The notes under the pieces are model-generated. The model made no database searches. It had not been told where the DNA came from and saw only the letters and a list, made by a program, of their open reading frames with translations. Shown here piece by piece: positions 1 to 64,000 of a stretch of DNA of 64,000 nt (position 1 is the stretch's first letter; every line of letters starts with the position of its first letter). This stretch comes from Escherichia phage vB_EcoM_ESCO32. The stretch is from the sequence record OM386658.1; one strand, written 5' to 3'. Made by a program: the position numbers and the translations under genes.

Positions 1-9428: not shown

Positions 9429-9526
9429 ATAAGACTAAAATCACTTAAAAAGAACCGCTAGAGTTTGAAGGAGAAAACCATGAGCGAAAAGAGAAATTTT
9501 CTCTAGCGATTCCATTTAAATAATCT

Positions 9527-9601
9527 TGGAGCGAGTAACAGGACTTGAACCTGCACCTGGAGGGTGGAAACCTCATATGCTACCATTAACACTATACCCG
9601 C
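9527..9601 (-). tRNA. tRNA-Gly(TCC)
   Basis: Acceptor GCGGGTA/TACTCGC, anticodon loop TTTCCAC, T-arm GCAGG-TTCAAGT-CCTGT, CCA. Confidence 0.55.
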
Positions 9602-9656
9602 TTAACAATATTACTCTAACATATTATTAGCCCCTTTGTCAAGAGGCTTTTAATAT

Positions 9657-9980
9657 TTATTTTAAAATAGTAGATGCACCACGTCTATTTAGATATGCAA
9701 CCGTAAAGCTCAAATCACCTATTTCTTCAGGTTCCCACTGACCTTCTAAGCCATAACAAGAACAATGATATGCGTGTACTTCATAAAACAAAGATGTTTT
9801 CATATCATAGAAATAAACGTGAGATTCGCCTTCATAATATGCACAATCATAAGTGGCAGAAAGAATTACAATGTTATCCTTATCTAACTCTACTTCATAA
9901 TATCTTTCAACATCTTCAATATCATCAAAACCATCGAAAACATTGATATTAAAATATTTCTCTAACTCTTTTTCTGTCAC
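9657..9980 (-). CDS. hypothetical protein (Cys/Tyr-rich)
   Basis: ORF track; N-terminus trimmed to GTG after AAAGGAG because longer ORF overlaps tRNA-Thr. Confidence 0.35.
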   Translation of the reverse strand: MTEKELEKYFNINVFDGFDDIEDVERYYEVELDKDNIVILSATYDCAYYEGESHVYFYDMKTSLFYEVHAYHCSCYGLEGQWEPEEIGDLSFTVAYLNRRGASTILK

Positions 9981-10002
9981 ATACACTCCTTTAGAGTTAA
10001 AT

Positions 10003-10076
10003 TGGTGCTCCCACAAGGACTCGAACCCTGATAAGTTGCTTACAAGGCAACCGTAATAGCCGTTATACGATAGGAG
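10003..10076 (-). tRNA. tRNA-Thr(TGT)
   Basis: Acceptor GCTCCTA/TGGGAGC, anticodon arm GTTGC-CTTGTAA-GCAAC, T-arm CAGGG-TTCGAGT-CCTTG, CCA. Confidence 0.6.
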
Positions 10077-10156
10077 CAAAATATTTGCTTGGTAGGATTT
10101 GATACCTACAATTCTAGAAAATTCTAGAGGTTTCTATTAACTCTACAAGCACTATT

Positions 10157-10241
10157 TGGCGATGGATCAAGGATTTGAACCTTGCTAGAACTTTCGTTCA
10201 CGGATTAACAGTCCGTCGCCCAACCACTAGGCCAATCCATC
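10157..10241 (-). tRNA. tRNA-Asn(GTT)-like with extra long variable arm (atypical)
   Basis: Anticodon arm ACGGA-CTGTTAA-TCCGT (Asn-like), then GAAC-GAAA-GTTC extra hairpin, T-arm CAAGG-TTCAAAT-CCTTG, acceptor GATGGAT/ATCCATC, CCA. Confidence 0.4.
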
Positions 10242-10248
10242 TTTAATT

Positions 10249-10335
10249 TGGTGCAGGTAGTTGGACTCGAACCAACGAAGCCCCGAAGGGCAGGAGATTT
10301 ACAGTCTCCAGCAATTGCCGCTATGCGATACCTAC
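10249..10335 (-). tRNA. tRNA-Tyr(GTA), type II
   Basis: Acceptor GTAGGTA/TACCTGC, anticodon arm GGAGA-CTGTAAA-TCTCC, long variable arm, T-arm GTTGG-TTCGAGT-CCAAC, CCA. Confidence 0.6.
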
Positions 10336-10340
10336 GTGTT

Positions 10341-10416
10341 TGGTACATCGTGAAGGATTCGAACCTTCGACCTTGGAGTTAAAAGCCCCTTGCTCTACCA
10401 ACTAAGCTAACGATGT
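10341..10416 (-). tRNA. tRNA-Lys(TTT)
   Basis: Acceptor ACATCGT/ACGATGT, D-arm GCTT-AGTTGGTA-GAGC, anticodon loop CTTTTAA, T-arm GAAGG-TTCGAAT-CCTTC, CCA. Confidence 0.65.
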
Positions 10417-10586
10417 ATAAATTATCTTTAAAATAGCCAGTGTTCGCACCACTGACTATGAGGTATCGGTAAGATGGTGGGGGCCATCTGCCGAAAGTCT
10501 ACTCTATTAAAGTAAGATGGTTGCAGCCATCCTTCCAAAAAGTTACACCAAGCAACTAAGAGTAACAAGCTACATTAAAGATAACT

Positions 10587-10672
10587 TGGCGGTAGATGTA
10601 GGACTTGAACCTACACGCCGTTTCCGACGACAGTTTAGCAAACTGTTGTGGCTACCATTTCACCAATCTACC
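10587..10672 (-). tRNA. tRNA-Ser(GCT), type II
   Basis: Acceptor GGTAGAT/ATCTACC, anticodon arm ACAGT-TTGCTAA-ACTGT, long variable arm, T-arm GTAGG-TTCAAGT-CCTAC, CCA. Confidence 0.6.
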
Positions 10673-10680
10673 GTTCTTAA

Positions 10681-10833
10681 TTATTCAAAACAACCGGAAT
10701 CTTTTTGTTCTGTTTTTACCATACGAATATTCTTACCATCTTCAGATTGTTGAAGATTAGAATACTCATAAACAACTTTATTATTTACAATCTTAACTCC
10801 GGTAACAACCTGTCCAATAGTTTTATAATTCAT
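10681..10833 (-). CDS. hypothetical small protein (about 50 aa)
   Basis: ORF track trimmed to internal ATG (MNYKTIGQ...) preceded by AGGAGC; sits between tRNA genes. Confidence 0.3.
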   Translation of the reverse strand: MNYKTIGQVVTGVKIVNNKVVYEYSNLQQSEDGKNIRMVKTEQKDSGCFE

Positions 10834-10851
10834 AAAGCTCCTAAGAGAATT

Positions 10852-10941
10852 TGGAGGAAGATAATGGAGTCGAACCATCACCGTATCGCTACAATGGGCC
10901 AGGGTTCAAACCTGGTTGCGCACCGCTGCGCCCTACCTTCC
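10852..10941 (-). tRNA. tRNA-Ser(TGA), type II
   Basis: Acceptor GGAAGGT/ATCTTCC, anticodon arm CCAGG-TTTGAAC-CCTGG, long variable arm, T-arm GATGG-TTCGACT-CCATT, CCA. Confidence 0.55.
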
Positions 10942-11004
10942 TGTTACCATACTTTAAATCTAACATAAAACTATCTTGCTTGTCAAGTAGTTTTTAAAAC
11001 TTTT

Positions 11005-11086
11005 TGGCCGGGGTGACAGGATTCGAACCTGCATACTCCAATTACTCGGTTAACGCCTGATTAGAAGTCAGGTGAGATACACCCCG
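11005..11086 (-). tRNA. tRNA-Arg(TCT)-like element with atypical architecture
   Basis: Acceptor CGGGGTG/CACCCCG, anticodon arm CCTGA-CTTCTAA-TCAGG, T-arm GCAGG-TTCGAAT-CCTGT, CCA; but only 5 nt where the D-arm should be and a 23-nt segment between anticodon and T arms. Confidence 0.35.
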
Positions 11087-11267
11087 TTTTCATAATGACT
11101 ATAACAAAAAACTAAGTAAATGTCAAGATATTTTTTACTAAAATTACTATTTAAATTGAAGCCTAGTTATGGAATCGAACCATATTTCGTATTTAGTTAG
11201 ACAAAGCGGTCTAACATATTTTTCAGGCTTTGATGGCCTCGGAATTACCAAATACCCTACTAGGTGT

Positions 11268-11353
11268 TGGTGCAAGTGGAGGGATTCGAACCCTCAAGCA
11301 TTTAAGCGTTGCGTTTTAAGCACAATGTGTATCACCAATTCCACCACACTTGC
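11268..11353 (-). tRNA. tRNA-Leu(TAA), type II
   Basis: Acceptor GCAAGTG/CACTTGC, anticodon arm TTGTG-CTTAAAA-CGCAA, long variable arm, T-arm GAGGG-TTCGAAT-CCCTC, CCA. Confidence 0.6.
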
Positions 11354-11384
11354 ATATAGGAGATGCATAGCACCTCCTTTTAAA

Positions 11385-11460
11385 TGGTGGTTCCCCAGGG
11401 TTACAATCCCTGCCCTCGACACTTATGAGGTGTGCGCTCTCGTCAGTGAGCTATGGAACC
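11385..11460 (-). tRNA. tRNA (CAT anticodon; Met or Ile2) with non-canonical T-loop
   Basis: Acceptor GGTTCCA/GGGAACC, D-arm GCTC-ACTGACGA-GAGC, anticodon loop CTCATAA, T-arm CAGGG-ATTGTAA-CCCTG (no TTC), CCA. Confidence 0.45.
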
Positions 11461-11467
11461 TTGAATA

Positions 11468-11734
11468 TTAAGCATACTGGGTCATTTCACCAGCTTCGCG
11501 TTTCTCCAGAAGAACTGCAATCAAAGCAATAGCTGCTTCTTCTTCGTGAGGAAGCCCCATTTCATCCAGAAGAGCAAGGAAGTCAATTACCAAACTTTCT
11601 GTTTTAAGGCTAACGCTACCATTTTCGTTTTCAGTAAGAACTGATTCAGGATCAAAAATAAAGATTGCTCCACCTTTATTATCAATCAATACGTGCTTCT
11701 CAATCAATTCTTTGCCATAAGTCTTTTCTGTCAT
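11468..11734 (-). CDS. hypothetical protein
   Basis: ORF track; 88 aa acidic protein. Confidence 0.35.
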   Translation of the reverse strand: MTEKTYGKELIEKHVLIDNKGGAIFIFDPESVLTENENGSVSLKTESLVIDFLALLDEMGLPHEEEAAIALIAVLLEKREAGEMTQYA

Positions 11735-11912
11735 AGTTTTCTCCTTTTGTTTAACTTGTGCTTATCTTAGCAAATAACTAGCTATGTTGTCAACTAGTTT
11801 TTACAATATTTTTCTTGATCTGTAACCTAGTGTATAACCGCATACAAAAGATACAATAGCAATAAAAACAGATAAGCCAAAAATAATTTCTGTAGACATA
11901 CTGTTTCCTTAA

Positions 11913-12134
11913 TTATGTGAAATCTAATTCCTCCTCTGGTGCTGTGTAATTTAGAAGAAGATCAGTTACACTTTGATGTTGATAAACCCTTTCGGGACTG
12001 TCGTCGAATGCCAAACTTGTACAAATCGAGCATAGATCCGACTCTTGAATATTACCATTCCTGTCTCTACGGGAGTGATTAGTCAAGTGTCTGTTACAGG
12101 CTCGGCAACGAAAATAAAAATTATGTTGTTTCAT
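11913..12134 (-). CDS. hypothetical zinc-ribbon protein
   Basis: 73 aa with CRACN...CSIC Cys pairs. Confidence 0.35.
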   Translation of the reverse strand: MKQHNFYFRCRACNRHLTNHSRRDRNGNIQESDLCSICTSLAFDDSPERVYQHQSVTDLLLNYTAPEEELDFT

Positions 12135-12205
12135 AAATCCTTCGTGAAGCCCATCCAGGGCAGTTGCAGGCTCTCCTTACCTTAATCTTATCACGAAGTT
12201 TTTAT

Positions 12206-13939
12206 TTAGTCAACCTGGATGGTTCCCATAGTACGAAGAACCTCTACATCAACACGGTTGCGGATATCAGTAAATGTTTCATCACGTCCTTCTACTTGTG
12301 GTGTAATAACCGTACCATCCCTGAAGATAACTTTTAACTCATTGTCTTCATCTTGGATATCTTTAAAAGAAAGATTATCCACAAGAGAAAGTTTACCGTT
12401 TGTATCCTTAACAACCTTAATAAAACCTTTTGCAGAGCGTTTACCAGGATCAGTTTTAGGCTCCTTACTTACCAAAATTTCGTGTTCACCGATGATACTA
12501 CCTGTTGCTTTAACAGCAAAACCAAAAGTATCTCGTGTATTGAACTGATAAGTATAACTACCAACACCAAATACAATATTGGAAGCTGCAAAACCTTTCT
12601 TCTTCAGTCGGCGTAAGATCTCGTGTTCTCGTTCAACAGTAATAGAATCACCATAAATCATACCGATGTGCTGATCAAGAACCTTGTAGCCTTTTCGGTT
12701 GATAGTACCACCAAACACTTCCCAAAGGATTTGAATAGAACCTACTGCTTCACAATAAGGAATCTCATAAGTTTCATCAATACAATCAGCAACACTGCAA
12801 TCCTGAAGAACATTGTAATACTTATTAACATCAGCCAAATGAACTACTTCAGTGGCTGTAGCAATACCATTATTTAAAAGGTCTTCATAGTTATCAAAAG
12901 ATTCAACATTGTATCCTGCAACAACTTTAACCGGATCTCCTGAATCTGGACGAATAACAAGACGACCATTTCGTGACATAATGGACTCTTTCAATTCTAC
13001 CAGAATGCGAGTCAAGACAGCCCAGTAATCATAAGAATCTGCTACATATGAACAAAAACCTTCTGGAACAATTTCTTCAATATAGCGGCGAAGAAACTCT
13101 TTCTCTGCTACATAACGAAGCCCATCAACATCATCTTTAAGATGTGGGAAATGTTTCTTCAGATCTTCAACAATAGCTCCAATGTTAGTCGTTGCTACTG
13201 AATGTTCTGTTGCCGGAATAGAACCTGCAACAAATTGATCATAATCAATACCATAGTAATCATGCACAGTTTCAATAGCCAGAATATTATCTGTTCCTGT
13301 GAAAGATGCCAAATGAGCGATACCACTCTTATAACCATCTTCGATATTGCTTAAGCCACGTAGACTAAAGTCATGACACTGGAAATTAACGTGATCAATG
13401 TTATCACACGTTGCCATCGCATACGCCATAGCGATACGCTTATACTGAAAAGCTGCTGTGGCATTAGTCATTGTCTTCCAAGTTTCATCTGACAAGAGTG
13501 TTTCCACATAGTTAGTTAACCAAAAGAATTTTTCTAAAGTGTTATGCACAGTAAACACAGGAACACCAATAGGACACAAAACACCTTCTGGCAGAGATCG
13601 AACTTCTAGCGGAAGATAACCTAAGTCGTGCAATTCTCCCCAACATTCAGCAGAAGGAGCAGAAGCACCTAATGCATTTTTAGACATACGGTAAAATTTA
13701 TTTACTGCTGCACTACGAGACATTTTAAAGAAGCTATCCCACATAGTTACAAGAGCATCAGTAACTGCTCGACGAATACCTAAAACAATTACACCACGTG
13801 CTTCACGATCTGCATAGTGTGCAAAGTTTTTATCATTACGAGGAGTTAAATTAGAGAAAATGAGTTTTGTATTTTGGTTGTACATCTGCTTGTGACCAGG
13901 CTTATACCAATCAGTAGCAAAAGGTGCAAAAATATTCAT
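12206..13939 (-). CDS. nicotinamide phosphoribosyltransferase-like enzyme (NAMPT family; Namat-type of phage NAD+ reconstitution pathway)
   Basis: 577 aa, NAMPT-like length and composition; immediately downstream of PRPP-synthetase-like gene, the arrangement described for phage NARP1. Confidence 0.75.
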   Translation of the reverse strand: MNIFAPFATDWYKPGHKQMYNQNTKLIFSNLTPRNDKNFAHYADREARGVIVLGIRRAVTDALVTMWDSFFKMSRSAAVNKFYRMSKNALGASAPSAECWGELHDLGYLPLEVRSLPEGVLCPIGVPVFTVHNTLEKFFWLTNYVETLLSDETWKTMTNATAAFQYKRIAMAYAMATCDNIDHVNFQCHDFSLRGLSNIEDGYKSGIAHLASFTGTDNILAIETVHDYYGIDYDQFVAGSIPATEHSVATTNIGAIVEDLKKHFPHLKDDVDGLRYVAEKEFLRRYIEEIVPEGFCSYVADSYDYWAVLTRILVELKESIMSRNGRLVIRPDSGDPVKVVAGYNVESFDNYEDLLNNGIATATEVVHLADVNKYYNVLQDCSVADCIDETYEIPYCEAVGSIQILWEVFGGTINRKGYKVLDQHIGMIYGDSITVEREHEILRRLKKKGFAASNIVFGVGSYTYQFNTRDTFGFAVKATGSIIGEHEILVSKEPKTDPGKRSAKGFIKVVKDTNGKLSLVDNLSFKDIQDEDNELKVIFRDGTVITPQVEGRDETFTDIRNRVDVEVLRTMGTIQVD

Positions 13940-14010
13940 AGTTATGTCTCCTTGTTTGTTAGTGTGGGAGTATCTTACTAAGCATACTCCCTATTGTCAA
14001 CACTTATTAT

Positions 14011-14904
14011 TTAAAAATTCCACACGTATGGAGATACAATTTGTTGTTGCAAATCTGACTGATTCTTAACAAGAACACCGGAATCTTCTTGGATGTTATC
14101 TTCCCACACATTAAGAGAATGAATGCAGTCAAAGTGCTCACTTAACTCTTTAAGACCTTTAGAAAAGATACCGTGTGTAACATATAACTCAATCTTACCT
14201 GCGTTACGAGCACGTAGCACTTTAGCCAATTCAATAAAAGTTCTACCGCCGTCACAGATATCATCTACGATCATCAGGTTACGCTTATTGAAATCCTGTA
14301 CAGAAATGTCTGTACGAACAATAGCACCTGTTGCAGTATCTCTAACCTTCTCTGCACAGAACACATCTAAAGACATTTTCTTAGATAATTTAAATATTTT
14401 CTTAAGAGCACCACCATCAGGACTAACAAGAGCAAAATTCTCCATACGTAACTTCCACTTTAAAGTTTCGTAAGCAATCTCTTCTTGAGGTATTACACAG
14501 AGTCTGTCAAACACTGCTGGAGTAACATCACTATGTGGATCAGCAACGATAACACGTGAGAAATTTAATGAATTAATTATAGAAGCAAATGCTTTAACTC
14601 CGAATGCTTCCCCAGGTTCACACACTCTGTCTTGTCGTGCATATGGCACATACAACATGAGCAAATCAACACAATATGGTTTATGATATAGCATATTGTC
14701 CAATGCATTCTTAGTCATAACCAAAGTCATCAAGTCTTTAGCAGATCTTACTTCTAAAGAGAGTAAGATTCTGTCTGTAGCATGATTGAAACCTGATAGA
14801 TTCGTGTCTAGTTGAACATGTTGTTCTCCACCAGAGAACGTAAAGACTTTAACGTCTACATCAGTAACATAACAGTCAACACCATGTAGAATACTAACTT
14901 TCAT
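14011..14904 (-). CDS. ribose-phosphate pyrophosphokinase-like enzyme (Prs family; Adps-type of phage NAD+ reconstitution pathway)
   Basis: 297 aa; Prs-like motifs VSPDGGALKK and MIVDDICDGGRT (PRPP-binding loop); adjacent to NAMPT-like gene. Confidence 0.75.
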   Translation of the reverse strand: MKVSILHGVDCYVTDVDVKVFTFSGGEQHVQLDTNLSGFNHATDRILLSLEVRSAKDLMTLVMTKNALDNMLYHKPYCVDLLMLYVPYARQDRVCEPGEAFGVKAFASIINSLNFSRVIVADPHSDVTPAVFDRLCVIPQEEIAYETLKWKLRMENFALVSPDGGALKKIFKLSKKMSLDVFCAEKVRDTATGAIVRTDISVQDFNKRNLMIVDDICDGGRTFIELAKVLRARNAGKIELYVTHGIFSKGLKELSEHFDCIHSLNVWEDNIQEDSGVLVKNQSDLQQQIVSPYVWNF

Positions 14905-15324
14905 TGTTTATCTCCTTAGTTGAGTTAGGACTTTATGTTCTCTACTCTACATACAGATAGATCTAAAGTCAATAGATATTTATTATTTAATTTATTATTT
15001 AATTAATAATAAAATTAATAAAGAATCTATTGTTAGTATAGAGTATGTATGTTAGTATTATAGACATAACATAGTGCTATATGTAGACTACTCAGTTGTC
15101 TGTTAGATCATGTATCACAAGATTAGATAACACCCCTCGCTGCGCTCGGCGTTTTTCGGGGGTTAGGGTAGCATACTTTTTTGCGTTTGTCAACACCTTT
15201 TTAGATTATTTTTAAGTACAACCTAAACCTCCTAAAAACGATTGTAACGAGTTTTACTGTGAGGTAAGGTGATTGCATATCTTAAAGGCCATTAGCTCGT
15301 TACAGAGCTATACAGGAGGGAATA

Positions 15325-15693
15325 ATGAGGGTCACACGTTACGTTAGAAGTGAAACAGTAGATGGAGGCATAATGTATGCTTTCTACGATGATAAAACTT
15401 TTTGTTCTGCGTTCTATGAAGAAGACTTGTCTACGGAATGGCAACAAATCATCTTCTTACTTGACATTTTGAAAAGAAGAGATAACTTTGAAGGTATTGA
15501 GTGGACAGTGGGAAGCAAAGTTATCATCCCAGGTTTAAGCAAACATGAGTTGCTTGACTTAGATTGCAAACTTTGTAATTATCAATTCTCAAAACGTTTA
15601 CCATTAGAAAGACAGTTAGGAGTTGAGATTCATGTTGACTTGGGCGATGGAGTATCCTATACTCTCAACAATCATAGTGCTGACGTTAATTAG
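15325..15693 (+). CDS. hypothetical protein
   Basis: ORF track; first gene of plus-strand block, RBS GGAGGG upstream. Confidence 0.35.
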   Translation: MRVTRYVRSETVDGGIMYAFYDDKTFCSAFYEEDLSTEWQQIIFLLDILKRRDNFEGIEWTVGSKVIIPGLSKHELLDLDCKLCNYQFSKRLPLERQLGVEIHVDLGDGVSYTLNNHSADVN

Positions 15694-15759
15694 TGGGATC
15701 ACAAAGTGCGTCACGAGCATTTGCGATTGTTTAACACATTTTAAACAAAGGAAAAATAA

Positions 15760-15957
15760 ATGAATCAAACTATGCAAACAATCTATAGAGTAATTCTTGG
15801 TGAGTTCCATGTTGTTAAGTCAACATTGAATTATGAAGAAGCTAAAGAGAATTTCTTGCTTTGGGTTGAAGCATTCTCTGAAGTTGAAAAGGTAAGTTAC
15901 AATTGTGTAACTTTGACTGCTGATCACGTACCTGTTTTGGAGTTTATTAAAAAATGA
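15760..15957 (+). CDS. hypothetical protein
   Basis: ORF track; tightly packed co-directional gene. Confidence 0.3.
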   Translation: MNQTMQTIYRVILGEFHVVKSTLNYEEAKENFLLWVEAFSEVEKVSYNCVTLTADHVPVLEFIKK

Positions 15958-16193
15958 AAAAAGAAATTTTAACTGATGTAACATATTCTTGTATTAGTAA
16001 AGGTGGTTTATATCGTGTAGTTGGTTTTCCTAAACCAGCGGGTGTATCTAAAGTGTTTGATCCTGTTGTGATCTACGAAGATGTAAGGACTGGTCAACAG
16101 TATTGGCGATTCCAGCAAGATTTCTTACACCGTATGGAGGTTGTTGATGGCGAAAACACCGAAGAAGCGATCCGTAACAAAGCACGCATCTAA
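15954..16193 (+). CDS. hypothetical protein
   Basis: ORF track; start overlaps previous stop. Confidence 0.3.
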   Translation: MKKEILTDVTYSCISKGGLYRVVGFPKPAGVSKVFDPVVIYEDVRTGQQYWRFQQDFLHRMEVVDGENTEEAIRNKARI

Positions 16194-16482
16194 AGAGGGG
16201 GCGGCAAAGGCCGCTCCTAAGAAACAAAAATTTGACACAGAGGCTTTTGTCTTTGATACCCCAATAGAGAAGATAGAAGAAGCTCTTGCTAGATTTGAAG
16301 AACGTGATGAAGATCCTATGGCAGATCCTTTCACAGAAGATGAATTGTATTGGTTTGGCTGGTGGGTTTTGAATCTACCAGAAGCTAAAAAACGAGGAAT
16401 GAAATCAGTTCCTATTTGTGCAAAAGAGTCGGCTGTGTTAGGTTTATACGAGAAGCCTAAAAGAAGGAGCAAAAAGAAATGA
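16147..16482 (+). CDS. hypothetical basic protein
   Basis: ORF track trimmed to ATG after GGAGG; Lys-rich N- and C-termini. Confidence 0.3.
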   Translation: MAKTPKKRSVTKHASKEGAAKAAPKKQKFDTEAFVFDTPIEKIEEALARFEERDEDPMADPFTEDELYWFGWWVLNLPEAKKRGMKSVPICAKESAVLGLYEKPKRRSKKK

Positions 16483-16757
16483 GAAAAACCTACCTGAAGT
16501 GTTTGTCTGTTGTGCAAAATGAATGGTATTCAGGTTTGCTGATAGTAGGTAAGAAATATGAAGTGCTCAATAAACCAGGGGCAAGGTTTTCATTAATTAA
16601 GAACGATGAAGGCACTGAAATGCTTATTTCAGTTGCAGATTCTGTGTATGGTACTTTTGAGTTTGTCTATGAACATGCACCAATTATTCTTGAATACAGC
16701 GGTACAAACAAACCTTACACAGCTTTAGATGTGATCAACAACAAAAGGAATAAATAA
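16479..16757 (+). CDS. hypothetical protein
   Basis: ORF track. Confidence 0.3.
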   Translation: MRKTYLKCLSVVQNEWYSGLLIVGKKYEVLNKPGARFSLIKNDEGTEMLISVADSVYGTFEFVYEHAPIILEYSGTNKPYTALDVINNKRNK

Positions 16758-16948
16758 TGTTCCTTATTTATTCAGGTAAAGCCAAATACATGCAAGGTGT
16801 AAAGCGTGTAGAAGTAGTAGATACTGTAACTATAGGAAAATCCTTTATTCTTTATCTGTTTTATGTCAATGGAGAAAGATTTGCTGTTTCTAAGCAATTG
16901 GTAGATAAAGGTAAAACTTGGAAAGAAGAGAAACAGGAAGGGGGTTGA
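16757..16948 (+). CDS. hypothetical protein
   Basis: ORF track. Confidence 0.3.
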   Translation: MFLIYSGKAKYMQGVKRVEVVDTVTIGKSFILYLFYVNGERFAVSKQLVDKGKTWKEEKQEGG

Positions 16949-17292
16949 TAGTGGCTAAAATTCTTTGGTTAGACGATTTAAGAGATCCTAAAGATTATGG
17001 TTATGAGGATGCCATTTGGTTAAAATCTTTTGGGGATTGGTCATCTTTTGTTTCAGATGAAGATAATTTCAATAATATCTCAGAAATACACTTCGATAAT
17101 GATCTTGGGGAAGATCAAGAAGGCTATCATGCGTTCTTAGATGTAGAATGTATGTTGTACGCTGGTGAATGGGATGCTCTTAAAACTATCTATGTTCATA
17201 CATCAAATCCTTCTGCTGCTGGTAAATATATGTTAGCTAAGGAAAATTTTATTGCATCCTATGGTGTTGAAATTAAACGTGTTAACTATTAA
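16918..17292 (+). CDS. hypothetical protein
   Basis: ORF track; true start may be downstream. Confidence 0.3.
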   Translation: MERRETGRGLIVAKILWLDDLRDPKDYGYEDAIWLKSFGDWSSFVSDEDNFNNISEIHFDNDLGEDQEGYHAFLDVECMLYAGEWDALKTIYVHTSNPSAAGKYMLAKENFIASYGVEIKRVNY

Positions 17293-17447
17293 GTAGGTAT
17301 TATGCATTACTCAGTCTGGTCAGAGCAAGAAGAGGATGAAGGGCATTTTATCTATAGAGAGGAAGAAAATTGGAGCGATACGAGTAATGATCTTTTACTT
17401 CCTGATTACAGTTTTTTCGCTGATAGACTAAAAGAGTATGGAGAAAA

Positions 17448-17810
17448 TTGATGTGCGCTACTAATCAACATGATATTTGTTACCAACCTCTCACTTGGAT
17501 TGGTGAGGATCACTATGCTCAACGTGTTATAGTCTGCGCTGCGAACAAGTATATTCTTAACAATGGCGAAGAGTTAATTATTCCTTGTGTTAGGCATGCA
17601 AATCCTGTACTATCTGCACAACTTAATGTTTTAAAAGATGCAGGATTGATCGATAAACTGTTTTGCTTACCTGATAATCAAGGGTTTATTGATCAGTATT
17701 ATAACTGGTGGAGTCGCAAAGATGCTTATGTCATTGCAGATAACGCCAAACAAATTAACTACGAAAGAAATGGTCACAACAGTGAACTATTCAGCGAGGG
17801 ATTATACTAA
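17448..17810 (+). CDS. hypothetical protein (Cys-containing)
   Basis: ORF track. Confidence 0.3.
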   Translation: MMCATNQHDICYQPLTWIGEDHYAQRVIVCAANKYILNNGEELIIPCVRHANPVLSAQLNVLKDAGLIDKLFCLPDNQGFIDQYYNWWSRKDAYVIADNAKQINYERNGHNSELFSEGLY

Positions 17811-18361
17811 TGTTTATTACAAGTGATTTGCATTTTATGCACAAACGTATCCGAGAGTTTGCTCCTGAATATCGCCCGTGGGAAGATATGGAGCATATGA
17901 CAGAAGCACTGATCGAAGCATGGAATAAATGTGCCACAACACCAGGAGTAAAGATGTACCATCTTGGGGACTTCTGTTTCGGGACTGAAGAAGATACCCG
18001 TAAGATTGCTTCCCGTCTCCAAGGGGATATTACTTACTGTGTTGGGAACCATGATTACAGTAAACACAGAAAAGTGCTTGCAGAGTATGGAGAAGTTGTG
18101 TATTATGACGAAGTGAAATATCAGAAGCTGTTCTTCGTCTTAAGTCATTACCCTATGGCTGCCTGGAATAAACAAGGGCATGGATCAATCATGCTACATG
18201 GACACTCTCACGGATCATTTCCTGATCATTTGTATGGGAAAATGTTGGATGTTGGTTGGGATGCACACGGGAAAATCTTGCATTTTGACGAAATCATCTC
18301 TATTATGGATAAGCGTGATATTATTGTTGTAGATCATCATAAGATAATCAAAGGAGATTAA
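17810..18361 (+). CDS. calcineurin-like metallophosphoesterase (putative RNA-end phosphatase of repair cassette)
   Basis: Motifs SDLHFMH, HLGDFCFG, GNHDY, HGHSH characteristic of metallophosphoesterases; directly upstream of RNA ligase and kinase. Confidence 0.6.
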   Translation: MFITSDLHFMHKRIREFAPEYRPWEDMEHMTEALIEAWNKCATTPGVKMYHLGDFCFGTEEDTRKIASRLQGDITYCVGNHDYSKHRKVLAEYGEVVYYDEVKYQKLFFVLSHYPMAAWNKQGHGSIMLHGHSHGSFPDHLYGKMLDVGWDAHGKILHFDEIISIMDKRDIIVVDHHKIIKGD

Positions 18362-18362
18362 T

Positions 18363-19295
18363 GTGGCTAAGTTCAATTGTGATGACCTGATTGCAAAAGG
18401 TTTAGTGCATAAAAAAGAAGTTAAGTCTGGAGAGTATGCTGGTCTTGCTGTACTTAAATACAAAAACAATGTATTCTGGGATAACTTGTGGAACGTTGAC
18501 AAACGACTTTTAGATTGTCGTGGGTTGGTTGTTGACTCAGAAGATAATATTGTTATTTGGCCTTTTACTAAAATCTTTAATCGTTTTGAGAATGGTACAG
18601 ATCTTCCAGGAGATGAATTTGTAGATGCTGTCCGTAAAGTAAATGGTTTTATGGCATCTGTAGGTGTGTACAAAGGGCAACTTGTTGTATCAACAACAGG
18701 GAGCCTAGAGTCAGACTTTGCAACTATTGCCAAGAACCGTATTGTTTCCGAGTGTGATGACATAGAGTATTTCATTAAGTGGACAGAAAGTGCAAAAGCA
18801 ACTTTCCTTTTTGAAATCTGTGATCCTTCTGATCCACATGTTGTCGAAGAAGAACCAGGCGCATACTTAATTGGAGCAAGAATTCAAAATCTTGATGGGA
18901 CAAGTTTCATGTTACCTGAAGGTGTTCTTGATGGGATTGCATCTATTACAAAGTTTAAACGTCCTGAAGTTTATCCGATGATTAAATTTTCAGATGTTGT
19001 TGAAATGTCTAAACATTGTAAACACGAAGGGTTTGTTGTTCGTGAAACAAACTACCCGTTTAACTTACTGTTAAAGATTAAGTCACCATACTATCTTGCT
19101 AAAAAATTCCTTATGCGTGGTGGCAATAAGAAGTGGGATATGATTTGGGACAACCCAAACAATGCTAAACAAATTGTTGACGAAGAATATTATACTTTGC
19201 TAGAATGGCTTCGAAACAACTTTACTAAGACTCAATGGGCTGCTTTAGATCCACAAGAGCGACGTAAAGAAATAGAAAACTTCTTTGGAGGCTAA
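18363..19295 (+). CDS. RNA ligase, T4 Rnl1-like
   Basis: GTG start; blocks DCRGLVV, WPFTKIFNRFEN, RKVNGFMAS (motif I with Asn in place of Asp), EGFVVR, LLLKIKSPYY align by eye with T4 RnlA motifs. Confidence 0.65.
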   Translation: MAKFNCDDLIAKGLVHKKEVKSGEYAGLAVLKYKNNVFWDNLWNVDKRLLDCRGLVVDSEDNIVIWPFTKIFNRFENGTDLPGDEFVDAVRKVNGFMASVGVYKGQLVVSTTGSLESDFATIAKNRIVSECDDIEYFIKWTESAKATFLFEICDPSDPHVVEEEPGAYLIGARIQNLDGTSFMLPEGVLDGIASITKFKRPEVYPMIKFSDVVEMSKHCKHEGFVVRETNYPFNLLLKIKSPYYLAKKFLMRGGNKKWDMIWDNPNNAKQIVDEEYYTLLEWLRNNFTKTQWAALDPQERRKEIENFFGG

Positions 19296-19700
19296 ATGAA
19301 ACAACTTATCATCTTACGTGGTGTTTCAGGTGCAGGTAAATCTACAGTAGCAGAAATTATTTCTGAAGGTTATTGGCCTATCTGTGAGGCAGATCAATAT
19401 CATTACACAGAAAGTGGTGTTTACGATTGGAAGCCAGAGAATGTAGGTAAAGCACACGCATGGTGTCAGAGTATTGTTCGTGATGCTATGGCATCTAATA
19501 TTAAAAAGATTATTGTCTCTAACACTTCAACCACAGAGAAAGAACTTAAACCTTATTTAACTCTTGCTGAAGAGTTTGGTTATCAAGTTATCTCTTTAGT
19601 AGTTGAAAATAGGCACGGTAACGACTCAATTCATGAGGTTCCACAACATATCCGTGATCAGCAAGAGAAACGTCTTCGCAGTTCACTTAAGCTACAATAA
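19296..19700 (+). CDS. polynucleotide 5'-kinase (T4 Pnk kinase-domain-like, P-loop)
   Basis: Walker A GVSGAGKST; VVSNTSTTEKELKPYLTLAEEFGYQV resembles T4 Pnk kinase domain. Confidence 0.6.
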   Translation: MKQLIILRGVSGAGKSTVAEIISEGYWPICEADQYHYTESGVYDWKPENVGKAHAWCQSIVRDAMASNIKKIIVSNTSTTEKELKPYLTLAEEFGYQVISLVVENRHGNDSIHEVPQHIRDQQEKRLRSSLKLQ

Positions 19701-19709
19701 GGAGAATTT

Positions 19710-20030
19710 ATGGAAATTTATTCTGGTAAAGGTAAGTATTTTACAGTAGTCGATGATGGTGAAATTATTATTTATCGCTACGGAAGTGAGTGGAGGAACG
19801 AAACAGGAGACGGCTATATCTTATCTTTGCTGCATTTGATTGATAGTCTTATGGAAGACCTTGAAGAAACAAAACGTTCATATGATGATCAAGTAGATTC
19901 ATTAGAAAACATTATTTCAGATCTAAATGAAGAAGTTTCTTGTTTGAATGAACAAGTTTCAGAGTTAACACTGGAATGTGAAGATTTAAATGATGTTATT
20001 GCAGATTTAAATGAACGTCTTAAGGATTAA
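19710..20030 (+). CDS. hypothetical acidic coiled-coil protein
   Basis: ORF track; heptad-like LNEEVSCLNEQVSELTLECEDLNDVIADLNERL. Confidence 0.3.
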   Translation: MEIYSGKGKYFTVVDDGEIIIYRYGSEWRNETGDGYILSLLHLIDSLMEDLEETKRSYDDQVDSLENIISDLNEEVSCLNEQVSELTLECEDLNDVIADLNERLKD

Positions 20031-20033
20031 TAT

Positions 20034-20258
20034 ATGAGCACAGCTATCTATGTTAAAGGTGTAAGCGAAGATCAACAAATGTTATTTTCATTTGGTGAGA
20101 ATACTGAAATGGAAGATATGTTTAATGATATCCTTGATGCCCTTTCTTCGGAAGGGTTCACAATGATTACATACTTTATGGCAACATCTTCTGAATATGT
20201 TGATACAGATCTTGAAGATTTGATGGAAGAAATTCAAACTCTTGTGTATAATTGGTAA
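20034..20258 (+). CDS. hypothetical acidic protein
   Basis: ORF track. Confidence 0.3.
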   Translation: MSTAIYVKGVSEDQQMLFSFGENTEMEDMFNDILDALSSEGFTMITYFMATSSEYVDTDLEDLMEEIQTLVYNW

Positions 20259-20455
20259 GGTTAACTATGACATTTATTGAAGAACTAACGAGAATTGCAA
20301 ACGCGCCTAACAGTAGTGAAGATCCTTACTTTATGGTGGATGATTACACTGGTGGTAATATTGATGATGCCTATGAACTAGGCAGACTACACGGTGAAAT
20401 TGAAATGGCTAAATGGGTTCTTTCGCAACTGGAGGTTAAAGATGAAACAAACTAA
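20252..20455 (+). CDS. hypothetical protein
   Basis: ORF track. Confidence 0.3.
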   Translation: MVRLTMTFIEELTRIANAPNSSEDPYFMVDDYTGGNIDDAYELGRLHGEIEMAKWVLSQLEVKDETN

Positions 20456-21557
20456 TCCTACATTATATGGTAAAACTTCTACAGGTAAAATTAGACAGTG
20501 GTCAGTCTATACCGAAGGTAGTGTTGTAACTGTTGCTCATGGTCAATTAGGTGGAAAGATCACTAGCAAATCTTATACGGCAGAACCTAAAAATATTGGT
20601 CGCTCAAATGAAACAACAGCAGAAGAACAAGCTGAAATAGAAGCTCTTGCCAAATGGACAAAGCAACTTAAGAATGGGTACTATAAAACAAAAGAGGAAG
20701 CTGAAAACCATGTTCCTTCCACACCCATGAAATGTCAGGATTATAAAGATTATGCTGATCGTGTTTTGTTCCCTGGTTATGCACAATATAAATTGAATGG
20801 TCTACGTTCAATGATTAACATGCAAGGTGAATGTTTATCTAAAGCTGGGGAGGTATATAAACTTCCACCTCACTGGGAAGAAATTCCAACCTTCATTAAA
20901 GAAGTAGTTGGTCATCCTCTTGACGGTGAAGTTTTTGCTGGTTTGGGTGTCCTTAGCCTTCAACAAATTAATAGTGCGTGGAAAAAGCATAATGCTAACA
21001 CACCACTTCTTAAATACTATGTATATGATGTTCCTGTGGCATCTGTACCATTTGAGAAGAGGGTTCAAGTTTTGGCTGCTCTAAAAGAAGTTGTTGAAGA
21101 TAAAGGTTTAGATGAACTTATTTGTGTAGTACATACAGAGTACATTGAAAACCAAGAACAGTTTGATGCTTTCTATGCAAAAGCTCTACGTGAGAAAGCG
21201 GAAGGTGTGGTGTATCGTAACGCAAAAGGTGTTTACGAATTCGATAAACGTTCTTATGATGTTATTAAACGTAAACCACGGCAGACGCTTGAAGTTAAAG
21301 TGGTAAGTGCAAAGCGTGATAAAAATGGTGACGGGGTATTGACAGGAGAGATGGAAAATGGTAAAGTAGTCGAATTCCTGATGCGTAAGGATTCAGATGA
21401 AACCATTAACTATCGTAAAGAAGAAAATGCTTTGACACTTATTGGTCAATTTGTTGAAATAGAGTACGAAGAATTTTCAGACGAAGGTATTCCTACCAAG
21501 CCTGTTGGGGTACGTGTACGTAAGATGATTCCAGGTACTTGGGAACCAGCAGAGTAA
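20442..21557 (+). CDS. ATP-dependent DNA ligase (T7-like)
   Basis: ATG after GGAGG; motif I KLNGLR (Asn replaces canonical Asp), motif III LDGEVF, motif IV EGVVYR, motif V DVIKRK, C-terminal PVGVRVRK similar to T7 ligase. Confidence 0.7.
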   Translation: MKQTNPTLYGKTSTGKIRQWSVYTEGSVVTVAHGQLGGKITSKSYTAEPKNIGRSNETTAEEQAEIEALAKWTKQLKNGYYKTKEEAENHVPSTPMKCQDYKDYADRVLFPGYAQYKLNGLRSMINMQGECLSKAGEVYKLPPHWEEIPTFIKEVVGHPLDGEVFAGLGVLSLQQINSAWKKHNANTPLLKYYVYDVPVASVPFEKRVQVLAALKEVVEDKGLDELICVVHTEYIENQEQFDAFYAKALREKAEGVVYRNAKGVYEFDKRSYDVIKRKPRQTLEVKVVSAKRDKNGDGVLTGEMENGKVVEFLMRKDSDETINYRKEENALTLIGQFVEIEYEEFSDEGIPTKPVGVRVRKMIPGTWEPAE

Positions 21558-21565
21558 GAGGTAAT

Positions 21566-21745
21566 ATGGTATTAGTAACAGTTCTTATGATGTTAATTGC
21601 TATTGCAATTATAATGTTAGCCTCGTTTCCAGTGGACAAATGGTACTGCAATTTTTGTAGATTTGTTGTTTTCCTCTGTGCTGGGGCGTATATGGGCGAA
21701 TCGGTAGTTCGCATTAGTGTTTTGTTAGAACAATATTTTAAATAA
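21566..21745 (+). CDS. small membrane protein
   Basis: Internal ATG after AGAGG; hydrophobic MVLVTVLMMLIAIAIIMLASF. Confidence 0.3.
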   Translation: MVLVTVLMMLIAIAIIMLASFPVDKWYCNFCRFVVFLCAGAYMGESVVRISVLLEQYFK

Positions 21746-21754
21746 GGAGAAACA

Positions 21755-22477
21755 ATGATCGAGAATTTTTTCAAACAAGTAAAAGTGGACAATAGCTTCT
21801 TTATCAAAGCTGCCGATCAAATTGTTGCTTGGAATGCTAAGGCACGTGGTGGAGTAACCCCAGAATTTACTCAAGAGATGTTTGAAGCTCAACTTTCTTT
21901 TGTACGAGAAGAACTTAAAGAGTTTCAAGCAGCAGCACAGGAAAATGATCACGTTGAATTACTTGATGCAGCAGCAGATATTTTTGTGGTAGCATCCTAC
22001 CTGGCATTTATGTTCTTTGGTAAAGAAGGTGTTGATAAAGCTCTGGAAATGCCAACAGGAGATGTTCTGGCAGAGAACATTTACGATGTTATCATTGAAT
22101 TTGATAAAATGGTAGAAAATGACTTGCAATTTGCCTTAATGTCTCTTACACTTACCCGTATGGCACGAGATACTTTGGTGCGTTCTGTTTATAACGAGAA
22201 GAAGGTTATGCGTGAAGTGTTGAATAGCAATGAGTCCAAGTATCCTACCAAGAAGCAACTCCTGGCTATTTGGGAAACTAAGGATATTATTGAAGCTCTT
22301 GAAAAAGAGTGCGATGCTATCGAGATGCGAAGCAAAGATCGTGCAGAAGGTTCTTATACTGGGGTACATGCTGTATATAACGAAGTTCAAAAGGTATACG
22401 TATTCTTTGATGACAAAGGTAAAATTATGAAACCATCTACCTTTGTTAAACCTAATATCGCAGCAATCATTGCTTAA
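21755..22477 (+). CDS. MazG-like all-alpha nucleoside triphosphate pyrophosphohydrolase (putative)
   Basis: EExxE...D-type motif: VREELKEFQAAAQEN...ELLDAAADIFVVASYLA. Confidence 0.5.
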   Translation: MIENFFKQVKVDNSFFIKAADQIVAWNAKARGGVTPEFTQEMFEAQLSFVREELKEFQAAAQENDHVELLDAAADIFVVASYLAFMFFGKEGVDKALEMPTGDVLAENIYDVIIEFDKMVENDLQFALMSLTLTRMARDTLVRSVYNEKKVMREVLNSNESKYPTKKQLLAIWETKDIIEALEKECDAIEMRSKDRAEGSYTGVHAVYNEVQKVYVFFDDKGKIMKPSTFVKPNIAAIIA

Positions 22478-22482
22478 GAAAT

Positions 22483-22503
22483 AAAGCCCCTTCGGGGGCT
22501 TAT
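22483..22503 (+). terminator. weak stem-loop (GCCCC-TTCG-GGGGC) after MazG-like gene
   Basis: Hairpin seen in sequence; poor T-tract. Confidence 0.3.
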
Positions 22504-22513
22504 TGGAGGTATT

Positions 22514-22792
22514 ATGTTAACAGCAGAAGATATCTTTAAACACGGTTTGCGTCAGGTAATCAAATCCTTGAAGAATGCAGGTATTGAAGATATCACACAG
22601 GAAATTGTTGGTTTAGAAAAAGAAGGTAAGAGAACAGAGTTTAAGTTTTACACAGAAGAACAGTGGCTGAGTAATCCGCAAAACAAAGCTAATGAGGCTG
22701 TTAGTCTGTTTGGTAAATCTTATAAAGGATTTAAATATCCTGATCATATTGTCGAATATGATGGTGTAAAATATTTTGTAGTTATTATTTGA
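22514..22792 (+). CDS. hypothetical protein
   Basis: ORF track. Confidence 0.3.
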   Translation: MLTAEDIFKHGLRQVIKSLKNAGIEDITQEIVGLEKEGKRTEFKFYTEEQWLSNPQNKANEAVSLFGKSYKGFKYPDHIVEYDGVKYFVVII

Positions 22793-22802
22793 GGAGAAAA
22801 CT

Positions 22803-23687
22803 ATGTTTGCTAAAAATTTCAAATCTTGCGTAACCCTGATTTCTGGTGATGGTCTGTCTATTTCCGCACTGAACACAGTAACAGACAAACCGCTGGATTT
22901 TGTTGTGGCACAGGGTCAACAAGCGCATACCATTGGTCTTGTTCGTTTTGAAGATGATGGTTCCTATGTAAAAGTGTTCTCTGGTTTAGAGGTTATTAAA
23001 GTAGGGCAATCTGTTAAGAAAGTTAACAAGAAAAAAGTTAAACGCATTCTTAATGAAAAACTCAAAGAGATGGAACAAGAGTTTATTGCTGCAAATCCTA
23101 CTAAAGAATTCTTCTTGGACAAAGAAAGTAAGAAAGCAATTGAGGCTGATATCGTGTTTTCTCTGCTCCCAGAAACAGAGGCAGATGATTTCTATAACTA
23201 TGTTGTTGTAGACACTGAAAACAGTATTACCTACGTTCTTAATGGTACTAAGAAAATTAGTGAAGATATTGCTGTGTTTCTTCGTGAGGTGTTGGGTACT
23301 TTCCCAGTCCTGCCGTTTAGTGTACACGAAGAGGCCATTATTAAAGGTTTTGATACCATCTTAGAAGAACATGAGGCTGAACGACTGACCCTTGGTAATT
23401 ATATTAAACTTGAAGATTCTGAAGGTGTGGTTGTATGGAGTAAAGAATCCCTTTATGAATCTCGTGCAGTAGAACTTATGGAAGATGGTAAGCACGTTGT
23501 TGCCATTGGCCTGGAATATGACGGTTTCGTTAACTTTATTGTTGATAAAGAATTTAAGTTGAGTGGTATTAAATTCCCTAAATACTTTAACGATGAAGAA
23601 GGATCTTTTGAAGCATCTGTCCTTCTGTGCTTTAATGAAATCCGTGGTATTATGCAAGACCTTATTAAGTCAACTATTCAAAAATAA
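22803..23687 (+). CDS. hypothetical protein (294 aa)
   Basis: ORF track; RBS GAGGAG upstream. Confidence 0.35.
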   Translation: MFAKNFKSCVTLISGDGLSISALNTVTDKPLDFVVAQGQQAHTIGLVRFEDDGSYVKVFSGLEVIKVGQSVKKVNKKKVKRILNEKLKEMEQEFIAANPTKEFFLDKESKKAIEADIVFSLLPETEADDFYNYVVVDTENSITYVLNGTKKISEDIAVFLREVLGTFPVLPFSVHEEAIIKGFDTILEEHEAERLTLGNYIKLEDSEGVVVWSKESLYESRAVELMEDGKHVVAIGLEYDGFVNFIVDKEFKLSGIKFPKYFNDEEGSFEASVLLCFNEIRGIMQDLIKSTIQK

Positions 23688-23690
23688 TAC

Positions 23691-23720
23691 TTGACTTACT
23701 AATTTAATATGTGTTAATAT
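23691..23720 (+). promoter_or_regulatory. sigma70-like promoter (TTGACT - 17 nt - TTAATA)
   Basis: -35/-10 hexamers with 17-nt spacer upstream of secreted-protein gene. Confidence 0.4.
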
Positions 23721-23761
23721 GCCTACCTACTTAGTTAGGTGGGCTTTTAAGGAGACACACC

Positions 23762-23974
23762 ATGAAAAAACTTCTTGTCGGTTTACTTTTAGTAATCAGT
23801 TCTTATTCTTATGCTGGTCAAATAACTTTAATTAATTCTGGAGAACAAGTTTCTGGAAGTACAAAATACTGTTTTTACTCTAACGGTATGTACGACAAGG
23901 TTATAGAGGTTTCTGCAAGTCGTCAGTGTCCCTACACACGAACATTCTCAACAGAGAGTTCAGATGATGAATAG
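23762..23974 (+). CDS. small secreted protein (signal peptide)
   Basis: MKKLLVGLLLVISSYSYA then mature domain; own promoter and RBS AAGGAG. Confidence 0.45.
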   Translation: MKKLLVGLLLVISSYSYAGQITLINSGEQVSGSTKYCFYSNGMYDKVIEVSASRQCPYTRTFSTESSDDE

Positions 23975-24066
23975 GAGGTAATATTAGCGGTTACATTTTA
24001 ATCCAACCGGAAGACCTGCACAAATATGTTGACGAGAACACAATTCTTGCAATAGACTACGATCAA

Positions 24067-25101
24067 GTGGCGTTCCAAGCGTCTTCAGCTTTAGAACAAA
24101 GAAAAATCCACGCTGTACACAAGGCTTCCGGTAATGTAAAAGAGTTTGAAACAAGAACAGATTTTTGGGGTAAATCTTCAAAAAATATTGGAGGATGGTT
24201 AGGAGCACTTAACGCGCAACGCGAAGCTGCTGGTAAGAAGTTGTTCTCCAAGGAAGATTTTGAAATAAAAGATGTTCAAATAGTCCCAGAGAATATTTCT
24301 TTTACGTTTCAAGCTGCAAAGACAAAAATAACCCAGATGGTGGATCACCTAAAACTTCAAAAGTATTGCGGTGTCATCGGGGTAGGAAAAACCTTCCGGC
24401 ATTCTTTCAAAATGCCAAAAGAATATAAATCAGAACGATCAGATTTAAGACCAATCCAATTATCAGATACTAAAGATTATCTAGTTGAAAAACATAACGG
24501 TGACGTTGTTACTGGTATTGAGGCAGATGATGCTTTAGAAATCTATGGATATGCAGGGTATAAAGCCTACAAGGAAACTGGTAAGTTTTCTCATATTGTA
24601 GCATCTATCGACAAAGATAGCTTACACACACCAAGTTTACTCTTTAACTTTTATAAAGAGGATGGTGTTTATAAAAATCCTTGTGTTATTCTGATTGATG
24701 AATCTATCGGTGATATCTGGATCGTAGAAAAAGGTAAGAAAAAAGAAGTTAAGGGTTGGGGTAGTTACTGGTTAGCTTATCAAATGCTAATGGGCGATAA
24801 GACAGATAGTATTCGACCTTACCAAGATTTCGATGTTAAGTTTGGAGATATTACTTGCTTTAATCTTATTTCCAAATGTAAAACACAGGCTGAACTTTTT
24901 CAGACAGTTAAAGATCAGTATTATGAATGGTTCCCAGATGGCGTTAAATTTACTTCTTGGGATGGTGAAGAAGTAGAAATGACAACTGATGAATGGATAG
25001 AGACAATTTTTCAGTTGGTATATATGAAACGTTGGGCGAATGATGAAACAACTTTTGAAAGTATGCTACAAGCATATATTTCAGAGCAGGAGGAACATTG
25101 A
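24067..25101 (+). CDS. RNase H / 5'-3' flap endonuclease (T4 rnh-like, FEN family)
   Basis: GTG start; IEADDALE, VILIDESIGD, LMGDKTDSI blocks resemble T4 RNase H acidic-residue motifs. Confidence 0.6.
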   Translation: MAFQASSALEQRKIHAVHKASGNVKEFETRTDFWGKSSKNIGGWLGALNAQREAAGKKLFSKEDFEIKDVQIVPENISFTFQAAKTKITQMVDHLKLQKYCGVIGVGKTFRHSFKMPKEYKSERSDLRPIQLSDTKDYLVEKHNGDVVTGIEADDALEIYGYAGYKAYKETGKFSHIVASIDKDSLHTPSLLFNFYKEDGVYKNPCVILIDESIGDIWIVEKGKKKEVKGWGSYWLAYQMLMGDKTDSIRPYQDFDVKFGDITCFNLISKCKTQAELFQTVKDQYYEWFPDGVKFTSWDGEEVEMTTDEWIETIFQLVYMKRWANDETTFESMLQAYISEQEEH

Positions 25102-26060
25102 GTAAATTAACAGACGAACAGAAAGCCTTGATTGTATCTATGAAAGCACAAGGTTATTCTTCGCGTAAGATTGCACAAGAGGTGTTGGGAAGTTCTACTA
25201 AGAAGAGCACAGTAAATGATTACTTAGCTCGTGTAAATTCACCACATCGTGGTGCTCCGCAAGATAAAGGTGGGCCAGTAATTAAAATTATTGACGTAGA
25301 GACAGCACCGGAGATTGTGTATAGCTTCTCACGTTTCAAAGCCTTTATTGCACCTGAACAAGTTATTCGTCGAGGTTACTTGCTTTCCTATTCATCTGCT
25401 GATTTAGAAACAGGGGAAGTAGAAGGTAAGAACCTTAGCAATTACCCTTTGTTTGACATAGATCATACAGATGATTGGGAATTATGTCAAGATCTCTGGC
25501 ACTTGCTTGACGATGCAGATATTGTGATCGCGCACAACGGTATTAAGTTTGATAAGGCTTATATTAACCAACGTTTTGCTTTTCACGGTATGGAGCCACC
25601 ATCACATTATGTTGTAATTGATACACTCAAGGCAGCTAAGAAGCAGTTTGCACTACCTTCTAATGCGCTTAAAGAAATGTGTTTGTATTTTGATACAGAA
25701 AACTTTAAACTTGATAATGAAGGTTTTCCTTTGTGGAAAGCATGTTGTGAAGGAGATAGACATGCCTTCTTCCGTATGCAAACATACAATGATGGTGATG
25801 TTGTTTCTCTTAGAGATCTTTACATCAAACTTCGTGCATGGATTCCACAACATCCTAACGTATCTGCATTCTATGACGATGAAAAACTTCGTTGTCCTCG
25901 TTGCGGTAAAGAGCACCTTGAAGTTGTTCCTGGTAAGGTTTACACAACAGCGGTTAGTACATTCCAAGTGCTAAGATGCACATCATGTAATAGCCTGTCT
26001 CGTGGACGTGTTAATTTGCGTAGCAAAGAGAAGCGTGTAAACACTGTTATTGGAATTTAA
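25098..26060 (+). CDS. DEDD-family 3'-5' exonuclease with N-terminal HTH-like region and C-terminal Cys4 zinc ribbon
   Basis: Exo motifs IDVETAP, IAHNGIKFD, YNDGDV; C-terminal CPRCG...CTSCN. Confidence 0.5.
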   Translation: MSKLTDEQKALIVSMKAQGYSSRKIAQEVLGSSTKKSTVNDYLARVNSPHRGAPQDKGGPVIKIIDVETAPEIVYSFSRFKAFIAPEQVIRRGYLLSYSSADLETGEVEGKNLSNYPLFDIDHTDDWELCQDLWHLLDDADIVIAHNGIKFDKAYINQRFAFHGMEPPSHYVVIDTLKAAKKQFALPSNALKEMCLYFDTENFKLDNEGFPLWKACCEGDRHAFFRMQTYNDGDVVSLRDLYIKLRAWIPQHPNVSAFYDDEKLRCPRCGKEHLEVVPGKVYTTAVSTFQVLRCTSCNSLSRGRVNLRSKEKRVNTVIGI

Positions 26061-26063
26061 TAA

Positions 26064-26090
26064 AAAAGGGGCGAAAGCCCCTTTATTTTT
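26064..26090 (+). terminator. rho-independent terminator, GGGGC-GAAA-GCCCC hairpin plus T-tract
   Basis: Hairpin followed by TTTATTTTT; same element recurs at 39152 and 50436. Confidence 0.6.
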
Positions 26091-26099
26091 GGAGGATTT

Positions 26100-26501
26100 A
26101 TGACTACAGCACTGGATATTCAAATTGATGGTGATCACTACAAACGTATGCGTATGCAACCTTTGGAACTTGCATATCTAATTGGTGCAACTCCTTGTTT
26201 CACTAAGTTAGCTAAGTATGCTTGTCGAAACAAAGGTGATCGTGTGATCAACCTAAACAAAGCGATTCACGTTATTCATATTGAAAAAGAATTAAGTGAT
26301 AAGTATTACAATATGTTGTATGAAGCCTACCCTAACTTAAAAAATCCTGTAAAAATTGAGTTAGCTAATCAGCTAATTGATTTATACACAGACGATGATC
26401 TTGTTCGTAAGGCTTTAAAAGCAATGTACAAAGGTAAGTATATTGAAGCAGCAGATGCTATTGAAACATTGAAGGAGAGTGTAGATGGCTTCTCACGGTA
26501 A
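26100..26501 (+). CDS. hypothetical protein
   Basis: ORF track; RBS GGAGG. Confidence 0.35.
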   Translation: MTTALDIQIDGDHYKRMRMQPLELAYLIGATPCFTKLAKYACRNKGDRVINLNKAIHVIHIEKELSDKYYNMLYEAYPNLKNPVKIELANQLIDLYTDDDLVRKALKAMYKGKYIEAADAIETLKESVDGFSR

Positions 26502-26679
26502 ACAATACGGAGAGGGTGAAGTATATAAAATATACAATAAACGTGGAGATAAACTCCTATATACAATCACAATCCCAGAAAACATGTGTAAAGCTGGTTT
26601 AGACCGTATGCTTTTCTTTAAATATAACATTCCACCAGGAGATTATGTAGCTAAAAAGGTGAGCACTATTGGAAAATAA
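26485..26679 (+). CDS. hypothetical protein
   Basis: ORF track. Confidence 0.3.
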   Translation: MASHGKQYGEGEVYKIYNKRGDKLLYTITIPENMCKAGLDRMLFFKYNIPPGDYVAKKVSTIGK

Positions 26680-27244
26680 AGAACCTAAAGTTATTTGGGG
26701 AGATGGAACACCTTGGAAAACTCAAGCAGCCTTTTATACATATTTAAGGGGTTGCTTAAGGAAAGCATGGGTGAGACACCCGAATAAGATAAAAAAGATC
26801 CAATCTGTACGATTTAAAGCGGATAGGTTGGATAAAGATGGAAATATAGTTTTAGATAAGAAAACAGGCAAACCGAAACAGGTTTGGAATTGTAAGTGTG
26901 AATTGTGTGGACATACAGGAGGTATGAAAGACTTTCAAGTAGACCATATTAATGCAGCAGGTACATTAACCTGTTATGAAGATATCCCAAGTTTTGTTTT
27001 ACGCCTATTGTACGTAACAGAAGACGACCTGCGTGTAGTTTGTAAGCAGTGTAACGCTATCCTGGCTTACGCTGACAAGCACGATATGACATTCAGGGAA
27101 GCAAAAGCGGAGAAGGAAGCGATAGCTTTATGCCAGTCTAAAAAGGATAAAAATTGGCTAACGAAGCGCGGAATTTCACCAGAAAGTACAGTAAGTAAGC
27201 GAAGAAAACAAATAGTAAAAATTCTTCTTGACGAAGAGAAATAA
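26669..27244 (+). CDS. HNH endonuclease (putative free-standing homing endonuclease)
   Basis: CELCG...DFQVDHINAAG...CKQCN arrangement matches HNH pattern CxxC..DH..N..CxxC. Confidence 0.5.
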   Translation: MENKEPKVIWGDGTPWKTQAAFYTYLRGCLRKAWVRHPNKIKKIQSVRFKADRLDKDGNIVLDKKTGKPKQVWNCKCELCGHTGGMKDFQVDHINAAGTLTCYEDIPSFVLRLLYVTEDDLRVVCKQCNAILAYADKHDMTFREAKAEKEAIALCQSKKDKNWLTKRGISPESTVSKRRKQIVKILLDEEK

Positions 27245-27289
27245 TAAAGTATTATCGCTCCCACAAATGGGAGCGTTAGAGGAGAAAAT

Positions 27290-27853
27290 ATGGCTAAACT
27301 TTATTTCCGATATAGTCCGATGAACAGTGGTAAAAGCACACATCTGCTACAAACAGCTTGGAACTATAAAGAAAGAAATATGAAAGTTCTTCTTTTAACT
27401 TCAGCTTTAGATACCAGATCTGGTTGTGCGATTGCTTCTAGGATAGGTATTAAAGAGGAAGCAAAACCAGTTAAAACAAAAGAAGATATGCTGGAAATTT
27501 ATACACAACTTAAAGAAAATCCAGTAGATGCAGTTTTTGTGGACGAATCACAATTCCTAACTAAAGATATGGTTGACATTCTTGGAGATGTGGTAGATAA
27601 TTACGATATTCCTGTATTCTGTTATGGACTTAAAACAGATTTTGCTACAGAATTGTTTGAAGGTTCTGAACGGTTATTAGCCATAGCAGATTCAATTACA
27701 GAATTGAAAAGCATTTGTAAATGTGGAAGAAAAGCTATTTTCAATGCTAGACTTATCGACTCTAAAGAACAGATTGTTATTGGAGGAGAAGACATTTACG
27801 AAACAATGTGTAGAAAATGTTATAACAGGAGAAAAAATGCGTCTAGTATGTGA
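27290..27853 (+). CDS. tdk: thymidine kinase
   Basis: P-loop SPMNSGKST, C-terminal zinc motif CKCGRKA...CRKCY, typical length. Confidence 0.85.
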   Translation: MAKLYFRYSPMNSGKSTHLLQTAWNYKERNMKVLLLTSALDTRSGCAIASRIGIKEEAKPVKTKEDMLEIYTQLKENPVDAVFVDESQFLTKDMVDILGDVVDNYDIPVFCYGLKTDFATELFEGSERLLAIADSITELKSICKCGRKAIFNARLIDSKEQIVIGGEDIYETMCRKCYNRRKNASSM

Positions 27854-28427
27854 TTGGGATTTAGTAATAGCTCCTGCCGATATAGAATGGTTGAGTTGGT
27901 TAAATGCGGTAAGTAGATCTAATATCAAGTTTGATAAGACACAAAAGACTGTGCATTATGATATTACGAAATATTTTCCTGATTTTAAAAAGCAATTTGG
28001 TGTAGATCCTTACTCTTTTTGGGATAACCAACATCTATATGATACTATGGGAGTAGTACCTAATAGTACAGATGTTGTTCATCGTATAATTGCAAATGGA
28101 GCTAATATATCTATAGCAAGCCACACTAAGGGTGGACACCTTAGTTCTAAATATAGACACGTAACACGATCTTTAGATAAAGTGGACTTTAGTAGAACAT
28201 CTGGTAATGGCTTTTTCGCAACAAAAGAAAAATACTTATTACCTTGTGACGTAACTATTGACGATAGGGCTGAAAATCTTGTCCTATTTCCAGATGAAAC
28301 GTTGAAAATATATTTCAACACTATTTACGAAGATCCATACTTGGAAGAGTTAAAGAAACTTCCTAATGTAATTATCACTGGTTTAGATAATCAGTGGGAA
28401 GAAATTGAAAGTATTTTACTACCTTAA
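27837..28427 (+). CDS. 5'(3')-deoxyribonucleotidase (HAD family, putative)
   Basis: Internal ATG after AGGAG; N-terminal VCDWDLV (DxD-type) and C-terminal VTIDDRAEN motif. Confidence 0.5.
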   Translation: MRLVCDWDLVIAPADIEWLSWLNAVSRSNIKFDKTQKTVHYDITKYFPDFKKQFGVDPYSFWDNQHLYDTMGVVPNSTDVVHRIIANGANISIASHTKGGHLSSKYRHVTRSLDKVDFSRTSGNGFFATKEKYLLPCDVTIDDRAENLVLFPDETLKIYFNTIYEDPYLEELKKLPNVIITGLDNQWEEIESILLP

Positions 28428-28436
28428 GGAGAAATA

Positions 28437-29408
28437 ATGACAGATTCTATTTCAGCAAAAATTATTGCACACTCTCAAACATCTGAAGGTAAGGATATTG
28501 TTACCTTTGAACTTGAATATCCTCGAATCATTCACTCTGAATTGATGACGCATCGTTTGTTTTCTCGTAATGCTGCATCAAGTCGAGCTATCCCTGTTAA
28601 AACTCTAATTGAAATGGTACGGCAATCTCCAGCACGTCCTTATCGTTTTGGTGCTAACCAACCAGGTATGCAAGATAAAGGCACAGATCACGATGCCCTG
28701 ATTGATGCAGGTTACACTGCAAAAGAATGGTGGGACTTGGCTGCACTAAGTGCTGCACGTTTTGCAGAAGAGTTTGCCCTTGCTGGTTATCATAAACAGG
28801 TTGCAAACCGACTACTAGAACCATTCCAGCGTATGAAGACTGTAGTAACCACTACAGAGTTAGAAAACTTCTTGTGGTTGCGCGTAGATGCTGATGCAGA
28901 TCCTACTATCGAGGCTCTTGCTAAAGAAATTAAAAAACTGTATGAATCTTCTGAACCATATCTTCTTTTCCCAGGGGAATGGCATACACCTTACGTTAAT
29001 CGTGATCGAGATCCAGAAACTGGTATGATCCGTTATTTCTTGGGTGAAGCCTTCTCCAACGAGAAAATGTTGACAGAAGATGAAGCAAAAGCTATTTCAG
29101 CTTCTTGTTGCGCTCAGGTAAGTTATCGTAAGTTGAATGATACTAAAGATAAAGCATTGGATATCTATTCTCGTTTGCTGTCTGGACAAAAGGTACATGC
29201 ATCTCCGTTTGAACACCAGGCAACACCAATGAAAGAAATGGATTTGTCAGGATTAAAACAACAGAAAGGTGGTATTAATATTCCTCCGTTCCCTACTTCT
29301 TGGGAAGAAGGTATTACACATATGGATCGTAAACATCGTTTGTGGAGTGGAAACTTCTGCGGTTGGATTCAACATCGTCAACTTTTGACTAACCATACAA
29401 AATGGTGA
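28437..29408 (+). CDS. thyX: flavin-dependent thymidylate synthase
   Basis: ThyX signature ELMTHRLFSRNAASSRAIP (RHR...S.R). Confidence 0.8.
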   Translation: MTDSISAKIIAHSQTSEGKDIVTFELEYPRIIHSELMTHRLFSRNAASSRAIPVKTLIEMVRQSPARPYRFGANQPGMQDKGTDHDALIDAGYTAKEWWDLAALSAARFAEEFALAGYHKQVANRLLEPFQRMKTVVTTTELENFLWLRVDADADPTIEALAKEIKKLYESSEPYLLFPGEWHTPYVNRDRDPETGMIRYFLGEAFSNEKMLTEDEAKAISASCCAQVSYRKLNDTKDKALDIYSRLLSGQKVHASPFEHQATPMKEMDLSGLKQQKGGINIPPFPTSWEEGITHMDRKHRLWSGNFCGWIQHRQLLTNHTKW

Positions 29409-29425
29409 TCAACTTAAAATTATAG

Positions 29426-29455
29426 TTGACTTTTAATTGAGATTCGTGTAGTATA
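29426..29455 (+). promoter_or_regulatory. sigma70-like promoter (TTGACT - 17 nt - TAGTAT)
   Basis: Hexamers seen upstream of 29506 gene; followed by inverted repeat AGGAGAGC-TA-TGCTCTCCT in leader. Confidence 0.4.
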
Positions 29456-29505
29456 GGCTAACGTTAGGAGAGCTATGCTCTCCTTAAAAGAGAGAAGGAG
29501 AATTT

Positions 29506-29916
29506 ATGTCACTAATTAATACAACCATTTGGGCGACCGTAAGTATGTCTACCATTAAGGCTACACCGATCTGGAAAGAAATGGCTAAAAAGCACGGAGG
29601 AAAAATTCCTCACGAATATCATAACACTACATTGCGAGCAGCATTAGTAATGCTTGGTATGTCTACCGATGGACATTATACAGTAGAACGTGGTGTTAAT
29701 ATTCGTAGTAACAACAATCGACGTGTGGTGTTTGCAAATACTACATTGTATACTTTCCCAGTTCGACAGGACTATAAATATAAACGAATCTATCAAGGTG
29801 TAGATATTTTGCACTTTGGAGAAGAAGATTTTACAGGTTGGGGTAGCTCTCATATCAAAATGGAAGACTTCGGAAATGAACATGATCCATCACGAGATGA
29901 TGATTCTGAATTCTAA
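29506..29916 (+). CDS. hypothetical protein
   Basis: ORF track; RBS AGAAGGAG. Confidence 0.35.
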   Translation: MSLINTTIWATVSMSTIKATPIWKEMAKKHGGKIPHEYHNTTLRAALVMLGMSTDGHYTVERGVNIRSNNNRRVVFANTTLYTFPVRQDYKYKRIYQGVDILHFGEEDFTGWGSSHIKMEDFGNEHDPSRDDDSEF

Positions 29917-30177
29917 TTGAGAGGCCAAATGACAGAAAGTAATAAATATGAAGGCTGTGAAATTGAAGTCTATTTTGATGAAACATTAGGTTGCAATGTA
30001 ACAGTTATCCTTGATACATCTAAAAGATTATCCCCAAAAAGACAAGAAGCAGACCGCAAAGCAAAGGCAAAAGGTTTTGAAGGTATAGATCATTTTGAAG
30101 GTTTTCTATACGCAAATGGCTTATATAATGAGATGCGTGGCGGTTATGATGTAGATGTTCTAAACATGCACAATTAA
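29917..30177 (+). CDS. hypothetical protein
   Basis: ORF track. Confidence 0.3.
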   Translation: MRGQMTESNKYEGCEIEVYFDETLGCNVTVILDTSKRLSPKRQEADRKAKAKGFEGIDHFEGFLYANGLYNEMRGGYDVDVLNMHN

Positions 30178-30188
30178 TAGGAGAGGAA

Positions 30189-32450
30189 GTGACTCAGTAT
30201 CTAAGCAAATCTATCCGTTATGTAACAAAAACAAACGGCAAGAAAGAAGAATTTAATCCAGAAAAACTTCGTAAATGGTCAGAGTTTGCTGCTGGTAAAT
30301 TAAATTGGTCTGAAATTGAACTCGAAGCTGTTAAACGTTGTTACGACGGTGTGCCTACTCGTGATTTACATAAAGCTATGATAGCAGCATGTATTGATAA
30401 GAAAGATCAGGCATATAGTGATATGGCAGGTCGGTTACTTCTTGGTATGATTTATAAACAGGCTCATGGGGGATATCATAATATCCCCTCCCTCCTGGAT
30501 TTCTACAATATGTCTGTAAGTAAAGGCTATTGGGGAAAAATGGATTATACAGAAGAAGAAATTATTGAGATTGGTAAAATTGTCGATCACGATAAAAACC
30601 TAACTTATGGTTATTCCGTACTGCGCCAGATGGTTGATAAGTATCTTGTGAAAGATGCGATCAATGATGTTGTTTTTGAATCACCACAGTTTTTATTCAT
30701 TGGTGTAGCAATGAAGGTAATGGAAATTCAACCAAAAGATCGCAGAGTAGAAGACATTAAACGTCTATATACCTACGTAAGTGATCTTAAGATTAATTTA
30801 CCATCGCCTTATTTAACAACTTTGCGTACTAAGATTAAAGGTAGTGCTTCTTGTTGCCTGTTTAGAGCAGATGATACAGCAGAATCTTTAGCAATTGCTA
30901 ACTATCTTGCTCATGAATATACATTGAATAATGCAGGTATTGGTGTTAACCTCCAAACCCGTGCTACAGGACAAGGTGTTAAGAACAACCGTATCGTTCA
31001 CGGTGGTCTTTTACCATACCTGAAATGGATGGAGACAAGTGTTGGAGCATCAAAACAAGCAAGTCGTGGTGGAAGTGCAACAGTAACGTTTACAATATTA
31101 GAACCTGATTTTGAAGATCTGGTACGTTTGAAAAACCCAACTACTGTTAGTGAAAAACGAGTAGATAAACTTGATTACTCTATCGTAGTAAACAATGCTT
31201 TCCTGCGTCGTGCAGCAAAAGGTAAAGATTGGATGCTAGTCAGTTATGACGAAGCACCAGAACTCTATGAGGCGCTTTATAAAAGCGAGGAAGAGTTTGA
31301 AGAAGTATATGAAAAAGTTAGTCGCAAACGAATTAAGAAGAAGTTTGTAAAAGCACGAGATCTTCTGGCAGAAATTATTACACAAAGAGCAGAGACAGGA
31401 CGTATTTATATGTTCTTTGCGGATAATGTTAATAAGCATACTCCGTTTAAGGATGTTATTTACCAGTCAAACTTGTGCCAAGAAATTTTCTTACCTACGA
31501 AAGCATTTCACAATATGACTGATCTTTTCACAGGTGAGAATACAGAAGATCAAGAATTGGCATTATGCTTCCTGTCTTCTATTGTAGCTGGTCGTGTTAC
31601 ACCAGAAGAATATGAAGATGTTGCATATTATACCGTTCTAACTATTGATAATGTTATTGAAACAATGCAGTATCCGTTTAAACATAACGAAATCACTGCT
31701 AAAGCACGTAGGTCTATCGGTGTAGGTATTACAAACCTTGCACATTATCTGGCAAGTAATTTTGTTACTTATTCAGATCCTTACGGCAAAAAACTAATTC
31801 ACGAATTAGCAGAAAGACATTATTATTGGTTAGCAAGAGCTTCTCTTCGTTTGGCAAAAGAGAAAGGTAATGCAGAATGGATGCATAAAACCAAATGGCC
31901 TGAAGGATGGTTGCCTATTGACACCTACGCTAAAGCTGTAGACGATATTGGCAATTTTAAACTTAAAATGGATTGGGAAGGTTTACGACAAGATATCATT
32001 GCACAGGGCGGTATCCGAAATAGTGTATTAGCAGCTATTGCTCCAAATGAGTCCAGTAGTCTTGTAAGTAATACGACTAACTCTGTGTATCCTGTACGTG
32101 ATACTATAGTTTATAAACAAAGCCAAAAGGGTAATGTTCTGTTTATTGTGCCAGACTACGATAAACTAAAAGATATTTACCAATCGGCTTGGGATACACC
32201 AGATAAAGATATGGCTGAAGCATATGGGCTGTTGACTAAATTCTTAGATCAAGGTGCATCATGTGATAAGTGGATTGACTATTCTAAGATGGAAGGTGGT
32301 CGTTTATCCATTAAATCAGAAATGCAATATATTCTTCAGTTTGCAAAACTTGGTGGTAAATCTTTGTACTATCTAAATAGCAGAACAAAATCGGCAACCT
32401 CACTCGCTCAAGAGGATGAAGAATCCGGTTGTGAGGCTTGTAAGATGTAA
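30189..32450 (+). CDS. nrdA: ribonucleotide reductase class Ia alpha subunit
   Basis: 753 aa; N-terminal ATP-cone-like region, NLCQEIFL active-site block, C-terminal Cys pair SGCEAC. Confidence 0.85.
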   Translation: MTQYLSKSIRYVTKTNGKKEEFNPEKLRKWSEFAAGKLNWSEIELEAVKRCYDGVPTRDLHKAMIAACIDKKDQAYSDMAGRLLLGMIYKQAHGGYHNIPSLLDFYNMSVSKGYWGKMDYTEEEIIEIGKIVDHDKNLTYGYSVLRQMVDKYLVKDAINDVVFESPQFLFIGVAMKVMEIQPKDRRVEDIKRLYTYVSDLKINLPSPYLTTLRTKIKGSASCCLFRADDTAESLAIANYLAHEYTLNNAGIGVNLQTRATGQGVKNNRIVHGGLLPYLKWMETSVGASKQASRGGSATVTFTILEPDFEDLVRLKNPTTVSEKRVDKLDYSIVVNNAFLRRAAKGKDWMLVSYDEAPELYEALYKSEEEFEEVYEKVSRKRIKKKFVKARDLLAEIITQRAETGRIYMFFADNVNKHTPFKDVIYQSNLCQEIFLPTKAFHNMTDLFTGENTEDQELALCFLSSIVAGRVTPEEYEDVAYYTVLTIDNVIETMQYPFKHNEITAKARRSIGVGITNLAHYLASNFVTYSDPYGKKLIHELAERHYYWLARASLRLAKEKGNAEWMHKTKWPEGWLPIDTYAKAVDDIGNFKLKMDWEGLRQDIIAQGGIRNSVLAAIAPNESSSLVSNTTNSVYPVRDTIVYKQSQKGNVLFIVPDYDKLKDIYQSAWDTPDKDMAEAYGLLTKFLDQGASCDKWIDYSKMEGGRLSIKSEMQYILQFAKLGGKSLYYLNSRTKSATSLAQEDEESGCEACKM

Positions 32451-32456
32451 TGAAAC

Positions 32457-32482
32457 TAGGGGGCTTTGTCCCCCCTTTCTTA
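32457..32482 (+). terminator. stem-loop (GGGGG-CTTTGT-CCCCC) plus T-rich tract
   Basis: Hairpin after nrdA. Confidence 0.4.
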
Positions 32483-32491
32483 AGGAGGAAT

Positions 32492-32827
32492 ATGCCTACA
32501 TTAGTTGTATTACCTGGAGCAACACCACAAAGACGCTGGGGAAATTATACACTGGTAGATAGTAAAGATTTTACATTCGATTGGTGTTGTCATTATATTG
32601 CAGGTTTTCAATTTTCCAGTGTTGAAATATGGGCTTCCAATGATCCCATAGCTACCTGGTATGCTTTAACCAGAGCAAGGTATGAGGGAGAGGTTACTAT
32701 ACTACTCACAAAGAGTGTATGGGACGCATTAGAGAAGGCTTACCTAGATGATGGTATGGAGAGAGAACACATTGATACAATAAAAGCAATGTGTGATATT
32801 GTGGAGGATTTAAATGGCAGCAATTAA
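32492..32827 (+). CDS. hypothetical protein between nrdA and nrdB
   Basis: Internal ATG after AAGGAGG. Confidence 0.35.
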   Translation: MPTLVVLPGATPQRRWGNYTLVDSKDFTFDWCCHYIAGFQFSSVEIWASNDPIATWYALTRARYEGEVTILLTKSVWDALEKAYLDDGMEREHIDTIKAMCDIVEDLNGSN

Positions 32828-33899
32828 CTTATACAACGACACTTACAAAGAAGGTTTCTACCCTGTATTTTTGGGAGAACAGTTAGGTATTTTTGATTCT
32901 ATTAATGTAACATACCCAGAAATGCATCGTCTGTACAAACTACAAAAACAGCAAGATTGGGATGAAAACGAAGTAAACTTAGATCAGACACGAAAAGATT
33001 TCGTAGCTTGTTCTAAAAGCAACTATGATGTTATGATCAAAAACCTATCTTTCCAATGGGAAAATGATTCACTTGCTAAATCAATCATCACTTTGTTTGC
33101 ACCATTTTTAAGCAACAACGAAGCATGTGCAATGATGATGAAGCAATCAGAAATGGAAGTTTTACACGCTTTGACATATTCTGAAATTATTCGTCAGTGT
33201 ATCCCTAATCCAAATGAAGTTATCGATCAGATTATGGAGAACGAAAGAATCTTCCAGAGGATGGGTATAGTTGAAGAGATAATGAGTGATCTGGCAGAGG
33301 CAGGACATAAATATGCTCTAGGTCTGATTGAGAAGGATGATAACCTTCGTCTACTGATTCTGAAAGGAATGATTGCACTTATCGGTCTGGAAGGTATTCA
33401 GTTCATCTCCTCTTTTGCTGCAACATTTGCCTTAGCAGAGCAGCAATTGTTTGTAGGTGCAGCTAAACTCATTCAAAAAATTATGTTGGATGAACTATTG
33501 CACGTTAAAATGGATTATGCTATTATTGATGCACTGCTGAAAGATCCTGTCTGGAGAAAAGTATACGAAGATAATATCGACGTTCTGACAGAAATTCTTG
33601 ACACAGTAGTTGGACAAGAGGAAGATTGGTGTGACTATCTGTTTAGTGAAGGAAGGATTATCGTTGGCGGTAACGCAGAGTTGTTCAAACTTTGGGTTTA
33701 CTTCAATGCCGCGCCTATCTATCGCAGACTGAAAATGAAACACAAATTCCGTGCACCTAAGAAAAGTCCACTGCCTTGGATGGATGTTTGGTTAAATCCA
33801 GATCAAATTCAAGCAGCAGCACAAGAGATCCAAATTACAGCTTACAAACTGAATTCAGCAAATAAAGATGTAAGTGATGACGAGGAGTTAGACTTTTAA
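32814..33899 (+). CDS. nrdB: ribonucleotide reductase class Ia beta subunit
   Basis: 361 aa; follows nrdA; EVLHALTYSEIIRQ-type di-iron ligand helix. Confidence 0.8.
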   Translation: MAAINLYNDTYKEGFYPVFLGEQLGIFDSINVTYPEMHRLYKLQKQQDWDENEVNLDQTRKDFVACSKSNYDVMIKNLSFQWENDSLAKSIITLFAPFLSNNEACAMMMKQSEMEVLHALTYSEIIRQCIPNPNEVIDQIMENERIFQRMGIVEEIMSDLAEAGHKYALGLIEKDDNLRLLILKGMIALIGLEGIQFISSFAATFALAEQQLFVGAAKLIQKIMLDELLHVKMDYAIIDALLKDPVWRKVYEDNIDVLTEILDTVVGQEEDWCDYLFSEGRIIVGGNAELFKLWVYFNAAPIYRRLKMKHKFRAPKKSPLPWMDVWLNPDQIQAAAQEIQITAYKLNSANKDVSDDEELDF

Positions 33900-34117
33900 T
33901 GAAACTACTTTGTGTTGGATTAATTTCTGACTTCAAAGACGTTTTCGAAAAGGGAGCCTCTTACGAGGCTTCCGAATTACAGAATGGTTTCTGTGATGTT
34001 TACGGCAAACGTTTAAAAAAGAATGGTGATCATTGGCTAGGAGTTATGTCTTGCGGTCACATTATAGTTAATGGTGTAGCCAAGTTTGAAATTATCAAAG
34101 GAGAAAAAGATGATTGA
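33899..34117 (+). CDS. hypothetical protein
   Basis: ORF track. Confidence 0.3.
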   Translation: MKLLCVGLISDFKDVFEKGASYEASELQNGFCDVYGKRLKKNGDHWLGVMSCGHIIVNGVAKFEIIKGEKDD

Positions 34118-34292
34118 TTTTGTTGATGTAGATATTAATTCTGACTTAACAGAAGATGAAGGTGGCGCTTTTGTGTGTTCAGATGGAGAAAAATGTTTTA
34201 CTCTGATGGTAGAAACTTATGACGGTATCACAGAAATTCTATTAACAGAGAATGAGTTAAAACAGATGTTAGAAAAGATTGAGGAGCTTTAA
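34110..34292 (+). CDS. hypothetical acidic protein
   Basis: Internal ATG after AAAGGAG. Confidence 0.3.
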   Translation: MIDFVDVDINSDLTEDEGGAFVCSDGEKCFTLMVETYDGITEILLTENELKQMLEKIEEL

Positions 34293-34295
34293 TAA

Positions 34296-34442
34296 TGGAT
34301 GATGTAAGTATTTGTCCTATCTGCGGGGGTACTGGGAATTTTATTGTTAGTATGGAACAATTTATTCCTTGTTGGAATTGTAACGGTTTAGGTTTCGTTC
34401 ATACAGAAGAAAAAGAAGAGGAGGAAGATAGTGGGAGTTGAT
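34296..34442 (+). CDS. small zinc-ribbon protein (about 48 aa)
   Basis: Manual translation MDDVSICPICGGTG...CWNCNGLG; below ORF-track cut-off. Confidence 0.3.
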
Positions 34443-34757
34443 ATTGCATGGCGTATGTTACAGGGTGCACCTTTTAATAAATGGGAAGAGGCTGTAGGAG
34501 AAGATCCTAAAATTGAAGAAGAATTTGATGGAGATTTGAACTGGTTCTTACAAGAAGGTCTTGATTTAAGTCGTATCTCTCCTTTCTATGATGCTGATGA
34601 ATCTTATTGCATATATGGCATTTATTTAGAAGGTGGCGAAGGAAGTATAGCTGTAGATCTTGAGCAACTAAATAAGAATGCAAAAGAAGCCTATGCACAA
34701 CTTCTTGAAAAATATAACATTGAAACGGAAACTATTATTTCTCAACACGTTTGGTAA
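34431..34757 (+). CDS. hypothetical acidic protein
   Basis: ORF track. Confidence 0.3.
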   Translation: MGVDIAWRMLQGAPFNKWEEAVGEDPKIEEEFDGDLNWFLQEGLDLSRISPFYDADESYCIYGIYLEGGEGSIAVDLEQLNKNAKEAYAQLLEKYNIETETIISQHVW

Positions 34758-34770
34758 GGAGGATAGTAGA

Positions 34771-34968
34771 ATGATGCTAGATCAACTGATCAATGCTCCT
34801 CGCGTAACAGTAAGTCCAAAAACATTTGCATCACTTTTAGAAGATGCTAAAGAGGTTTATAACTTTACTGAAGAAGAGCTTCCTGTTCCTGTTGAAAAAG
34901 GTTCCAGATGGTTGTTTTATGAAGGTATTATTTTTACTGAAGGGAATAATTGGAAGGAGACTAAATGA
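34771..34968 (+). CDS. hypothetical protein
   Basis: Internal ATG after AAGGAGG. Confidence 0.3.
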   Translation: MMLDQLINAPRVTVSPKTFASLLEDAKEVYNFTEEELPVPVEKGSRWLFYEGIIFTEGNNWKETK

Positions 34969-35954
34969 AATACTTAGTAACAGGTGGTTTAGGCTTTATT
35001 GGAAGTGCGGTAGTTCGTTTCCTGGCTAAAAATACTAAGAACGATATTTACGTTATAGATAAATGGGGTTACGCTTCAGATCCTAGAAATTTAGCAGAAA
35101 CACCTAATGTAAAGTTTTGTCGTGTTGACTTGACAAATGCGCAGGTAACTGCTAAGATTGTGGCAGATGTTAATCCAGATTATATAATGCATCTTGCAGC
35201 AGAAAGTCACGTAGATAATTCAATAGCATCACCGAGTGTTTTTATAAATTCAAATATTGTTGGGACATTTAATCTTCTAGAAGCTGTTCGTTTAATGGGA
35301 GATAAATCAAATCTTAAAATGTTCCATCATATTTCAACAGATGAAGTGTATGGTGATCTGGAAGAAGGGGATTATCCGTTTACAGAACAGAATCCTTATA
35401 AGCCAAGTAGTCCATATGCTGCATCTAAGGCAGCAAGCGATCATTTGGTAAGAGCGTGGCATCGTACTTATGGTATTCCGACAGTTATAACAAATTGTTC
35501 AAATAATTTTGGAGCATATCATCATCCAGAAAAACTAATACCTAAAACGATAACAAATATCTTGATGCATAAACCAATCCCTGTTTATGGCAATGGTCTT
35601 CAAGTAAGAGATTGGTTATACGTTGACGATCACGCAGAAGCATTACACCTAGTAGTAACTAAAGGCAAATCTGGAGAAACATATAATATTGGGAGCAGAA
35701 ACCCTAGAACTAATATTGATGTAATCTATATGATTTGTGATTATATGGATGCGGTGTATCCATCTGAAACAGATGCTTGTAGCCTCATTGAGATGGTTAC
35801 AGATAGACCTGGACATGATTTAAGATATGAAGTGAATCCTTATAAGATTGAAAAGGAATTAGGGTGGAAAGCTAAAGGCACATTTGAAGAAAAACTTTAT
35901 TCAACCATTGATTGGTATGTAGATAACAAAGAGTGGTGGGAAAATAAAGTTTAA
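34965..35954 (+). CDS. rmlB: dTDP-glucose 4,6-dehydratase
   Basis: SDR fold: [10 protein letters not shown] Rossmann motif, YAASK catalytic YxxxK, typical length 329 aa. Confidence 0.85.
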
Positions 35955-35962
35955 GGAGGAGT

Positions 35963-36832
35963 ATGAAAGGTATTATCTTAGCAGGTGGTAGTGGAACAAG
36001 ACTTTACCCAGTTACTAAAGGGGTTAGTAAACAACTATTACCAATTTATGATAAGCCTATGATTTATTATCCGCTCTCTGTCCTAATGCTTTCTGGAATT
36101 AGGGAAATACTAATAATTACAACACCAGAAGATCAAATTAATTTTGTAAATCTTCTAGGTGATGGTTCTTCTTTTGGTATTTCCCTACAGTATGCAATAC
36201 AGGATAGCCCAAAAGGTTTAGCAGAAGCGTTTATTATTGGTGAGAACTTTATTGGTGAAGATTCTGTAGCACTTGTGCTAGGTGATAATTTATTCTTTGG
36301 TCAGAGTTTTGGTAGCATTTTAGATTCTGCTAAAGAACATATTGAAAAGAATGGTGGAGCTAATATTTTTGGGTATCACGTAAATGATCCTGAAAGATTT
36401 GGTGTTGTTGAGTTTGATTCTGAAGGTACAGTGGTGAGTATTGAAGAAAAACCAAAAGCACCAAAAAGCAACTACGCAATCACAGGCTTGTACTTTTACG
36501 ATAATTCTGTTATACAGAAAGCTAAGAGCGTTAAACCTTCTGCTAGAGGGGAGTTAGAGATTACAGATATAAATGAGATGTACTGGAAAGAAAAGACTTT
36601 ACGTGTCTGTAAACTAGGAAGAGGTTTCACTTGGCTGGATACAGGAACACATGAAAGTCTTATGGAAGCATCTCAATTTGTTCATGCAATAGAAAAGCAA
36701 CAAGGTATGAAGGTTGCATGCCTGGAAGAGATTGCTTTTAAAAATGAATGGATTACTTTAGACTCTGTAAAAAGTTCTGGAGAGGTTTTAAGTAAAACAG
36801 ACTACGGTAAGTATTTACTTAAATTAAAATAA
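35963..36832 (+). CDS. rmlA: glucose-1-phosphate thymidylyltransferase
   Basis: N-terminal [14 protein letters not shown] nucleotidyltransferase signature; 289 aa. Confidence 0.85.
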
Positions 36833-36844
36833 AGGGGGAATTAA

Positions 36845-37399
36845 ATGATTCAAGCAACAAAAATCGAAGATTTGTTGATCATTCAACCTGACGTTTACGG
36901 AGATGAACGTGGCTTTTTCTTAGAAAGTTTTAATCAGGCTTTATATGATCAATACATAGGTAAACAAAACTTTGTCCAAGATAACCATTCACGTTCTATT
37001 CGAGGAGTTCTACGTGGGCTTCATTTTCAAAAGAAAAACCCACAAGGGAAGTTAGTACGTTGTGTTCGTGGTGAAGTTTATGATGTTGCTGTAGATATTA
37101 GGGTTGGTAGTCCAACATTTGGAGAATGGGTAGGTGTTCTCTTATCTGAAAAGAATAAAACACAATTTTGGATTCCTCCTGGTTTCGCTCATGGCTTTGT
37201 TGTGATTAGTGACATTGCTGATTTTGAATATAAATGTACAGAATATTACGATCCGACTTCAGAGTGTAGTCTTGCGTGGAATGATCCAGATATCAATATT
37301 GATTGGGGTTTTGATTTAATCTTTAATGATATTAATTTTAAACCTATCTTGTCACAAAAAGATCAGGAAGCCAAAACACTAAAGGAGATCATATTTTGA
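36845..37399 (+). CDS. rmlC: dTDP-4-dehydrorhamnose 3,5-epimerase
   Basis: 184 aa cupin; DERGFFLE and HFQK motifs typical of RmlC. Confidence 0.8.
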   Translation: MIQATKIEDLLIIQPDVYGDERGFFLESFNQALYDQYIGKQNFVQDNHSRSIRGVLRGLHFQKKNPQGKLVRCVRGEVYDVAVDIRVGSPTFGEWVGVLLSEKNKTQFWIPPGFAHGFVVISDIADFEYKCTEYYDPTSECSLAWNDPDINIDWGFDLIFNDINFKPILSQKDQEAKTLKEIIF

Positions 37400-38226
37400 C
37401 AAAATTTTTAATCTTTGGTTCAAAAGGTCAATTAGGACAATCTTTGGCAAAAGTTGCACCAGAAGATGTTATTTTGATTGAAGCAAGTGATATAGACATT
37501 ACCAACTTTAAAGATGTTATGAATAGTCTTGTACAGCACGTGCCTGATGTTGTTGTGAATTGTGCGGCTTACACGGCAGTAGATAAAGCTGAAGAAGATG
37601 TTAACACCTGTATAAATGTTAATGCATACGGTGCAACAAACATTGCCAAAGCATGTAATGATTTACTGATACAGTTTGTACATATTTCAACAGACTATGT
37701 TTTTGATGGGCATGTTGCTGGCACAGAAGATAGTAAAACAAACCCCTTGAACACCTACGGTTACAGTAAACAATTAGGTGAAACTTTAGTACAAACAGTT
37801 TGTCCTACAGCACTTACTATCAGAACAGCTTCTGTTTATAGTGAATTTGGACATAACTTTTTGAAAACTATGTTGGAACGCTACAACGGTGGTCAAAAAG
37901 AATTTAATGTAGTATGTGATCATTTGTCGTGTCCTACTTATGCACCTGATCTTGCAGAAACAATTTTTAAACTTGTAAAAGATGGTGTAAATAGTAAAAT
38001 TGTACACTATGCAGGTGCAGATTATATTTCTTGGTATGATTTTGCACGAAAGATATTTCTTGTTATAGATTTATCTGTTACAGTTAATCCTGTATCTGCT
38101 TCAACCTATAATTCCAAAGCAGTCAGACCAGCAACATCTTATTTAAAAACAGATCCTACTTTAAATCCGCGAAGTGTTGATAGCGGTATTGTAAGAACTT
38201 TAACTATACTTTTAAACAAGGAGTGA
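37396..38226 (+). CDS. rmlD: dTDP-4-dehydrorhamnose reductase
   Basis: 276 aa SDR; GSKGQLG N-terminus, YGYSK catalytic motif; completes RmlB-A-C-D set. Confidence 0.75.
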   Translation: MTKFLIFGSKGQLGQSLAKVAPEDVILIEASDIDITNFKDVMNSLVQHVPDVVVNCAAYTAVDKAEEDVNTCINVNAYGATNIAKACNDLLIQFVHISTDYVFDGHVAGTEDSKTNPLNTYGYSKQLGETLVQTVCPTALTIRTASVYSEFGHNFLKTMLERYNGGQKEFNVVCDHLSCPTYAPDLAETIFKLVKDGVNSKIVHYAGADYISWYDFARKIFLVIDLSVTVNPVSASTYNSKAVRPATSYLKTDPTLNPRSVDSGIVRTLTILLNKE

Positions 38227-38228
38227 AA

Positions 38229-38489
38229 ATGAATTTTATTATCTACGGTAAACCAAATTGTCCTTTCTGCACTAACGCTAAGATTCTACTAGAACAGCGT
38301 GAACAGGATTTTAAATACCTTACCTTAGATGAAGACTATTCTTTAGATCAGATTCAGAATCTGGTTTTAGAGAAAACAGGTGTTCTACCACGCACATTTC
38401 CTCAGATTTTTGTGGAAGATGGTGAACAGCTAACCCACGTAGGAGGTTTTTCTGAACTACGTGAATTCATGGCTCAGATTGCGGAGTAA
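38229..38489 (+). CDS. glutaredoxin / NrdH-like redoxin
   Basis: CPFC active-site motif near N-terminus; 87 aa. Confidence 0.75.
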   Translation: MNFIIYGKPNCPFCTNAKILLEQREQDFKYLTLDEDYSLDQIQNLVLEKTGVLPRTFPQIFVEDGEQLTHVGGFSELREFMAQIAE

Positions 38490-38649
38490 CAATATGAAAG
38501 GTAAACAGAAACGTAAGATCTTTTCTCGTGCTTTGGCAACAGAGCTTAAGTCCCAAACTAAAAAGACGAAGCCTAAACGTGAAATGTCTCCTGAACACCT
38601 ACTGTTTCAAGAGCTAGATCATGGGGAGGGCGACTAATATAAGGAAAAC

Positions 38650-39150
38650 ATGGCTAAAGTAGTTGATGTGTTTGATATGTTACGTTTTGATGAAGGACTA
38701 AAGCTAACTGTATATCCTGATACCGAAGGGTATTGGACAGTTGGTATTGGACACCTTCTGACAAAACTCAAAGATAAAGCAGAAGCTATACGCATTCTTG
38801 ATAACTTAGTAGGTAGAAAAACCAATGGAGTTATTACTGAAGCGGAAGCTAGAAGAATCTTTGAAAGTGACGTAAAGAAAGCGATACAACAAATCCATTC
38901 AAGTACCATATTATCTCCTATTTACGATAAAGTAAGTCCTAATCGTAAAATGGCTATTATTAATATGGTATTTCAAATGGGGTTGAAAGGTGCAGAATCT
39001 TTCAAAAATAGCTTGACTTTAGTGAGTAATTCATATTATACTCAAGCCTCTATAAATTTACGTAAAAGTAAATGGTATCGCCAAACGCCTAATCGCGCAG
39101 AGCGTGTAATTCAGGTGCTTAAAACTGGAACATTAGACGCTTATAACTAA
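38650..39150 (+). CDS. lysozyme (T4 e-type endolysin)
   Basis: N-terminus MLRFDEGLKLTVYPDTEGYWTVGIGHLL matches T4 lysozyme catalytic Glu/Asp/Thr context. Confidence 0.85.
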   Translation: MAKVVDVFDMLRFDEGLKLTVYPDTEGYWTVGIGHLLTKLKDKAEAIRILDNLVGRKTNGVITEAEARRIFESDVKKAIQQIHSSTILSPIYDKVSPNRKMAIINMVFQMGLKGAESFKNSLTLVSNSYYTQASINLRKSKWYRQTPNRAERVIQVLKTGTLDAYN

Positions 39151-39151
39151 A

Positions 39152-39176
39152 CAAAGGGGCGAAAGCCCCTTTTATA
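39152..39176 (+). terminator. rho-independent terminator, GGGGC-GAAA-GCCCC hairpin plus T-tract
   Basis: Second copy of the repeated tetraloop hairpin. Confidence 0.6.
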
Positions 39177-39188
39177 AGGAGTGCAAAC

Positions 39189-39941
39189 ATGGGAAATAAA
39201 ACCGCAAAGGCTCGTCGTCAATCAGCAGCCAATGATGACAAACGTGCCAGTCGTTATGCGGCTAAAGCAGTAGGAAATGATGATTACCGTCTTGATGAAT
39301 TTACCCCTGTTGGGAATCAAGAAGCTATTGTAAGAAGCATGGTTTGGAATGATTTAACCATTGTTAACGCCCCAGCAGGAACAGGAAAAACGACAACAGC
39401 ACTATGGAAAGCATTGCAAATGCTTAAAGCTGGTGATTTCAGAAAGTTGATTTTCCTTAAAAACCCGACAGAAGTAGGTGATGACCAGATTGGTTTCTTA
39501 TCTGGAGATAAAACTGATAAACTAGCAGCACACTACGAATCAACTAAACGAATTTTCCAACAGTTTATGACTGCAAATAAATTGGAAAACGATATTGCAA
39601 GTGGCAAAATTGAACTTAATATTCCAAACTATGCACTAGGTGCTACGTGGGATAACAGCATTATTCTTATTGATGAAGTTCAACTTATGTCACCAAACAC
39701 AGTAAAACTTCTTCTTGAGCGAGCAGGTCTTAATACACGAATTGTCATTATGGGCGATGTTAATCAAACATATGCAATTAAACGAAGAGCTAACGGGTTA
39801 GGTGATTTGTTAGATCGTGTTGTTCCTATTAACGAAGAAGGAGAAAGGGAAGCTATTGTAGATTTTATTGGTTATGTTGAAATGACAACTGCTGATAACC
39901 AACGTTCCCGTTTGTCTCAGTTCATCACGGAAGTATATTAA
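39189..39941 (+). CDS. PhoH-like ATPase
   Basis: Walker A NAPAGTGKTT, downstream LIDEVQ Walker B-like block. Confidence 0.8.
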   Translation: MGNKTAKARRQSAANDDKRASRYAAKAVGNDDYRLDEFTPVGNQEAIVRSMVWNDLTIVNAPAGTGKTTTALWKALQMLKAGDFRKLIFLKNPTEVGDDQIGFLSGDKTDKLAAHYESTKRIFQQFMTANKLENDIASGKIELNIPNYALGATWDNSIILIDEVQLMSPNTVKLLLERAGLNTRIVIMGDVNQTYAIKRRANGLGDLLDRVVPINEEGEREAIVDFIGYVEMTTADNQRSRLSQFITEVY

Positions 39942-39977
39942 TAATTACAAGGCAAGGATGCCTGTTATGGAGGTTAA

Positions 39978-40472
39978 ATGACGCTAATTGAGATTGATCG
40001 CAATGGTATTGATGAATGCTATCAAGCTGGCTTAGTTAAGCCGAATGAGTTTAGACAGATTTATATTGACAAGATTGAAAAAGAGATATCTCTTCGTTTA
40101 GAGAACATGACAACTTTGCAAAAAGTTCAGATGTTTTTTAGTTGGTTAAAAGGCGAGGATTGGCTAACTAAATATTACCAGGAATTATCTGATAGTCAAG
40201 AAGGCTTGTTTGAGTGTATAATAAATATAGCTGGGTCTAATTCAGAATTACTCCTGATTGATGAAGAAGATTCTAAACTTCTTTTTCTTAGCAGTATCTT
40301 TCACAAGAAATCTATGTTAGTAAGAAATTGCAGTGATTTACTAAATCATCCACTAACAAGAACTAATAAAATTCTTGTGGATAAAGAAACACTAAGAGCT
40401 ATTGATTACCTCCGTAAATATGTAAGCGGTGGTAAAGCAGTCCTTAAAACACTACAGGAGGAAGTACAATGA
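39978..40472 (+). CDS. hypothetical protein
   Basis: ORF track; stop overlaps start of HslV-like gene. Confidence 0.35.
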   Translation: MTLIEIDRNGIDECYQAGLVKPNEFRQIYIDKIEKEISLRLENMTTLQKVQMFFSWLKGEDWLTKYYQELSDSQEGLFECIINIAGSNSELLLIDEEDSKLLFLSSIFHKKSMLVRNCSDLLNHPLTRTNKILVDKETLRAIDYLRKYVSGGKAVLKTLQEEVQ

Positions 40473-41122
40473 CAACAATTATTGCAACACATAACAAAAT
40501 TCTATCTGATGGTAAAGTAACAGTAGGTAATCGAGTAGACACTTTAAATTTCAAGAAAGTGCGTAAAATTGGGGATTACCTTGTTGGTGGTGCAGGACGT
40601 CTGTCTTCTATCCTGACTTTCTTTTCTTGGTTCGAACAAAACTTACAGTGCCAGGCAGCACAAGAGACAATCCCAGGTTTGGTGATCCAGTCAGATCCTG
40701 ATAAAGAAGATGAAGAGTTTGTGGCATTAGTTGTTCACCCAGACGGTAAAATTTATATGCACGAGGGTAACAATCCAACGCGAGCATATCCTTTAACTGA
40801 AGATTATTATGCTGTTGGTAGTGGGGCAGATTTTGCTTTAGCAGCTTTAGACGCTGGGGCAACCCCAGAAGAAGCGATGGAAGTTGCAAAACTGCGAGAT
40901 GCTTTTTCAGGCGGTGAAACTTTTATCGAAGAGATCGAAGAACAACTGGAGTTAACAGCGGAAGATATTCTGAACTTCAGCAAGGAGCAACTAATTAGTA
41001 TGCTGTTGACTGGTGATCCTGATAGTGATGAAGCTGAAAGTATTTTAGCAGAAATGAAAGAATCACAAGAAAAAGTATTGACAGTCTCTGAAAAACTTGA
41101 TAAAGTGTCCTCTGATAATTAA
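40469..41122 (+). CDS. HslV-like proteasome-type Ntn hydrolase with acidic C-terminal extension
   Basis: N-terminus MTTIIAT...GNRVD...KKVRKIG...GGAG parallels HslV Thr1 nucleophile, Lys33 and GxxG segments. Confidence 0.5.
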   Translation: MTTIIATHNKILSDGKVTVGNRVDTLNFKKVRKIGDYLVGGAGRLSSILTFFSWFEQNLQCQAAQETIPGLVIQSDPDKEDEEFVALVVHPDGKIYMHEGNNPTRAYPLTEDYYAVGSGADFALAALDAGATPEEAMEVAKLRDAFSGGETFIEEIEEQLELTAEDILNFSKEQLISMLLTGDPDSDEAESILAEMKESQEKVLTVSEKLDKVSSDN

Positions 41123-41130
41123 TCTAGTAT

Positions 41131-41153
41131 AAACCCCCGCAAGGGGGTTATTA
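41131..41153 (+). terminator. stem-loop (CCCCC-GCAA-GGGGG) plus weak T-tract
   Basis: Hairpin after HslV-like gene. Confidence 0.4.
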
Positions 41154-41162
41154 GGAGGAGAT

Positions 41163-41591
41163 ATGTTACCAGTACCTGTAATCTTTGTAGAAAAAGCCTA
41201 CTACTCTTTAGAACAAAATTGTAAAAGAGCTAAAAATTTTATTGAAAGTTTAGCAGAACAGCGTTACACTGTATCTAAAAAGGGATGGTTCAGAACTTCA
41301 CAATATTTAGTCAACCCTTTCGGAGAAGTTCGTGTGTTGTATGGCAACACAGAAAATATCTTAGAAAGAATGTTAGAACTAGACAGGATCTCCTCCTGTG
41401 ATTATCAACTGTTGAAATTTTACGATGTGTCAGAAAACGTTAAAAACTTTCTTGATGACTTATGTAAACGAAAAACAGAAGAAGATACAATACCAGTATC
41501 TATGGAAGAATTAACGTTCTTAAGAGATATTATGGTTTTTGAAGAAAACCCTGAAATCACAAAAGAGGAGATTTTAAGTAGTGGCAAATAA
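41163..41591 (+). CDS. hypothetical protein
   Basis: ORF track; RBS AGGAGG. Confidence 0.35.
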   Translation: MLPVPVIFVEKAYYSLEQNCKRAKNFIESLAEQRYTVSKKGWFRTSQYLVNPFGEVRVLYGNTENILERMLELDRISSCDYQLLKFYDVSENVKNFLDDLCKRKTEEDTIPVSMEELTFLRDIMVFEENPEITKEEILSSGK

Positions 41592-42090
41592 GTATGATCG
41601 TCCACCAACTGATTACTATCCTACTCCACAAAAATGTATAAATGCATTATTTAGTGTAATAGATTTTAATAACCTTAAAGAAGAAGGTTTTATTTTTGCA
41701 GAACCGTGTAAAGGCGCTGCTGCTGCAATTTATCAACATTTTCCAGAAGGATCAGAATATTGTGAGTTAGAAGAAGGGAAGGATTATTTTAACCACGAAT
41801 GGCATACTAAGCCGGATATTATAATCACAAATCCACCATTCAGACTTGCACTTGAGTTCTTGCAAAAGAGCTTAAAAGAAGCAGACGTTTGCATATACTT
41901 GTTGCGTCTTGGGTTCCTAGAGTCTATTAAACGAAGGGAATTCCATAAACAGAATCCACCAACAAATTTGATTGTTCTTTCTGAACGACCATCTTTTGTT
42001 GCAGGTGGTACTGATAAGACAGCATATGCTTGGTACGTCTACGACCCAAAAAACAGGCTGGGTTTAACTCAACCTTTCTATTTTGTTTAA
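41581..42090 (+). CDS. small amino-methyltransferase (DNA N6-adenine or N4-cytosine MTase, putative)
   Basis: DYYPTP near N-terminus, EPCKGAAAA (SAM-binding-like), IITNPPF catalytic (D/N)PP(Y/F) motif. Confidence 0.55.
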   Translation: MANKYDRPPTDYYPTPQKCINALFSVIDFNNLKEEGFIFAEPCKGAAAAIYQHFPEGSEYCELEEGKDYFNHEWHTKPDIIITNPPFRLALEFLQKSLKEADVCIYLLRLGFLESIKRREFHKQNPPTNLIVLSERPSFVAGGTDKTAYAWYVYDPKNRLGLTQPFYFV

Positions 42091-42334
42091 GAGGAGCATT
42101 TTTATGACCGAGAAATTTATTGTTACTATGGAACTCACCTTTGATGAAGAAGATTTTGATCTTCATGTATCAACTAAAGCAGATAACATTCACACAACAC
42201 AGAGTGTTGCAATCGCTATGTTCTTTAAGCAAGCAATTGCAAAACAAGCTGAAGTGTGTGCTGGTTTAGCTGTAGAGTACGCAGAAGTTGTCAAGGTTCT
42301 TGAAAGTGCTCGCAACAACGATTGGGATGAATAA
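42083..42334 (+). CDS. hypothetical protein
   Basis: ORF track. Confidence 0.3.
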   Translation: MFKRSIFMTEKFIVTMELTFDEEDFDLHVSTKADNIHTTQSVAIAMFFKQAIAKQAEVCAGLAVEYAEVVKVLESARNNDWDE

Positions 42335-42537
42335 TGGCATACAATTACTATCTGGTATATTTTAACGAAACTAAGAAAAAAGACACAGGAACTAATGTTT
42401 ATGCGGAATCCGAAGAACACGCAAAAGCTATTGGTTCAGTGCTTCTTTCTAGAATAGCAGGTGAAGAAATTCCTGTAGAGGCTATCTTTGCAGAAGTTGA
42501 CCCTGATATTCAAGAAGATGATATTACCACTACTTAA
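42334..42537 (+). CDS. hypothetical protein
   Basis: ORF track. Confidence 0.3.
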   Translation: MAYNYYLVYFNETKKKDTGTNVYAESEEHAKAIGSVLLSRIAGEEIPVEAIFAEVDPDIQEDDITTT

Positions 42538-42540
42538 CTG

Positions 42541-42569
42541 TTGACTTTAACATTAAGGTAGTGCATACT
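42541..42569 (+). promoter_or_regulatory. possible sigma70-like promoter (TTGACT - 17 nt - CATACT)
   Basis: Hexamers upstream of serine recombinase gene; -10 is weak. Confidence 0.3.
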
Positions 42570-42594
42570 TCCTGCAACAGAACAGGAGGGTATT

Positions 42595-43257
42595 ATGAAG
42601 TTTGTACTGTATCATCGACTTTCTAAGAAGAAACAACAAGGCAACCAGTATGGTATAGAATCACAGGAAGCAGATATCCAACGCTTCCTGGATTCACAAG
42701 AAAATTATACTATTGTAGGTAGCTTTGCAGAGTTTTATTCTGGTAAAGGCGATTGGAAGCAACGTAGAGAGCTTGTAAAAGCTGTTAATCTTTGCAAAGA
42801 AACAGGTGCTACACTTGTTGTTGCTAAGGTTGACCGTCTGGGACGTAACACAGCTTCTGTTGCAACCTTGTTAGAGATGATTAATGTACGGATAGCAACT
42901 ATGCCCTCCGCTGAAAATATGATAATAAATATTTTAGCAGTTCTGGCAGAAGAAGAGGCTCGTGCAATATCTGATCGTGTTAAGAAGAGCCTTAAGGTAG
43001 CAAAAGCGAAGGGAACGCTTCTTGGTGCAGCAAACCCTAAATACAAAAGAACAGATTATACGAAAACGGAAGAAGCAAAACGCTCAAGAGAGTTTGCGCT
43101 TTCTTTAAAAGATTCTTTAGTTGCATACAGAGCTTGTAAAACGCCATATATGACGATTGCAAAGCATCTGAATGAATCAGGAAAGAGAACTATTCGTGGG
43201 AGTTTGTTCGATGCCAAAGCGGTACAACGTCTTTGTGCAAAATTGAATATTAAATAA
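42595..43257 (+). CDS. serine recombinase (resolvase/invertase family)
   Basis: N-terminal YHRLSKKKQ (catalytic Ser context), GATLVVAKVDRLGRN signature, E-helix region, C-terminal HTH-like tail. Confidence 0.6.
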   Translation: MKFVLYHRLSKKKQQGNQYGIESQEADIQRFLDSQENYTIVGSFAEFYSGKGDWKQRRELVKAVNLCKETGATLVVAKVDRLGRNTASVATLLEMINVRIATMPSAENMIINILAVLAEEEARAISDRVKKSLKVAKAKGTLLGAANPKYKRTDYTKTEEAKRSREFALSLKDSLVAYRACKTPYMTIAKHLNESGKRTIRGSLFDAKAVQRLCAKLNIK

Positions 43258-43266
43258 GGAGGAAAC

Positions 43267-43470
43267 ATGGCAGTTCAATCTTTTGAGGAGACTGTTAAAA
43301 AACAATTCCTATCGAAGCGAGCGATGGTTGAATTTTTGCATTTTCTCGAAGTAGATAGGGTACTTATTGAGACTACACCAGATGGTAACTGGCAAGTCTC
43401 GTATATTGCCACCAGGCATATCGTAGACAGTACGAAAGAAGAAAGTTCGGAAGTTACGGTTGCTAGTTAA
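43267..43470 (+). CDS. hypothetical protein
   Basis: ORF track; RBS AAGGAGG. Confidence 0.3.
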   Translation: MAVQSFEETVKKQFLSKRAMVEFLHFLEVDRVLIETTPDGNWQVSYIATRHIVDSTKEESSEVTVAS

Positions 43471-43481
43471 AGGAGTTAAAT

Positions 43482-44054
43482 ATGCGTTTAGCTTTTAACG
43501 GGAAGATAAGCACAGCAAACATATTGTCAGCAGTAGGATTATTAGGTAAAAAATTCACACCTTTCAGTTTACCAGTTTGTGTAGATTTTGATCATGTGTT
43601 TGATATTAATAATCCTTCACGTTGTATCGCCAGAAGTAATATTGATAACCCAAGTGAAAATCTGTTTTATATTACTAAACCATCCCAAGCAATTTTGAAT
43701 CAATGGGAAGCAGGTCTGATTAAACCAGGTAAATATTTTGCATTACTACCTTGTAAATCATTGGCTATAGAGGACAGTCTAAACTATGCAAACAATCTTG
43801 TTGTTACAGCATTCATTGTCTCAGAAAAAGAAGAAACTGCGGCACTTGCAAACACTGTTAAATCTTTGTATGATGCTTTGGGTGTTACTTACACTACCTT
43901 CGTTTGTGAAGATATTCCACATTGCGTTGAATTCGTGGTGAATGGTGTAACTGTATGTCGTGTAGAAACAACTCAAGACGAAGACGTTTTTATTACTGTA
44001 GCCGATGTAATATCTGAACCTGTGTTTAGTTACGCAGTTTCATTAACACATTAA
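43482..44054 (+). CDS. hypothetical protein
   Basis: ORF track. Confidence 0.35.
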   Translation: MRLAFNGKISTANILSAVGLLGKKFTPFSLPVCVDFDHVFDINNPSRCIARSNIDNPSENLFYITKPSQAILNQWEAGLIKPGKYFALLPCKSLAIEDSLNYANNLVVTAFIVSEKEETAALANTVKSLYDALGVTYTTFVCEDIPHCVEFVVNGVTVCRVETTQDEDVFITVADVISEPVFSYAVSLTH

Positions 44055-44064
44055 GGAGAAGGGG

Positions 44065-44391
44065 ATGAAAATAACGACAGAACAGGCTTTAATAGACAAA
44101 GGAAGGGAAATCTTAGAAAGTCATTTGGAGGATATTCAAAGGACTCCAGGGTATCTCGGCTGGCGTATACAAGAAGCCGTCGATTTTCTACCCCGTAAAA
44201 ATAAAGAGATTGAAGTAAGATCTCTATTCCTCCTTGTTAAAGTAGATGGTGACGCTATATACAAAGATGTAGCGTCTCACATTGAACAAATAGAAGAAAA
44301 AGCCTACAAAGAATTTGCAGATCTTGTTGTAGAACATAATATAGAAGGTAAAGTTAATATCTTTATACTTATGGATTTTGAGGAGAGTTGA
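44065..44391 (+). CDS. hypothetical protein
   Basis: ORF track. Confidence 0.3.
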   Translation: MKITTEQALIDKGREILESHLEDIQRTPGYLGWRIQEAVDFLPRKNKEIEVRSLFLLVKVDGDAIYKDVASHIEQIEEKAYKEFADLVVEHNIEGKVNIFILMDFEES

Positions 44392-45134
44392 TGTTAGTAT
44401 ATCAAGAAATTAGTGTAAAAGATGATCAAGACCTGTTTATTATTGGTGATTTACATGGTTGCTTTGATTTGTATCAGAAGGGTGTTAATACTTTAGGTAT
44501 CCGAGATCAAGATGTTGTTGTATCTTTAGGAGATCTTACAGATCGCGGCAAGCAGAATTTTCGTTGTGTTGTTGAATTCACCAGAAAGCTAAATCGTTAT
44601 GGTATTCGTGGAAATCATGAAGATATGATGATTAAAGGGTTGCTAGAAGGTGATAGACGATATTACGAATGTTGGTTTCAGAACGGAGGCCATACAGTTC
44701 TAGACGAGTGTGGAGAAGAGGGTGCAACTGCTCTTGCTTTGATGCTAGAAGATTTACCTGTTGTACTTGTTGTCAATTATCGTAATATGAAACTAGGCTT
44801 TATTCACGGTGGGTATCCTTCAGTTTTGGAACATTTACCAGTAACAGAAGTTTTGCCATTTTGTTTGAATATGAATAAAGAGCAAGTTTCTCGATTCACA
44901 GAATCTTTAATGTGGGATCGTGATATGATAGATTGCGCACTTGAAGGGATTCTTCTTCCTAGGGTTTCAGGAGTAGATTATGTATTTCACGGGCATTCTT
45001 ATGTTCCTAAACCTGTAATTAGCAGTAATAGGGTATATATGGACACAGGATCTTGCTTCAATGGTAATTTAACCTTTGCATATTTTGATGATTCAAATAC
45101 GTTACAATTTTATTCTACTTTAGAGGAGGATTAA
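44388..45134 (+). CDS. Ser/Thr protein phosphatase (PPP-family metallophosphatase)
   Basis: GDLHGC, GDLTDRG, GNHE signature triad. Confidence 0.75.
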   Translation: MMLVYQEISVKDDQDLFIIGDLHGCFDLYQKGVNTLGIRDQDVVVSLGDLTDRGKQNFRCVVEFTRKLNRYGIRGNHEDMMIKGLLEGDRRYYECWFQNGGHTVLDECGEEGATALALMLEDLPVVLVVNYRNMKLGFIHGGYPSVLEHLPVTEVLPFCLNMNKEQVSRFTESLMWDRDMIDCALEGILLPRVSGVDYVFHGHSYVPKPVISSNRVYMDTGSCFNGNLTFAYFDDSNTLQFYSTLEED

Positions 45135-45454
45135 TGTATAAAATCACAATTAAAGAAACAGTAGGAGAACTTACGAAAGAAACTACTATTGAGACGGAAG
45201 ATGTTGAGTTAGTCCAAGAGCTTTTATTTCCAAAACCAGAAATAAAAGACAATGATGAACAGTTGGATGAAGATAATGAGACAGCAAGGGATAAATGGAA
45301 GAAACAATTAGCGGAGATTTGGAAAAAGCCTGAAGTAACTCCTCCATACGATCCTCGTAGACCTTATTATCCTTGGGAAATTGGAAGCCCTTGGTTTACG
45401 TACCCTATTACTCCAATTGTTAATCCAATTGTTACTCCCAATATTACTTGTTAA
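45134..45454 (+). CDS. hypothetical protein with Pro-rich C-terminus
   Basis: ORF track. Confidence 0.3.
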   Translation: MYKITIKETVGELTKETTIETEDVELVQELLFPKPEIKDNDEQLDEDNETARDKWKKQLAEIWKKPEVTPPYDPRRPYYPWEIGSPWFTYPITPIVNPIVTPNITC

Positions 45455-45464
45455 GGAGAAAACC

Positions 45465-46043
45465 ATGAGCGATTTATTCTACACAGGTGTTGGTAGCAGA
45501 GATATTACAGACGAAGAATGGGATACTATGGTATCTGTTGCAAAATGGTTATCTACATGGTTCATTTTGCGGTCTGGTAAAGCAGAAGGTGCAGATTCCG
45601 CATTTGAATGCGGGGTATATGATAGTGGGAACAATACGAAGAAAGAAATATACATCCCTTGGCTCTCGTTTAAAGGTAATGAGATAGAGGGAGAGGTTAT
45701 TGTTCTTGACAGACCAGATAGTGTAAACTATGCTTTAACCTTACAATATGCAAAAGAATTGCATCCAGCTTGGGACAGATTATCTCAAGGTGCTAAAAAA
45801 TTACATCAAAGAAATATCCACCAAGTTCTTGGAAGAGATCTTGAGAATCCAAAACCATCTTGTTTTCTTTTAGCTTGTGCAAATACAGATAAAAATGGAG
45901 ATCCTTTAGGTGGTACAAGAACAGCTTGGATGTTGGCTAAAAAGTTTAATGTCCCTTGTTTTAATATTCGAGGTAAAAGTAAAAAACAAATTTTCGAATT
46001 TATTAAGCCTATTTTAGAGGAGAATGGTCTTGTCCAGAAATAA
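45465..46043 (+). CDS. DprA/Smf-like SLOG-domain protein
   Basis: YTGVGSRDI...LRSGKAEGADSAFECG resembles DprA Rossmann motifs; ATG after AAGGAG. Confidence 0.45.
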   Translation: MSDLFYTGVGSRDITDEEWDTMVSVAKWLSTWFILRSGKAEGADSAFECGVYDSGNNTKKEIYIPWLSFKGNEIEGEVIVLDRPDSVNYALTLQYAKELHPAWDRLSQGAKKLHQRNIHQVLGRDLENPKPSCFLLACANTDKNGDPLGGTRTAWMLAKKFNVPCFNIRGKSKKQIFEFIKPILEENGLVQK

Positions 46044-46548
46044 TATAAGCGTCATTAAAGATAGTTTTATTGATGTAACAAACGATATTGTACCTACAAT
46101 ACAATATATAGTTGAGGCACAAGGTTTAAACTTTATACGTGATAAAGTTAAGATTGTTTTTCATAACACTCCAGGTTTTGTAATAGTAGATTCAACAAAA
46201 ACGATGTATCCTACAGATCTGATTACTTTAGACAAAAACTTAACACAAGAAGAAGTAGAAATTCTTAACCTCTATTGGTTAGGTTTTAAAAGATACGAGG
46301 ATACAGCTTTATCCCGAATGTCAACTATTTTAGCTAACATTCTGGTTCGGAAAATTTCTAAACTATGGGATGAAGAAAACCCAGATGAAATAGTTTTACA
46401 CTTTGCTAAACCGGAAGACGGGGCATATGATATAGACACATCTGAAATGGCTTACGGGTTTATTATTTCTGGTAATGTATTACAGATGGAATCTTTATTG
46501 TATGTTGAGACAGTAAAACACAATAACAACTACGAGGAGGTTGTATGA
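46024..46548 (+). CDS. hypothetical protein
   Basis: ORF track. Confidence 0.3.
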   Translation: MVLSRNNISVIKDSFIDVTNDIVPTIQYIVEAQGLNFIRDKVKIVFHNTPGFVIVDSTKTMYPTDLITLDKNLTQEEVEILNLYWLGFKRYEDTALSRMSTILANILVRKISKLWDEENPDEIVLHFAKPEDGAYDIDTSEMAYGFIISGNVLQMESLLYVETVKHNNNYEEVV

Positions 46549-46802
46549 AAGGTTTAGAGTTTAACTTTGTAGATGCGTGGGAAGGATGGGATGAACTAGG
46601 AGTAGGGGATTTATGTTTTTATGATGTTACCTTGAAGGAAGAATACAAACATCTAGCTCCTAGTGAAGATTGCGATGTGATTCTATCTATCCTATTAAGT
46701 CAGTCTATAGTGCAATTTGATTTTCTAAAAGGTAGTGAGTGTATTGAAAGTAAAGCATTCCGTTTAGAAGTTTCTCTTGGTGAAGAAGTTCCTGTAGAAT
46801 AA
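46545..46802 (+). CDS. hypothetical acidic protein
   Basis: ORF track. Confidence 0.3.
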   Translation: MKGLEFNFVDAWEGWDELGVGDLCFYDVTLKEEYKHLAPSEDCDVILSILLSQSIVQFDFLKGSECIESKAFRLEVSLGEEVPVE

Positions 46803-46805
46803 TAT

Positions 46806-46830
46806 AAACCCGCTTCGGCGGGTTTTTTGT
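46806..46830 (+). terminator. rho-independent terminator (CCCGC-TTCG-GCGGG plus T6)
   Basis: Strong hairpin followed by TTTTTTG. Confidence 0.7.
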
Positions 46831-46858
46831 TGACAACACCAGTTTTTTCGAATAAACT
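46830..46858 (+). promoter_or_regulatory. sigma70-like promoter (TTGACA - 17 nt - TAAACT)
   Basis: Consensus -35 immediately after terminator; upstream of 46885 gene. Confidence 0.4.
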
Positions 46859-46884
46859 ACAGAAAAACAGAAGAGGAGATTAGC

Positions 46885-47295
46885 ATGTATTATAGTGATT
46901 ATTTTGTAAACCCAACAAAAGAACAACTTCAATCAGCAGTGGATAAGATGCAGATTGTAGTTAAAGAATGTGAGAAAATAAGAAAACAACTACAAGAAGA
47001 GACTGTTGTTGCTAATAAATGGTTTGGTCTTAAGAAGAAAGTTGTTAGTAAACACGATATCATCCTTGAAAAAGCAAAAACGACAGGAACTAGTTACGCC
47101 TTACAAGCCTTGTTACTAAATTACATTGATATAGAACAACATTCTCTTCTGCACTGTTGGCTTAACAGCCCTGGTATTGAGGATCTCTTGTTCTGGTTAT
47201 CGTGTGAATCTGTACTTTTAAATGAGAATGAGGCTTATCGTTTAAACTTCTGCCTCAAGGCAGAATTACCAGCTAGTGTTAAGGAGAAGAAGTAA
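46885..47295 (+). CDS. hypothetical protein
   Basis: ORF track; RBS GAGGAG. Confidence 0.35.
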   Translation: MYYSDYFVNPTKEQLQSAVDKMQIVVKECEKIRKQLQEETVVANKWFGLKKKVVSKHDIILEKAKTTGTSYALQALLLNYIDIEQHSLLHCWLNSPGIEDLLFWLSCESVLLNENEAYRLNFCLKAELPASVKEKK

Positions 47296-47297
47296 TA

Positions 47298-48287
47298 ATG
47301 AAAGTTTTAAGTCTTTTTGATGGTATGTCAGGAGGAATGCTTGCGCTAAAAAGTGCAGGTATTGAAGTAGATACATATTATGCTTCAGAATTAGACAAAT
47401 TCGCCATAGCTGAAAGCCAAGCAAATTTTCCAGATATTATTCAGTTAGGTGATGTTACAAAATGGAGAGAATGGGATATTCCGTGGGGAGAAATTGATCT
47501 TTTGTTAGGTGGTAGTCCGTGTCAAGGCTTCTCTTCTTCTGGTAAGGGTTTGAACTTTCAAGATCCGCGATCTAAGCTATTCTTCGAATATGTTGAGATT
47601 CTTGAACATATTAAAAAGTTTAACCCTAATGTTAAGTTCATGCTTGAAAACGTTAAGATGAAAGTGGAGTGGGAAAACGTGATCACAAGTTACTTAGGTG
47701 TTGATCCCGTATTCATTAACTCCGCAGATTTCACGGCACAAAATAGACAACGTTTATACTGGTGCAACTGGGAAATAAAACCTTGGGATATTACCAATGA
47801 AGTGTTGCAAGATATCATTGAAGATGATAGTATCGTAGACAGAGATAAGGCTTATTGCATAGATGCAAATTATGCCAAAGGTGGTAATATAGAACAGTAT
47901 TTTGAAAAGAGTCGCAGACAACTGGTTTTTTATCCGGCAGCAATATATGGGCGTAGAATTAATGAAAATGGTAAACGTAGTACATCTAAAACTGATCGTT
48001 TGGTACATTGTTTGGAAGTTCAGGACAGTGAAAAAACTCGTTGCCTCACGACTGTGCCTAAAGACGTACTATTAGCCTACATTCCACCTGGAAGATATCT
48101 AGATGCCTTTGAAAAATTGAGTGAAGGCGTACATTATAGAAAGTTAACGGTTAAAGAGTGTTGCCGCTTGCAAGGTGTGCCAGATGATTACTTTAAAGTG
48201 AGTAGTAACACACAAGCATATAAGATGTTAGGCAATGGTTGGACTATACCTGTCATTGCACATATTCTTAAATGTATGGAGGAATAA
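47298..48287 (+). CDS. DNA cytosine-5 methyltransferase
   Basis: Motif I LFDGMSGG, motif IV GGSPCQGFS (catalytic Cys), motif VI ENV. Confidence 0.8.
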   Translation: MKVLSLFDGMSGGMLALKSAGIEVDTYYASELDKFAIAESQANFPDIIQLGDVTKWREWDIPWGEIDLLLGGSPCQGFSSSGKGLNFQDPRSKLFFEYVEILEHIKKFNPNVKFMLENVKMKVEWENVITSYLGVDPVFINSADFTAQNRQRLYWCNWEIKPWDITNEVLQDIIEDDSIVDRDKAYCIDANYAKGGNIEQYFEKSRRQLVFYPAAIYGRRINENGKRSTSKTDRLVHCLEVQDSEKTRCLTTVPKDVLLAYIPPGRYLDAFEKLSEGVHYRKLTVKECCRLQGVPDDYFKVSSNTQAYKMLGNGWTIPVIAHILKCMEE

Positions 48288-48410
48288 TGGAAACATTGTG
48301 GAAAGGCTGGAAGACTGCTCTGATAGCTTTTATAATTCCATTAACTTTTCTTGGTTGGTGTTTTTGGGAATTTATCTTTTGGTTAATTTCCCATATACAT
48401 TGGGGGTAAT

Positions 48411-49019
48411 ATGACTCAAAAAGTTGCATATCAAGTAGATCGTGAAGATGGTGAAGGTAGTGTTGTAGTTTTTGATACACATGGCCTTGCAGCAAGACGC
48501 AAAGGAGCTTGTCTACTGGACATTGGTGGTGAAGATGAATACTGCACTGTACGTAGAGTAAAAGAATTTGATCAATATGCTGAAAAAGGTTTTGTACCTG
48601 TGAAAGCACTATTAGAAGCTGGATGGTGGATACCTAGTGCACATGATTATGATATTTTGGAAGATACAGATGAATTCAACAGCGAGGATTTTGTTTTTTC
48701 TCTGGATGAAAAATGCGTTTGGAAAGACTGGGATGAAATGGAACGCCATGCTTATTTTATAAACGAAGCATTAGATCGTAAAACTTGGTTTGAAAATACA
48801 GTTAAAGCAGCGTATCCTCAATTTACTTTTACACAGTTTTGGGGTGGCCCACATCATATTACTCATACAGCATATTTCGAGTTCCCAGGTTCACGTTATA
48901 AAGGTACTGTTTATTGGGATTGGGACGAGGACAAAGAACCTTCTGCTCAAGACTTCCGTTGCTATGTTTGTCAAGGTGATCAAGAAGCCCTTGACAAGTA
49001 CCTTAAAAGTCTGGTATAA
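48411..49019 (+). CDS. hypothetical protein (Trp/acidic-rich)
   Basis: ORF track. Confidence 0.35.
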   Translation: MTQKVAYQVDREDGEGSVVVFDTHGLAARRKGACLLDIGGEDEYCTVRRVKEFDQYAEKGFVPVKALLEAGWWIPSAHDYDILEDTDEFNSEDFVFSLDEKCVWKDWDEMERHAYFINEALDRKTWFENTVKAAYPQFTFTQFWGGPHHITHTAYFEFPGSRYKGTVYWDWDEDKEPSAQDFRCYVCQGDQEALDKYLKSLV

Positions 49020-49035
49020 TCCGTAAAACTTAACC

Positions 49036-49063
49036 AAAGCCCCCAGGCAGGGGCTTTATTTGT
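49036..49063 (+). terminator. rho-independent terminator (GCCCC-loop-GGGGC plus T-tract)
   Basis: Hairpin followed by TTTATTTGT. Confidence 0.5.
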
Positions 49064-49074
49064 CTGGAGAATAT

Positions 49075-49605
49075 ATGGGTTTTGATGACATGTTATTATA
49101 TGAGGAGGCTTGTGTGAAAGAAGCTATGGCTTTACCAGTTTTATCTATTGATATTACAACAGTAGACACTTTTTCAGATTGTGAAACGTGTGGATCGTAT
49201 TCGTCTATTGTACATGAGGTTAGTGGGGATTTAGGCACTTACGAAGATGGAGATTATGCAAGTTGTTTAGGTGATAATCGAGATGGTGAAGTGGCGAATG
49301 TTGCAAACTGGATTGCTTCTAAGTTAAAAGAAAGAAATCGTCCGTTCCCTAATCTTCTTACACCAGAAGCTATGCTTAAAGCTGAACAAGAGATGTATGA
49401 TTATGGTTATAAAGTAGATTATGACTATAATGATCCTAAATATAAAAAATTGAGTGACAAGTATTGGGAACTAGCTAATGCTTATGATAAATACTACTCT
49501 ACAGAAAACATTGTTAAATTGTTTTTAGATTTTGGAGTAGAAATTAATTGGGATTTCGAAGAGGAAGAGCGTTACGACGCATCTTCTTGGGATGATGATT
49601 ACTAA
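49075..49605 (+). CDS. hypothetical acidic protein
   Basis: Internal ATG after GGAGAAT. Confidence 0.35.
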   Translation: MGFDDMLLYEEACVKEAMALPVLSIDITTVDTFSDCETCGSYSSIVHEVSGDLGTYEDGDYASCLGDNRDGEVANVANWIASKLKERNRPFPNLLTPEAMLKAEQEMYDYGYKVDYDYNDPKYKKLSDKYWELANAYDKYYSTENIVKLFLDFGVEINWDFEEEERYDASSWDDDY

Positions 49606-49616
49606 GAGGATATTGA

Positions 49617-50429
49617 ATGCGAAGAGTAATTTTTGTTAGTGGCGCAGGTTTAAGTGCAGACAGTGGGATTCGAACGTTCCGAACAGACACAGATAGTGGT
49701 CGTGCCTTATGGGAAGAATATGACTTAGAAGAGGTCTGCGATATTGGAGCTTTCCAAGCAGGTTATCGTGTGAGAACATCTCCAGATCTTCCAGTGGTCG
49801 GTGGTGTAGACGAGAACGGTATGGACTTGTATGCCAAAACACACGAATTTTATAACAAAAGACGTGTTGAGCTTAAAGATGTACAACCTAATGCTGCACA
49901 TATTCAAATAGCAAGGTGGTTTAAGGAATATCCTAACCAAGTAGTAAACTTGACAACAAACGTTGATGACCTACTAGAGCGAGCAGGTGTAGACAGGGAT
50001 TCTGTTATTCACGTGCACGGATATCTTCCTGAAGTAGTTTACCGTATGCATCCTGGAGATTACAAAACACTGGTAGACATTGGTTACAATAGTATAAACA
50101 TAGATGATTATAACTGGGTGAAGCCTAATGTTGTATTTTTTGGTGAGGCTGCACCTTTGTATGCAGATATGGCTCACTTGTTTGATACTTTGACCATGCA
50201 AGATTTGGTTGTTGTAGTAGGATGTTCAAACCAAGTTATCAATTTTAATTGGGAATTATTCCCTGCACTTAATATGGGTACAAAAATGATCGTTGTTAAC
50301 CCAGGAATTAATTACGAAGAAACTCTTCTTTACGAAGATAGAGGAGTCTTTGTTTATAGAGAAAAGGCAGCAGATGCTTTTAGCAATCCTGCTTTCATAA
50401 AAATGATAGAAGATCATTTGACTAAGTAA
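49617..50429 (+). CDS. SIR2-family (sirtuin-like) NAD+-dependent enzyme lacking zinc-ribbon module
   Basis: GAGLSADSGIRTFR NAD-binding signature, QPNAAHIQIA, TTNVDDLL, catalytic HVHG, VVFFGE, VVVGCS; no CxxC pairs. Confidence 0.7.
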   Translation: MRRVIFVSGAGLSADSGIRTFRTDTDSGRALWEEYDLEEVCDIGAFQAGYRVRTSPDLPVVGGVDENGMDLYAKTHEFYNKRRVELKDVQPNAAHIQIARWFKEYPNQVVNLTTNVDDLLERAGVDRDSVIHVHGYLPEVVYRMHPGDYKTLVDIGYNSINIDDYNWVKPNVVFFGEAAPLYADMAHLFDTLTMQDLVVVVGCSNQVINFNWELFPALNMGTKMIVVNPGINYEETLLYEDRGVFVYREKAADAFSNPAFIKMIEDHLTK

Positions 50430-50435
50430 CTTAAC

Positions 50436-50460
50436 CAAGGGGGCGAAAGCCCCTTTTCTT
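50436..50460 (+). terminator. rho-independent terminator, GGGGC-GAAA-GCCCC hairpin plus T-tract
   Basis: Third copy of the repeated tetraloop hairpin. Confidence 0.6.
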
Positions 50461-50473
50461 ATAGGAGAATATT

Positions 50474-50731
50474 ATGACCACAGAACAAATCGTTAAAGAC
50501 CATTTTATGATGCACTACGTTTATTACTTCAATAATAATCAACAGAAAGGTGAGGGATTTTGTTATCTATCTGCACAACAAGGTTTTGGTATCCGTCAAG
50601 CAGATATTAACGGGGCAGTGGCTGGGATTACAAAAGGCTTGGTTGCAAACCTTAAAGACAATGTTGTTGTTGTCCCAACATGCATCTCTTATCTCTCAAC
50701 CTGTCCTGAAGAAGATTTTATGCATTCCTAA
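50474..50731 (+). CDS. hypothetical protein
   Basis: ORF track; RBS AGGAG. Confidence 0.35.
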   Translation: MTTEQIVKDHFMMHYVYYFNNNQQKGEGFCYLSAQQGFGIRQADINGAVAGITKGLVANLKDNVVVVPTCISYLSTCPEEDFMHS

Positions 50732-50797
50732 AACCTCCTGTAACGCATTCTAACGCACTTTTTATTTTAGTAATACGTTTCCCTACCTTATGCAAAC

Positions 50798-50836
50798 AAA
50801 AGCCCCTAGAAGCGATTCTAGGGGCTTTATTTTAGT
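50798..50836 (+). terminator. long hairpin (CCCCTAGA-loop-TCTAGGGG) plus T-tract at convergent block boundary
   Basis: Perfect 8-bp arms followed by CTTTATTTTA; lies between convergent plus and minus blocks. Confidence 0.55.
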
Positions 50837-50906
50837 CTTCTGTAAAATATCCTATGACAACAATGATAAAGATGATTAACACTACGATACTCTCTAGTAA
50901 AGTCAT

Positions 50907-51128
50907 CTATAAATCTCGTTCATATAGTTCAATTATCAATTCATCCTCTGCTGTTATCGTACCAATTTGCCAAGTGTGAAGATAAACCTCTGTGTAAGAG
51001 TGTATCTTACTATCTAACAAGCACAACCACGTATTGTTGCTTACCTTTTCTTGAATATGAACCTTAACCACGAAAGGGTGAGGGTTATCTACTAAGAAAC
51101 CAATACTACCTTCTACAACTACAGACAT
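50907..51128 (-). CDS. hypothetical protein
   Basis: ORF track. Confidence 0.3.
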   Translation of the reverse strand: MSVVVEGSIGFLVDNPHPFVVKVHIQEKVSNNTWLCLLDSKIHSYTEVYLHTWQIGTITAEDELIIELYERDL

Positions 51129-51183
51129 AATACCTCCTATTGTTTATGCTAAAAGTGTTTATAACATATAAAGAGCATATATA

Positions 51184-51208
51184 CAAGAAAACCCGCCGAA
51201 GCGGGTTT
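51184..51208 (-). terminator. rho-independent terminator on minus strand (CCCGC-TTCG-GCGGG plus T-tract)
   Basis: Hairpin followed by TTTTCTT on the minus strand, downstream of 51214 gene. Confidence 0.5.
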
Positions 51209-51213
51209 ATGCG

Positions 51214-51537
51214 TTATACAATGTGTTTTGTTTTAACGTGCGAAGATTTAAAAATCTTATTATGTAATGAAATACGATTATCACGGAACACATAATAGTT
51301 AGCAACATCTGGCTTATCAACACAGAGTGTAGCCACAACTTTCATAGGTATAGATACATTCTCACGAAGAGTAACACTACCTTTCAAACGTTCAGATGAA
51401 ATGTGAATCAAACCTTCTTTTTCATCAATGACAACTTCTTTAACATTTTTGAAATTATAACAAGAGTTGTCAATATAAGATACCCTTGCCTTTGTTTGCT
51501 TCTGTTTAGGACGAGAACCAGTGTTTATTTTTTGCAT
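51214..51537 (-). CDS. hypothetical protein
   Basis: ORF track. Confidence 0.35.
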   Translation of the reverse strand: MQKINTGSRPKQKQTKARVSYIDNSCYNFKNVKEVVIDEKEGLIHISSERLKGSVTLRENVSIPMKVVATLCVDKPDVANYYVFRDNRISLHNKIFKSSHVKTKHIV

Positions 51538-51545
51538 AGTTTTCC

Positions 51546-51833
51546 TTATTTGCTTTCACGAGCAAAATAATAATTTTCATATTCATTACGTGTAACGATT
51601 TCTGGATGATCAGGTTCACCGTAACTAAGTTTAACTTCAGGATACACTTTGGTGTTGAACAGACACGTAACACCTCTCATATAATATCCTGTAGGACTTA
51701 AAACAACATCATCTTCACTTACACTTGAGAATTTTATTTCACCATTAGTATCTTTGACGACAATAAGAGCATGTTCAGGCCAATCAAGATTTTCTTCTTT
51801 TAGTTTTTCATAAACTTCTTGTACTAGTTCCAT
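51546..51833 (-). CDS. hypothetical protein
   Basis: ORF track. Confidence 0.35.
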   Translation of the reverse strand: MELVQEVYEKLKEENLDWPEHALIVVKDTNGEIKFSSVSEDDVVLSPTGYYMRGVTCLFNTKVYPEVKLSYGEPDHPEIVTRNEYENYYFARESK

Positions 51834-51843
51834 ATTGCCTCCT

Positions 51844-52017
51844 CAGATTACAAATTTTTCTTCTTCTGGTTTCTCGTAGTTGGGAGAATAAACGTGGGAT
51901 GGATTAAAACCTTTAAAGCTACCTCGCCCTTTTCGTGGACAATTGAACGTCTTAGCTTGGTGATCACCAAAAGATTTACCACAATGTACACATTTATAAT
52001 TGGTATCTTTGAACATT
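51844..52017 (-). CDS. small zinc-finger-like protein (about 57 aa)
   Basis: Manual translation MFKDTNYKCVHCGKSFGDHQ...NCPRKG after AAGGAGAG; preferred over overlapping low-complexity ORF 51848..52045. Confidence 0.35.
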
Positions 52018-52172
52018 TTACTCTCCTTTGAAAGATAGGCTGCACAATAGTACAGCCTTTTAGAAAATTAGTGTTTAAATTTTTCGATTACTTCGTCAAC
52101 TTTAGCGATGATAACATCCTGATACTTGTGACCAAAATAACCAACAACAACACCAACAATAAACGTCATCAT

Positions 52173-52772
52173 TTACTTCTCCTTTTTAACTATAATGGCT
52201 TCTTCATTCAGAGTAAACAGCAAGGAAGATGTATCACCAACACACCTTGCACCTGGAATGAGTTCTAAAATTTTAGAGGATATAGCAATAGTAGTGTCAT
52301 CCAGTACGTATTCCCCAGGTAACAATCTTAATGTTATTGGAAAATCTACAGATGCCAGACCAGAGAACATCCCATCATTCAGAAGAATAACTTCTAAACC
52401 GCTATCTTCTTGTTGTGCATTATGCACTTTTTCAGGTAAGAAGTCAATACATTGATTTAAAATTTCTACATCTAATTCTACACCAGTCCTAGCCTTATAA
52501 ACTCTAGCCAAATCTATGATCCGAGAATCAATGCTGGCGTAAGGAGATTCCAAGTGTTTTGGGTCAATAGGAGCAACGCGTAATTTACTATCGAGAGATA
52601 CCCACGTTACAATCCACATTTCACCAACCCCAGGTTGATCTCGCGCAGTAAGGAATTCTACTAATGCTCCAGGATTAGGCATTATGTAATCTTGTGTGAT
52701 CAACATGTTCTTCACTCGCAAAAGCATTCCTGGCTTTAGTAAGCCCTTCTCACCACTCCAATATTCTTTCAT
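52173..52772 (-). CDS. hypothetical protein
   Basis: ORF track trimmed to ATG after AGGAGTG. Confidence 0.35.
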   Translation of the reverse strand: MKEYWSGEKGLLKPGMLLRVKNMLITQDYIMPNPGALVEFLTARDQPGVGEMWIVTWVSLDSKLRVAPIDPKHLESPYASIDSRIIDLARVYKARTGVELDVEILNQCIDFLPEKVHNAQQEDSGLEVILLNDGMFSGLASVDFPITLRLLPGEYVLDDTTIAISSKILELIPGARCVGDTSSLLFTLNEEAIIVKKEK

Positions 52773-52785
52773 TTTCACTCCTGAT

Positions 52786-53058
52786 TTAATGTCGTAGTTC
52801 ACTAAACTTACAAACAAAGTGAACGTTAAGAAAAGTTAGTTTTCGATCTGGTGTAAACTCTGTTACTGTTTTATACACCTGTGCAATACCGAACCTGTTG
52901 ACAGCAGGTACTGACAATTGGCTTATACACTTTATAGCTGATAGTTTTGCCTCTTCTTCAGATGCAAAATAGGTAAACATACCTTCTTCGTCAACTATAA
53001 TCTCTTGTGTAACACAGTCTACAAAACAAAAGAAGACGTTAGGTAATTTTTCCGACAT
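52786..53058 (-). CDS. hypothetical protein
   Basis: ORF track trimmed to internal ATG to avoid overlap with upstream membrane-protein gene. Confidence 0.3.
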   Translation of the reverse strand: MSEKLPNVFFCFVDCVTQEIIVDEEGMFTYFASEEEAKLSAIKCISQLSVPAVNRFGIAQVYKTVTEFTPDRKLTFLNVHFVCKFSELRH

Positions 53059-53059
53059 A

Positions 53060-53272
53060 TTAGTTGTTCCTGTACTTAGAGAACAAAGTATTGACCAACC
53101 AATCAGCAAACAGTAGTCCAAGTGTACCAATACCGTAACCAATAAGCATAATGTAAGGCACGGCTTTATTTTCATTACCTGTCATTACTTCGGGAAAAAT
53201 CAAAAATACGATACCGTTACCAACGATAATCCAAAACATAAGAAACACAAAAACACGAAGCAACATTCCCAT
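53060..53272 (-). CDS. small membrane protein (two predicted TM segments)
   Basis: Hydrophobic stretches LLRVFVFLMFWIIVGNGIVFLIF and IMLIGYGIGTLGLLFADWLV. Confidence 0.4.
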   Translation of the reverse strand: MGMLLRVFVFLMFWIIVGNGIVFLIFPEVMTGNENKAVPYIMLIGYGIGTLGLLFADWLVNTLFSKYRNN

Positions 53273-53273
53273 A

Positions 53274-53456
53274 TTATTCTTCCTCCTTCACTTCTTCAAC
53301 TTTACGAAGCATACGTTTATCAAATGTAGCTTTCTGTAGTTGCTCATTAACATCAAACCACACTACTTCGCAAGTATCATAAGTAGATACCATTACAGTC
53401 ATTAACATTTCTTCACTGGCAAGACGTACAATATCACCTGTTTTAATATTTACCAT
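53274..53456 (-). CDS. hypothetical protein
   Basis: ORF track. Confidence 0.3.
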   Translation of the reverse strand: MVNIKTGDIVRLASEEMLMTVMVSTYDTCEVVWFDVNEQLQKATFDKRMLRKVEEVKEEE

Positions 53457-53860
53457 AACTCCTCCAGAAGTTTACCAAGTTTAGTTTTAAATTCATTATC
53501 CCACGCTATACGAACTATGTCAAGATCACCTTGTGCATTACGTTTTGTATCTAAGTAGTAACCACCATGCTCATAGCGGTGTTTTATATGCTCGATCAGA
53601 CGTTCTTTATCACTCTTAGATAAATAATCATCAAACTCCCCATTGAAAAGATCTAAGATTGTTTGTCTATTATCTCCTAATTGAGTGATTCTAAAGCTAA
53701 TCAGACACCCCTGTAAACCTATATCTGTTTGTTTAAGAGAAAACCCATGACCAAAGCCGCCTGTAACTATAACAAGCGGTTTTCCTGTGATAGAGCTTTT
53801 AATAACATCTTGCTTAGGTTCTGCCAAAGATGTTAGAAACCCTTTTAACCATTTGAACAT
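53450..53860 (-). CDS. hypothetical protein with Gly-rich loop (VIVTGGFGHGF)
   Basis: ORF track; glycine-rich motif of unknown family. Confidence 0.35.
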   Translation of the reverse strand: MFKWLKGFLTSLAEPKQDVIKSSITGKPLVIVTGGFGHGFSLKQTDIGLQGCLISFRITQLGDNRQTILDLFNGEFDDYLSKSDKERLIEHIKHRYEHGGYYLDTKRNAQGDLDIVRIAWDNEFKTKLGKLLEELW

Positions 53861-53965
53861 AAACCCTCCTGTGTGGCGTGGCTTTGCCTAAGCGCCGAAG
53901 GCGCGGATCAAATATAAGCTGAATTTATTACGCCCAGGTAGCCAGGGCGCATAAATATCAGAAAT

Positions 53966-54214
53966 TTACCATCGAATAACTATTCGAGTAAAGTTTTCAT
54001 CGTAATGAGATGTTTCTGTATCAATAAAAGTTGAAAAACCTTCAGCATCCAAGCTAACTTTTACGAAAGTTGGATAAAGCGTGTATATAGCAGCTTCTCT
54101 GTCCCCATCTTTAGCTGCTCTTTCAATATACGCGTAGATGCTTTGTAAACTCTCTTTTGCTTTGTTAAGTTCTGCGTTTTCTGCCAGTTCTCTCATTTTA
54201 TCTGCTACAGTCAT
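53966..54214 (-). CDS. hypothetical protein
   Basis: ORF track. Confidence 0.3.
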   Translation of the reverse strand: MTVADKMRELAENAELNKAKESLQSIYAYIERAAKDGDREAAIYTLYPTFVKVSLDAEGFSTFIDTETSHYDENFTRIVIRW

Positions 54215-54483
54215 TTGTCAGTATCCTTTTCAATAAAGCCTGTGGTTTTACAAGGTACACATTCATACATTTGTCCAACATCTGCAACCACCCAACCCAT
54301 TCCATTGCAATAAGGACAGATTGTTTTGTTCTCTTTAGCATACACAGCCAGAAGTCTTTCTTCTAGCTTGTTGTAATCAGCAAGAAGAACATAGTCTCCT
54401 TCTGGATCTGGTACAATATCACATTGACCAGCAGCACCTTGGCTGTACACCTCTAAATCATATCGTGTAACCATTATTCCCAC
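54211..54483 (-). CDS. hypothetical Cys-rich protein
   Basis: ORF track; CPYCNG...CVPC. Confidence 0.3.
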   Translation of the reverse strand: MGIMVTRYDLEVYSQGAAGQCDIVPDPEGDYVLLADYNKLEERLLAVYAKENKTICPYCNGMGWVVADVGQMYECVPCKTTGFIEKDTDK

Positions 54484-54692
54484 TCCGCAATCAGTTTTGG
54501 ATTTTCTGCACGAGAATAGAATGTTGTAATGTCACCGTAAGTGTACTCTTGTTCCGACAGTTTTACAAGAGAGATCATTTCACGATCTGGAGTACCAGGA
54601 ATCCAGTCAAATACAGCAACGCCACGTGGTGTTACATAGAAACCAGATGTATTACCCGTAAACTTATCTTTTCCTTTATATAATTTGTACAC
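54474..54692 (-). CDS. hypothetical protein
   Basis: ORF track. Confidence 0.3.
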   Translation of the reverse strand: MYKLYKGKDKFTGNTSGFYVTPRGVAVFDWIPGTPDREMISLVKLSEQEYTYGDITTFYSRAENPKLIAEWE

Positions 54693-54899
54693 TTTCTACT
54701 CCTCATAGATAGAATCTATTAAAAACCTGCTATCAATCGGTATAAACAGTTTTACTTTTCGTAAAAAACATGCTACCCTAATCTTATATACCGAGCGATA
54801 GCGAGGTAGAGAATATTCCATGTTATACATGGAAAGAGTATATGTAATGTTACTAACTCTATAACTAACTATATACTCTTTATACCTTACTTACTACTC

Positions 54900-55163
54900 T
54901 TATTGAAGTTCAAAGATATCCCCATCTCCATCATATCCATACTCTAACTCTCCTGTATCATATAATACAATAAAGTCTGTATCATCTTCAATAAAAGATT
55001 TAGCATAATCTACTAACTCTTCATTATCTTCATACCCTTCCAGGTACTCAATACGACCATTGATACATTTAGCTGCAACAACTCCTGGGCCATTGCTTGG
55101 AGTCCACTCACTGTATACTCGCATACCTAATTCTTTAATCATTGTTTGTCTCCTCATAATCAA
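54900..55163 (-). CDS. hypothetical acidic protein
   Basis: ORF track. Confidence 0.3.
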   Translation of the reverse strand: MIMRRQTMIKELGMRVYSEWTPSNGPGVVAAKCINGRIEYLEGYEDNEELVDYAKSFIEDDTDFIVLYDTGELEYGYDGDGDIFELQ

Positions 55164-55359
55164 TGTAGTTGTAACACTTATTCTTTAAGAAATCTTCTGC
55201 TTGTTTCTTGTGTTTTAGAATGATGCACTTCTCTTTATTCTGTTCTACATCATTATGTAGATTGTATAAGTTAGATGCACCATACAGAATACCAATTAAC
55301 AAAAGCAAAAAGATTGCGGTTGATAACAAAAATTGTTGCAACTTGTTTACAGACTTCAT
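55135..55359 (-). CDS. small membrane-anchored protein, paralog of 59853..60071
   Basis: N-terminal TM; shares EKCIILKHKKQAEDFLKNKC motif with EQCIVFKHQRDAEKFLALDC in the paralog. Confidence 0.4.
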   Translation of the reverse strand: MKSVNKLQQFLLSTAIFLLLLIGILYGASNLYNLHNDVEQNKEKCIILKHKKQAEDFLKNKCYNYIDYEETNND

Positions 55360-55582
55360 AAACCCTCCTTATCGTTAGTACACATTGATACTAACAAGAA
55401 GTTAAGATCGTGTCAACATCTTTGTGTTAATTTTATCCACTGTTCACATTCTTCTTTTGTGTCGTACTCTACAGGCTTTCCTGTATCATTTCCACAACCA
55501 TCTCCGAACGTAGCCCACCAGGAGAATAGAAAACAAGTTTCTCTTACTCTCCACTTATTGGCATAAGGTACAACATAATAAC

Positions 55583-55834
55583 TCATAAGATTGTGATCCT
55601 TAGCTCATTTTCTAAGGTATGTCTCACACATTCTTTGAAATTGTTATCAATATAAACCACACGTACTCCATGAGGTGTTTCTTTACATTCAAACACATTA
55701 TATACAGTGTCAGATAAGACATGTTGTACGTTTACTTGTCCAATACCATCTTTAACCACAACCATTACTTTCAGTAAACTTGTATGGTTTTTAACTTCAT
55801 CTTCTACGTATGCTACAACATCTTTGATATTCAT
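55583..55834 (-). CDS. hypothetical protein
   Basis: ORF track. Confidence 0.3.
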   Translation of the reverse strand: MNIKDVVAYVEDEVKNHTSLLKVMVVVKDGIGQVNVQHVLSDTVYNVFECKETPHGVRVVYIDNNFKECVRHTLENELRITIL

Positions 55835-56130
55835 CGTTTCTCCTGTTTAAGTACGATATAAGATTGACGAGATTTCCATCGTCCTATCTTAACAAGGCAA
55901 ATAATGCCTCTCTTTAACAGATATTTCATATCTTCGTCATAAGCTGTTTGCAATTGCCACTTACTGTTAACAGGAAGAGAACCATGTACCCTTAAATGAG
56001 CTAACAAATACTTTCTTCGCTCCTTCCCATAAGGCAGATATTGCCATTCTTTCTTTGATACAGGTTCATGTACTTTACGATGCCAGTAAGTAAGGTGTCT
56101 TCTTTTATGTAAACCCCTATTCCTTACCAT
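55831..56130 (-). CDS. hypothetical basic protein
   Basis: ORF track; Arg/Lys/His-rich. Confidence 0.3.
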   Translation of the reverse strand: MVRNRGLHKRRHLTYWHRKVHEPVSKKEWQYLPYGKERRKYLLAHLRVHGSLPVNSKWQLQTAYDEDMKYLLKRGIICLVKIGRWKSRQSYIVLKQEKR

Positions 56131-56369
56131 TATACCTCTACCTCCGTTACCCCAGGATCTCTAGTCCAGGTGTAGTAGAGCATACCATCTTCTTTCAGTG
56201 CAATGCGATCACTTTCGTCTCGAAGATATAGGTCACATACTACGCGCAGTTGCGGATCTGATCCGAGTAGTTCTGAAACAATAAGGTCATCACCGCTCAT
56301 ACGAGCAACAATCACTGCATATTGACCAGTATCTGCATCAAAAATTGGTTGTCCGATGTTTAATTGCAT
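56130..56369 (-). CDS. hypothetical protein
   Basis: ORF track. Confidence 0.3.
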   Translation of the reverse strand: MQLNIGQPIFDADTGQYAVIVARMSGDDLIVSELLGSDPQLRVVCDLYLRDESDRIALKEDGMLYYTWTRDPGVTEVEV

Positions 56370-56641
56370 TGTGTTGTCTCCTTATTCAGTACGTTGTTTT
56401 GTGCTGCGCACCAGCACTCATAAAAACCTTGGGTTAATGGCATAGTGTAATTTCCAGAAGGATCTCTTTCGAGATCCCCATCTGCATAACAACCACTACC
56501 TAAGAACCATTTTTCAAAATCGGATAAATCATACCAATCTACACTATTTTTCATATTATACTGTCTTATACCCGACAATGGCAACCTGATTCGTAGGCTT
56601 CCAACGACCAATAATCTCACCAGAAATCTCTGTGCTACCAT
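56360..56641 (-). CDS. hypothetical protein
   Basis: ORF track. Confidence 0.3.
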   Translation of the reverse strand: MVAQRFLVRLLVVGSLRIRLPLSGIRQYNMKNSVDWYDLSDFEKWFLGSGCYADGDLERDPSGNYTMPLTQGFYECWCAAQNNVLNKETTQCN

Positions 56642-57014
56642 TTATGTATTGGTAATGGGTATCATCATGATTAACCCACGCCATAACGTCAAGAGTAGGG
56701 GTTTTGACGTGTACCAGTAGTGTAGCCCATTCTGGGGCTTCTTTAATATCTACAGAATCTTGCCAATCTTCTTCGATGTGCCAAGTAGGTTCACCATCAA
56801 CATCTGTAATGAAGAAACGAGCTTTCATACGTTTAAAGAACATTGGTGTATACCCGTGATCGCACTCTGGGATAAAATCATCCATTGTCTCGTCATAGGT
56901 GAAATATTGTCCATCTTTGTAATGAAAAGATGCACAAAATAGTTCATTACGAGCAGGAACATGCCATACAGCTACAAAACTACGACCATGTGGATAATGT
57001 TTAACCTCTTGCAT
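56556..57014 (-). CDS. hypothetical protein
   Basis: ORF track trimmed to ATG after AAGGAG. Confidence 0.35.
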   Translation of the reverse strand: MQEVKHYPHGRSFVAVWHVPARNELFCASFHYKDGQYFTYDETMDDFIPECDHGYTPMFFKRMKARFFITDVDGEPTWHIEEDWQDSVDIKEAPEWATLLVHVKTPTLDVMAWVNHDDTHYQYINGSTEISGEIIGRWKPTNQVAIVGYKTV

Positions 57015-57030
57015 AGTTTTCTCCTTATTT

Positions 57031-57375
57031 TTATTCAAAAGAATCAATTCGATTTTGTTCTATGTCAATTGCAGCATCTAAGATAAGTTTTAATGCTTCA
57101 AATTGCAAGTGTTCTTCTAAAGAGAAGACGTATAAAACAACGGATTCCAAGTAAGACAGCACCCCAAGACTAAGAGTTGCAATTTCTACTCCTGCATCGG
57201 AGAAGCCTGTTTGCAAAACTTCTTTGAAGAAACGTTGTTTATCAACAATAGCAGATAAAATAAGCGTTTTACACTCGTCTGCTGATCGTACTGTGCAGTA
57301 TATGTTGCTAAAAGAATCTAGCCACATTTTGATCATACCCTGTCGGTACATAAGGATTTCAATATCAGCCAACAT
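57031..57375 (-). CDS. hypothetical protein
   Basis: ORF track trimmed to ATG after GAGGAG. Confidence 0.3.
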   Translation of the reverse strand: MLADIEILMYRQGMIKMWLDSFSNIYCTVRSADECKTLILSAIVDKQRFFKEVLQTGFSDAGVEIATLSLGVLSYLESVVLYVFSLEEHLQFEALKLILDAAIDIEQNRIDSFE

Positions 57376-57376
57376 A

Positions 57377-57544
57377 TTATTTCTCCTCTGGAGAGAGATT
57401 AGGATTGATTTGATAGTAAAAATCAAAATCCTTGTGTTGATCGCACCATTCTTGAGCTTCTTTAAATGACGCAAATTGCATAGTGAATGTTGCCATCCAC
57501 GTGTTCATACTTTTATTGAACTTGTCGATAAAAAATGTTTGCAT
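57377..57544 (-). CDS. hypothetical protein
   Basis: ORF track trimmed to ATG after GGGAGG. Confidence 0.3.
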   Translation of the reverse strand: MQTFFIDKFNKSMNTWMATFTMQFASFKEAQEWCDQHKDFDFYYQINPNLSPEEK

Positions 57545-57762
57545 TATTCCTCCCATTTTATCCAAAGGCAGTATTCTGGAACATAAACCTCCTTCCCTTT
57601 GTTATTTACAAAGGTGTACTCCACAAATTCTGCTTTATATGTTTTGTTATATTCCTCTGCTGCTGGCACAGGACATTTTGTAATGCGCGTTTCAGTCCAA
57701 CGGCGGTGTATAACCGCCTTGTTCTTTGGATCAAATGGATGTATAAAGTGCGTTTTACTCAT
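57544..57762 (-). CDS. hypothetical protein
   Basis: ORF track. Confidence 0.3.
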   Translation of the reverse strand: MSKTHFIHPFDPKNKAVIHRRWTETRITKCPVPAAEEYNKTYKAEFVEYTFVNNKGKEVYVPEYCLWIKWEE

Positions 57763-58159
57763 GCGCCATTTCCACCAGATTTTTAATCATAGTCTCTCGA
57801 CAGAGATTCCACATATCTGAAGCAACCATAGAGGCATATTCATCGGGGTTGGATTCTGGTAAAATCTCTTTAACGGCTTCTGGTGTCGGGTTGCACATAG
57901 CGGGTAGTGCTTTAAGTGCATCTTCAATAGAGAGCTTCTTACCTTCACTGTAAATAACTTCGTAATCATAGTCATTTACATCTTCTGGAATATCTCGATC
58001 CAGGAAACGTACAGTAGAGTTATGCATTTTGTTCATAGCTTCACTAACACCAGCGCCACAAAGCTGTGCAACTTCTTTAGAGATACAGTCACAAATAACA
58101 ACTTCGTAAGGCTTTCCACCATAATACTGCGCATTATATTTGATTTTAACAGACCACAT
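57755..58159 (-). CDS. hypothetical protein
   Basis: ORF track. Confidence 0.35.
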   Translation of the reverse strand: MWSVKIKYNAQYYGGKPYEVVICDCISKEVAQLCGAGVSEAMNKMHNSTVRFLDRDIPEDVNDYDYEVIYSEGKKLSIEDALKALPAMCNPTPEAVKEILPESNPDEYASMVASDMWNLCRETMIKNLVEMAHE

Positions 58160-58169
58160 ATTACTCTCC

Positions 58170-58856
58170 TTATTTAACGTGTTTTAGCAATTCAATGTTG
58201 GCAGAATAGTTTTCACCACAATTAGTAACGCTCAACAGTGACCATTTACAAGAGAATACACCTTTTAGATGATCTGGAACACACATCAGCGGAACATAAA
58301 CTGTTTCTGAATCTTCTGTTTGCTCTGTTTTGTTAACATTGCAACAAAATGGCAATACATCATCATGAATCATTTTACATTCACTCAAATTATCTAACAT
58401 ATGTGAAACTTGTTCTGAAGTTTCAAACATTTGTGCTTCACAAGCCAGCGCACCAACCACTTGATAAGCCTCTCCACACAAATCTTCTAGTTCTAAAATA
58501 CGTTCAGACATAGCTTCGATGATTGCTGATCGTGCTTCCACCTTAGTTTCTGCTTCTTTAATTTTCTTCTCAAGTTCTGCAATGTACTTCAGTAGCGCAC
58601 TAACAACATCTTGAGTATTTTCTTGGTCATCTTGGGAAATTTTTACCAAAGAAGAAGCTGCTTTGCAACGTACTTTAGGTTCTACATAACCAAAAGTCAT
58701 ATTTTCCGAAGAAGATTGTTGTGAAAACCAGTGTTTGTTCGAAGAAAACACAGGTTCATCTTCAAACCAGAACACATCTCCAGTGATATCACGAGCCATG
58801 AAATTTGCATTGTCTGGAACTTCGTAACGATGCCCTTCAAACATAATCTCTTTCAT
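58170..58856 (-). CDS. hypothetical protein with central coiled coil
   Basis: ORF track. Confidence 0.35.
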   Translation of the reverse strand: MKEIMFEGHRYEVPDNANFMARDITGDVFWFEDEPVFSSNKHWFSQQSSSENMTFGYVEPKVRCKAASSLVKISQDDQENTQDVVSALLKYIAELEKKIKEAETKVEARSAIIEAMSERILELEDLCGEAYQVVGALACEAQMFETSEQVSHMLDNLSECKMIHDDVLPFCCNVNKTEQTEDSETVYVPLMCVPDHLKGVFSCKWSLLSVTNCGENYSANIELLKHVK

Positions 58857-59440
58857 TACACATCCTCCATTTGGAACATCTCTTTGTGGTTAGAATAGAT
58901 CTGTTTGAAAATCTTGTCAAGGCGTTCATATGATTCTTTATGCTCTTGTTTCCATCCATGATTTCGGATTTTATCTGCCAAATCATAAGCCTCGCATAAA
59001 ACTTTGGCAAAGTTGGTATTATCTATAGCACAAGCCTCAAAACCTTGAACTAAACCCTCTACATCATACCATGTATAGTCAGAGTCACTAGGAGTCTTTC
59101 CTGCATCGGCTAAACGTTGCCTCACCCATTCGATACGTTTTTCATTCAAATGGCACTTACCTTCTCTACACTCTTGTTCTAATTCTTCTTTAGATTCATT
59201 GAATGGGTGAAGGACAGGTAGCTCTGCTTTTTGCAATTGCTCCAGATATTCTCCTACAATGCGCATAGCTTCACTGTGTGTACACTTTCTACCTGTGTGC
59301 CAGTAACGGAAGATACTTTCTGTTAAACAGATGTTTTTACTAAACATCGCATTATCTTTAACATTCGATCTATTAACCCAGTCTATATAATATACATAAA
59401 ACTGCAATAATTCATAACTGCTTGGTATAATTTTACTCAT
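58856..59440 (-). CDS. Cys-rich paralogous-family protein (member A, extended)
   Basis: Shares LLQFY..W, LHPFN, RIEWVRQRL motif pattern with 60064, 62356 and 62714 ORFs. Confidence 0.4.
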   Translation of the reverse strand: MSKIIPSSYELLQFYVYYIDWVNRSNVKDNAMFSKNICLTESIFRYWHTGRKCTHSEAMRIVGEYLEQLQKAELPVLHPFNESKEELEQECREGKCHLNEKRIEWVRQRLADAGKTPSDSDYTWYDVEGLVQGFEACAIDNTNFAKVLCEAYDLADKIRNHGWKQEHKESYERLDKIFKQIYSNHKEMFQMEDV

Positions 59441-59618
59441 AACCTCTCCTTAATTGTGAAAAATGTTATCGATCAGTATGACTAGTAGTACGAGGACAGA
59501 AGGGAGCAGGAATAGAAATCTTAACATTATGTGATGCGTGTGAGAAGCGGCTTTAGCGCCAGCCGCCAATAAGCCTACTAATCCTACAATAAAGAGCAGT
59601 TGTTCAGGGACACCCATA

Positions 59619-59843
59619 TTATGGAACACTTGGATACTCCGTAAGTTTGGCTAATAGTTGGATATGTGGACACGTAAACTGTTGTCCTGGATAGCGTGAG
59701 CTAATGTCATCCAGTAAAGCAATCACAGCATTGTGCAATGCTTCGTAATCCTCATAATACACCATCTCTCCATTAGGATCTTCAACAATATCACAGTGAC
59801 AAGCGTGAGCAGTACACGCATCCCATTCCAGACGTTTTACCAT
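59619..59843 (-). CDS. hypothetical Cys/His-rich protein
   Basis: ORF track. Confidence 0.3.
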   Translation of the reverse strand: MVKRLEWDACTAHACHCDIVEDPNGEMVYYEDYEALHNAVIALLDDISSRYPGQQFTCPHIQLLAKLTEYPSVP

Positions 59844-59852
59844 AAACCCTCC

Positions 59853-60071
59853 TTACTCATACATTTGATAAGATACATAACGATTGCAATCAAGTGCGAG
59901 AAACTTTTCAGCATCTCTTTGATGCTTGAACACAATACACTGTTCTTTTTTAGCTGCACTTTCACGAGCTTCTCTTGCCATATACTCACCTAAACGAATG
60001 ATACTAGAGAATAACACGTATGCAAGAATAAGACAAATAGTGATTGCACAGAAAGTTTTAAACTTAACCAT
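59853..60071 (-). CDS. small membrane-anchored protein, paralog of 55135..55359
   Basis: N-terminal TM FKTFCAITICLILAYVLF; conserved C-I-x-x-K-H...AE-x-FL...C motif. Confidence 0.4.
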   Translation of the reverse strand: MVKFKTFCAITICLILAYVLFSSIIRLGEYMAREARESAAKKEQCIVFKHQRDAEKFLALDCNRYVSYQMYE

Positions 60072-60432
60072 TGTATTCCTCCATATCACGAATACGATCA
60101 ATCACCCATTGTACACGTTCTTTATTAAGGTGTGCAATGCCTAACTCTGTTTCCGTAAAGTAATGTGAGAAATCTGTATTAAATGGGTGTAAATGGTTCA
60201 AACCCGCTTTCTTAAACTGTTCCTTCATTTCCTCTCGTACAGAGGACTGGAGGTTTGCTACATTCTCAACATCTTTTATCCAAGCAATATTGTACAAGAA
60301 GTCTACAAGACACGTGCAAAGACCATAATGCTTTTTGCTAAAGTTTGTATCTTCTTGTTCTAACCACCACTCATAAAATTGTAGCAAATAGGGGCTGCTT
60401 TTCATGTTACACACTTTATTATTTTCTTGCAT
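60064..60432 (-). CDS. Cys-rich paralogous-family protein (member B)
   Basis: LLQFYEWW, GLCTCLVDFL, HLHPFN, RVQWVIDRI. Confidence 0.45.
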   Translation of the reverse strand: MQENNKVCNMKSSPYLLQFYEWWLEQEDTNFSKKHYGLCTCLVDFLYNIAWIKDVENVANLQSSVREEMKEQFKKAGLNHLHPFNTDFSHYFTETELGIAHLNKERVQWVIDRIRDMEEYNG

Positions 60433-60441
60433 GGCTTCTCC

Positions 60442-60741
60442 TTAATGCCAATCTACGATCACTGAATCTACAAAACCCTCTTTGGTGTTTAAAGCATACA
60501 CCTTACTAAGCCCACGCTCTCGTAGTGCTTCCATAGCAAGATCAATCAAATCAACTTGGCGTTTCCTTGCTTGTTCATTTGTCGGATAGTCATCCAAACC
60601 GAAAACAGATGGTTTAAATGCTTTGGAGTATTTACCAGTTTTAGCCTGATCATAACAGTCCTGAATAACTTCATCAATAGGAAACCATAAACCTTCCCCG
60701 CTTTGCTTTGCAATACAGCGCAGTTTTTCTGTAACAGTCAT
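60442..60741 (-). CDS. hypothetical protein
   Basis: ORF track. Confidence 0.3.
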   Translation of the reverse strand: MTVTEKLRCIAKQSGEGLWFPIDEVIQDCYDQAKTGKYSKAFKPSVFGLDDYPTNEQARKRQVDLIDLAMEALRERGLSKVYALNTKEGFVDSVIVDWH

Positions 60742-60950
60742 TCTTCCTCTCCTTTCAATTTATACTCAAAGATACCATTCTTAATGTTATCTGTCAAATA
60801 AAGGTTATCTTCTATCTCTTCTTTTGTATACACATAAGCCTCCTTTTCCACGTCTGTCAGACCTTGCATCGGAGCTAGTAGCCACCAGCCCCGCCAGTCA
60901 AACATAGGAGACTTATCAGATACACGAAGAATGTATCTGGCATTACACAT
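60738..60950 (-). CDS. hypothetical protein
   Basis: ORF track. Confidence 0.3.
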   Translation of the reverse strand: MCNARYILRVSDKSPMFDWRGWWLLAPMQGLTDVEKEAYVYTKEEIEDNLYLTDNIKNGIFEYKLKGEEE

Positions 60951-60953
60951 ATA

Positions 60954-61406
60954 TTATACGATGTTCACACTAATATCTGCAACACCAACAAGAGAATAGA
61001 CTTCAACTACACTCTGTGTACGATCCAGCTTGTAACGTTTCGCCTCTTTTTCAACTTCCTCACGGGAGATGGTTTCCATGATCGGAACTCCATCCACTAC
61101 AAGCAGGTATTTCTCTTCGTGTTTACTTTTTGGTGCTTCCTCTAAGACTTCTACAAAATACTCAAACTCACTTTTTGCAAGCAACGTGTAACACTGAAGA
61201 AAGTCTCCTTCATTTTGAGCGATAATTTCTTGTTCTCCTGCTAAGGATTGCAAAGCAGTGACACCATACCAATCATCCACATCTAATACACGAAAATAGG
61301 AATCACCTAAAAAAGAAGCAATCCTGCTATTACACTCAGACATGTTAGCAAACTTACGGATATAAGATGGGTTTTTAAAACGATACACTTTACCAATTTC
61401 AAACAT
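60954..61406 (-). CDS. hypothetical protein
   Basis: ORF track. Confidence 0.35.
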   Translation of the reverse strand: MFEIGKVYRFKNPSYIRKFANMSECNSRIASFLGDSYFRVLDVDDWYGVTALQSLAGEQEIIAQNEGDFLQCYTLLAKSEFEYFVEVLEEAPKSKHEEKYLLVVDGVPIMETISREEVEKEAKRYKLDRTQSVVEVYSLVGVADISVNIV

Positions 61407-61609
61407 TACACAAATCCTTATTGTTCAAGAGTAAAAGGAATGATTTCACTATAGCTGTATTGCATGGCATTCACTTCTGCTTCTGCACGTTGTGCTAGTT
61501 CTAATGTTGCACAGATCTTGTAAGGTACAGTGCTGCATTGGCTCCAGCCTGGGGTATTCTTTGTTACTAAGTACACAGTAGTTTGTTTATCCATCTTCTT
61601 TTCCTCTCT

Positions 61610-61870
61610 TTAAACAGTATATTCGTGTGGAAGGAAAACATAATCTTCTCCTTCAACAACATCAACTACTTCCCACTTCCAGCCAGGTACTTGGCTCATT
61701 GTCTTGAATGACACATAAGCAACTCCGCTGTAAGCGATATCGGCATCTAATATAAGAGGGAAAGCAACGTGTGTCAACCCCAGATAACCACAATTATTTT
61801 CAATACACACCTGAATGCTTTTCATGTTATGCTCCATTAAAGACGGGGCGTGTAGCATTACGTTCATCAT
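61610..61870 (-). CDS. hypothetical protein
   Basis: ORF track. Confidence 0.3.
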   Translation of the reverse strand: MMNVMLHAPSLMEHNMKSIQVCIENNCGYLGLTHVAFPLILDADIAYSGVAYVSFKTMSQVPGWKWEVVDVVEGEDYVFLPHEYTV

Positions 61871-62285
61871 TCACTGTAATAAGGTTTTTCATAACCATAA
61901 CACCCTGAATATAGCCTAGCCAACGATGGCGTTTGGTTTCAGACATACCATTACTCCCATCCTGAATTTCACTCAACATCCACAGTAAGTGGGGAACACC
62001 TGTTTCACTGGTATCTGGATCTTCTACAGAACTAAGAATCGTTTCATAGCGTTCACAAATTTCTGGGTAGAATTCATAATCCTGTTGTACATCTCGCATT
62101 TCTCGAATGAAGTGACGAGCAATAGGCTTCCCACGAAAATATTCATTGATGAAATCAATAACACACATCTCGCTGCCTGTCACCACGGAAGGCGTTCCTA
62201 TGTTAAATTGAACACTCACACCGCATTCTTTTACAAGATTATGTACACGCTCCGTGTTAGCAAGATACAAAGATACAGTTTTCAT
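61827..62285 (-). CDS. hypothetical protein
   Basis: ORF track. Confidence 0.35.
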   Translation of the reverse strand: MKTVSLYLANTERVHNLVKECGVSVQFNIGTPSVVTGSEMCVIDFINEYFRGKPIARHFIREMRDVQQDYEFYPEICERYETILSSVEDPDTSETGVPHLLWMLSEIQDGSNGMSETKRHRWLGYIQGVMVMKNLITVNDERNATRPVFNGA

Positions 62286-62355
62286 TTACACCTCTCATTA
62301 GTAGTTTGTTATGCGCGATATTGCATATTTTATGGAACACAGTGTACAGGCATTT

Positions 62356-62724
62356 CTATTCAATGCAAGCATTATTTGCATCTTCGATTCTGTCTTTCAC
62401 CCATTGAAGACGTAACGTGTTGGTATGACACGCCAAGTCTATACACTCTGAAAGGTAATCCATGCAATCTGCATTGAACGGAAGATTGTAGTCCAGTCCT
62501 GCACATGTAAATTGTTTCCTCATTTCGTATTTCAAACTATCCAACAAACGATCACGCCATCTTTTATCTTCTTCTCTAGTTACCTCACCAACAAAATCAT
62601 CTACATAATCTACCAGACAACCACATAAGCCACTCGTTGTGCGATTCATTGCAGGATGGTTGGCAATCCATGCTTTATAGAATCGTATTAAAGCTGCACT
62701 ACTCAACGGAATATTACTTTTCAT
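62356..62724 (-). CDS. Cys-rich paralogous-family protein (member C)
   Basis: LIRFYKAW, GLCGCLVDYV, FTCAGLDYNLPFNAD, HTNTLRLQWVKDRI. Confidence 0.45.
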   Translation of the reverse strand: MKSNIPLSSAALIRFYKAWIANHPAMNRTTSGLCGCLVDYVDDFVGEVTREEDKRWRDRLLDSLKYEMRKQFTCAGLDYNLPFNADCMDYLSECIDLACHTNTLRLQWVKDRIEDANNACIE

Positions 62725-63148
62725 TATTACCCCCTAACACCAAACATGAATCGGCAATACGATCTTTCACCCACTGCAATCTCCCTGGGTTAGTATGGCA
62801 AGAATGTTTCTTACCTTCATCTTCATAACACAGAAGGTCATCATTAAAGGGCAGGAAGGAGGATAGCCCAGCACACGTGAATTGCAATTTCATCTCTTCT
62901 AGCGTTTTACTACGAACCATCTTGAAATGTTCTATATCTTCTTGCGTAGGTTTTTTCTTTGACATAGTGGTTGCCAGATAATCCATAAGGCAAATACACA
63001 AACCAACATTCTCACGATGCATTGAGGAATGATCTTCCATCCATGCTTTGTAAAATTCTAACAGCAGTGGACTGCTAAGAGGAACACACATATCAGACTC
63101 CTTTATAAATTTACGTTTCATGCCACACATCATACAGCATCTTTTCAT
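62714..63148 (-). CDS. Cys-rich paralogous-family protein (member D)
   Basis: LLEFYKAW, GLCICLMDYL, FTCAGLSSFLPFNDD, HTNPGRLQWVKDRI; closest to member C. Confidence 0.45.
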   Translation of the reverse strand: MKRCCMMCGMKRKFIKESDMCVPLSSPLLLEFYKAWMEDHSSMHRENVGLCICLMDYLATTMSKKKPTQEDIEHFKMVRSKTLEEMKLQFTCAGLSSFLPFNDDLLCYEDEGKKHSCHTNPGRLQWVKDRIADSCLVLGGNNEK

Positions 63149-63464
63149 CTATTACAAGAACAGCAACATAGAAACATCATTAATGGAGGGCTTAGTATAG
63201 GAATTAGTATAGGTATTCCCTATCAATTATTCTATATATACCTATTATTTTTAACACACCCCTTTGTACATAATATAGACAAATAAATATCTATGCCACA
63301 AAAATTTTCCGGTATACCCGATTTATTTCGACACACCCTTTTTCATAAGCGTAAAGTCAATAATATCAATAACTTGCCGCAAAATACTGCTCGCTTGCGA
63401 GAGGTGCTTAACGCGATTTTCAGCGCCCCCCGATTTCTGCCGACCGTCCCCCTCAAATATCAAT

Positions 63465-63483
63465 GAGAATAATTATCATTTGC
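63465..63483 (+). promoter_or_regulatory. Fur-box-like palindrome (GAGAATAATTATCATTTGC)
   Basis: 14 of 19 positions match the Fur consensus GATAATGATAATCATTATC; part of a ~20-bp direct repeat. Confidence 0.3.
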
Positions 63484-63658
63484 ATTATCATTCAATGACT
63501 TATAAGACTTTTGATTATTTTCTGAGCAAGAAAGGTACTACTCACAACAAAACAGATAAATTCTAAGTAAATCAATGGCTTGGCAAGTCTAAACATCTAT
63601 ATACACCTTGCCAAATGAAATGATCTGGCGTGAAATAGTGCCACCCGTGGAAGATAAC

Positions 63659-63678
63659 TGATAATGATTATCATTTGC
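63659..63678 (+). promoter_or_regulatory. Fur-box-like palindrome (GATAATGATTATCATTTGC)
   Basis: 16 of 19 positions match the Fur consensus; second copy of the repeat. Confidence 0.35.
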
Positions 63679-64000
63679 ATACTTTCTGTACTATAAAACC
63701 GACTAAAAATCAAGATAATTCTGATTTATTGCGCTTTTAAGAAAGTAGGCTCAACAAATAGGGGAATACATTGCAACAAATGAGGTATGTTATAGGGGCA
63801 ATAGTATGAAAAATCATCTATTCAGATAAAATAATTTTGCGCAATAGTGGCAATATTTTTCTTGACAAGAAAGATTTCTTTGTGTTCACATAGCGCCCCC
63901 TGGAGGGTGGCGCATTATGATCATCAGTGTCATTATTCATTTCAGTGTTATTATTCACCATGTTTATTATATGCAGCTTATATTATAGCCAATGTTCTAA

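Follow-up and report, generated by a model that had tools for sequence, protein, structure and literature searches.

Two orphan methyltransferase genes of a phi92-like Escherichia coli phage: a C5-cytosine enzyme and a small, probably adenine-N6-specific enzyme

Orphan methylases are a textbook category among phage genes. The closest known counterparts of a C5-cytosine enzyme in such a genome are orphan phage methylases of the M.HaeIII/M.HhaI type, 324–331 aa in length, with a ten-motif architecture that includes PCQ, ENV and QxRxR. Stand-alone phage methylases have been reviewed (Murphy et al., 2013, as cited in PMC12210895). Dcm/M.EcoRII (CCWGG) offers a further likeness, as it too methylates C5 and comes from an E. 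coli-associated genome. Among the amino-methyltransferases, M.TaqI, HsdM (type I) and Eco57I/Alw26I carry (Y/F)xTP before the SAM loop and then NPPF. The small phage Dam proteins (PF05869/TIGR01712) and the Hia5 family (PMC3299994) are phage-borne and have a TP motif followed by NPP(Y/F) without a large recognition domain. An NPPF-type active site is also found in the minimal RNA m6A methyltransferases METTL5/PH1948 (COG2263), KsgA/Erm and TrmM.

We analysed two methyltransferase genes in a 64,000-nucleotide stretch of Escherichia phage vB_EcoM_ESCO32 (record OM386658.1), hereafter the window. The product of the first, 329 aa long, has the ten-motif architecture of the HaeIII/HhaI archetypes; its top solved-structure sequence matches, oddly, were the DNMT3A/B catalytic domains. 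The second product shares the (Y/F)xTP and NPPF motifs of the gamma-class N6-adenine enzymes, which were also its best fold matches (3ufb, M.TaqI), but it has only 169 aa, lacks a TRD or S-subunit partner and reaches TM-scores of only 0.45–0.6. In size, motifs and phage origin it is like the small phage Dam and Hia5 proteins. The minimal RNA enzymes resemble it in size, active site and fold (TM 0.5–0.6) but differ in three respects: none matches it significantly in sequence, the gene lies in a phage DNA-metabolism context, and no TRMT112-like partner is evident.

The window belongs to a Justusliebigvirus (phi92-like) phage of E. coli and shares 98–99% identity with over 50 GenBank genomes, in which both methyltransferase genes are already annotated. 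The BME3 phage paper had also named both as orphan type II methyltransferases, and the pair is thus already known and published for phi92-like phages. One "DNA methyltransferase" label in the public BME3 record belongs in reality to a prohead protease. The searchable literature yielded neither a methylome nor biochemical data for Justusliebigvirus phages; methylation in this genus is covered neither in the 2026 Durham modification paper nor in the Danish wastewater paper. Both genes sit among genes of replication, recombination and nucleotide metabolism. The phage carries 15 tRNA genes, and the array lacks tRNA-Asp. The features discussed below are as follows.

41564..41570, plus strand, Shine-Dalgarno-like AGAGGAG, 10 nt 5' of the GTG of the small methyltransferase gene (read from the sequence)
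41581..42090, plus strand, predicted minimal amino-methyltransferase gene, 169 aa, GTG start, gamma-type motif order
47281..47286, plus strand, Shine-Dalgarno-like AAGGAG, 11 nt 5' of the ATG of the C5 methyltransferase gene (read from the sequence)
47298..48287, plus strand, orphan C5-cytosine DNA methyltransferase gene, 329 aa, ATG start (assigned from motifs and family match)

With moderate confidence we favour the explanation that these are two orphan SAM-dependent methyltransferases in the long plus-strand block of DNA-metabolism genes that this virulent phi92-like phage carries, the C5 enzyme being of type II style and the small one most likely a DNA N6-adenine methylase, and that they provide narrow shielding only.

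Judged by its sequence, the product of ORF 47298..48287 is a bona fide, full-length C5-cytosine DNA methyltransferase. The preliminary description had reported LFDGMSGG, PCQGFS and ENV in this ORF, and all three were recovered from the translation (LFDGMSGG at residues 6–13, SPCQGFS at 73–79, ENV at 117–119), in the contexts GGSPCQGFS and MLENV and together with LGNGW. All expected motifs were present: I (FDGMSGG), IV (PCQ), VI (ENV), VIII (QNRQR) and IX/X (RLQGVPDDY...GNGW). The family model PF00145 covered residues 1–327 of 329 (E=1.4e-43, 150 bits, cut-off 22), TIGR00675 scored 141.4 bits (cut-off 100.65), and the PADLOC model MTase_II matched with E=1e-45. In a sequence search of solved structures, DNMT3A/B, HaeIII and HhaI matched at E about 1e-23, over the catalytic core only. 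Assignment to the DNMT2-type tRNA C5 methyltransferases was rejected, as DNMT2 entries matched at only 5e-11 to 1e-7 compared with 1e-23 for DNMT3, HaeIII and HhaI.

The C5 gene was retained in all 54 related phage records, with 95.5–98.8% nucleotide identity. It was intact in 9/9 genomes compared, without stops or indels, and its variable codons comprised 69 synonymous and 8 non-synonymous ones; the corresponding numbers for the small methyltransferase gene in the same nine genomes were 14 and 2. Strong purifying selection thus acts on both of these core genes. In IMG/VR the C5 gene has at least 595 viral relatives of full length; with 56% as their highest identity, they were too remote for an analysis at population level. 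The preceding ORF ends (stop codon 47293–47295) 2 nt ahead of the C5 ATG, a layout suggesting that the two are expressed in operon style with translational coupling.

The second gene also agrees with the preliminary description, which had placed a compact amino-methyltransferase with DYYPTP and IITNPPF at 41581..42090. DYYPTP was found at residues 11–16 and IIITNPPF at residues 80–87, and the order of motifs (X-like DYYPTP, I-like EPCKGAA, the acidic E62, D68-Y69, IV TNPPF) is that of the gamma class, so that the protein is by its motifs an amino-methyltransferase of this type. In a 38-sequence family alignment, DxYPTP, EPCxGxG and TNPPF followed in the same order, TNPPF being invariant and the others invariant or nearly so; therefore, these are not chance strings. 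The gene overlaps the preceding ORF 41163..41591 by 11 nt, and the KMB37 record gives an identical start. Nothing in Pfam or NCBIfam matched the protein above threshold. Its sole curated-family match was phrog_799, "DNA methyltransferase" (1.7e-56). The family comprises 3028 clusters at 90% identity, and none of the best 120 listed carries a Pfam domain. The AlphaFold model (pLDDT 90) was Rossmann catalytic core throughout and contained no target-recognition domain, and no S-subunit-like neighbour of the gene was found with Pfam, phrog or PADLOC. Foldseek returned both DNA and RNA N6-adenine methyltransferases with TM-scores of 0.45–0.6.

To the C5 enzyme, the EmilieFrey record applies the label "Dcm-like". 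The Dcm/EcoRII subfamily model (NF007772) scored 29.9 bits (cut-off 710), its match being confined to residues 280–328, motifs IX–X; the Dcm-like PDB entries 3lx6 and 3me5 matched only residues 273–328. The variable region, about 110 aa long (roughly residues 160–270), aligned with no solved or named enzyme in the PDB-sequence search. Since the target-recognition region resembles nothing characterised, "Dcm-like" is unsupported as a subfamily label.

Traces of m5C deamination were sought in the window against BME3 and then against 8 relatives (9 genomes in all), using synonymous third positions only, with the majority allele giving the direction of change and codons serving as strata. The first pass gave 34% for G[C]GC against a 9% baseline and 25% for the Dcm-target C of CCWGG; neither signal was significant after stratification. 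In the nine genomes, with few motif sites, the codon-stratified numbers were 9 observed vs. 5.5 expected for G[C]GC (p=0.11) and 5 vs. 2.3 for C[C]WGG (p=0.09). CpG transitions were 1.1-fold under codon control, and no context was significant after correction for multiple testing. Because the motif sites were too few, this route to the target was given up. The observed/expected ratio of CpG was 0.69, with TpG/CpA in excess; CpG methylation was rejected as a reading of this depletion since the excess of CpG transitions vanished under codon control. The 5mC-cleaving enzyme BrxU acts on a class of phages to which PATM and Pau do not belong (PMC8565348), a finding that argues against dense cytosine methylation. 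The earlier view that target specificity is unreadable from the sequence thus held: the C5 TRD is without a characterised relative, and the mutation-spectrum test yielded no motif.

For the small enzyme, the predicted substrate is probably DNA adenine at N6, N4-cytosine being less likely. Sub-threshold Pfam matches included EcoRI_methylase in 34 of the 38 family members (best E=7e-4) as well as Dam, N6_Mtase (6.5e-4) and Eco57I (5e-4). Below the NCBIfam thresholds, the Alw26I/Eco31I/Esp3I model matched 19/38 members (1e-4) and MADS2 matched 11/38 (3e-5). One homologue is embedded in a group of three recognised DNA adenine methylase genes; others lie within replication or nucleotide-metabolism modules. 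Membership in the phage Dam family PF05869/TIGR01712 was rejected, with an hhalign probability of 8% against a PF05869 protein and matches in 7–13 of 38 members, all sub-threshold.

Published plating data bear on what methylation by these enzymes could achieve. EmilieFrey, 98.6% identical to the window, formed no plaques on EcoRI, EcoRV and EcoP1I hosts (PMC8594841). The BASEL paper described the phi92-like group as "exceptionally susceptible" to RM systems, and BREX lowers the plating of PATM and Pau about 1e7-fold (PMC8565348). These phages have proved highly sensitive to each of the strongly acting RM systems tried on them, so a protective benefit has never been seen. A non-specific adenine methyltransferase of the Hia5/M.EcoGII type is contradicted by the block of EmilieFrey on the three hosts and by the BREX sensitivity of PATM and Pau. 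In the genome, 25 of the 64 six-base palindromes, for which 172 occurrences in sum were expected, were absent; CCWGG, with 75 sites, was not avoided, while GGWCC occurred 0 times and CCSGG twice. The main passive defence of the genome is avoidance of restriction palindromes, a feature that the preliminary description had passed over. The preliminary description had taken the methylases as consistent with anti-restriction self-methylation. Because phi92-like phages plate as highly restriction-sensitive, this reading was narrowed: it is tenable in a site-specific sense and fails in the broad sense, given that EmilieFrey, PATM and Pau are blocked. Any anti-restriction effect of the two methylases is at best narrow and site-specific.

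On the favoured explanation, the C5 enzyme would flip its target cytosine out of the helix, the PCQ cysteine would attack C6, and the methyl group of SAM would be transferred to C5, at a short sequence motif presumably read by the variable region. The small enzyme, a bare Rossmann core with an NPPF site, would methylate DNA adenine at N6 at restricted sites or with low activity. We infer that both act on replicating phage DNA; any protection would then be confined to restriction enzymes with recognition sequences that overlap the methylase targets.

Both methylases are orphans without a detectable cognate endonuclease, as had been proposed from the lack of such an enzyme in view. Searches of the flanking ORFs with Pfam and PADLOC (including REase models) gave no nuclease match; nuclease-like ORFs elsewhere in the window were RdgC-like, of exonuclease type, or an HNH-annotated ORF about 14–20 kb away. 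Type II endonucleases are frequently missed by sequence searches, and the conserved flanking ORFs 41163..41591 (142 aa), 46885..47295 (136 aa) and 48411..49019 (202 aa) have no assignable function, so one methylase could be half of a phage-borne RM pair with the endonuclease encoded next to it. We regard this as very improbable. The neighbour fold search covered the 202-aa ORF downstream of the C5 gene; the moderately confident model (pLDDT 78) showed no nuclease fold among solved structures (best Foldseek E=0.5), and the PADLOC REase models matched no neighbour. Across 80 distant loci, none of the neighbours co-occurred with C5 homologues, and homologues of the 202-aa protein formed 23 clusters vs. 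hundreds for the C5 methylase. A different and less improbable view, still unlikely in our estimate, concerns the substrate: the 169-aa protein may be an RNA methyltransferase (rRNA/tRNA m6A or m2G) or a protein glutamine-N5 methyltransferase directed at the translation apparatus or the phage tRNAs, and the C5 enzyme alone would then act on DNA. Among solved structures, its nearest counterparts by size and architecture all belong to the minimal RNA methylases: PH1948 (TMq 0.52–0.60 by chain, about half of the target covered) and likewise METTL5, TrmM, Dim1/KsgA and Erm. The Pfam MTS domain matched 20 of the 38 family members and HemK/PrmC models 6–8 (E no better than 1e-2). The absence of a target-recognition domain and the 15 tRNA genes fit as well, and the block of the near-identical EmilieFrey by EcoRI, EcoRV and EcoP1I means no broad adenine methylation of phage DNA. 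In the PDB-sequence profile search, ErmAM and METTL5 were only about tenfold behind the DNA enzymes. Against this view, DNA adenine methylases gave the more frequent and the stronger of the weak matches to the family, the only PADLOC match was a type II MTase model, and the gene context is one of replication and nucleotide metabolism, in one case of DNA methylase genes. Viral neighbours in fold space were mostly labelled DNA N6-adenine methylases, labels that are themselves predictions. Alignment with RNA or protein methyltransferases, named in the preliminary description as evidence against its reading, spoke neither for nor against it: the DNA enzymes HsdM and M.TaqI and the RNA enzymes KsgA/Dim1, Erm, METTL5, TrmM and PH1948 matched about equally weakly.

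The two methylases may also serve mainly the phage's own biology, either by setting epigenetically when transcription, replication or packaging takes place, or as a self-mark that lets a phage nuclease degrade host DNA. Precedents exist: the Dam methylase of phage P1 is needed for pac-site cleavage, and in chlorella viruses methylases are paired with host-degrading nucleases. Such a role would suit the position of the genes in the DNA-metabolism block, the lack of protection against any strongly restricting system tested, and the strong purifying selection that keeps both as core genes even though broad protection is lacking. However, the analysis turned up no methylation-dependent element or packaging site and no self/non-self nuclease, and the case for such a role is purely inferential. 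Narrow anti-restriction against other enzymes (e.g., of EcoRII type) explains the same facts more simply, and we consider a mainly internal role quite unlikely.

As a discovery the pair carries little weight because both genes bear methyltransferase annotations in dozens of published, nearly identical phage genomes. The analysis has value mainly as a corrective: the anti-restriction reading is narrowed, "Dcm-like" is unsupported at the subfamily level, and one BME3 label is wrong. Some interest attaches to what the uncurated 160–200-aa methylases, which lack a recognition domain, modify and how they are targeted. For this large phage family of amino-methyltransferases, the real substrate may be RNA (rRNA/tRNA m6A), or a partner may be needed for targeting, although we think this improbable. 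If true, it would point to a widespread phage strategy of modifying the translation apparatus and not the genome.

Nucleotide similarity identifies the window as a segment of a virulent E. coli myovirus (~147 kb) that is already well sampled. In megablast searches, 51 phi92-like phage records covered at least 80% of window positions 41000-49500, and 60 records fell in the 95-99% identity band to this segment. Every one of these phages is phi92-like (genus Justusliebigvirus, Stephanstirmvirinae); they include VEcB, EmilieFrey, phi92, muut, alia, BME3 (PP239276), PATM, and Paula. The C5 gene of four records named 'UNVERIFIED Campylobacter phage' (MG065639, MG065645, MG065656, and MG065689) was 96.7% identical to that of the window; these records are classified as Justusliebigvirus, and one, MG065656 (locus L096), aligns with the window across ~50 kb. 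Their Campylobacter host label seems doubtful. The following ORFs were considered:

41581..42090, + strand: small methyltransferase ORF, 169 aa, GTG start, containing DYYPTP and IIITNPPF
47298..48287, + strand: C5 methyltransferase ORF, 329 aa
48411..49019, + strand: conserved 202-aa ORF (phrog_8514) directly 3' of the C5 gene, the best candidate partner
2590..3081, - strand: 163-aa ORF between the portal and scaffold genes, counterpart of the fourth BME3 'DNA methyltransferase'
PP239276 52581..53312 (7582..8313 of the BME3 locus L012), outside the window: third BME3 methylase, a genuine PF01555 N6/N4 enzyme (E=1.9e-30)

The preliminary description had placed the first two ORFs by short sequence strings, and sequence, motifs, and family matches bore this out. 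Each gene has a Shine-Dalgarno-like sequence 10-11 nt before its start and touches or overlaps the preceding gene; both lie inside a long same-strand block with ligase, exonuclease, ribonucleotide reductase, thymidylate synthase, and dTDP-sugar genes. A serine recombinase/DNA invertase (PF00239, E=8e-22) is encoded at 42595..43257 (+), ~500 bp 3' of the small methylase gene, in this virulent phage. NAD-related genes were also observed: a Sir2-family protein at 49617..50429 (+) (PF02146, E=3e-22) and, at 12206..13939 (-) and 14011..14904 (-), counterparts of the BME3 nicotinamide phosphoribosyltransferase and ribose-phosphate pyrophosphokinase. PRPP-synthase and NAMPT-like genes are also neighbours of one distant small-methylase homologue (locus L005). 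The tRNA array at 8713..11460 (-) comprises 15 genes (Ile, Met x2, Leu x2, Phe, Pro, Gln, Gly, Thr, Asn, Tyr, Lys, Ser x2); tRNA-Asp and tRNA-Val are absent from it.

The C5 enzyme was matched end to end by PF00145 (E=1.4e-43), by TIGR00675 above the model cut-off, and by the PADLOC type II methylase model (1e-45). It contains the strings named in the preliminary description (LFDGMSGG, PCQGFS, and ENV) and the other C5-methylase motifs, QNRQR and RLQGVPDDY...GNGW. Its catalytic core matched the solved structures of DNMT3A/B, M.HaeIII, and M.HhaI at E ~1e-23, whereas the tRNA enzyme DNMT2 was a far weaker match (5e-11 to 1e-7). The mammalian DNMT3A/3B catalytic domains ranked marginally ahead of the bacterial M.HaeIII and M.HhaI. 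Alignments to solved structures spanned only residues 1-160 and ~270-328; the variable region between ~160 and ~270, which sets specificity in this family, had no match among solved structures. The Dcm subfamily model, whose cut-off is 710 bits, gave only 29.9, and 'Dcm-like' is therefore just a name, the relationship not being demonstrated. All 54 group records carry the gene, at 95.5-98.8% nucleotide identity. Among nine genomes compared, its variable codons were 69 synonymous vs. 8 non-synonymous, and no stop codons or indels were found. This conservation marks it as a functional core gene.

Because m5C deaminates to T, close relatives were compared for C-to-T hotspots. An initial comparison with BME3 alone pointed to G[C]GC and to the cytosine of CCWGG that Dcm targets. 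In a second pass with nine genomes, polarised by majority and stratified by codon, no context showed a significant excess: G[C]GC gave 9 observed vs. 5.5 expected (p=0.11), C[C]WGG gave 5 vs. 2.3 (p=0.09), and CpG transitions were 1.1-fold. The view in the preliminary description that target specificity cannot be read from the sequence stands. The CpG observed/expected ratio of the window is 0.69, with TpG/CpA in excess (1.12-1.15); CpG depletion was rejected as evidence of CpG methylation since the synonymous-site transition excess vanishes under codon-context control.

Avoidance of restriction palindromes in the window is very strong. Of 64 six-base palindromes, 25 are missing (summed expectation ~172 occurrences), and among six-mers expected 5-10 times, 11/17 palindromes are absent vs. 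23/1050 non-palindromes. GGWCC occurs 0 times vs. 46 expected, GGNCC 5 vs. 74, and the HindIII site AAGCTT 0 vs. 29. No avoidance was seen for CCWGG (75), GCWGC (89), GCNGC (107), GCGC (56), GATC (252), EcoRI (GAATTC, 18), or EcoRV (GATATC, 27). The unavoided C-containing sites are only suggestive, either as candidate targets of the C5 enzyme or of host Dcm protection.

Published phenotypes strongly limit an anti-restriction role: the BASEL paper calls the phi92-like group 'exceptionally susceptible' to RM systems. Its raw plating data (PMC8594841; one replicate) cover EmilieFrey, 98.6% identical to the window across the methylase region: 2.7e7 pfu on the vector control, 3e6 with EcoKI, 2.7e7 with EcoCFT_I, 8e6 with EcoCFT_II, and zero plaques on EcoRI, EcoRV, and EcoP1I. 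The EcoRI and EcoRV sensitivity of these phages fits the lack of avoidance of both sites. BREX reduces phiPATM (H11) and phiPau (H24), the latter presumably Paula, ~1e7-fold (Picton et al. 2021, PMC8565348). Adenines in GAATTC, GATATC, AGACC, and GCTAAT are therefore unprotected, which rules out a non-specific Hia5-type adenine methylase. Both phiPATM and phiPau are in the class spared by BrxU, which cleaves 5mC-containing DNA (PMC8565348). Dense cytosine modification is ruled out, and any protection must be confined to enzymes overlapping the methylase target motifs. Anti-restriction self-methylation, with which the preliminary description considered the two genes consistent, fails as broad protection, given the EcoRI, EcoRV, EcoP1I, and BREX sensitivity, and is tenable only if narrow, against target-overlapping enzymes; the genome relies instead on avoiding restriction sites. 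For the region 34965..38226 (+), a DNA glycosylation role was speculated by others, yet phi92-like phages are still restriction-sensitive.

No nuclease was found by Pfam and PADLOC among the ORFs flanking both methylases. Nuclease-like genes of the window (an RdgC-like protein, two exonuclease-type proteins, and an HNH-annotated ORF) are 14-20 kb away, and the BME3 gene annotated 'endonuclease' at another position encodes a CapR + T5orf172 protein. Among the neighbours, which also include upstream ORFs of 136 and 142 aa, fold modelling covered only the 202-aa ORF. The 202-aa ORF has only 23 homologue clusters; its moderately confident model (pLDDT 78) resembled no solved structure (Foldseek best E=0.5, TM ≤0.24), so it was rejected as a hidden endonuclease. 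Its modelled fold may be new. Across 80 distant viral loci (1.04 Mb), C5 homologues were never accompanied by any of ten neighbouring window genes. With no flanking nuclease in Pfam or PADLOC, no fold match for the 202-aa ORF, and no partner co-occurring with the C5 gene, the description of the methylases as orphans is supported. At least 595 full-length viral relatives of the C5 enzyme (40-56% identity) are present in IMG/VR.

Single-sequence searches matched the small enzyme to nothing in Pfam, NCBIfam, or the PDB sequences; its sole match was phrog_799 'DNA methyltransferase'. It belongs to a large family of 160-200-aa proteins (237 matches with the single sequence, 3028 with a profile); none of the best 120 of each set has a Pfam domain, and nearly all are unnamed. 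The family alignment showed an invariant TNPPF, an EPCxGxG loop, an N-terminal DxYPTP, and an RPxF motif, in the order of gamma-type amino-methyltransferases. Some members have a Cys-rich insertion that the phage enzyme lacks. Its variable codons (14 synonymous vs. 2 non-synonymous) show that purifying selection acts on the phage gene.

The small enzyme is probably a DNA adenine-N6 methylase without a recognition domain. Its confident AlphaFold model (pLDDT 90) is a bare Rossmann core with weak Foldseek matches in the PDB (E ~1e-4, TM 0.45-0.6). These are divided between DNA N6-adenine enzymes (HsdM 3ufb, M.TaqI, PacII, M.BseCI, and EcoKI M) and RNA N6-adenine enzymes (PH1948, Dim1/KsgA, Erm, METTL5, and TrmM), and a profile search of PDB sequences was as ambiguous. 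Action on RNA or protein is a less likely but serious alternative. Sub-threshold matches of all 38 family members lean to DNA: in Pfam, EcoRI_methylase (34/38), Dam (13/38), N6_Mtase (12/38), and Eco57I (9/38), as against the generic MTS domain (20/38); in NCBIfam, the Alw26I/Eco31I/Esp3I methylase (19/38, 1e-4) and MADS2 (11/38, 3e-5), as against HemK/PrmC/PrmB in 6-8/38, at E of 1e-2 or worse. Most viral fold neighbours carry the label DNA N6-adenine methylase, the labels being predictions. Distant homologues belong to phage modules for replication or nucleotide metabolism, and one is embedded in a cluster that also contains two MethyltransfD12 genes and one PF05869 Dam gene. Homology of the small enzyme to PF05869 was not demonstrable (8% probability in profile comparison).

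Orphan phage methylases are a well-known category, and the present finding is already known from public annotation and one publication. The two genes are labelled 'Dcm-like C5 cytosine methyltransferase' and 'putative N6 adenine methyltransferase' in EmilieFrey, and 'cytosine-specific methyltransferase' and 'DNA N-6-adenine methyltransferase' in KMB37. They are two of the four methyltransferase CDSs of BME3, described as three classes of orphan type II DNA methyltransferases and thought to protect against host restriction (PMC12210895). The third is a 243-aa beta-class PF01555 protein adjoining the SSB gene. The counterpart of the fourth was rejected as a methyltransferase; it is a Peptidase_S78_2/XkdF-type prohead protease (E=2.6e-11), and the BME3 label (PP239276 86391..86870) is therefore wrong. 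The total for Justusliebigvirus is three methylase-type genes, not two. What remains of interest is the small enzyme's large, uncurated family, whose methylases lack a recognition domain.

Follow-up and report, generated by a model that had tools for sequence, protein, structure and literature searches.

Sirtuin homologues encoded by phages have been described before. The KVP40-type homologue was reported to be zinc-less, a deacetylase model was put forward for it, and its transcript was measured during infection (Skliros et al. 2016; PMC5107563). The same study had already published the combination of zinc loss with NAD+-salvage genes on the same genome, and it connected the phage Sir2 with the reuse of nicotinamide through NAMPT. 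A role in RNA repair has been proposed for phage sirtuins, which were treated as a "distinct clade" (Iyer et al. 2022; PMC9503650). In the SirTM sirtuins, the zinc domain is kept, the catalytic His is replaced by Gln, and the gene is encoded together with a macrodomain protein and GcvH-L (PMC4518038). Our literature search found no experimental work on the sirtuin of T5, rV5, or phi92 and no enzyme assay for any member of the phage clade. NAD+ is now seen as a main point of contention between phages and bacterial immune systems, and settling whether these proteins edit acylation, repair RNA, or consume NAD+ would therefore fill a real gap. The carriers include T5-, rV5-, and phi92-like phages that serve in therapy and belong to the BASEL collection.

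The window analyzed here is the whole stretch of 64,000 nucleotides from Escherichia phage vB_EcoM_ESCO32 (record OM386658.1), a phi92-like coliphage (Justusliebigvirus). It carries on the plus strand, at positions 49617..50429, a sirtuin gene of 270 aa that is the orthologue of phi92 gp38 and of bas61_0186 in Bas61 (EmilieFrey), and its ATG follows a Shine-Dalgarno sequence, AAGAGGA, at a distance of 7 nt. A profile search matched the product to Pfam SIR2 (PF02146) with 79.9 bits (E = 3e-22), compared to a gathering cutoff of 24 bits, and PHROG 2162 ("Sir2") was matched at 2.5e-105 over residues 1 to 269. Every sirtuin motif quoted in the initial annotation was present, namely the NAD-loop (GAGxS) motif GAGLSADSGIRTFR at residues 9 to 22, TTNVDDLL at residues 113 to 120, HVHG at residues 132 to 135, and VVFFGE at residues 172 to 177. 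The key residues are Y79 and R82 of the YxxR motif, T114-N115-V116-D117, the catalytic H134, F174-F175-G176-E177, G202-C203-S204, and N228-P229. When 25 phage homologues were aligned, G9-A10-G11-S13, F21-R22, Y79, R82, N115, D117, and H134 were all invariant, as were, in the phage clade, the FGE and (V/I)NP motifs that wall the acyl-lysine tunnel. In a set of 136 representatives, the H134 equivalent was retained by all and the YxxR motif by 102. The predicted structure has the sirtuin fold, with a Rossmann domain and a small domain. The ORF is a real, intact, and conserved sirtuin gene, and its sequence makes it very probable that the product is a catalytically competent sirtuin of the phage clade.

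Sirtuin homologues were found in 989 of 50,697 phage genome records (approximately 2%), comprising T5-, rV5-, phi92-, Mydovirus-, and KVP40-like phages. The window protein was 99.6% identical to the sirtuin of phage arall, 52 to 60% identical to T5-like, 56% identical to Mydovirus, and 48% identical to rV5-like homologues (coverage of at least 98%), and approximately 38% identical to the homologues of Vibrio jumbo phages. The protein is thus homologous over its full length to the sirtuins of the clade of Iyer et al. 2022, those of rV5, Mydovirus, and T5-like/SP15-type phages. Since phi92 gp38 is the same gene and dozens of records carry a "Sir2-like" annotation, the ORF is already annotated and described, and there is no novelty in this particular window. 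The additions of the present analysis are modest and consist of two NAD-site substitutions that co-vary with zinc loss, a self-contained cassette with a conserved early-type promoter, and a cellular Marinobacterium branch of the clade.

Sirtuins carry a four-Cys ribbon in the interval that corresponds to H134 to K169. The window protein has only two Cys residues in total (C41 and C203) and none in this interval, and the Cys ribbon was absent from all 25 aligned homologues; the module that the initial annotation had described as missing is therefore truly absent and was not overlooked. In the predicted model, the zinc module is reduced to a Cys-free β-hairpin (strands at residues 135 to 143 and 151 to 154). 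The zinc-less clade keeps N115, D117, H134, G135, F175, and S204. Two motifs were altered, as the protein reads T114-N-V-D and G202-C203-S204 rather than the canonical QNID and GTS. The Q of QNID was T or S in 37 of 37 zinc-less members but Q in 69 of 69 zinc-bearing relatives, and the T of GTS was replaced in 34 of the 37 zinc-less members but was present in all 69 zinc-bearing relatives. Zinc loss thus co-varies with the changes from QNID to T/S-NVD and from GTS to G[S/A/C]S at two NAD-contacting motifs, and the chemistry or the substrate may therefore have shifted. Sir2La (PDB 5OL0) was considered as a precedent for an active zinc-less deacylase and was set aside, since the Sir2La preprint does not describe it as lacking a zinc site.

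The best NCBIfam match, NF001753, scored 106.3 bits against a cutoff of 243, and NF040867 (CobB) scored 86.4 bits against a cutoff of 320. When 185,579 species genomes were searched, the closest cellular relatives were those of Marinobacterium, at 38 to 41% identity. A housekeeping CobB orthologue, or a captured host cobB, was rejected on the basis of these scores far under the cutoffs and of a best cellular match of 41% in Marinobacterium. The further possibility, raised with the initial annotation, of a CobB-type orthologue whose zinc ribbon had simply been missed was likewise not borne out, as identity to E. coli CobB was approximately 25 to 26%. The genes next to the Marinobacterium sirtuin encode a GGDEF-EAL protein, AIM24, and unassigned ORFs, and these neighbors gave no hint of function. 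The clade (PHROG 2162) descends from class III (CobB/SIRT5-like) sirtuins. YxxR is the motif known from SIRT5 (Y102/R105) and CobB to recognize acidic acyl groups such as succinyl, and F78-Y79-N-K-R82-R83 of the window protein aligns with the FYNARR of CobB.

The sirtuin gene is preceded by a Dcm-like C5 cytosine DNA methyltransferase gene (47298..48287, plus strand; Pfam, 1.4e-43), which is mentioned for context only, by a gene for a gp41-like protein of 202 aa and pI 4.62 (48411..49019, plus strand; PHROG 8514) that belongs to the upstream transcription unit, and by a gene for a gp39-like protein of 176 aa and pI 4.05 (49075..49605, plus strand; PHROG 9509) with invariant C13, C36, C39, and C64. 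The methyltransferase and the acidity of the two intervening ORFs had been correctly recognized in the initial annotation. A predicted sigma-70 promoter at 48991..49020 on the plus strand (TTGACA-18-TATAAT, with an extended −10 TG) overlaps the stop codon of the gp41-like gene, matches the consensus perfectly (12/12), and is the predicted start of a gp39-sirtuin transcription unit, whose first transcribed base would be expected about 7 nt past 49020. At the same position in phage phAPEC8_ev052, 11 of the 12 bases matched despite a flanking nucleotide identity of 69%. Just downstream of the promoter, a GC-rich hairpin (AAAGCCCC-loop-GGGGCTTT; 49036..49057) was kept with compensatory changes in locus L088; it may terminate transcripts arriving from upstream, act as a stabilizing stem-loop at the 5' end, or do both. 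An intrinsic-terminator-like hairpin (50437..50455, plus strand) directly follows the sirtuin stop codon, and the annotation of phage Paula places a terminator at the hairpin following the sirtuin. The positions of promoter and terminator were conserved across two genera. Since the sirtuin and gp39-like genes stand behind a conserved sigma-70 promoter and are followed by a terminator of their own, early transcription by the host RNA polymerase would be expected. A small gp37-like protein of 85 aa (50474..50731, plus strand; PHROG 15991) is encoded by the last gene of the rightward block, and a strong bidirectional terminator (50799-50828) follows that gene.

Compared to phAPEC8_ev052, the sirtuin coding sequence with its terminator (49615-50478) was 92% identical in nucleotides and 97% identical in amino acids, whereas the flanking genes were only 38 to 69% identical. 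This sequence pattern is evidence that the sirtuin is exchanged as a cassette complete in itself. The acidic ORFs that precede it were found in 136 and 153 records, versus 989 for the sirtuin. The gp39-like gene appears from its arrangement to be co-transcribed with the sirtuin in the Stephanstirmvirinae only, and the gp41-like gene is not specific to sirtuin-bearing phages. An obligate partnership of gp39 and gp41 with the sirtuin was rejected, since both are restricted to the Stephanstirmvirinae and neither stands next to it in the loci of T5-like, rV5-like, and Mydovirus phages. Identity in the comparison above was moreover 38% for gp39 and 97% for the sirtuin, and the two acidic ORFs do not co-evolve with it.

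A pathway that rebuilds NAD+ (NARP1) is encoded elsewhere in the window, on the minus strand. Its first enzyme is Adps, a PRPP-synthetase-like ADP-ribose pyrophosphokinase (14011..14904), and its second is Namat, a NAMPT-like nicotinamide ADP-ribose transferase (12206..13939). The two genes are adjacent, and their products were 35% identical over 226 aa and 39% identical over the full length to the characterized Bas63 gp79 and gp80, respectively. The NARP1 paper tabulates the orthologues from phi92 and EmilieFrey, one enzyme as Adps and the other as "Adps-associated" Namat. In Mydovirus BIS47, NARP1 lies approximately 5 kb from the sirtuin. The initial annotation was right that NAD+-reconstitution genes are present on the same genome, as it was right about the sirtuin and its missing zinc ribbon, but these genes are not next to the sirtuin, being approximately 35 kb away on the opposite strand. 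The deliberate coupling that it proposed is therefore weak. Moreover, none of the T5-like or rV5-like sirtuin carriers was among the NARP1 table entries listed or in a spread sample of 1,824 Namat matches, and these carriers appear to be without NARP1. Most of the sampled Namat-bearing lineages were not sirtuin-carrying lineages, and no consistent co-occurrence or linkage of NARP1 with the sirtuin was found across the loci and sampled lineages.

Our preferred reading of these sequence data, to which we assign a probability of roughly 45%, is that the physiological reaction of this sirtuin would be that of an early-expressed NAD+-dependent protein deacylase. The enzyme would bind NAD+, and an oxygen nucleophile of the substrate would attack C1' of the nicotinamide ribose, freeing nicotinamide, after which H134 would activate the 2'-OH and thereby resolve the intermediate. 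The nucleophile would most probably be the carbonyl of an acyl-lysine whose acidic or short acyl group is held by Y79 and R82, so that the net reaction would be protein deacylation with formation of O-acyl-ADP-ribose. Its role would be to remodel the acylation of host or phage proteins early in infection. The released nicotinamide could be reused by Namat, although no dedicated coupling to NARP1 was seen. Members of the clade are uniformly acidic (median pI of 4.94 and net charge of about −13; n = 120), and this acidity is more in keeping with a substrate that is a protein or small molecule than with RNA. Against a deacylase stands the difference between the clade and every characterized deacylase at two NAD-contacting motifs.

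The gene neighborhoods of other carriers also count against a deacylase, since in rV5-like phages (EmilHeitz) and in Mydovirus BIS47 the sirtuin gene is embedded among genes for RNA ligase, polynucleotide kinase, phosphoesterase, and DNA ligase, an arrangement that lends support to RNA repair as put forward by Iyer, Burroughs, Anantharaman, and Aravind (2022). According to that proposal, the main rival of the deacylase reading but one that we consider unlikely for this protein, ADP-ribose would be transferred from NAD+, in the manner of KptA/Tpt1, to the 2'-phosphate that nuclease cleavage leaves on RNA; nicotinamide would leave first and ADP-ribose 1''-2'' cyclic phosphate after it, and tRNAs that anticodon nucleases of the host had cut could then be rejoined by the phage RNA ligase. 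In jumbo and T5-like phages, linkage to 2H, Nudix, cREC, or HAD genes was reported in its support (PMC9503650). The vB_EcoM_ESCO32 genome has 15 tRNA genes and an RNA-repair cassette on the plus strand at 17810..19700, consisting of phosphoesterase (17810-18361), RNA ligase (18363-19295), and P-loop polynucleotide kinase (19296-19700) genes, after which comes a DNA ligase gene (20394-21557). The invariant anion-binding pair Y79/R82 together with H134 would be compatible with a phosphate nucleophile and with activation of the 2''-OH. However, the sirtuin gene of the window lies 30 kb downstream of this cassette as a separate promoter-to-terminator unit whose immediate neighbors are the gp41-like, gp39-like, and Dcm-like genes, and no annotated RNA ligase lies near the sirtuin in the T5-like phage IrisVonRoten. 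The acidity of the clade also speaks against RNA as the substrate. When T4-type Pnk and Rnl heal 2',3'-cyclic phosphate ends, no 2'-phosphate remains, and we know of no sirtuin shown to act on RNA.

The remaining explanations would have NAD+ spent in other ways, and all draw on the clade-specific changes at the NAD site. We judge it improbable, on a par with RNA repair, that the zinc-less T/S-NVD sirtuins, which number about 1,000 phage genomes plus the chromosomal Marinobacterium branch, form a distinct, non-deacylating enzyme class that uses NAD+ on a substrate that is anionic and not a protein. Such a class may be defined by three co-varying changes, the missing Cys ribbon, TNVD in place of QNID, and G[S/A/C]S in place of GTS, and its substrates may be the 2'-phosphate ends that host nucleases leave on RNA or an immune signal derived from ADP-ribose; if so, the protein would be an early-expressed counter-defense enzyme, with nicotinamide and ADP-ribose by-products that NARP1 could recycle where present. 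A dedicated ADP-ribosyltransferase that modifies protein or nucleic acid to hijack the host early, by analogy with SirTM, appears quite unlikely; in its favor, sirtuin chemistry can end in ADP-ribosylation and the early-type promoter is typical of host-takeover functions. Less likely still is an NAD+ glycohydrolase or other manipulator of NAD+ or ADP-ribose working with NARP1, as first suggested for this ORF, for example one that cleaves NAD+ to shut off the host or to exclude superinfecting phages, with NAD+ being restored by the phage from ADP-ribose and nicotinamide. Zinc-ribbon loss is shared with defense NADase SIR2 domains, NARP1 is on the same genome and near the sirtuin in BIS47, and phage Sir2 has been linked to NAMPT-dependent nicotinamide recycling (Skliros et al. 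2016; PMC5107563); set against these points is the weak linkage to NARP1 described above.

When the protein was compared with known systems, its best sequence and fold matches were the deacylase sirtuins E. coli CobB, Sir2Af1, and SIRT5 and not the defense NADase SIR2 proteins or SirTM. It shares with class III sirtuins the signature GAGxSxxSG..FR..W, FYxxRR (YxxR), the catalytic N/D/H, and the FGE loop. It differs from CobB and class III sirtuins in lacking the zinc Cys residues, in having TNVD for QNID and GCS for GTS, and in having a cofactor loop of 9 residues, rather than 5, between FR and W. Defense NADase SIR2 domains (ThsA, DSR1/2, SIR2-HerA/Nezha, Avs5-SIR2, and KomC) are also without a canonical zinc ribbon, and they share with the phage protein a Rossmann-type SIR2 core, the conserved Asn and His, and a place in the NAD+ conflict between phage and host. 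The TTNVD motif, moreover, is one that we take to resemble the TTNYD motif of SIR2_2 defense domains, which we treat as a lead and not as evidence. For its missing zinc ribbon, the initial annotation had likened the protein to NADase or ADP-ribosyltransferase SIR2 domains of defense systems. No Pfam SIR2_2 match was obtained at E ≤ 0.1, and a defense-type SIR2 was ruled out because the sole PADLOC match, PDC-S65, was insignificant and partial (E = 0.0073 over 37 residues). The protein stands alone at 270 aa, with no SLOG, HerA, STAND, pAgo, or TIR partner either fused or adjacent. Compared to SirTM, the pattern is reversed, in that H134 is invariant and the zinc site is gone, and SirTM-type partners are missing; no macrodomain or GcvH match was found by Pfam among the neighbors of the sirtuin, and the gp39 model contained no such fold. 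KptA/Tpt1 is a functional analogue only. The chemistry proposed by Iyer et al. would be equivalent, in that the ADP-ribosyl group of NAD+ would pass to an anionic oxygen, nicotinamide would leave, and the ribose 2''-OH would then attack, but the ART-like fold of KptA/Tpt1 is unrelated to that of a Rossmann sirtuin, and the phage protein is acidic. To our knowledge, no sirtuin has been experimentally tied to a reaction of the KptA/Tpt1 type. The closest described system is the phage clade itself (PHROG 2162), with phi92 gp38 and the "Sir2/CobB" proteins of T5, SPC35, rV5, Mydovirus, and KVP40/phiSt2. These are of the same family, are without the zinc site, and occur with NAD+-synthesis genes on the same genomes. 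Within the clade, the window protein has a 29-residue insertion (residues 47 to 74) that Mydovirus-type members do not have, and the neighborhoods differ, with the gp39-sirtuin unit found here, RNA ligase and Pnk beside the sirtuin in rV5 and Mydovirus, and nrdD beside it in T5-like phages.

The 270-codon ORF at 49617-50429(+) was intact, was preceded by a Shine-Dalgarno sequence (AAGAGGA) 7 nt 5' of its ATG, and matched the Pfam SIR2 family (PF02146; E = 3e-22; 79.9 bits, cut-off 24) and, over its full length, PHROG 2162 'Sir2' (2.5e-105). The sirtuin motifs quoted in the initial annotation were all found in the product, whose only cysteines are C41 and C203. The Cx2C...Cx2C zinc ribbon of sirtuins normally lies in the segment between the catalytic HG and the FGE region. 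Because the corresponding 34-residue segment of the phage protein, between the catalytic HG and KPNVVFFGE, held no cysteine, the ribbon is truly absent, as the initial annotation had proposed, and was not overlooked. In the predicted model, the ribbon region is a Cys-free beta-hairpin (strands 135-143 and 151-154); residues 47-74 are a lineage-variable insertion missing from Mydovirus-type members. The gene is a sirtuin of a known phage clade, zinc independent, catalytically competent-looking and predicted to be early-transcribed.

The source phage belongs to Justusliebigvirus (Stephanstirmvirinae; phi92-like coliphage), and more than 50 deposited genomes shared 98% identity with it across the 4 kb around the ORF. 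Deposited annotations of the gene (phi92 gp38) read 'Sir2-like protein', 'sirtuin family protein' or 'Sir2-like transferase'. Several 'Campylobacter phage' records (host C. jejuni; MG065639, MG065645, MG065656, MG065689 and others) were 98-99% identical to E. coli phi92-/rV5-like phages at these loci and are probably mislabelled or contaminant assemblies. By synteny with EmilieFrey (Bas61), 34965-38226 is a complete phage-borne dTDP-rhamnose biosynthesis operon (dTDP-glucose 4,6-dehydratase, glucose-1-phosphate thymidylyltransferase, 3,5-epimerase and 4-dehydrorhamnose reductase).

By tblastn, sirtuin homologues were present in 989 of 50,697 phage records and nearly full length in 918. Identity to the window protein was 65-99% in Justusliebigvirus and Phapecoctavirus, 52-60% in T5-like Demerecviridae, 56% in Mydovirus, 48% in rV5-like Vequintavirus, and 30-40% in Vibrio, Yersinia and Klebsiella jumbo phages. 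This family is the 'distinct clade of sirtuin proteins', common in proteobacterial phages, of Iyer et al. 2022 (PMC9503650), whose prototypes are from phages V5, Mydo, SP15 and Serratia BF; Skliros et al. 2016 (PMC5107563) used E. coli CobB as the template to model the KVP40/phiSt2 homologue. The 2016 paper already reported the zinc loss and the shared genome with NAD+-salvage genes, so the observation and the core of its initial interpretation were in the literature; the finding in this window is of modest interest, mainly as a very widespread, uncharacterised phage NAD+-using enzyme that lends itself to direct tests in BASEL phages. In DT57C, which is T5-like (NC_027356, 46526-46636), a 36-residue sirtuin fragment was all that matched, despite the sir2 annotation of the locus; some T5-like phages may have lost the gene to decay or replacement, in which case it would be dispensable.

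An exhaustive phmmer search of 1.84 billion representatives gave 2,172 matches, and the best 136 full-length ones were aligned. The catalytic His was present in 136/136 and YxxR in 102/136. Relatives with at least three ribbon cysteines had Q at the QNID site and T at the GTS site (69/69 for each), whereas in representatives with no or almost no ribbon-segment cysteines the Gln of QNID was T or S, and the Thr of GTS was S, A or C in 34 of 37; the GTS position had played no part in defining the groups. The remaining active site (N115, D117, H134, G135, F21/R22, F175 and S204) was common to both. Since both changes track the ribbon-Cys state in this alignment, zinc loss is coupled to substitutions in two NAD-contacting motifs, a real clade signature. 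A scan of one genome per species (185,579 species) revealed no relatives in Enterobacteriaceae; the best cellular relative was a Marinobacterium chromosomal gene (38-41% identity; loci L008-L030), and a recently captured host cobB was therefore rejected as the origin. The Marinobacterium gene is conserved across the genus in an uninformative context and shares the phage-clade state (T[T/S]NVD, Cys-free, FYNxRR). A Haliea and a Bacilli MAG each added one zinc-less T[T/S]NVD match.

The initial annotation had the sirtuin follow a C5 methyltransferase and two acidic ORFs, and this was accurate: the methyltransferase (47298-48287) is of Dcm type, and the ORFs have pI values of 4.62 (gp41-like, 48411-49019) and 4.05 (gp39-like, 49075-49605). 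A terminator at 46806-46825 and then a promoter-like site lie 5' of orf46885, dcm and the gp41 gene. The gp41 stop codon is overlapped by a perfect (12/12) sigma-70 promoter with an extended -10 (48991-49020), and within about 15 nt 3' of it stands a GC-rich hairpin (49036-49057) that scores as a terminator on both strands; the gp39 gene lies between this hairpin and the sirtuin. A terminator hairpin (50437-50455) directly follows the sirtuin, before gp37, after which rightward and leftward gene blocks converge on a strong bidirectional terminator (50799-50828). Phapecoctavirus phAPEC8_ev052 has the promoter (11/12), the hairpin (with compensatory changes) and the terminator behind the sirtuin at the same positions. 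The promoter-then-hairpin arrangement at 48991-49057 is unusual yet kept in Phapecoctavirus; the hairpin may stop gp41 read-through, make the new transcript more stable at its 5' end, or do both. Because the promoter is a consensus sigma-70 site kept in phAPEC8_ev052, the sirtuin should be read early by unmodified host RNA polymerase. Further upstream lies a three-gene accessory block (43482-46043), whose first product falls in a PHROG named 'histidyl tRNA synthetase' without Pfam support. The others are a NinI-like calcineurin-type phosphoesterase (44388-45134) and a DprA-like protein (45465-46043; PHROG 768, no Pfam match) that may be a SLOG-type nucleotide-binding domain. Calcineurin-like phosphoesterases are occasional sirtuin neighbours (Iyer et al. 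2022, PMC9503650).

The gp39-like and gp41-like products were considered as sirtuin partners and rejected. They were found in 136 and 153 phage records, respectively, essentially within Stephanstirmvirinae, a narrower distribution than that of the sirtuin; neither gene lay beside the sirtuin in the T5-like, rV5-like and Mydovirus loci compared, and gp41-like genes also occurred in phages without a sirtuin. Moreover, the sirtuin plus terminator (49615-50478) was 92% identical in nucleotides and 97% in amino acids to phAPEC8_ev052 (L088, 3493-4358), whereas gp39, gp41 and gp37 were only 38%, 69% and 47% identical (amino acids), a sharp mosaic boundary. Other Phapecoctavirus sirtuins reached only 65-69%. 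This indicates a recent exchange of sirtuin and terminator between Justusliebigvirus and Phapecoctavirus; since the sirtuin is 97% and gp39 38% identical in one comparison, the sirtuin moved as a self-contained cassette, without co-evolution with gp39. The gp39 stop codon is TAA at 49603-49605, and the cluster representative P0271 (184 aa, 98% identical, 183 member sequences) continues for eight acidic residues, EEDIECEE. This tail is truncated in the window, EmilieFrey and Paula; in P0271-type relatives the gp39 stop and the sirtuin start overlap by 13 nt, an arrangement that suggests the two genes are translationally coupled. Four invariant cysteines (C13, C36-x2-C39 and C64) form a possible zinc site in the gp39-like protein. 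Its confident AF2 model (a beta-hairpin, then a helical bundle and an acidic tail) had no recognisable structural relatives, and its BASEL label, 'putative aminoacyl-tRNA synthetase', seems to stem only from a sub-threshold PhetRS_B1 match (E = 0.03).

A literature search found no enzyme assays on any clade member. The linkage of the phage sirtuin to RNA-repair genes reported by Iyer et al. 2022 (PMC9503650) was confirmed by the gene orders of rV5-like EmilHeitz (divergent Pnk and phosphoesterase, RNA ligase, hypothetical, sirtuin, three hypotheticals, DNA ligase) and Mydovirus BIS47 (RNA ligase, three hypotheticals, sirtuin, DNA ligase). In the window, however, the sirtuin stands in a transcription unit of its own, 30 kb downstream of a contiguous run of phosphoesterase (17810-18361), RNA ligase (18363-19295), Pnk (19296-19700) and DNA ligase (20394-21557) genes, and in T5-like IrisVonRoten it is placed between nrdD and the gene for the primase; the linkage is thus confined to certain lineages. 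Members of the clade are uniformly acidic (median pI 4.94, net charge about -13, n = 120), which speaks weakly against RNA as the direct substrate. KptA-like removal of an RNA 2'-phosphate ranks second among the candidate reactions, as an unlikely one.

Genes for NAD+ reconstitution (NARP1) are on the same genome, as initially annotated, but not next to the sirtuin: the adjacent PRPP-synthetase-like (14011-14904(-)) and NAMPT-like (12206-13939(-)) genes lie about 35 kb away on the opposite strand, with 15 tRNA genes (8713-11460, minus strand) directly downstream. Their assignment is right because the products are 35% and 39% identical to Bas63 gp79 (Adps) and gp80 (Namat), with which NARP1 was demonstrated, and the phi92 and EmilieFrey orthologues appear in the tables of the NARP1 paper as Adps and 'Adps-associated' Namat. 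Namat/NAMPT homologues occurred in 1,824 phage records from many lineages, including FelixO1-like, Pseudomonas, Staphylococcus, Listeria, Bacillus and ICP1 phages, which differ from those yielding the sirtuin among sampled matches. Qualitatively, T5-like and rV5-like sirtuin carriers were found neither among the NARP1-table matches listed nor among the sampled Namat matches; phi92-like and Mydovirus phages have both systems. Each turnover of a sirtuin frees one nicotinamide, which Namat could reuse; beyond this, nothing indicates a dedicated pathway. A free NADase would oppose the demonstrated role of NARP1, and of the activities considered it is the least probable. NAD+-dependent protein deacylation, probably of acidic or short acyl-lysines, would be the reaction we favour, at roughly 45%.

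By sequence, the best solved relative was E. coli CobB (E = 3.7e-18; 1e-24 with the family profile), followed by Sir2Af1/2, SIRT5 and Sir2Tm. In the comparison with known sirtuin types, the values were 21.2 for Sir2Af1, 19.0 for PfSir2A, 18.3 for SIRT4, 17.7 for Hst2, 14.8-15.0 for SirTM, 14.5 for PsSIR2, 12.3 for Nezha SIR2, 12.2 for KomC, 11.7 for ThsA and 10.2 for Avs5. A PADLOC profile search gave no significant match to defence-type SIR2, and the protein fell far under the cut-offs of the CobB/deacylase NCBIfam models (106 versus 243 bits). The initial annotation had reasoned from the missing zinc to an NADase or ADP-ribosyltransferase type. This is invalid because the dedicated ADP-ribosylating class, SirTM, still has the zinc domain but no longer the catalytic His (PMC4518038), the reverse of the phage pattern. 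ADP-ribosyl transfer is an improbable reaction for the phage protein. The window protein derives, with divergence, from class III sirtuins, whose signature GAGxSxxSG..FR...W it carries. Its F78-Y79-N-K-R82-R83 aligns with FYNARR of CobB, the counterpart of Y102/R105 in SIRT5, a pair known to bind acidic acyl groups.

Follow-up and report, generated by a model that had tools for sequence, protein, structure and literature searches.

The window (the whole 64,000-nt stretch of DNA that was analysed) ends within a non-coding gap of about 1.7 kb, which we call gap A and which corresponds to L001 7094-8841 in Escherichia phage Paula. Gap A is also the point at which the record of phage phi92 opens, between gp248 and gp001. 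More than 100 phage genomes from the subfamily Stephanstirmvirinae have matches to the final 2 kb of the window, and the best of these are Justusliebigvirus (phi92-like) phages such as Paula, with about 96% identity. Four records at about 94-96% identity to this group of E. coli phages (MG065645, MG065689, MG065639, and MG065656) are labelled "Campylobacter phage" and UNVERIFIED, and that host label is doubtful.

The genes that flank the region of interest, on either side, are all on the minus strand. Four early genes (58856-59440, 60064-60432, 62356-62724, and 62714-63148, minus strand) are paralogues from PHROG family 2510 within the block that adjoins the terminal repeat described below, and two of the four are missing from phi92 at this position. 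When we compared ten adjacent early proteins to Pfam and PHROGs, we obtained no functional assignment and detected no DNA-binding domain. In phi92, gp005 is annotated as a "predicted transcription regulator." None of the adjacent early genes is related to iron. Upstream of the first early gene is a 12-bp tandem duplication (two copies of TTAGTATAGGAA at 63192-63213), adjoined by the inverted repeat TAGGGAATACCTA. An earlier reading of this DNA, from the sequence only, had pointed out direct repeats of TAGTATAGG; these are real, and they are part of the duplication, which is separate from the Fur-like element that is our main subject. Phages arall and phi92 have a single copy of the 12-bp unit, so the copy number varies between strains.

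The phi92 record (FR775895.2) annotates a 343-bp direct terminal repeat (DTR) at each end, and positions 1-556 of phi92 align to 63751-63199 of the window with 97.8% identity. Given those annotated ends and this alignment, the DTR of our phage should lie at 63409-63751, with position 1 of phi92 at 63751 and its right end at 63409. The sequence-only reading had used "terminal" merely for the end of the window. The region nevertheless coincides with the terminus of the phage genome, and the suggestion of a terminal-repeat element has held up: the region is homologous to the phi92 DTR and its flank, and its conserved boundaries coincide with the ends of sequence records. At the right terminus, the motif GTGCT/TAACGCGA (63404-63416, with the cut at 63408/63409 by comparison with phi92) is invariant or nearly so among 12 phages, and the records of Mt1B1_P17, BI-EHEC, and Schickermooser end at this boundary. 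At the left terminus, to which phi92 position 1 maps, the motif is AGTAGGCT/CAACAAA (63744-63758, with the cut at 63751/63752). The boundary itself reads AGGCT/CAACA, GCTCAACA is conserved, and 3A1_SA_NWU, WPEC2, WPEC4, WPEC6, and Ro121lw are among the records that end here. We searched the homologous region of Phapecoctavirus ukendt against all phage records, and at least eight Phapecoctavirus records end on or beside the base that is homologous to the left boundary. The record ends that fall exactly on one or the other predicted boundary come from many records and from different laboratories.

Both boundaries, which are conserved in each relative that we compared and have homologues in 12 phages, share GCT/YAAC (GTTR^AGC in the orientation of phi92), a motif that is invariant across three clades and is probably the recognition site of a terminase or a nicking activity. 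For Justusliebigvirus, these boundaries give a DTR length of 343 bp; for Phapecoctavirus the length is 329-331 bp, and for the Klebsiella-infecting clade it is 344 bp. Our comparison provides probable cut sites for this genome and, with them, the probable extent of its terminal repeat. The record of Klebsiella phage FKP3 (L023 1-820) contains most of the DTR twice, with 500 bp between the copies and an odd join; the repeat probably misled the assembly, and we left this record out of the evidence.

Within the homology-assigned DTR are two copies of a shorter repeat, AATAATTATCATTTGCAT at 63468-63485 and AATGATTATCATTTGCAT at 63663-63680. They had been noticed before as a pair of ~20-bp repeats about 190 bp apart; both copies are indeed present, and they are 195 bp apart from start to start. 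They had also been likened to Fur boxes, with 16 and 14 of 19 positions matching. Both sites are Fur-like, as was claimed, but those counts were slightly too low. Read on the minus strand, copy 2 (GCAAATGATAATCATTATC) agrees with the 19-bp Fur consensus GATAATGATAATCATTATC at 17 of 19 positions, and copy 1 (GCAAATGATAATTATTCTC) agrees at 15 of 19. If we allow up to three mismatches, then this locus is the only one in the entire 64-kb window that matches the consensus. The expected number of such matches is 0.04, and none of 100 dinucleotide shuffles contained two or more.

Each copy lies within an array of three overlapping 19-mers. In array 1 (63459-63489), these begin at 63459, 63465, and 63471 and score 11.8, 20.5, and 14.7 bits with the matrix described below; the best of them is 63465-63483 (GAGAATAATTATCATTTGC). 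In array 2 (63654-63684), they begin at 63654, 63660, and 63666 and score 11.0, 24.0, and 10.9 bits, and the best is 63660-63678 (GATAATGATTATCATTTGC). The secondary matches in both arrays overlap the main site with an offset of exactly 6 bp, which is how Fur arrays are built: footprinted Fur operators are reported to be clusters of overlapping sites that are offset by 6 bp (PMC2189734). The sites also have the sequence of a Fur operator, that is, a 19-bp inverted repeat near the consensus, or equivalently at least three NATWAT hexamers.

To derive a Fur matrix, we took 12 promoter regions of E. coli K-12 MG1655 that are regulated by Fur (fepA-fes, fepD-entS, fepB-entC, fhuA, fur, fiu, fhuE, tonB, cirA, exbB, fecI, and fecA), picked the top site from each, and iterated these sites to a symmetric matrix. 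Among the training sites, agreement with the consensus ranges from 11 to 16 of 19 positions, and the scores run from 10.9 to 19.7 bits. The phage sites at 63660 (24.0 bits) and 63465 (20.5 bits) both outscore every one of the 12 training sites, on a matrix that is not fully independent of the textbook consensus because the consensus was used to seed it. They are also the two highest-scoring sites in the 64-kb window, while no site in 100.9 kb of control E. coli DNA scores above 13.5 bits. We shuffled 63149-64000 while preserving dinucleotides, and the observed maximum was not reached in any of 2,000 shuffles; two sites of at least 12 bits were reached in 3.6% of them. The comparison with shuffled controls that the sequence-only reading had proposed therefore favours the sites, which beat composition-matched random sequence. 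The matrix also finds isolated sites, without arrays at 6-bp offsets, at 38225-38243 (19.7 bits) and 51566-51584 (17.7 bits), which are at a gene junction and in the interior of a predicted coding sequence. These are probably chance matches in AT-rich DNA.

Is the motif really that of Fur? We selected 39 phage sites by their 13-bp core alone, so that the three outer bases on each side were not used. At the outermost position of these sites, G is found at 56%, as compared to 18% in the background (p=7e-14), and at the next position A is found at 50% as compared to 32%; these are the preferences of E. coli Fur, and part of this signal is supplied by the 6-bp overlap of neighbouring sites, which is itself a trait of Fur arrays. 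The frequency matrices of the phage sites and the E. coli sites are correlated with r=0.93 overall and with r=0.82 at the outer positions alone. A search of the phage genome with E. coli Fur as the query (tblastn) did not find a homologue of Fur.

The sites are also conserved. Our alignments covered gap A in ten phages and the repeat region in seven. Most of gap A aligns poorly between genera, and the conserved islands are both termini, the block around array 1 (CAAATATCAATGAGAATAATTATCATT...ATTCAATGACTTA), an IHF-like core, array 2, and a few others. For box 1 (array 1), the best 19-mer begins 54-56 bp from the terminus, within the DTR, in each of the 12 phages that we compared, from three clades, with scores of 13.3-22.7 bits. 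Array 2 (box 2) is 71-73 bp from the left terminus in both Justusliebigvirus, where it scores 20.8-24.0 bits, and Phapecoctavirus, where it scores 14.6-15.9 bits. These fixed positions persist even though the sequence between boxes 1 and 2 has strongly diverged. Array 2 is absent from the Klebsiella clade, which retains the motifs at both termini.

Along the minus strand, the order of elements in the DTR is the left cut, a short inverted repeat, array 2, the predicted promoter P1, the IHF-like core, array 1, and the right cut. Then comes a unique leader of about 260-320 bp, depending on which start codon is chosen for the first early gene. P1 is a predicted sigma-70-like promoter (TTGGCA-17-TAGACT, 63586-63614, minus strand) that would fire toward the early genes, starting near 63579. 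The consensus scan gave its equivalent in Paula (L001 7617-7589), phi92 has TTGACA as its -35 hexamer, and both this element and the spacing can be recognized across three clades. Our scan of the gap for promoters and terminators found 11 promoter-like sites, as compared to 11.2 expected from shuffles; since they are no commoner than in shuffled sequence, all of our promoter assignments are predictions that carry little weight. A putative rightward promoter, TTATCA-18-TATAAA (63669-63703, plus strand), is weak and was read by eye from the sequence; array 2 covers its -35 element. A further candidate for a -35 element, TTGCAT from the 3' part of the 18-bp repeat, was rejected: its spacing to any -10 element is wrong, and it is not conserved in Phapecoctavirus, where the Fur-like core alone is kept. 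The IHF-like core AATCAATGGCTTG (63570-63582, plus strand) lies between the two arrays, overlaps the predicted start of P1, and matches WATCAANNNNTTR. This is a short pattern, and it is held in all clades, including in phiWec190 despite different bases.

Relative to the predicted start of P1, the arrays lie at about -75 to -100 (array 2, upstream) and +90 to +120 (array 1, downstream), and both are clear of the -10 and -35 hexamers. With its hexamers left free, the predicted P1 would not have the geometry of classical repression by Fur. By their sequence, both repeats are Fur operators as these are usually defined; by their position, as judged from predicted promoters, they would not be, and box 2 overlaps only the weak rightward candidate.

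Our preferred explanation, about which we are evenly divided, is that the repeats would be genuine operator arrays for the host's Fur that give iron-dependent control of early transcription. The parts of this explanation are not equally secure. The identification of the two sites as Fur-like is strongly supported at the level of sequence, by their scores, their 6-bp phasing, their outer bases, and their conservation in three clades. We are quite confident that Fur-Fe2+ would bind these sites in an iron-replete enterobacterial cell, because binding to near-consensus sites in arrays is what the established biochemistry of Fur leads us to expect. That the sites are maintained because of Fur seems to us somewhat probable. 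Their conservation across the subfamily suggests that the phage may tie its early control region to the iron status of the host. Fur binding, the promoter that is affected, and the direction of the effect are what we infer.

In an iron-replete host, Fur-Fe2+ dimers would sit on array 2, upstream of P1, and on array 1, downstream of it, with the IHF-like bend site between the occupied arrays. Their occupancy would alter the output of the promoters in the repeat, so that transcription from the end of the genome would depend on iron. This could happen in several ways. First, Fur might repress P1 through looping or as a roadblock. Second, it might occlude the -35 element of the putative rightward promoter. 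Third, Fur might counter the silencing of AT-rich DNA by H-NS. This is how Fur acts at E. coli ftnA, where the Fur sites are upstream of the promoter, rather than over it, in AT-rich DNA. Counter-silencing would make biological sense because full early expression would occur only when the host has iron. The geometry (sites on either side of P1, an IHF-like bend, and 34% G+C) fits either a repression loop or roadblock or else counter-silencing. On the other hand, it is not obvious to us how a virulent phage would benefit from repressing its early genes in iron-replete cells.

The motif recurs elsewhere. In close relatives, gap A continues past the end of the window and contains two more copies of the perfect palindrome AATGATTATCATT, which we call boxes 3 and 4 (L001 8521 and 8579; 19.6 and 15.0 bits). 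Phapecoctavirus, the Klebsiella phages, and the Vequintavirinae phage Av-05 have an equivalent of box 4. A small plus-strand open reading frame after box 4 has a good Shine-Dalgarno sequence in Paula, and we discarded it as a candidate gene: the peptide is not conserved between genera. When we scanned the rest of the genome of a close relative, A145, we found four sites with 16-21 bits, and a weaker fifth site, in what we call cluster B; the spacings in A145 are 23, 29, and 24 bp. Cluster B lies in a non-coding gap of about 1.4 kb between gp223 and gp225 of phi92 (gap B), about 11 kb past the end of the window. It has three to five boxes (L027 2960-3075 in phi92, L028 5695-5806 in ukendt, and L029 2686-2778 in KP13-26), and in ukendt and KP13-26 the number of boxes and their spacing vary while the motif is kept. 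Three AT-rich direct repeats of about 65-75 bp (TATTTAAAGTTTTT ... AAAATGAAAAGTTCAA) precede cluster B, and a GC-rich and highly conserved non-coding block of about 250 nt, which terminates in a hairpin, follows it. This region could be an origin or a Fur-controlled non-coding RNA. Across a composite genome of 146 kb, there are 13 sites with at least 15 bits, and 8 of the 13 are within the two gaps, which together amount to 2.2% of its length. Because the motif recurs at boxes 3 and 4 and in the second regulatory gap, Fur would act at two control hubs.

These gaps contain other conserved elements. Just past position 64000 of the window begins a multi-hairpin element (L001 7985-8165), in which a 15-bp long-range stem surrounds three hairpins, with another hairpin adjacent. 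Nine of its base pairs show compensatory changes among five phages, and it has no match in Rfam; we take it for a structured RNA or else a DNA cruciform. A segment of about 110 bp with two small hairpins (L001 8717-8826) follows shortly after the gp248 terminator, and its conservation extends to the Vequintavirinae (Av-05) and to Klebsiella phage FBKp34. When we compared both non-coding gaps to Rfam, we obtained sub-threshold noise matches only (to snoRNA and miRNA families), and a search of the non-coding gaps for tRNAs found none.

Cluster B also invites a rival explanation. The motif might belong to a phage-encoded dimeric DNA-binding protein (an early repressor or activator, or a replication initiator) whose specificity resembles the Fur box or has converged on it. 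Cluster B would then be an iteron array like that of ori-lambda, with the sites in the repeat as auxiliary operators. The four or five palindromes of cluster B, at the spacings given above and beside the AT-rich repeats, do resemble ori-lambda, which has regularly spaced palindromes beside AT-rich repeats; with its regular spacing of about 24 bp, cluster B resembles an iteron-type origin no less than an operator, which is a point against our preferred reading. The motif is restricted to the two non-coding hubs, and the uncharacterised early neighbours could include a regulator, as the annotation of gp005 would have it. Only cluster B, outside the window, approaches the iteron pattern: the window itself does not have the features of an iteron origin (at least three regularly spaced tandem sites, an AT-rich region, and an initiator gene), as it contains just two sites, 195 bp apart, and we identified no initiator. 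Also, another protein need not reproduce the match at all 19 positions together with the 6-bp phasing that is typical of Fur, and the ten neighbouring proteins have no detected DNA-binding domain. Besides, host Fur is abundant and should bind such near-consensus sites in any case.

The Klebsiella phages provide another argument, as what replaces box 2 in them points to host factors. Three of the four phages in this clade (KP13-26, KP2025, and FKP3) have CACTGTATAAGTGAACAGT at the position of box 2, which is a good match to the LexA pattern CTGT-N8-ACAG. This LexA-like box covers the position that is homologous to the -35 element of the rightward promoter. In KP13-26, LexA-like boxes are present in both gaps, in the repeat (L008 1875-1890) and in gap B (L029 2550-2565); the box in the repeat is also present in L021 and L023. 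The LexA-like boxes of the Klebsiella-infecting relatives read CTGTATAAGTGAACAG and CTGTATCTTACTACAG. Their presence in both gaps suggests that these hubs collect operators of the host's global regulators. Given all this, we consider a phage-encoded protein unlikely, and we return to host Fur as the preferred reading.

Even if Fur binds, it might not be there to control transcription. The replicated arrays could act as a sponge that titrates the host's Fur, and on this view it would not matter that the sites are located in the repeat. Derepression of the Fur regulon (iron uptake, nrdHIEF, and suf) would supply iron to iron-dependent phage enzymes such as ribonucleotide reductase. Multicopy Fur boxes do derepress Fur-regulated reporters in the FURTA assay. 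A cell has about 5,000-10,000 copies of Fur, and the roughly 9-11 strong arrays per phage genome, multiplied by the genome's copy number, would be of the same order as this pool. Related phages are reported to encode ribonucleotide reductase (PMC10698182). However, a sponge could work at any distance from the termini and with any flanking sequence, yet box 1 is positionally invariant, and titration would act only late, after replication. We think it quite improbable that the sites are a sponge, and operators for Fur remain our preferred reading.

The sites might instead be part of a signal for the processing or packaging of the genome's ends, where they would guide the terminase, or whatever machinery duplicates the repeat, into place. 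The arrays are 56 and 73 bp inside the two conserved GCT/YAAC cut motifs, which is roughly symmetric, and the conserved IHF-like core between them recalls the R sites and I1 in the cosB of lambda. CosB, with its IHF site and its terminase R sites, likewise has repeated elements around an IHF-like core near the cut. Unlike in cosB or ori-lambda, the motif here is that of Fur rather than that of a known terminase or initiator, and the two sites in the repeat are far apart rather than in tandem. We know of no terminase that recognizes a sequence like the Fur box. Furthermore, boxes 3 and 4 and cluster B are remote from any terminus, and the Klebsiella clade lacks box 2 yet has kept the motifs at both termini. 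So we give a packaging signal little credence.

Finally, it had been cautioned that AT-richness makes a coincidental match more likely, and the region is indeed just 34% G+C, and isolated sites with 17.2-19.7 bits do turn up within predicted coding sequences or at their edges (e.g., at 38225 and 51566), but the shuffles, the genome-wide census with its clustering, the 6-bp phasing, and the conservation of position across clades counter this, and we consider it extremely improbable that the sites are a chance product of AT-rich non-coding DNA.

How do these sites compare with Fur operators that are already known? The operators of E. coli (fepA-fes, fepB-entC, fepD-entS, fhuA, cirA, fiu, and fecI) have the same 19-bp inverted repeat, the same arrays of hexamers with 6-bp overlaps, and the same clustering of sites, and the phage sites score as high as these iron-uptake operators or higher. 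They differ in that the phage sites lie in the DTR and in non-coding hubs of a virulent phage rather than upstream of an iron gene, and the arrays are clear of the best-predicted early promoter. As for counter-silencing at ftnA and titration in FURTA, these are analogies of mechanism only; we know of no phage for which either counter-silencing by Fur or titration of Fur has been shown.

Phages can carry Fur boxes and other operators of host repressors. In the Shiga toxin phages, stx1 is controlled through a phage-borne Fur box. Another case is sitABCD on lambdoid coliphages (PMC6969025). These Fur boxes of temperate phages likewise tie phage DNA to the host's iron regulon. However, they belong to accessory genes of prophages, for virulence and transport, whereas the sites we describe belong to strictly lytic myoviruses, where they occupy the core control and terminal region and are conserved across the subfamily. 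The LexA (SOS) boxes in phage regulatory regions are the same kind of co-option of an operator for a global repressor of the host, and they differ in the regulator and in the physiological signal. LexA boxes are common in temperate phages, and the known phage cases are mostly temperate. Our full-text literature searches did not find any report of Fur operators in the terminal repeats or core control regions of virulent phages, and our searches for Fur boxes in lytic phages and for transcriptomes from this subfamily found nothing relevant beyond the sit operon of temperate phages. Fur boxes and the use of host repressors by phages are already well known, while conserved, near-consensus arrays in the DTR and control hubs of strictly lytic phages have no precedent among the papers that our searches turned up.

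More broadly, we tentatively propose that the Stephanstirmvirinae, with traces in the Vequintavirinae, may have hard-wired the host's Fur (and, in the Klebsiella phages, LexA) into the ends of their genomes and into a second hub. This might gate lytic development, or the adjacent non-coding RNA or origin, by iron, or it might titrate Fur so as to reprogramme the iron metabolism of the host. We see this as a possibility that is worth pursuing rather than as the probable outcome. If Fur binds to these sites and acts there, then the availability of iron, which is an important variable both in the gut and in infected tissue, would directly modulate infection by this group of phages. That would bear on how reliable such phages are in iron-limited host environments, and these phages are widely isolated for therapy against E. 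coli and Klebsiella. In that case, fur mutants, chelators, and mutations in the boxes would also provide a simple handle on early regulation in a family for which the programme of transcription is still almost entirely unmapped.
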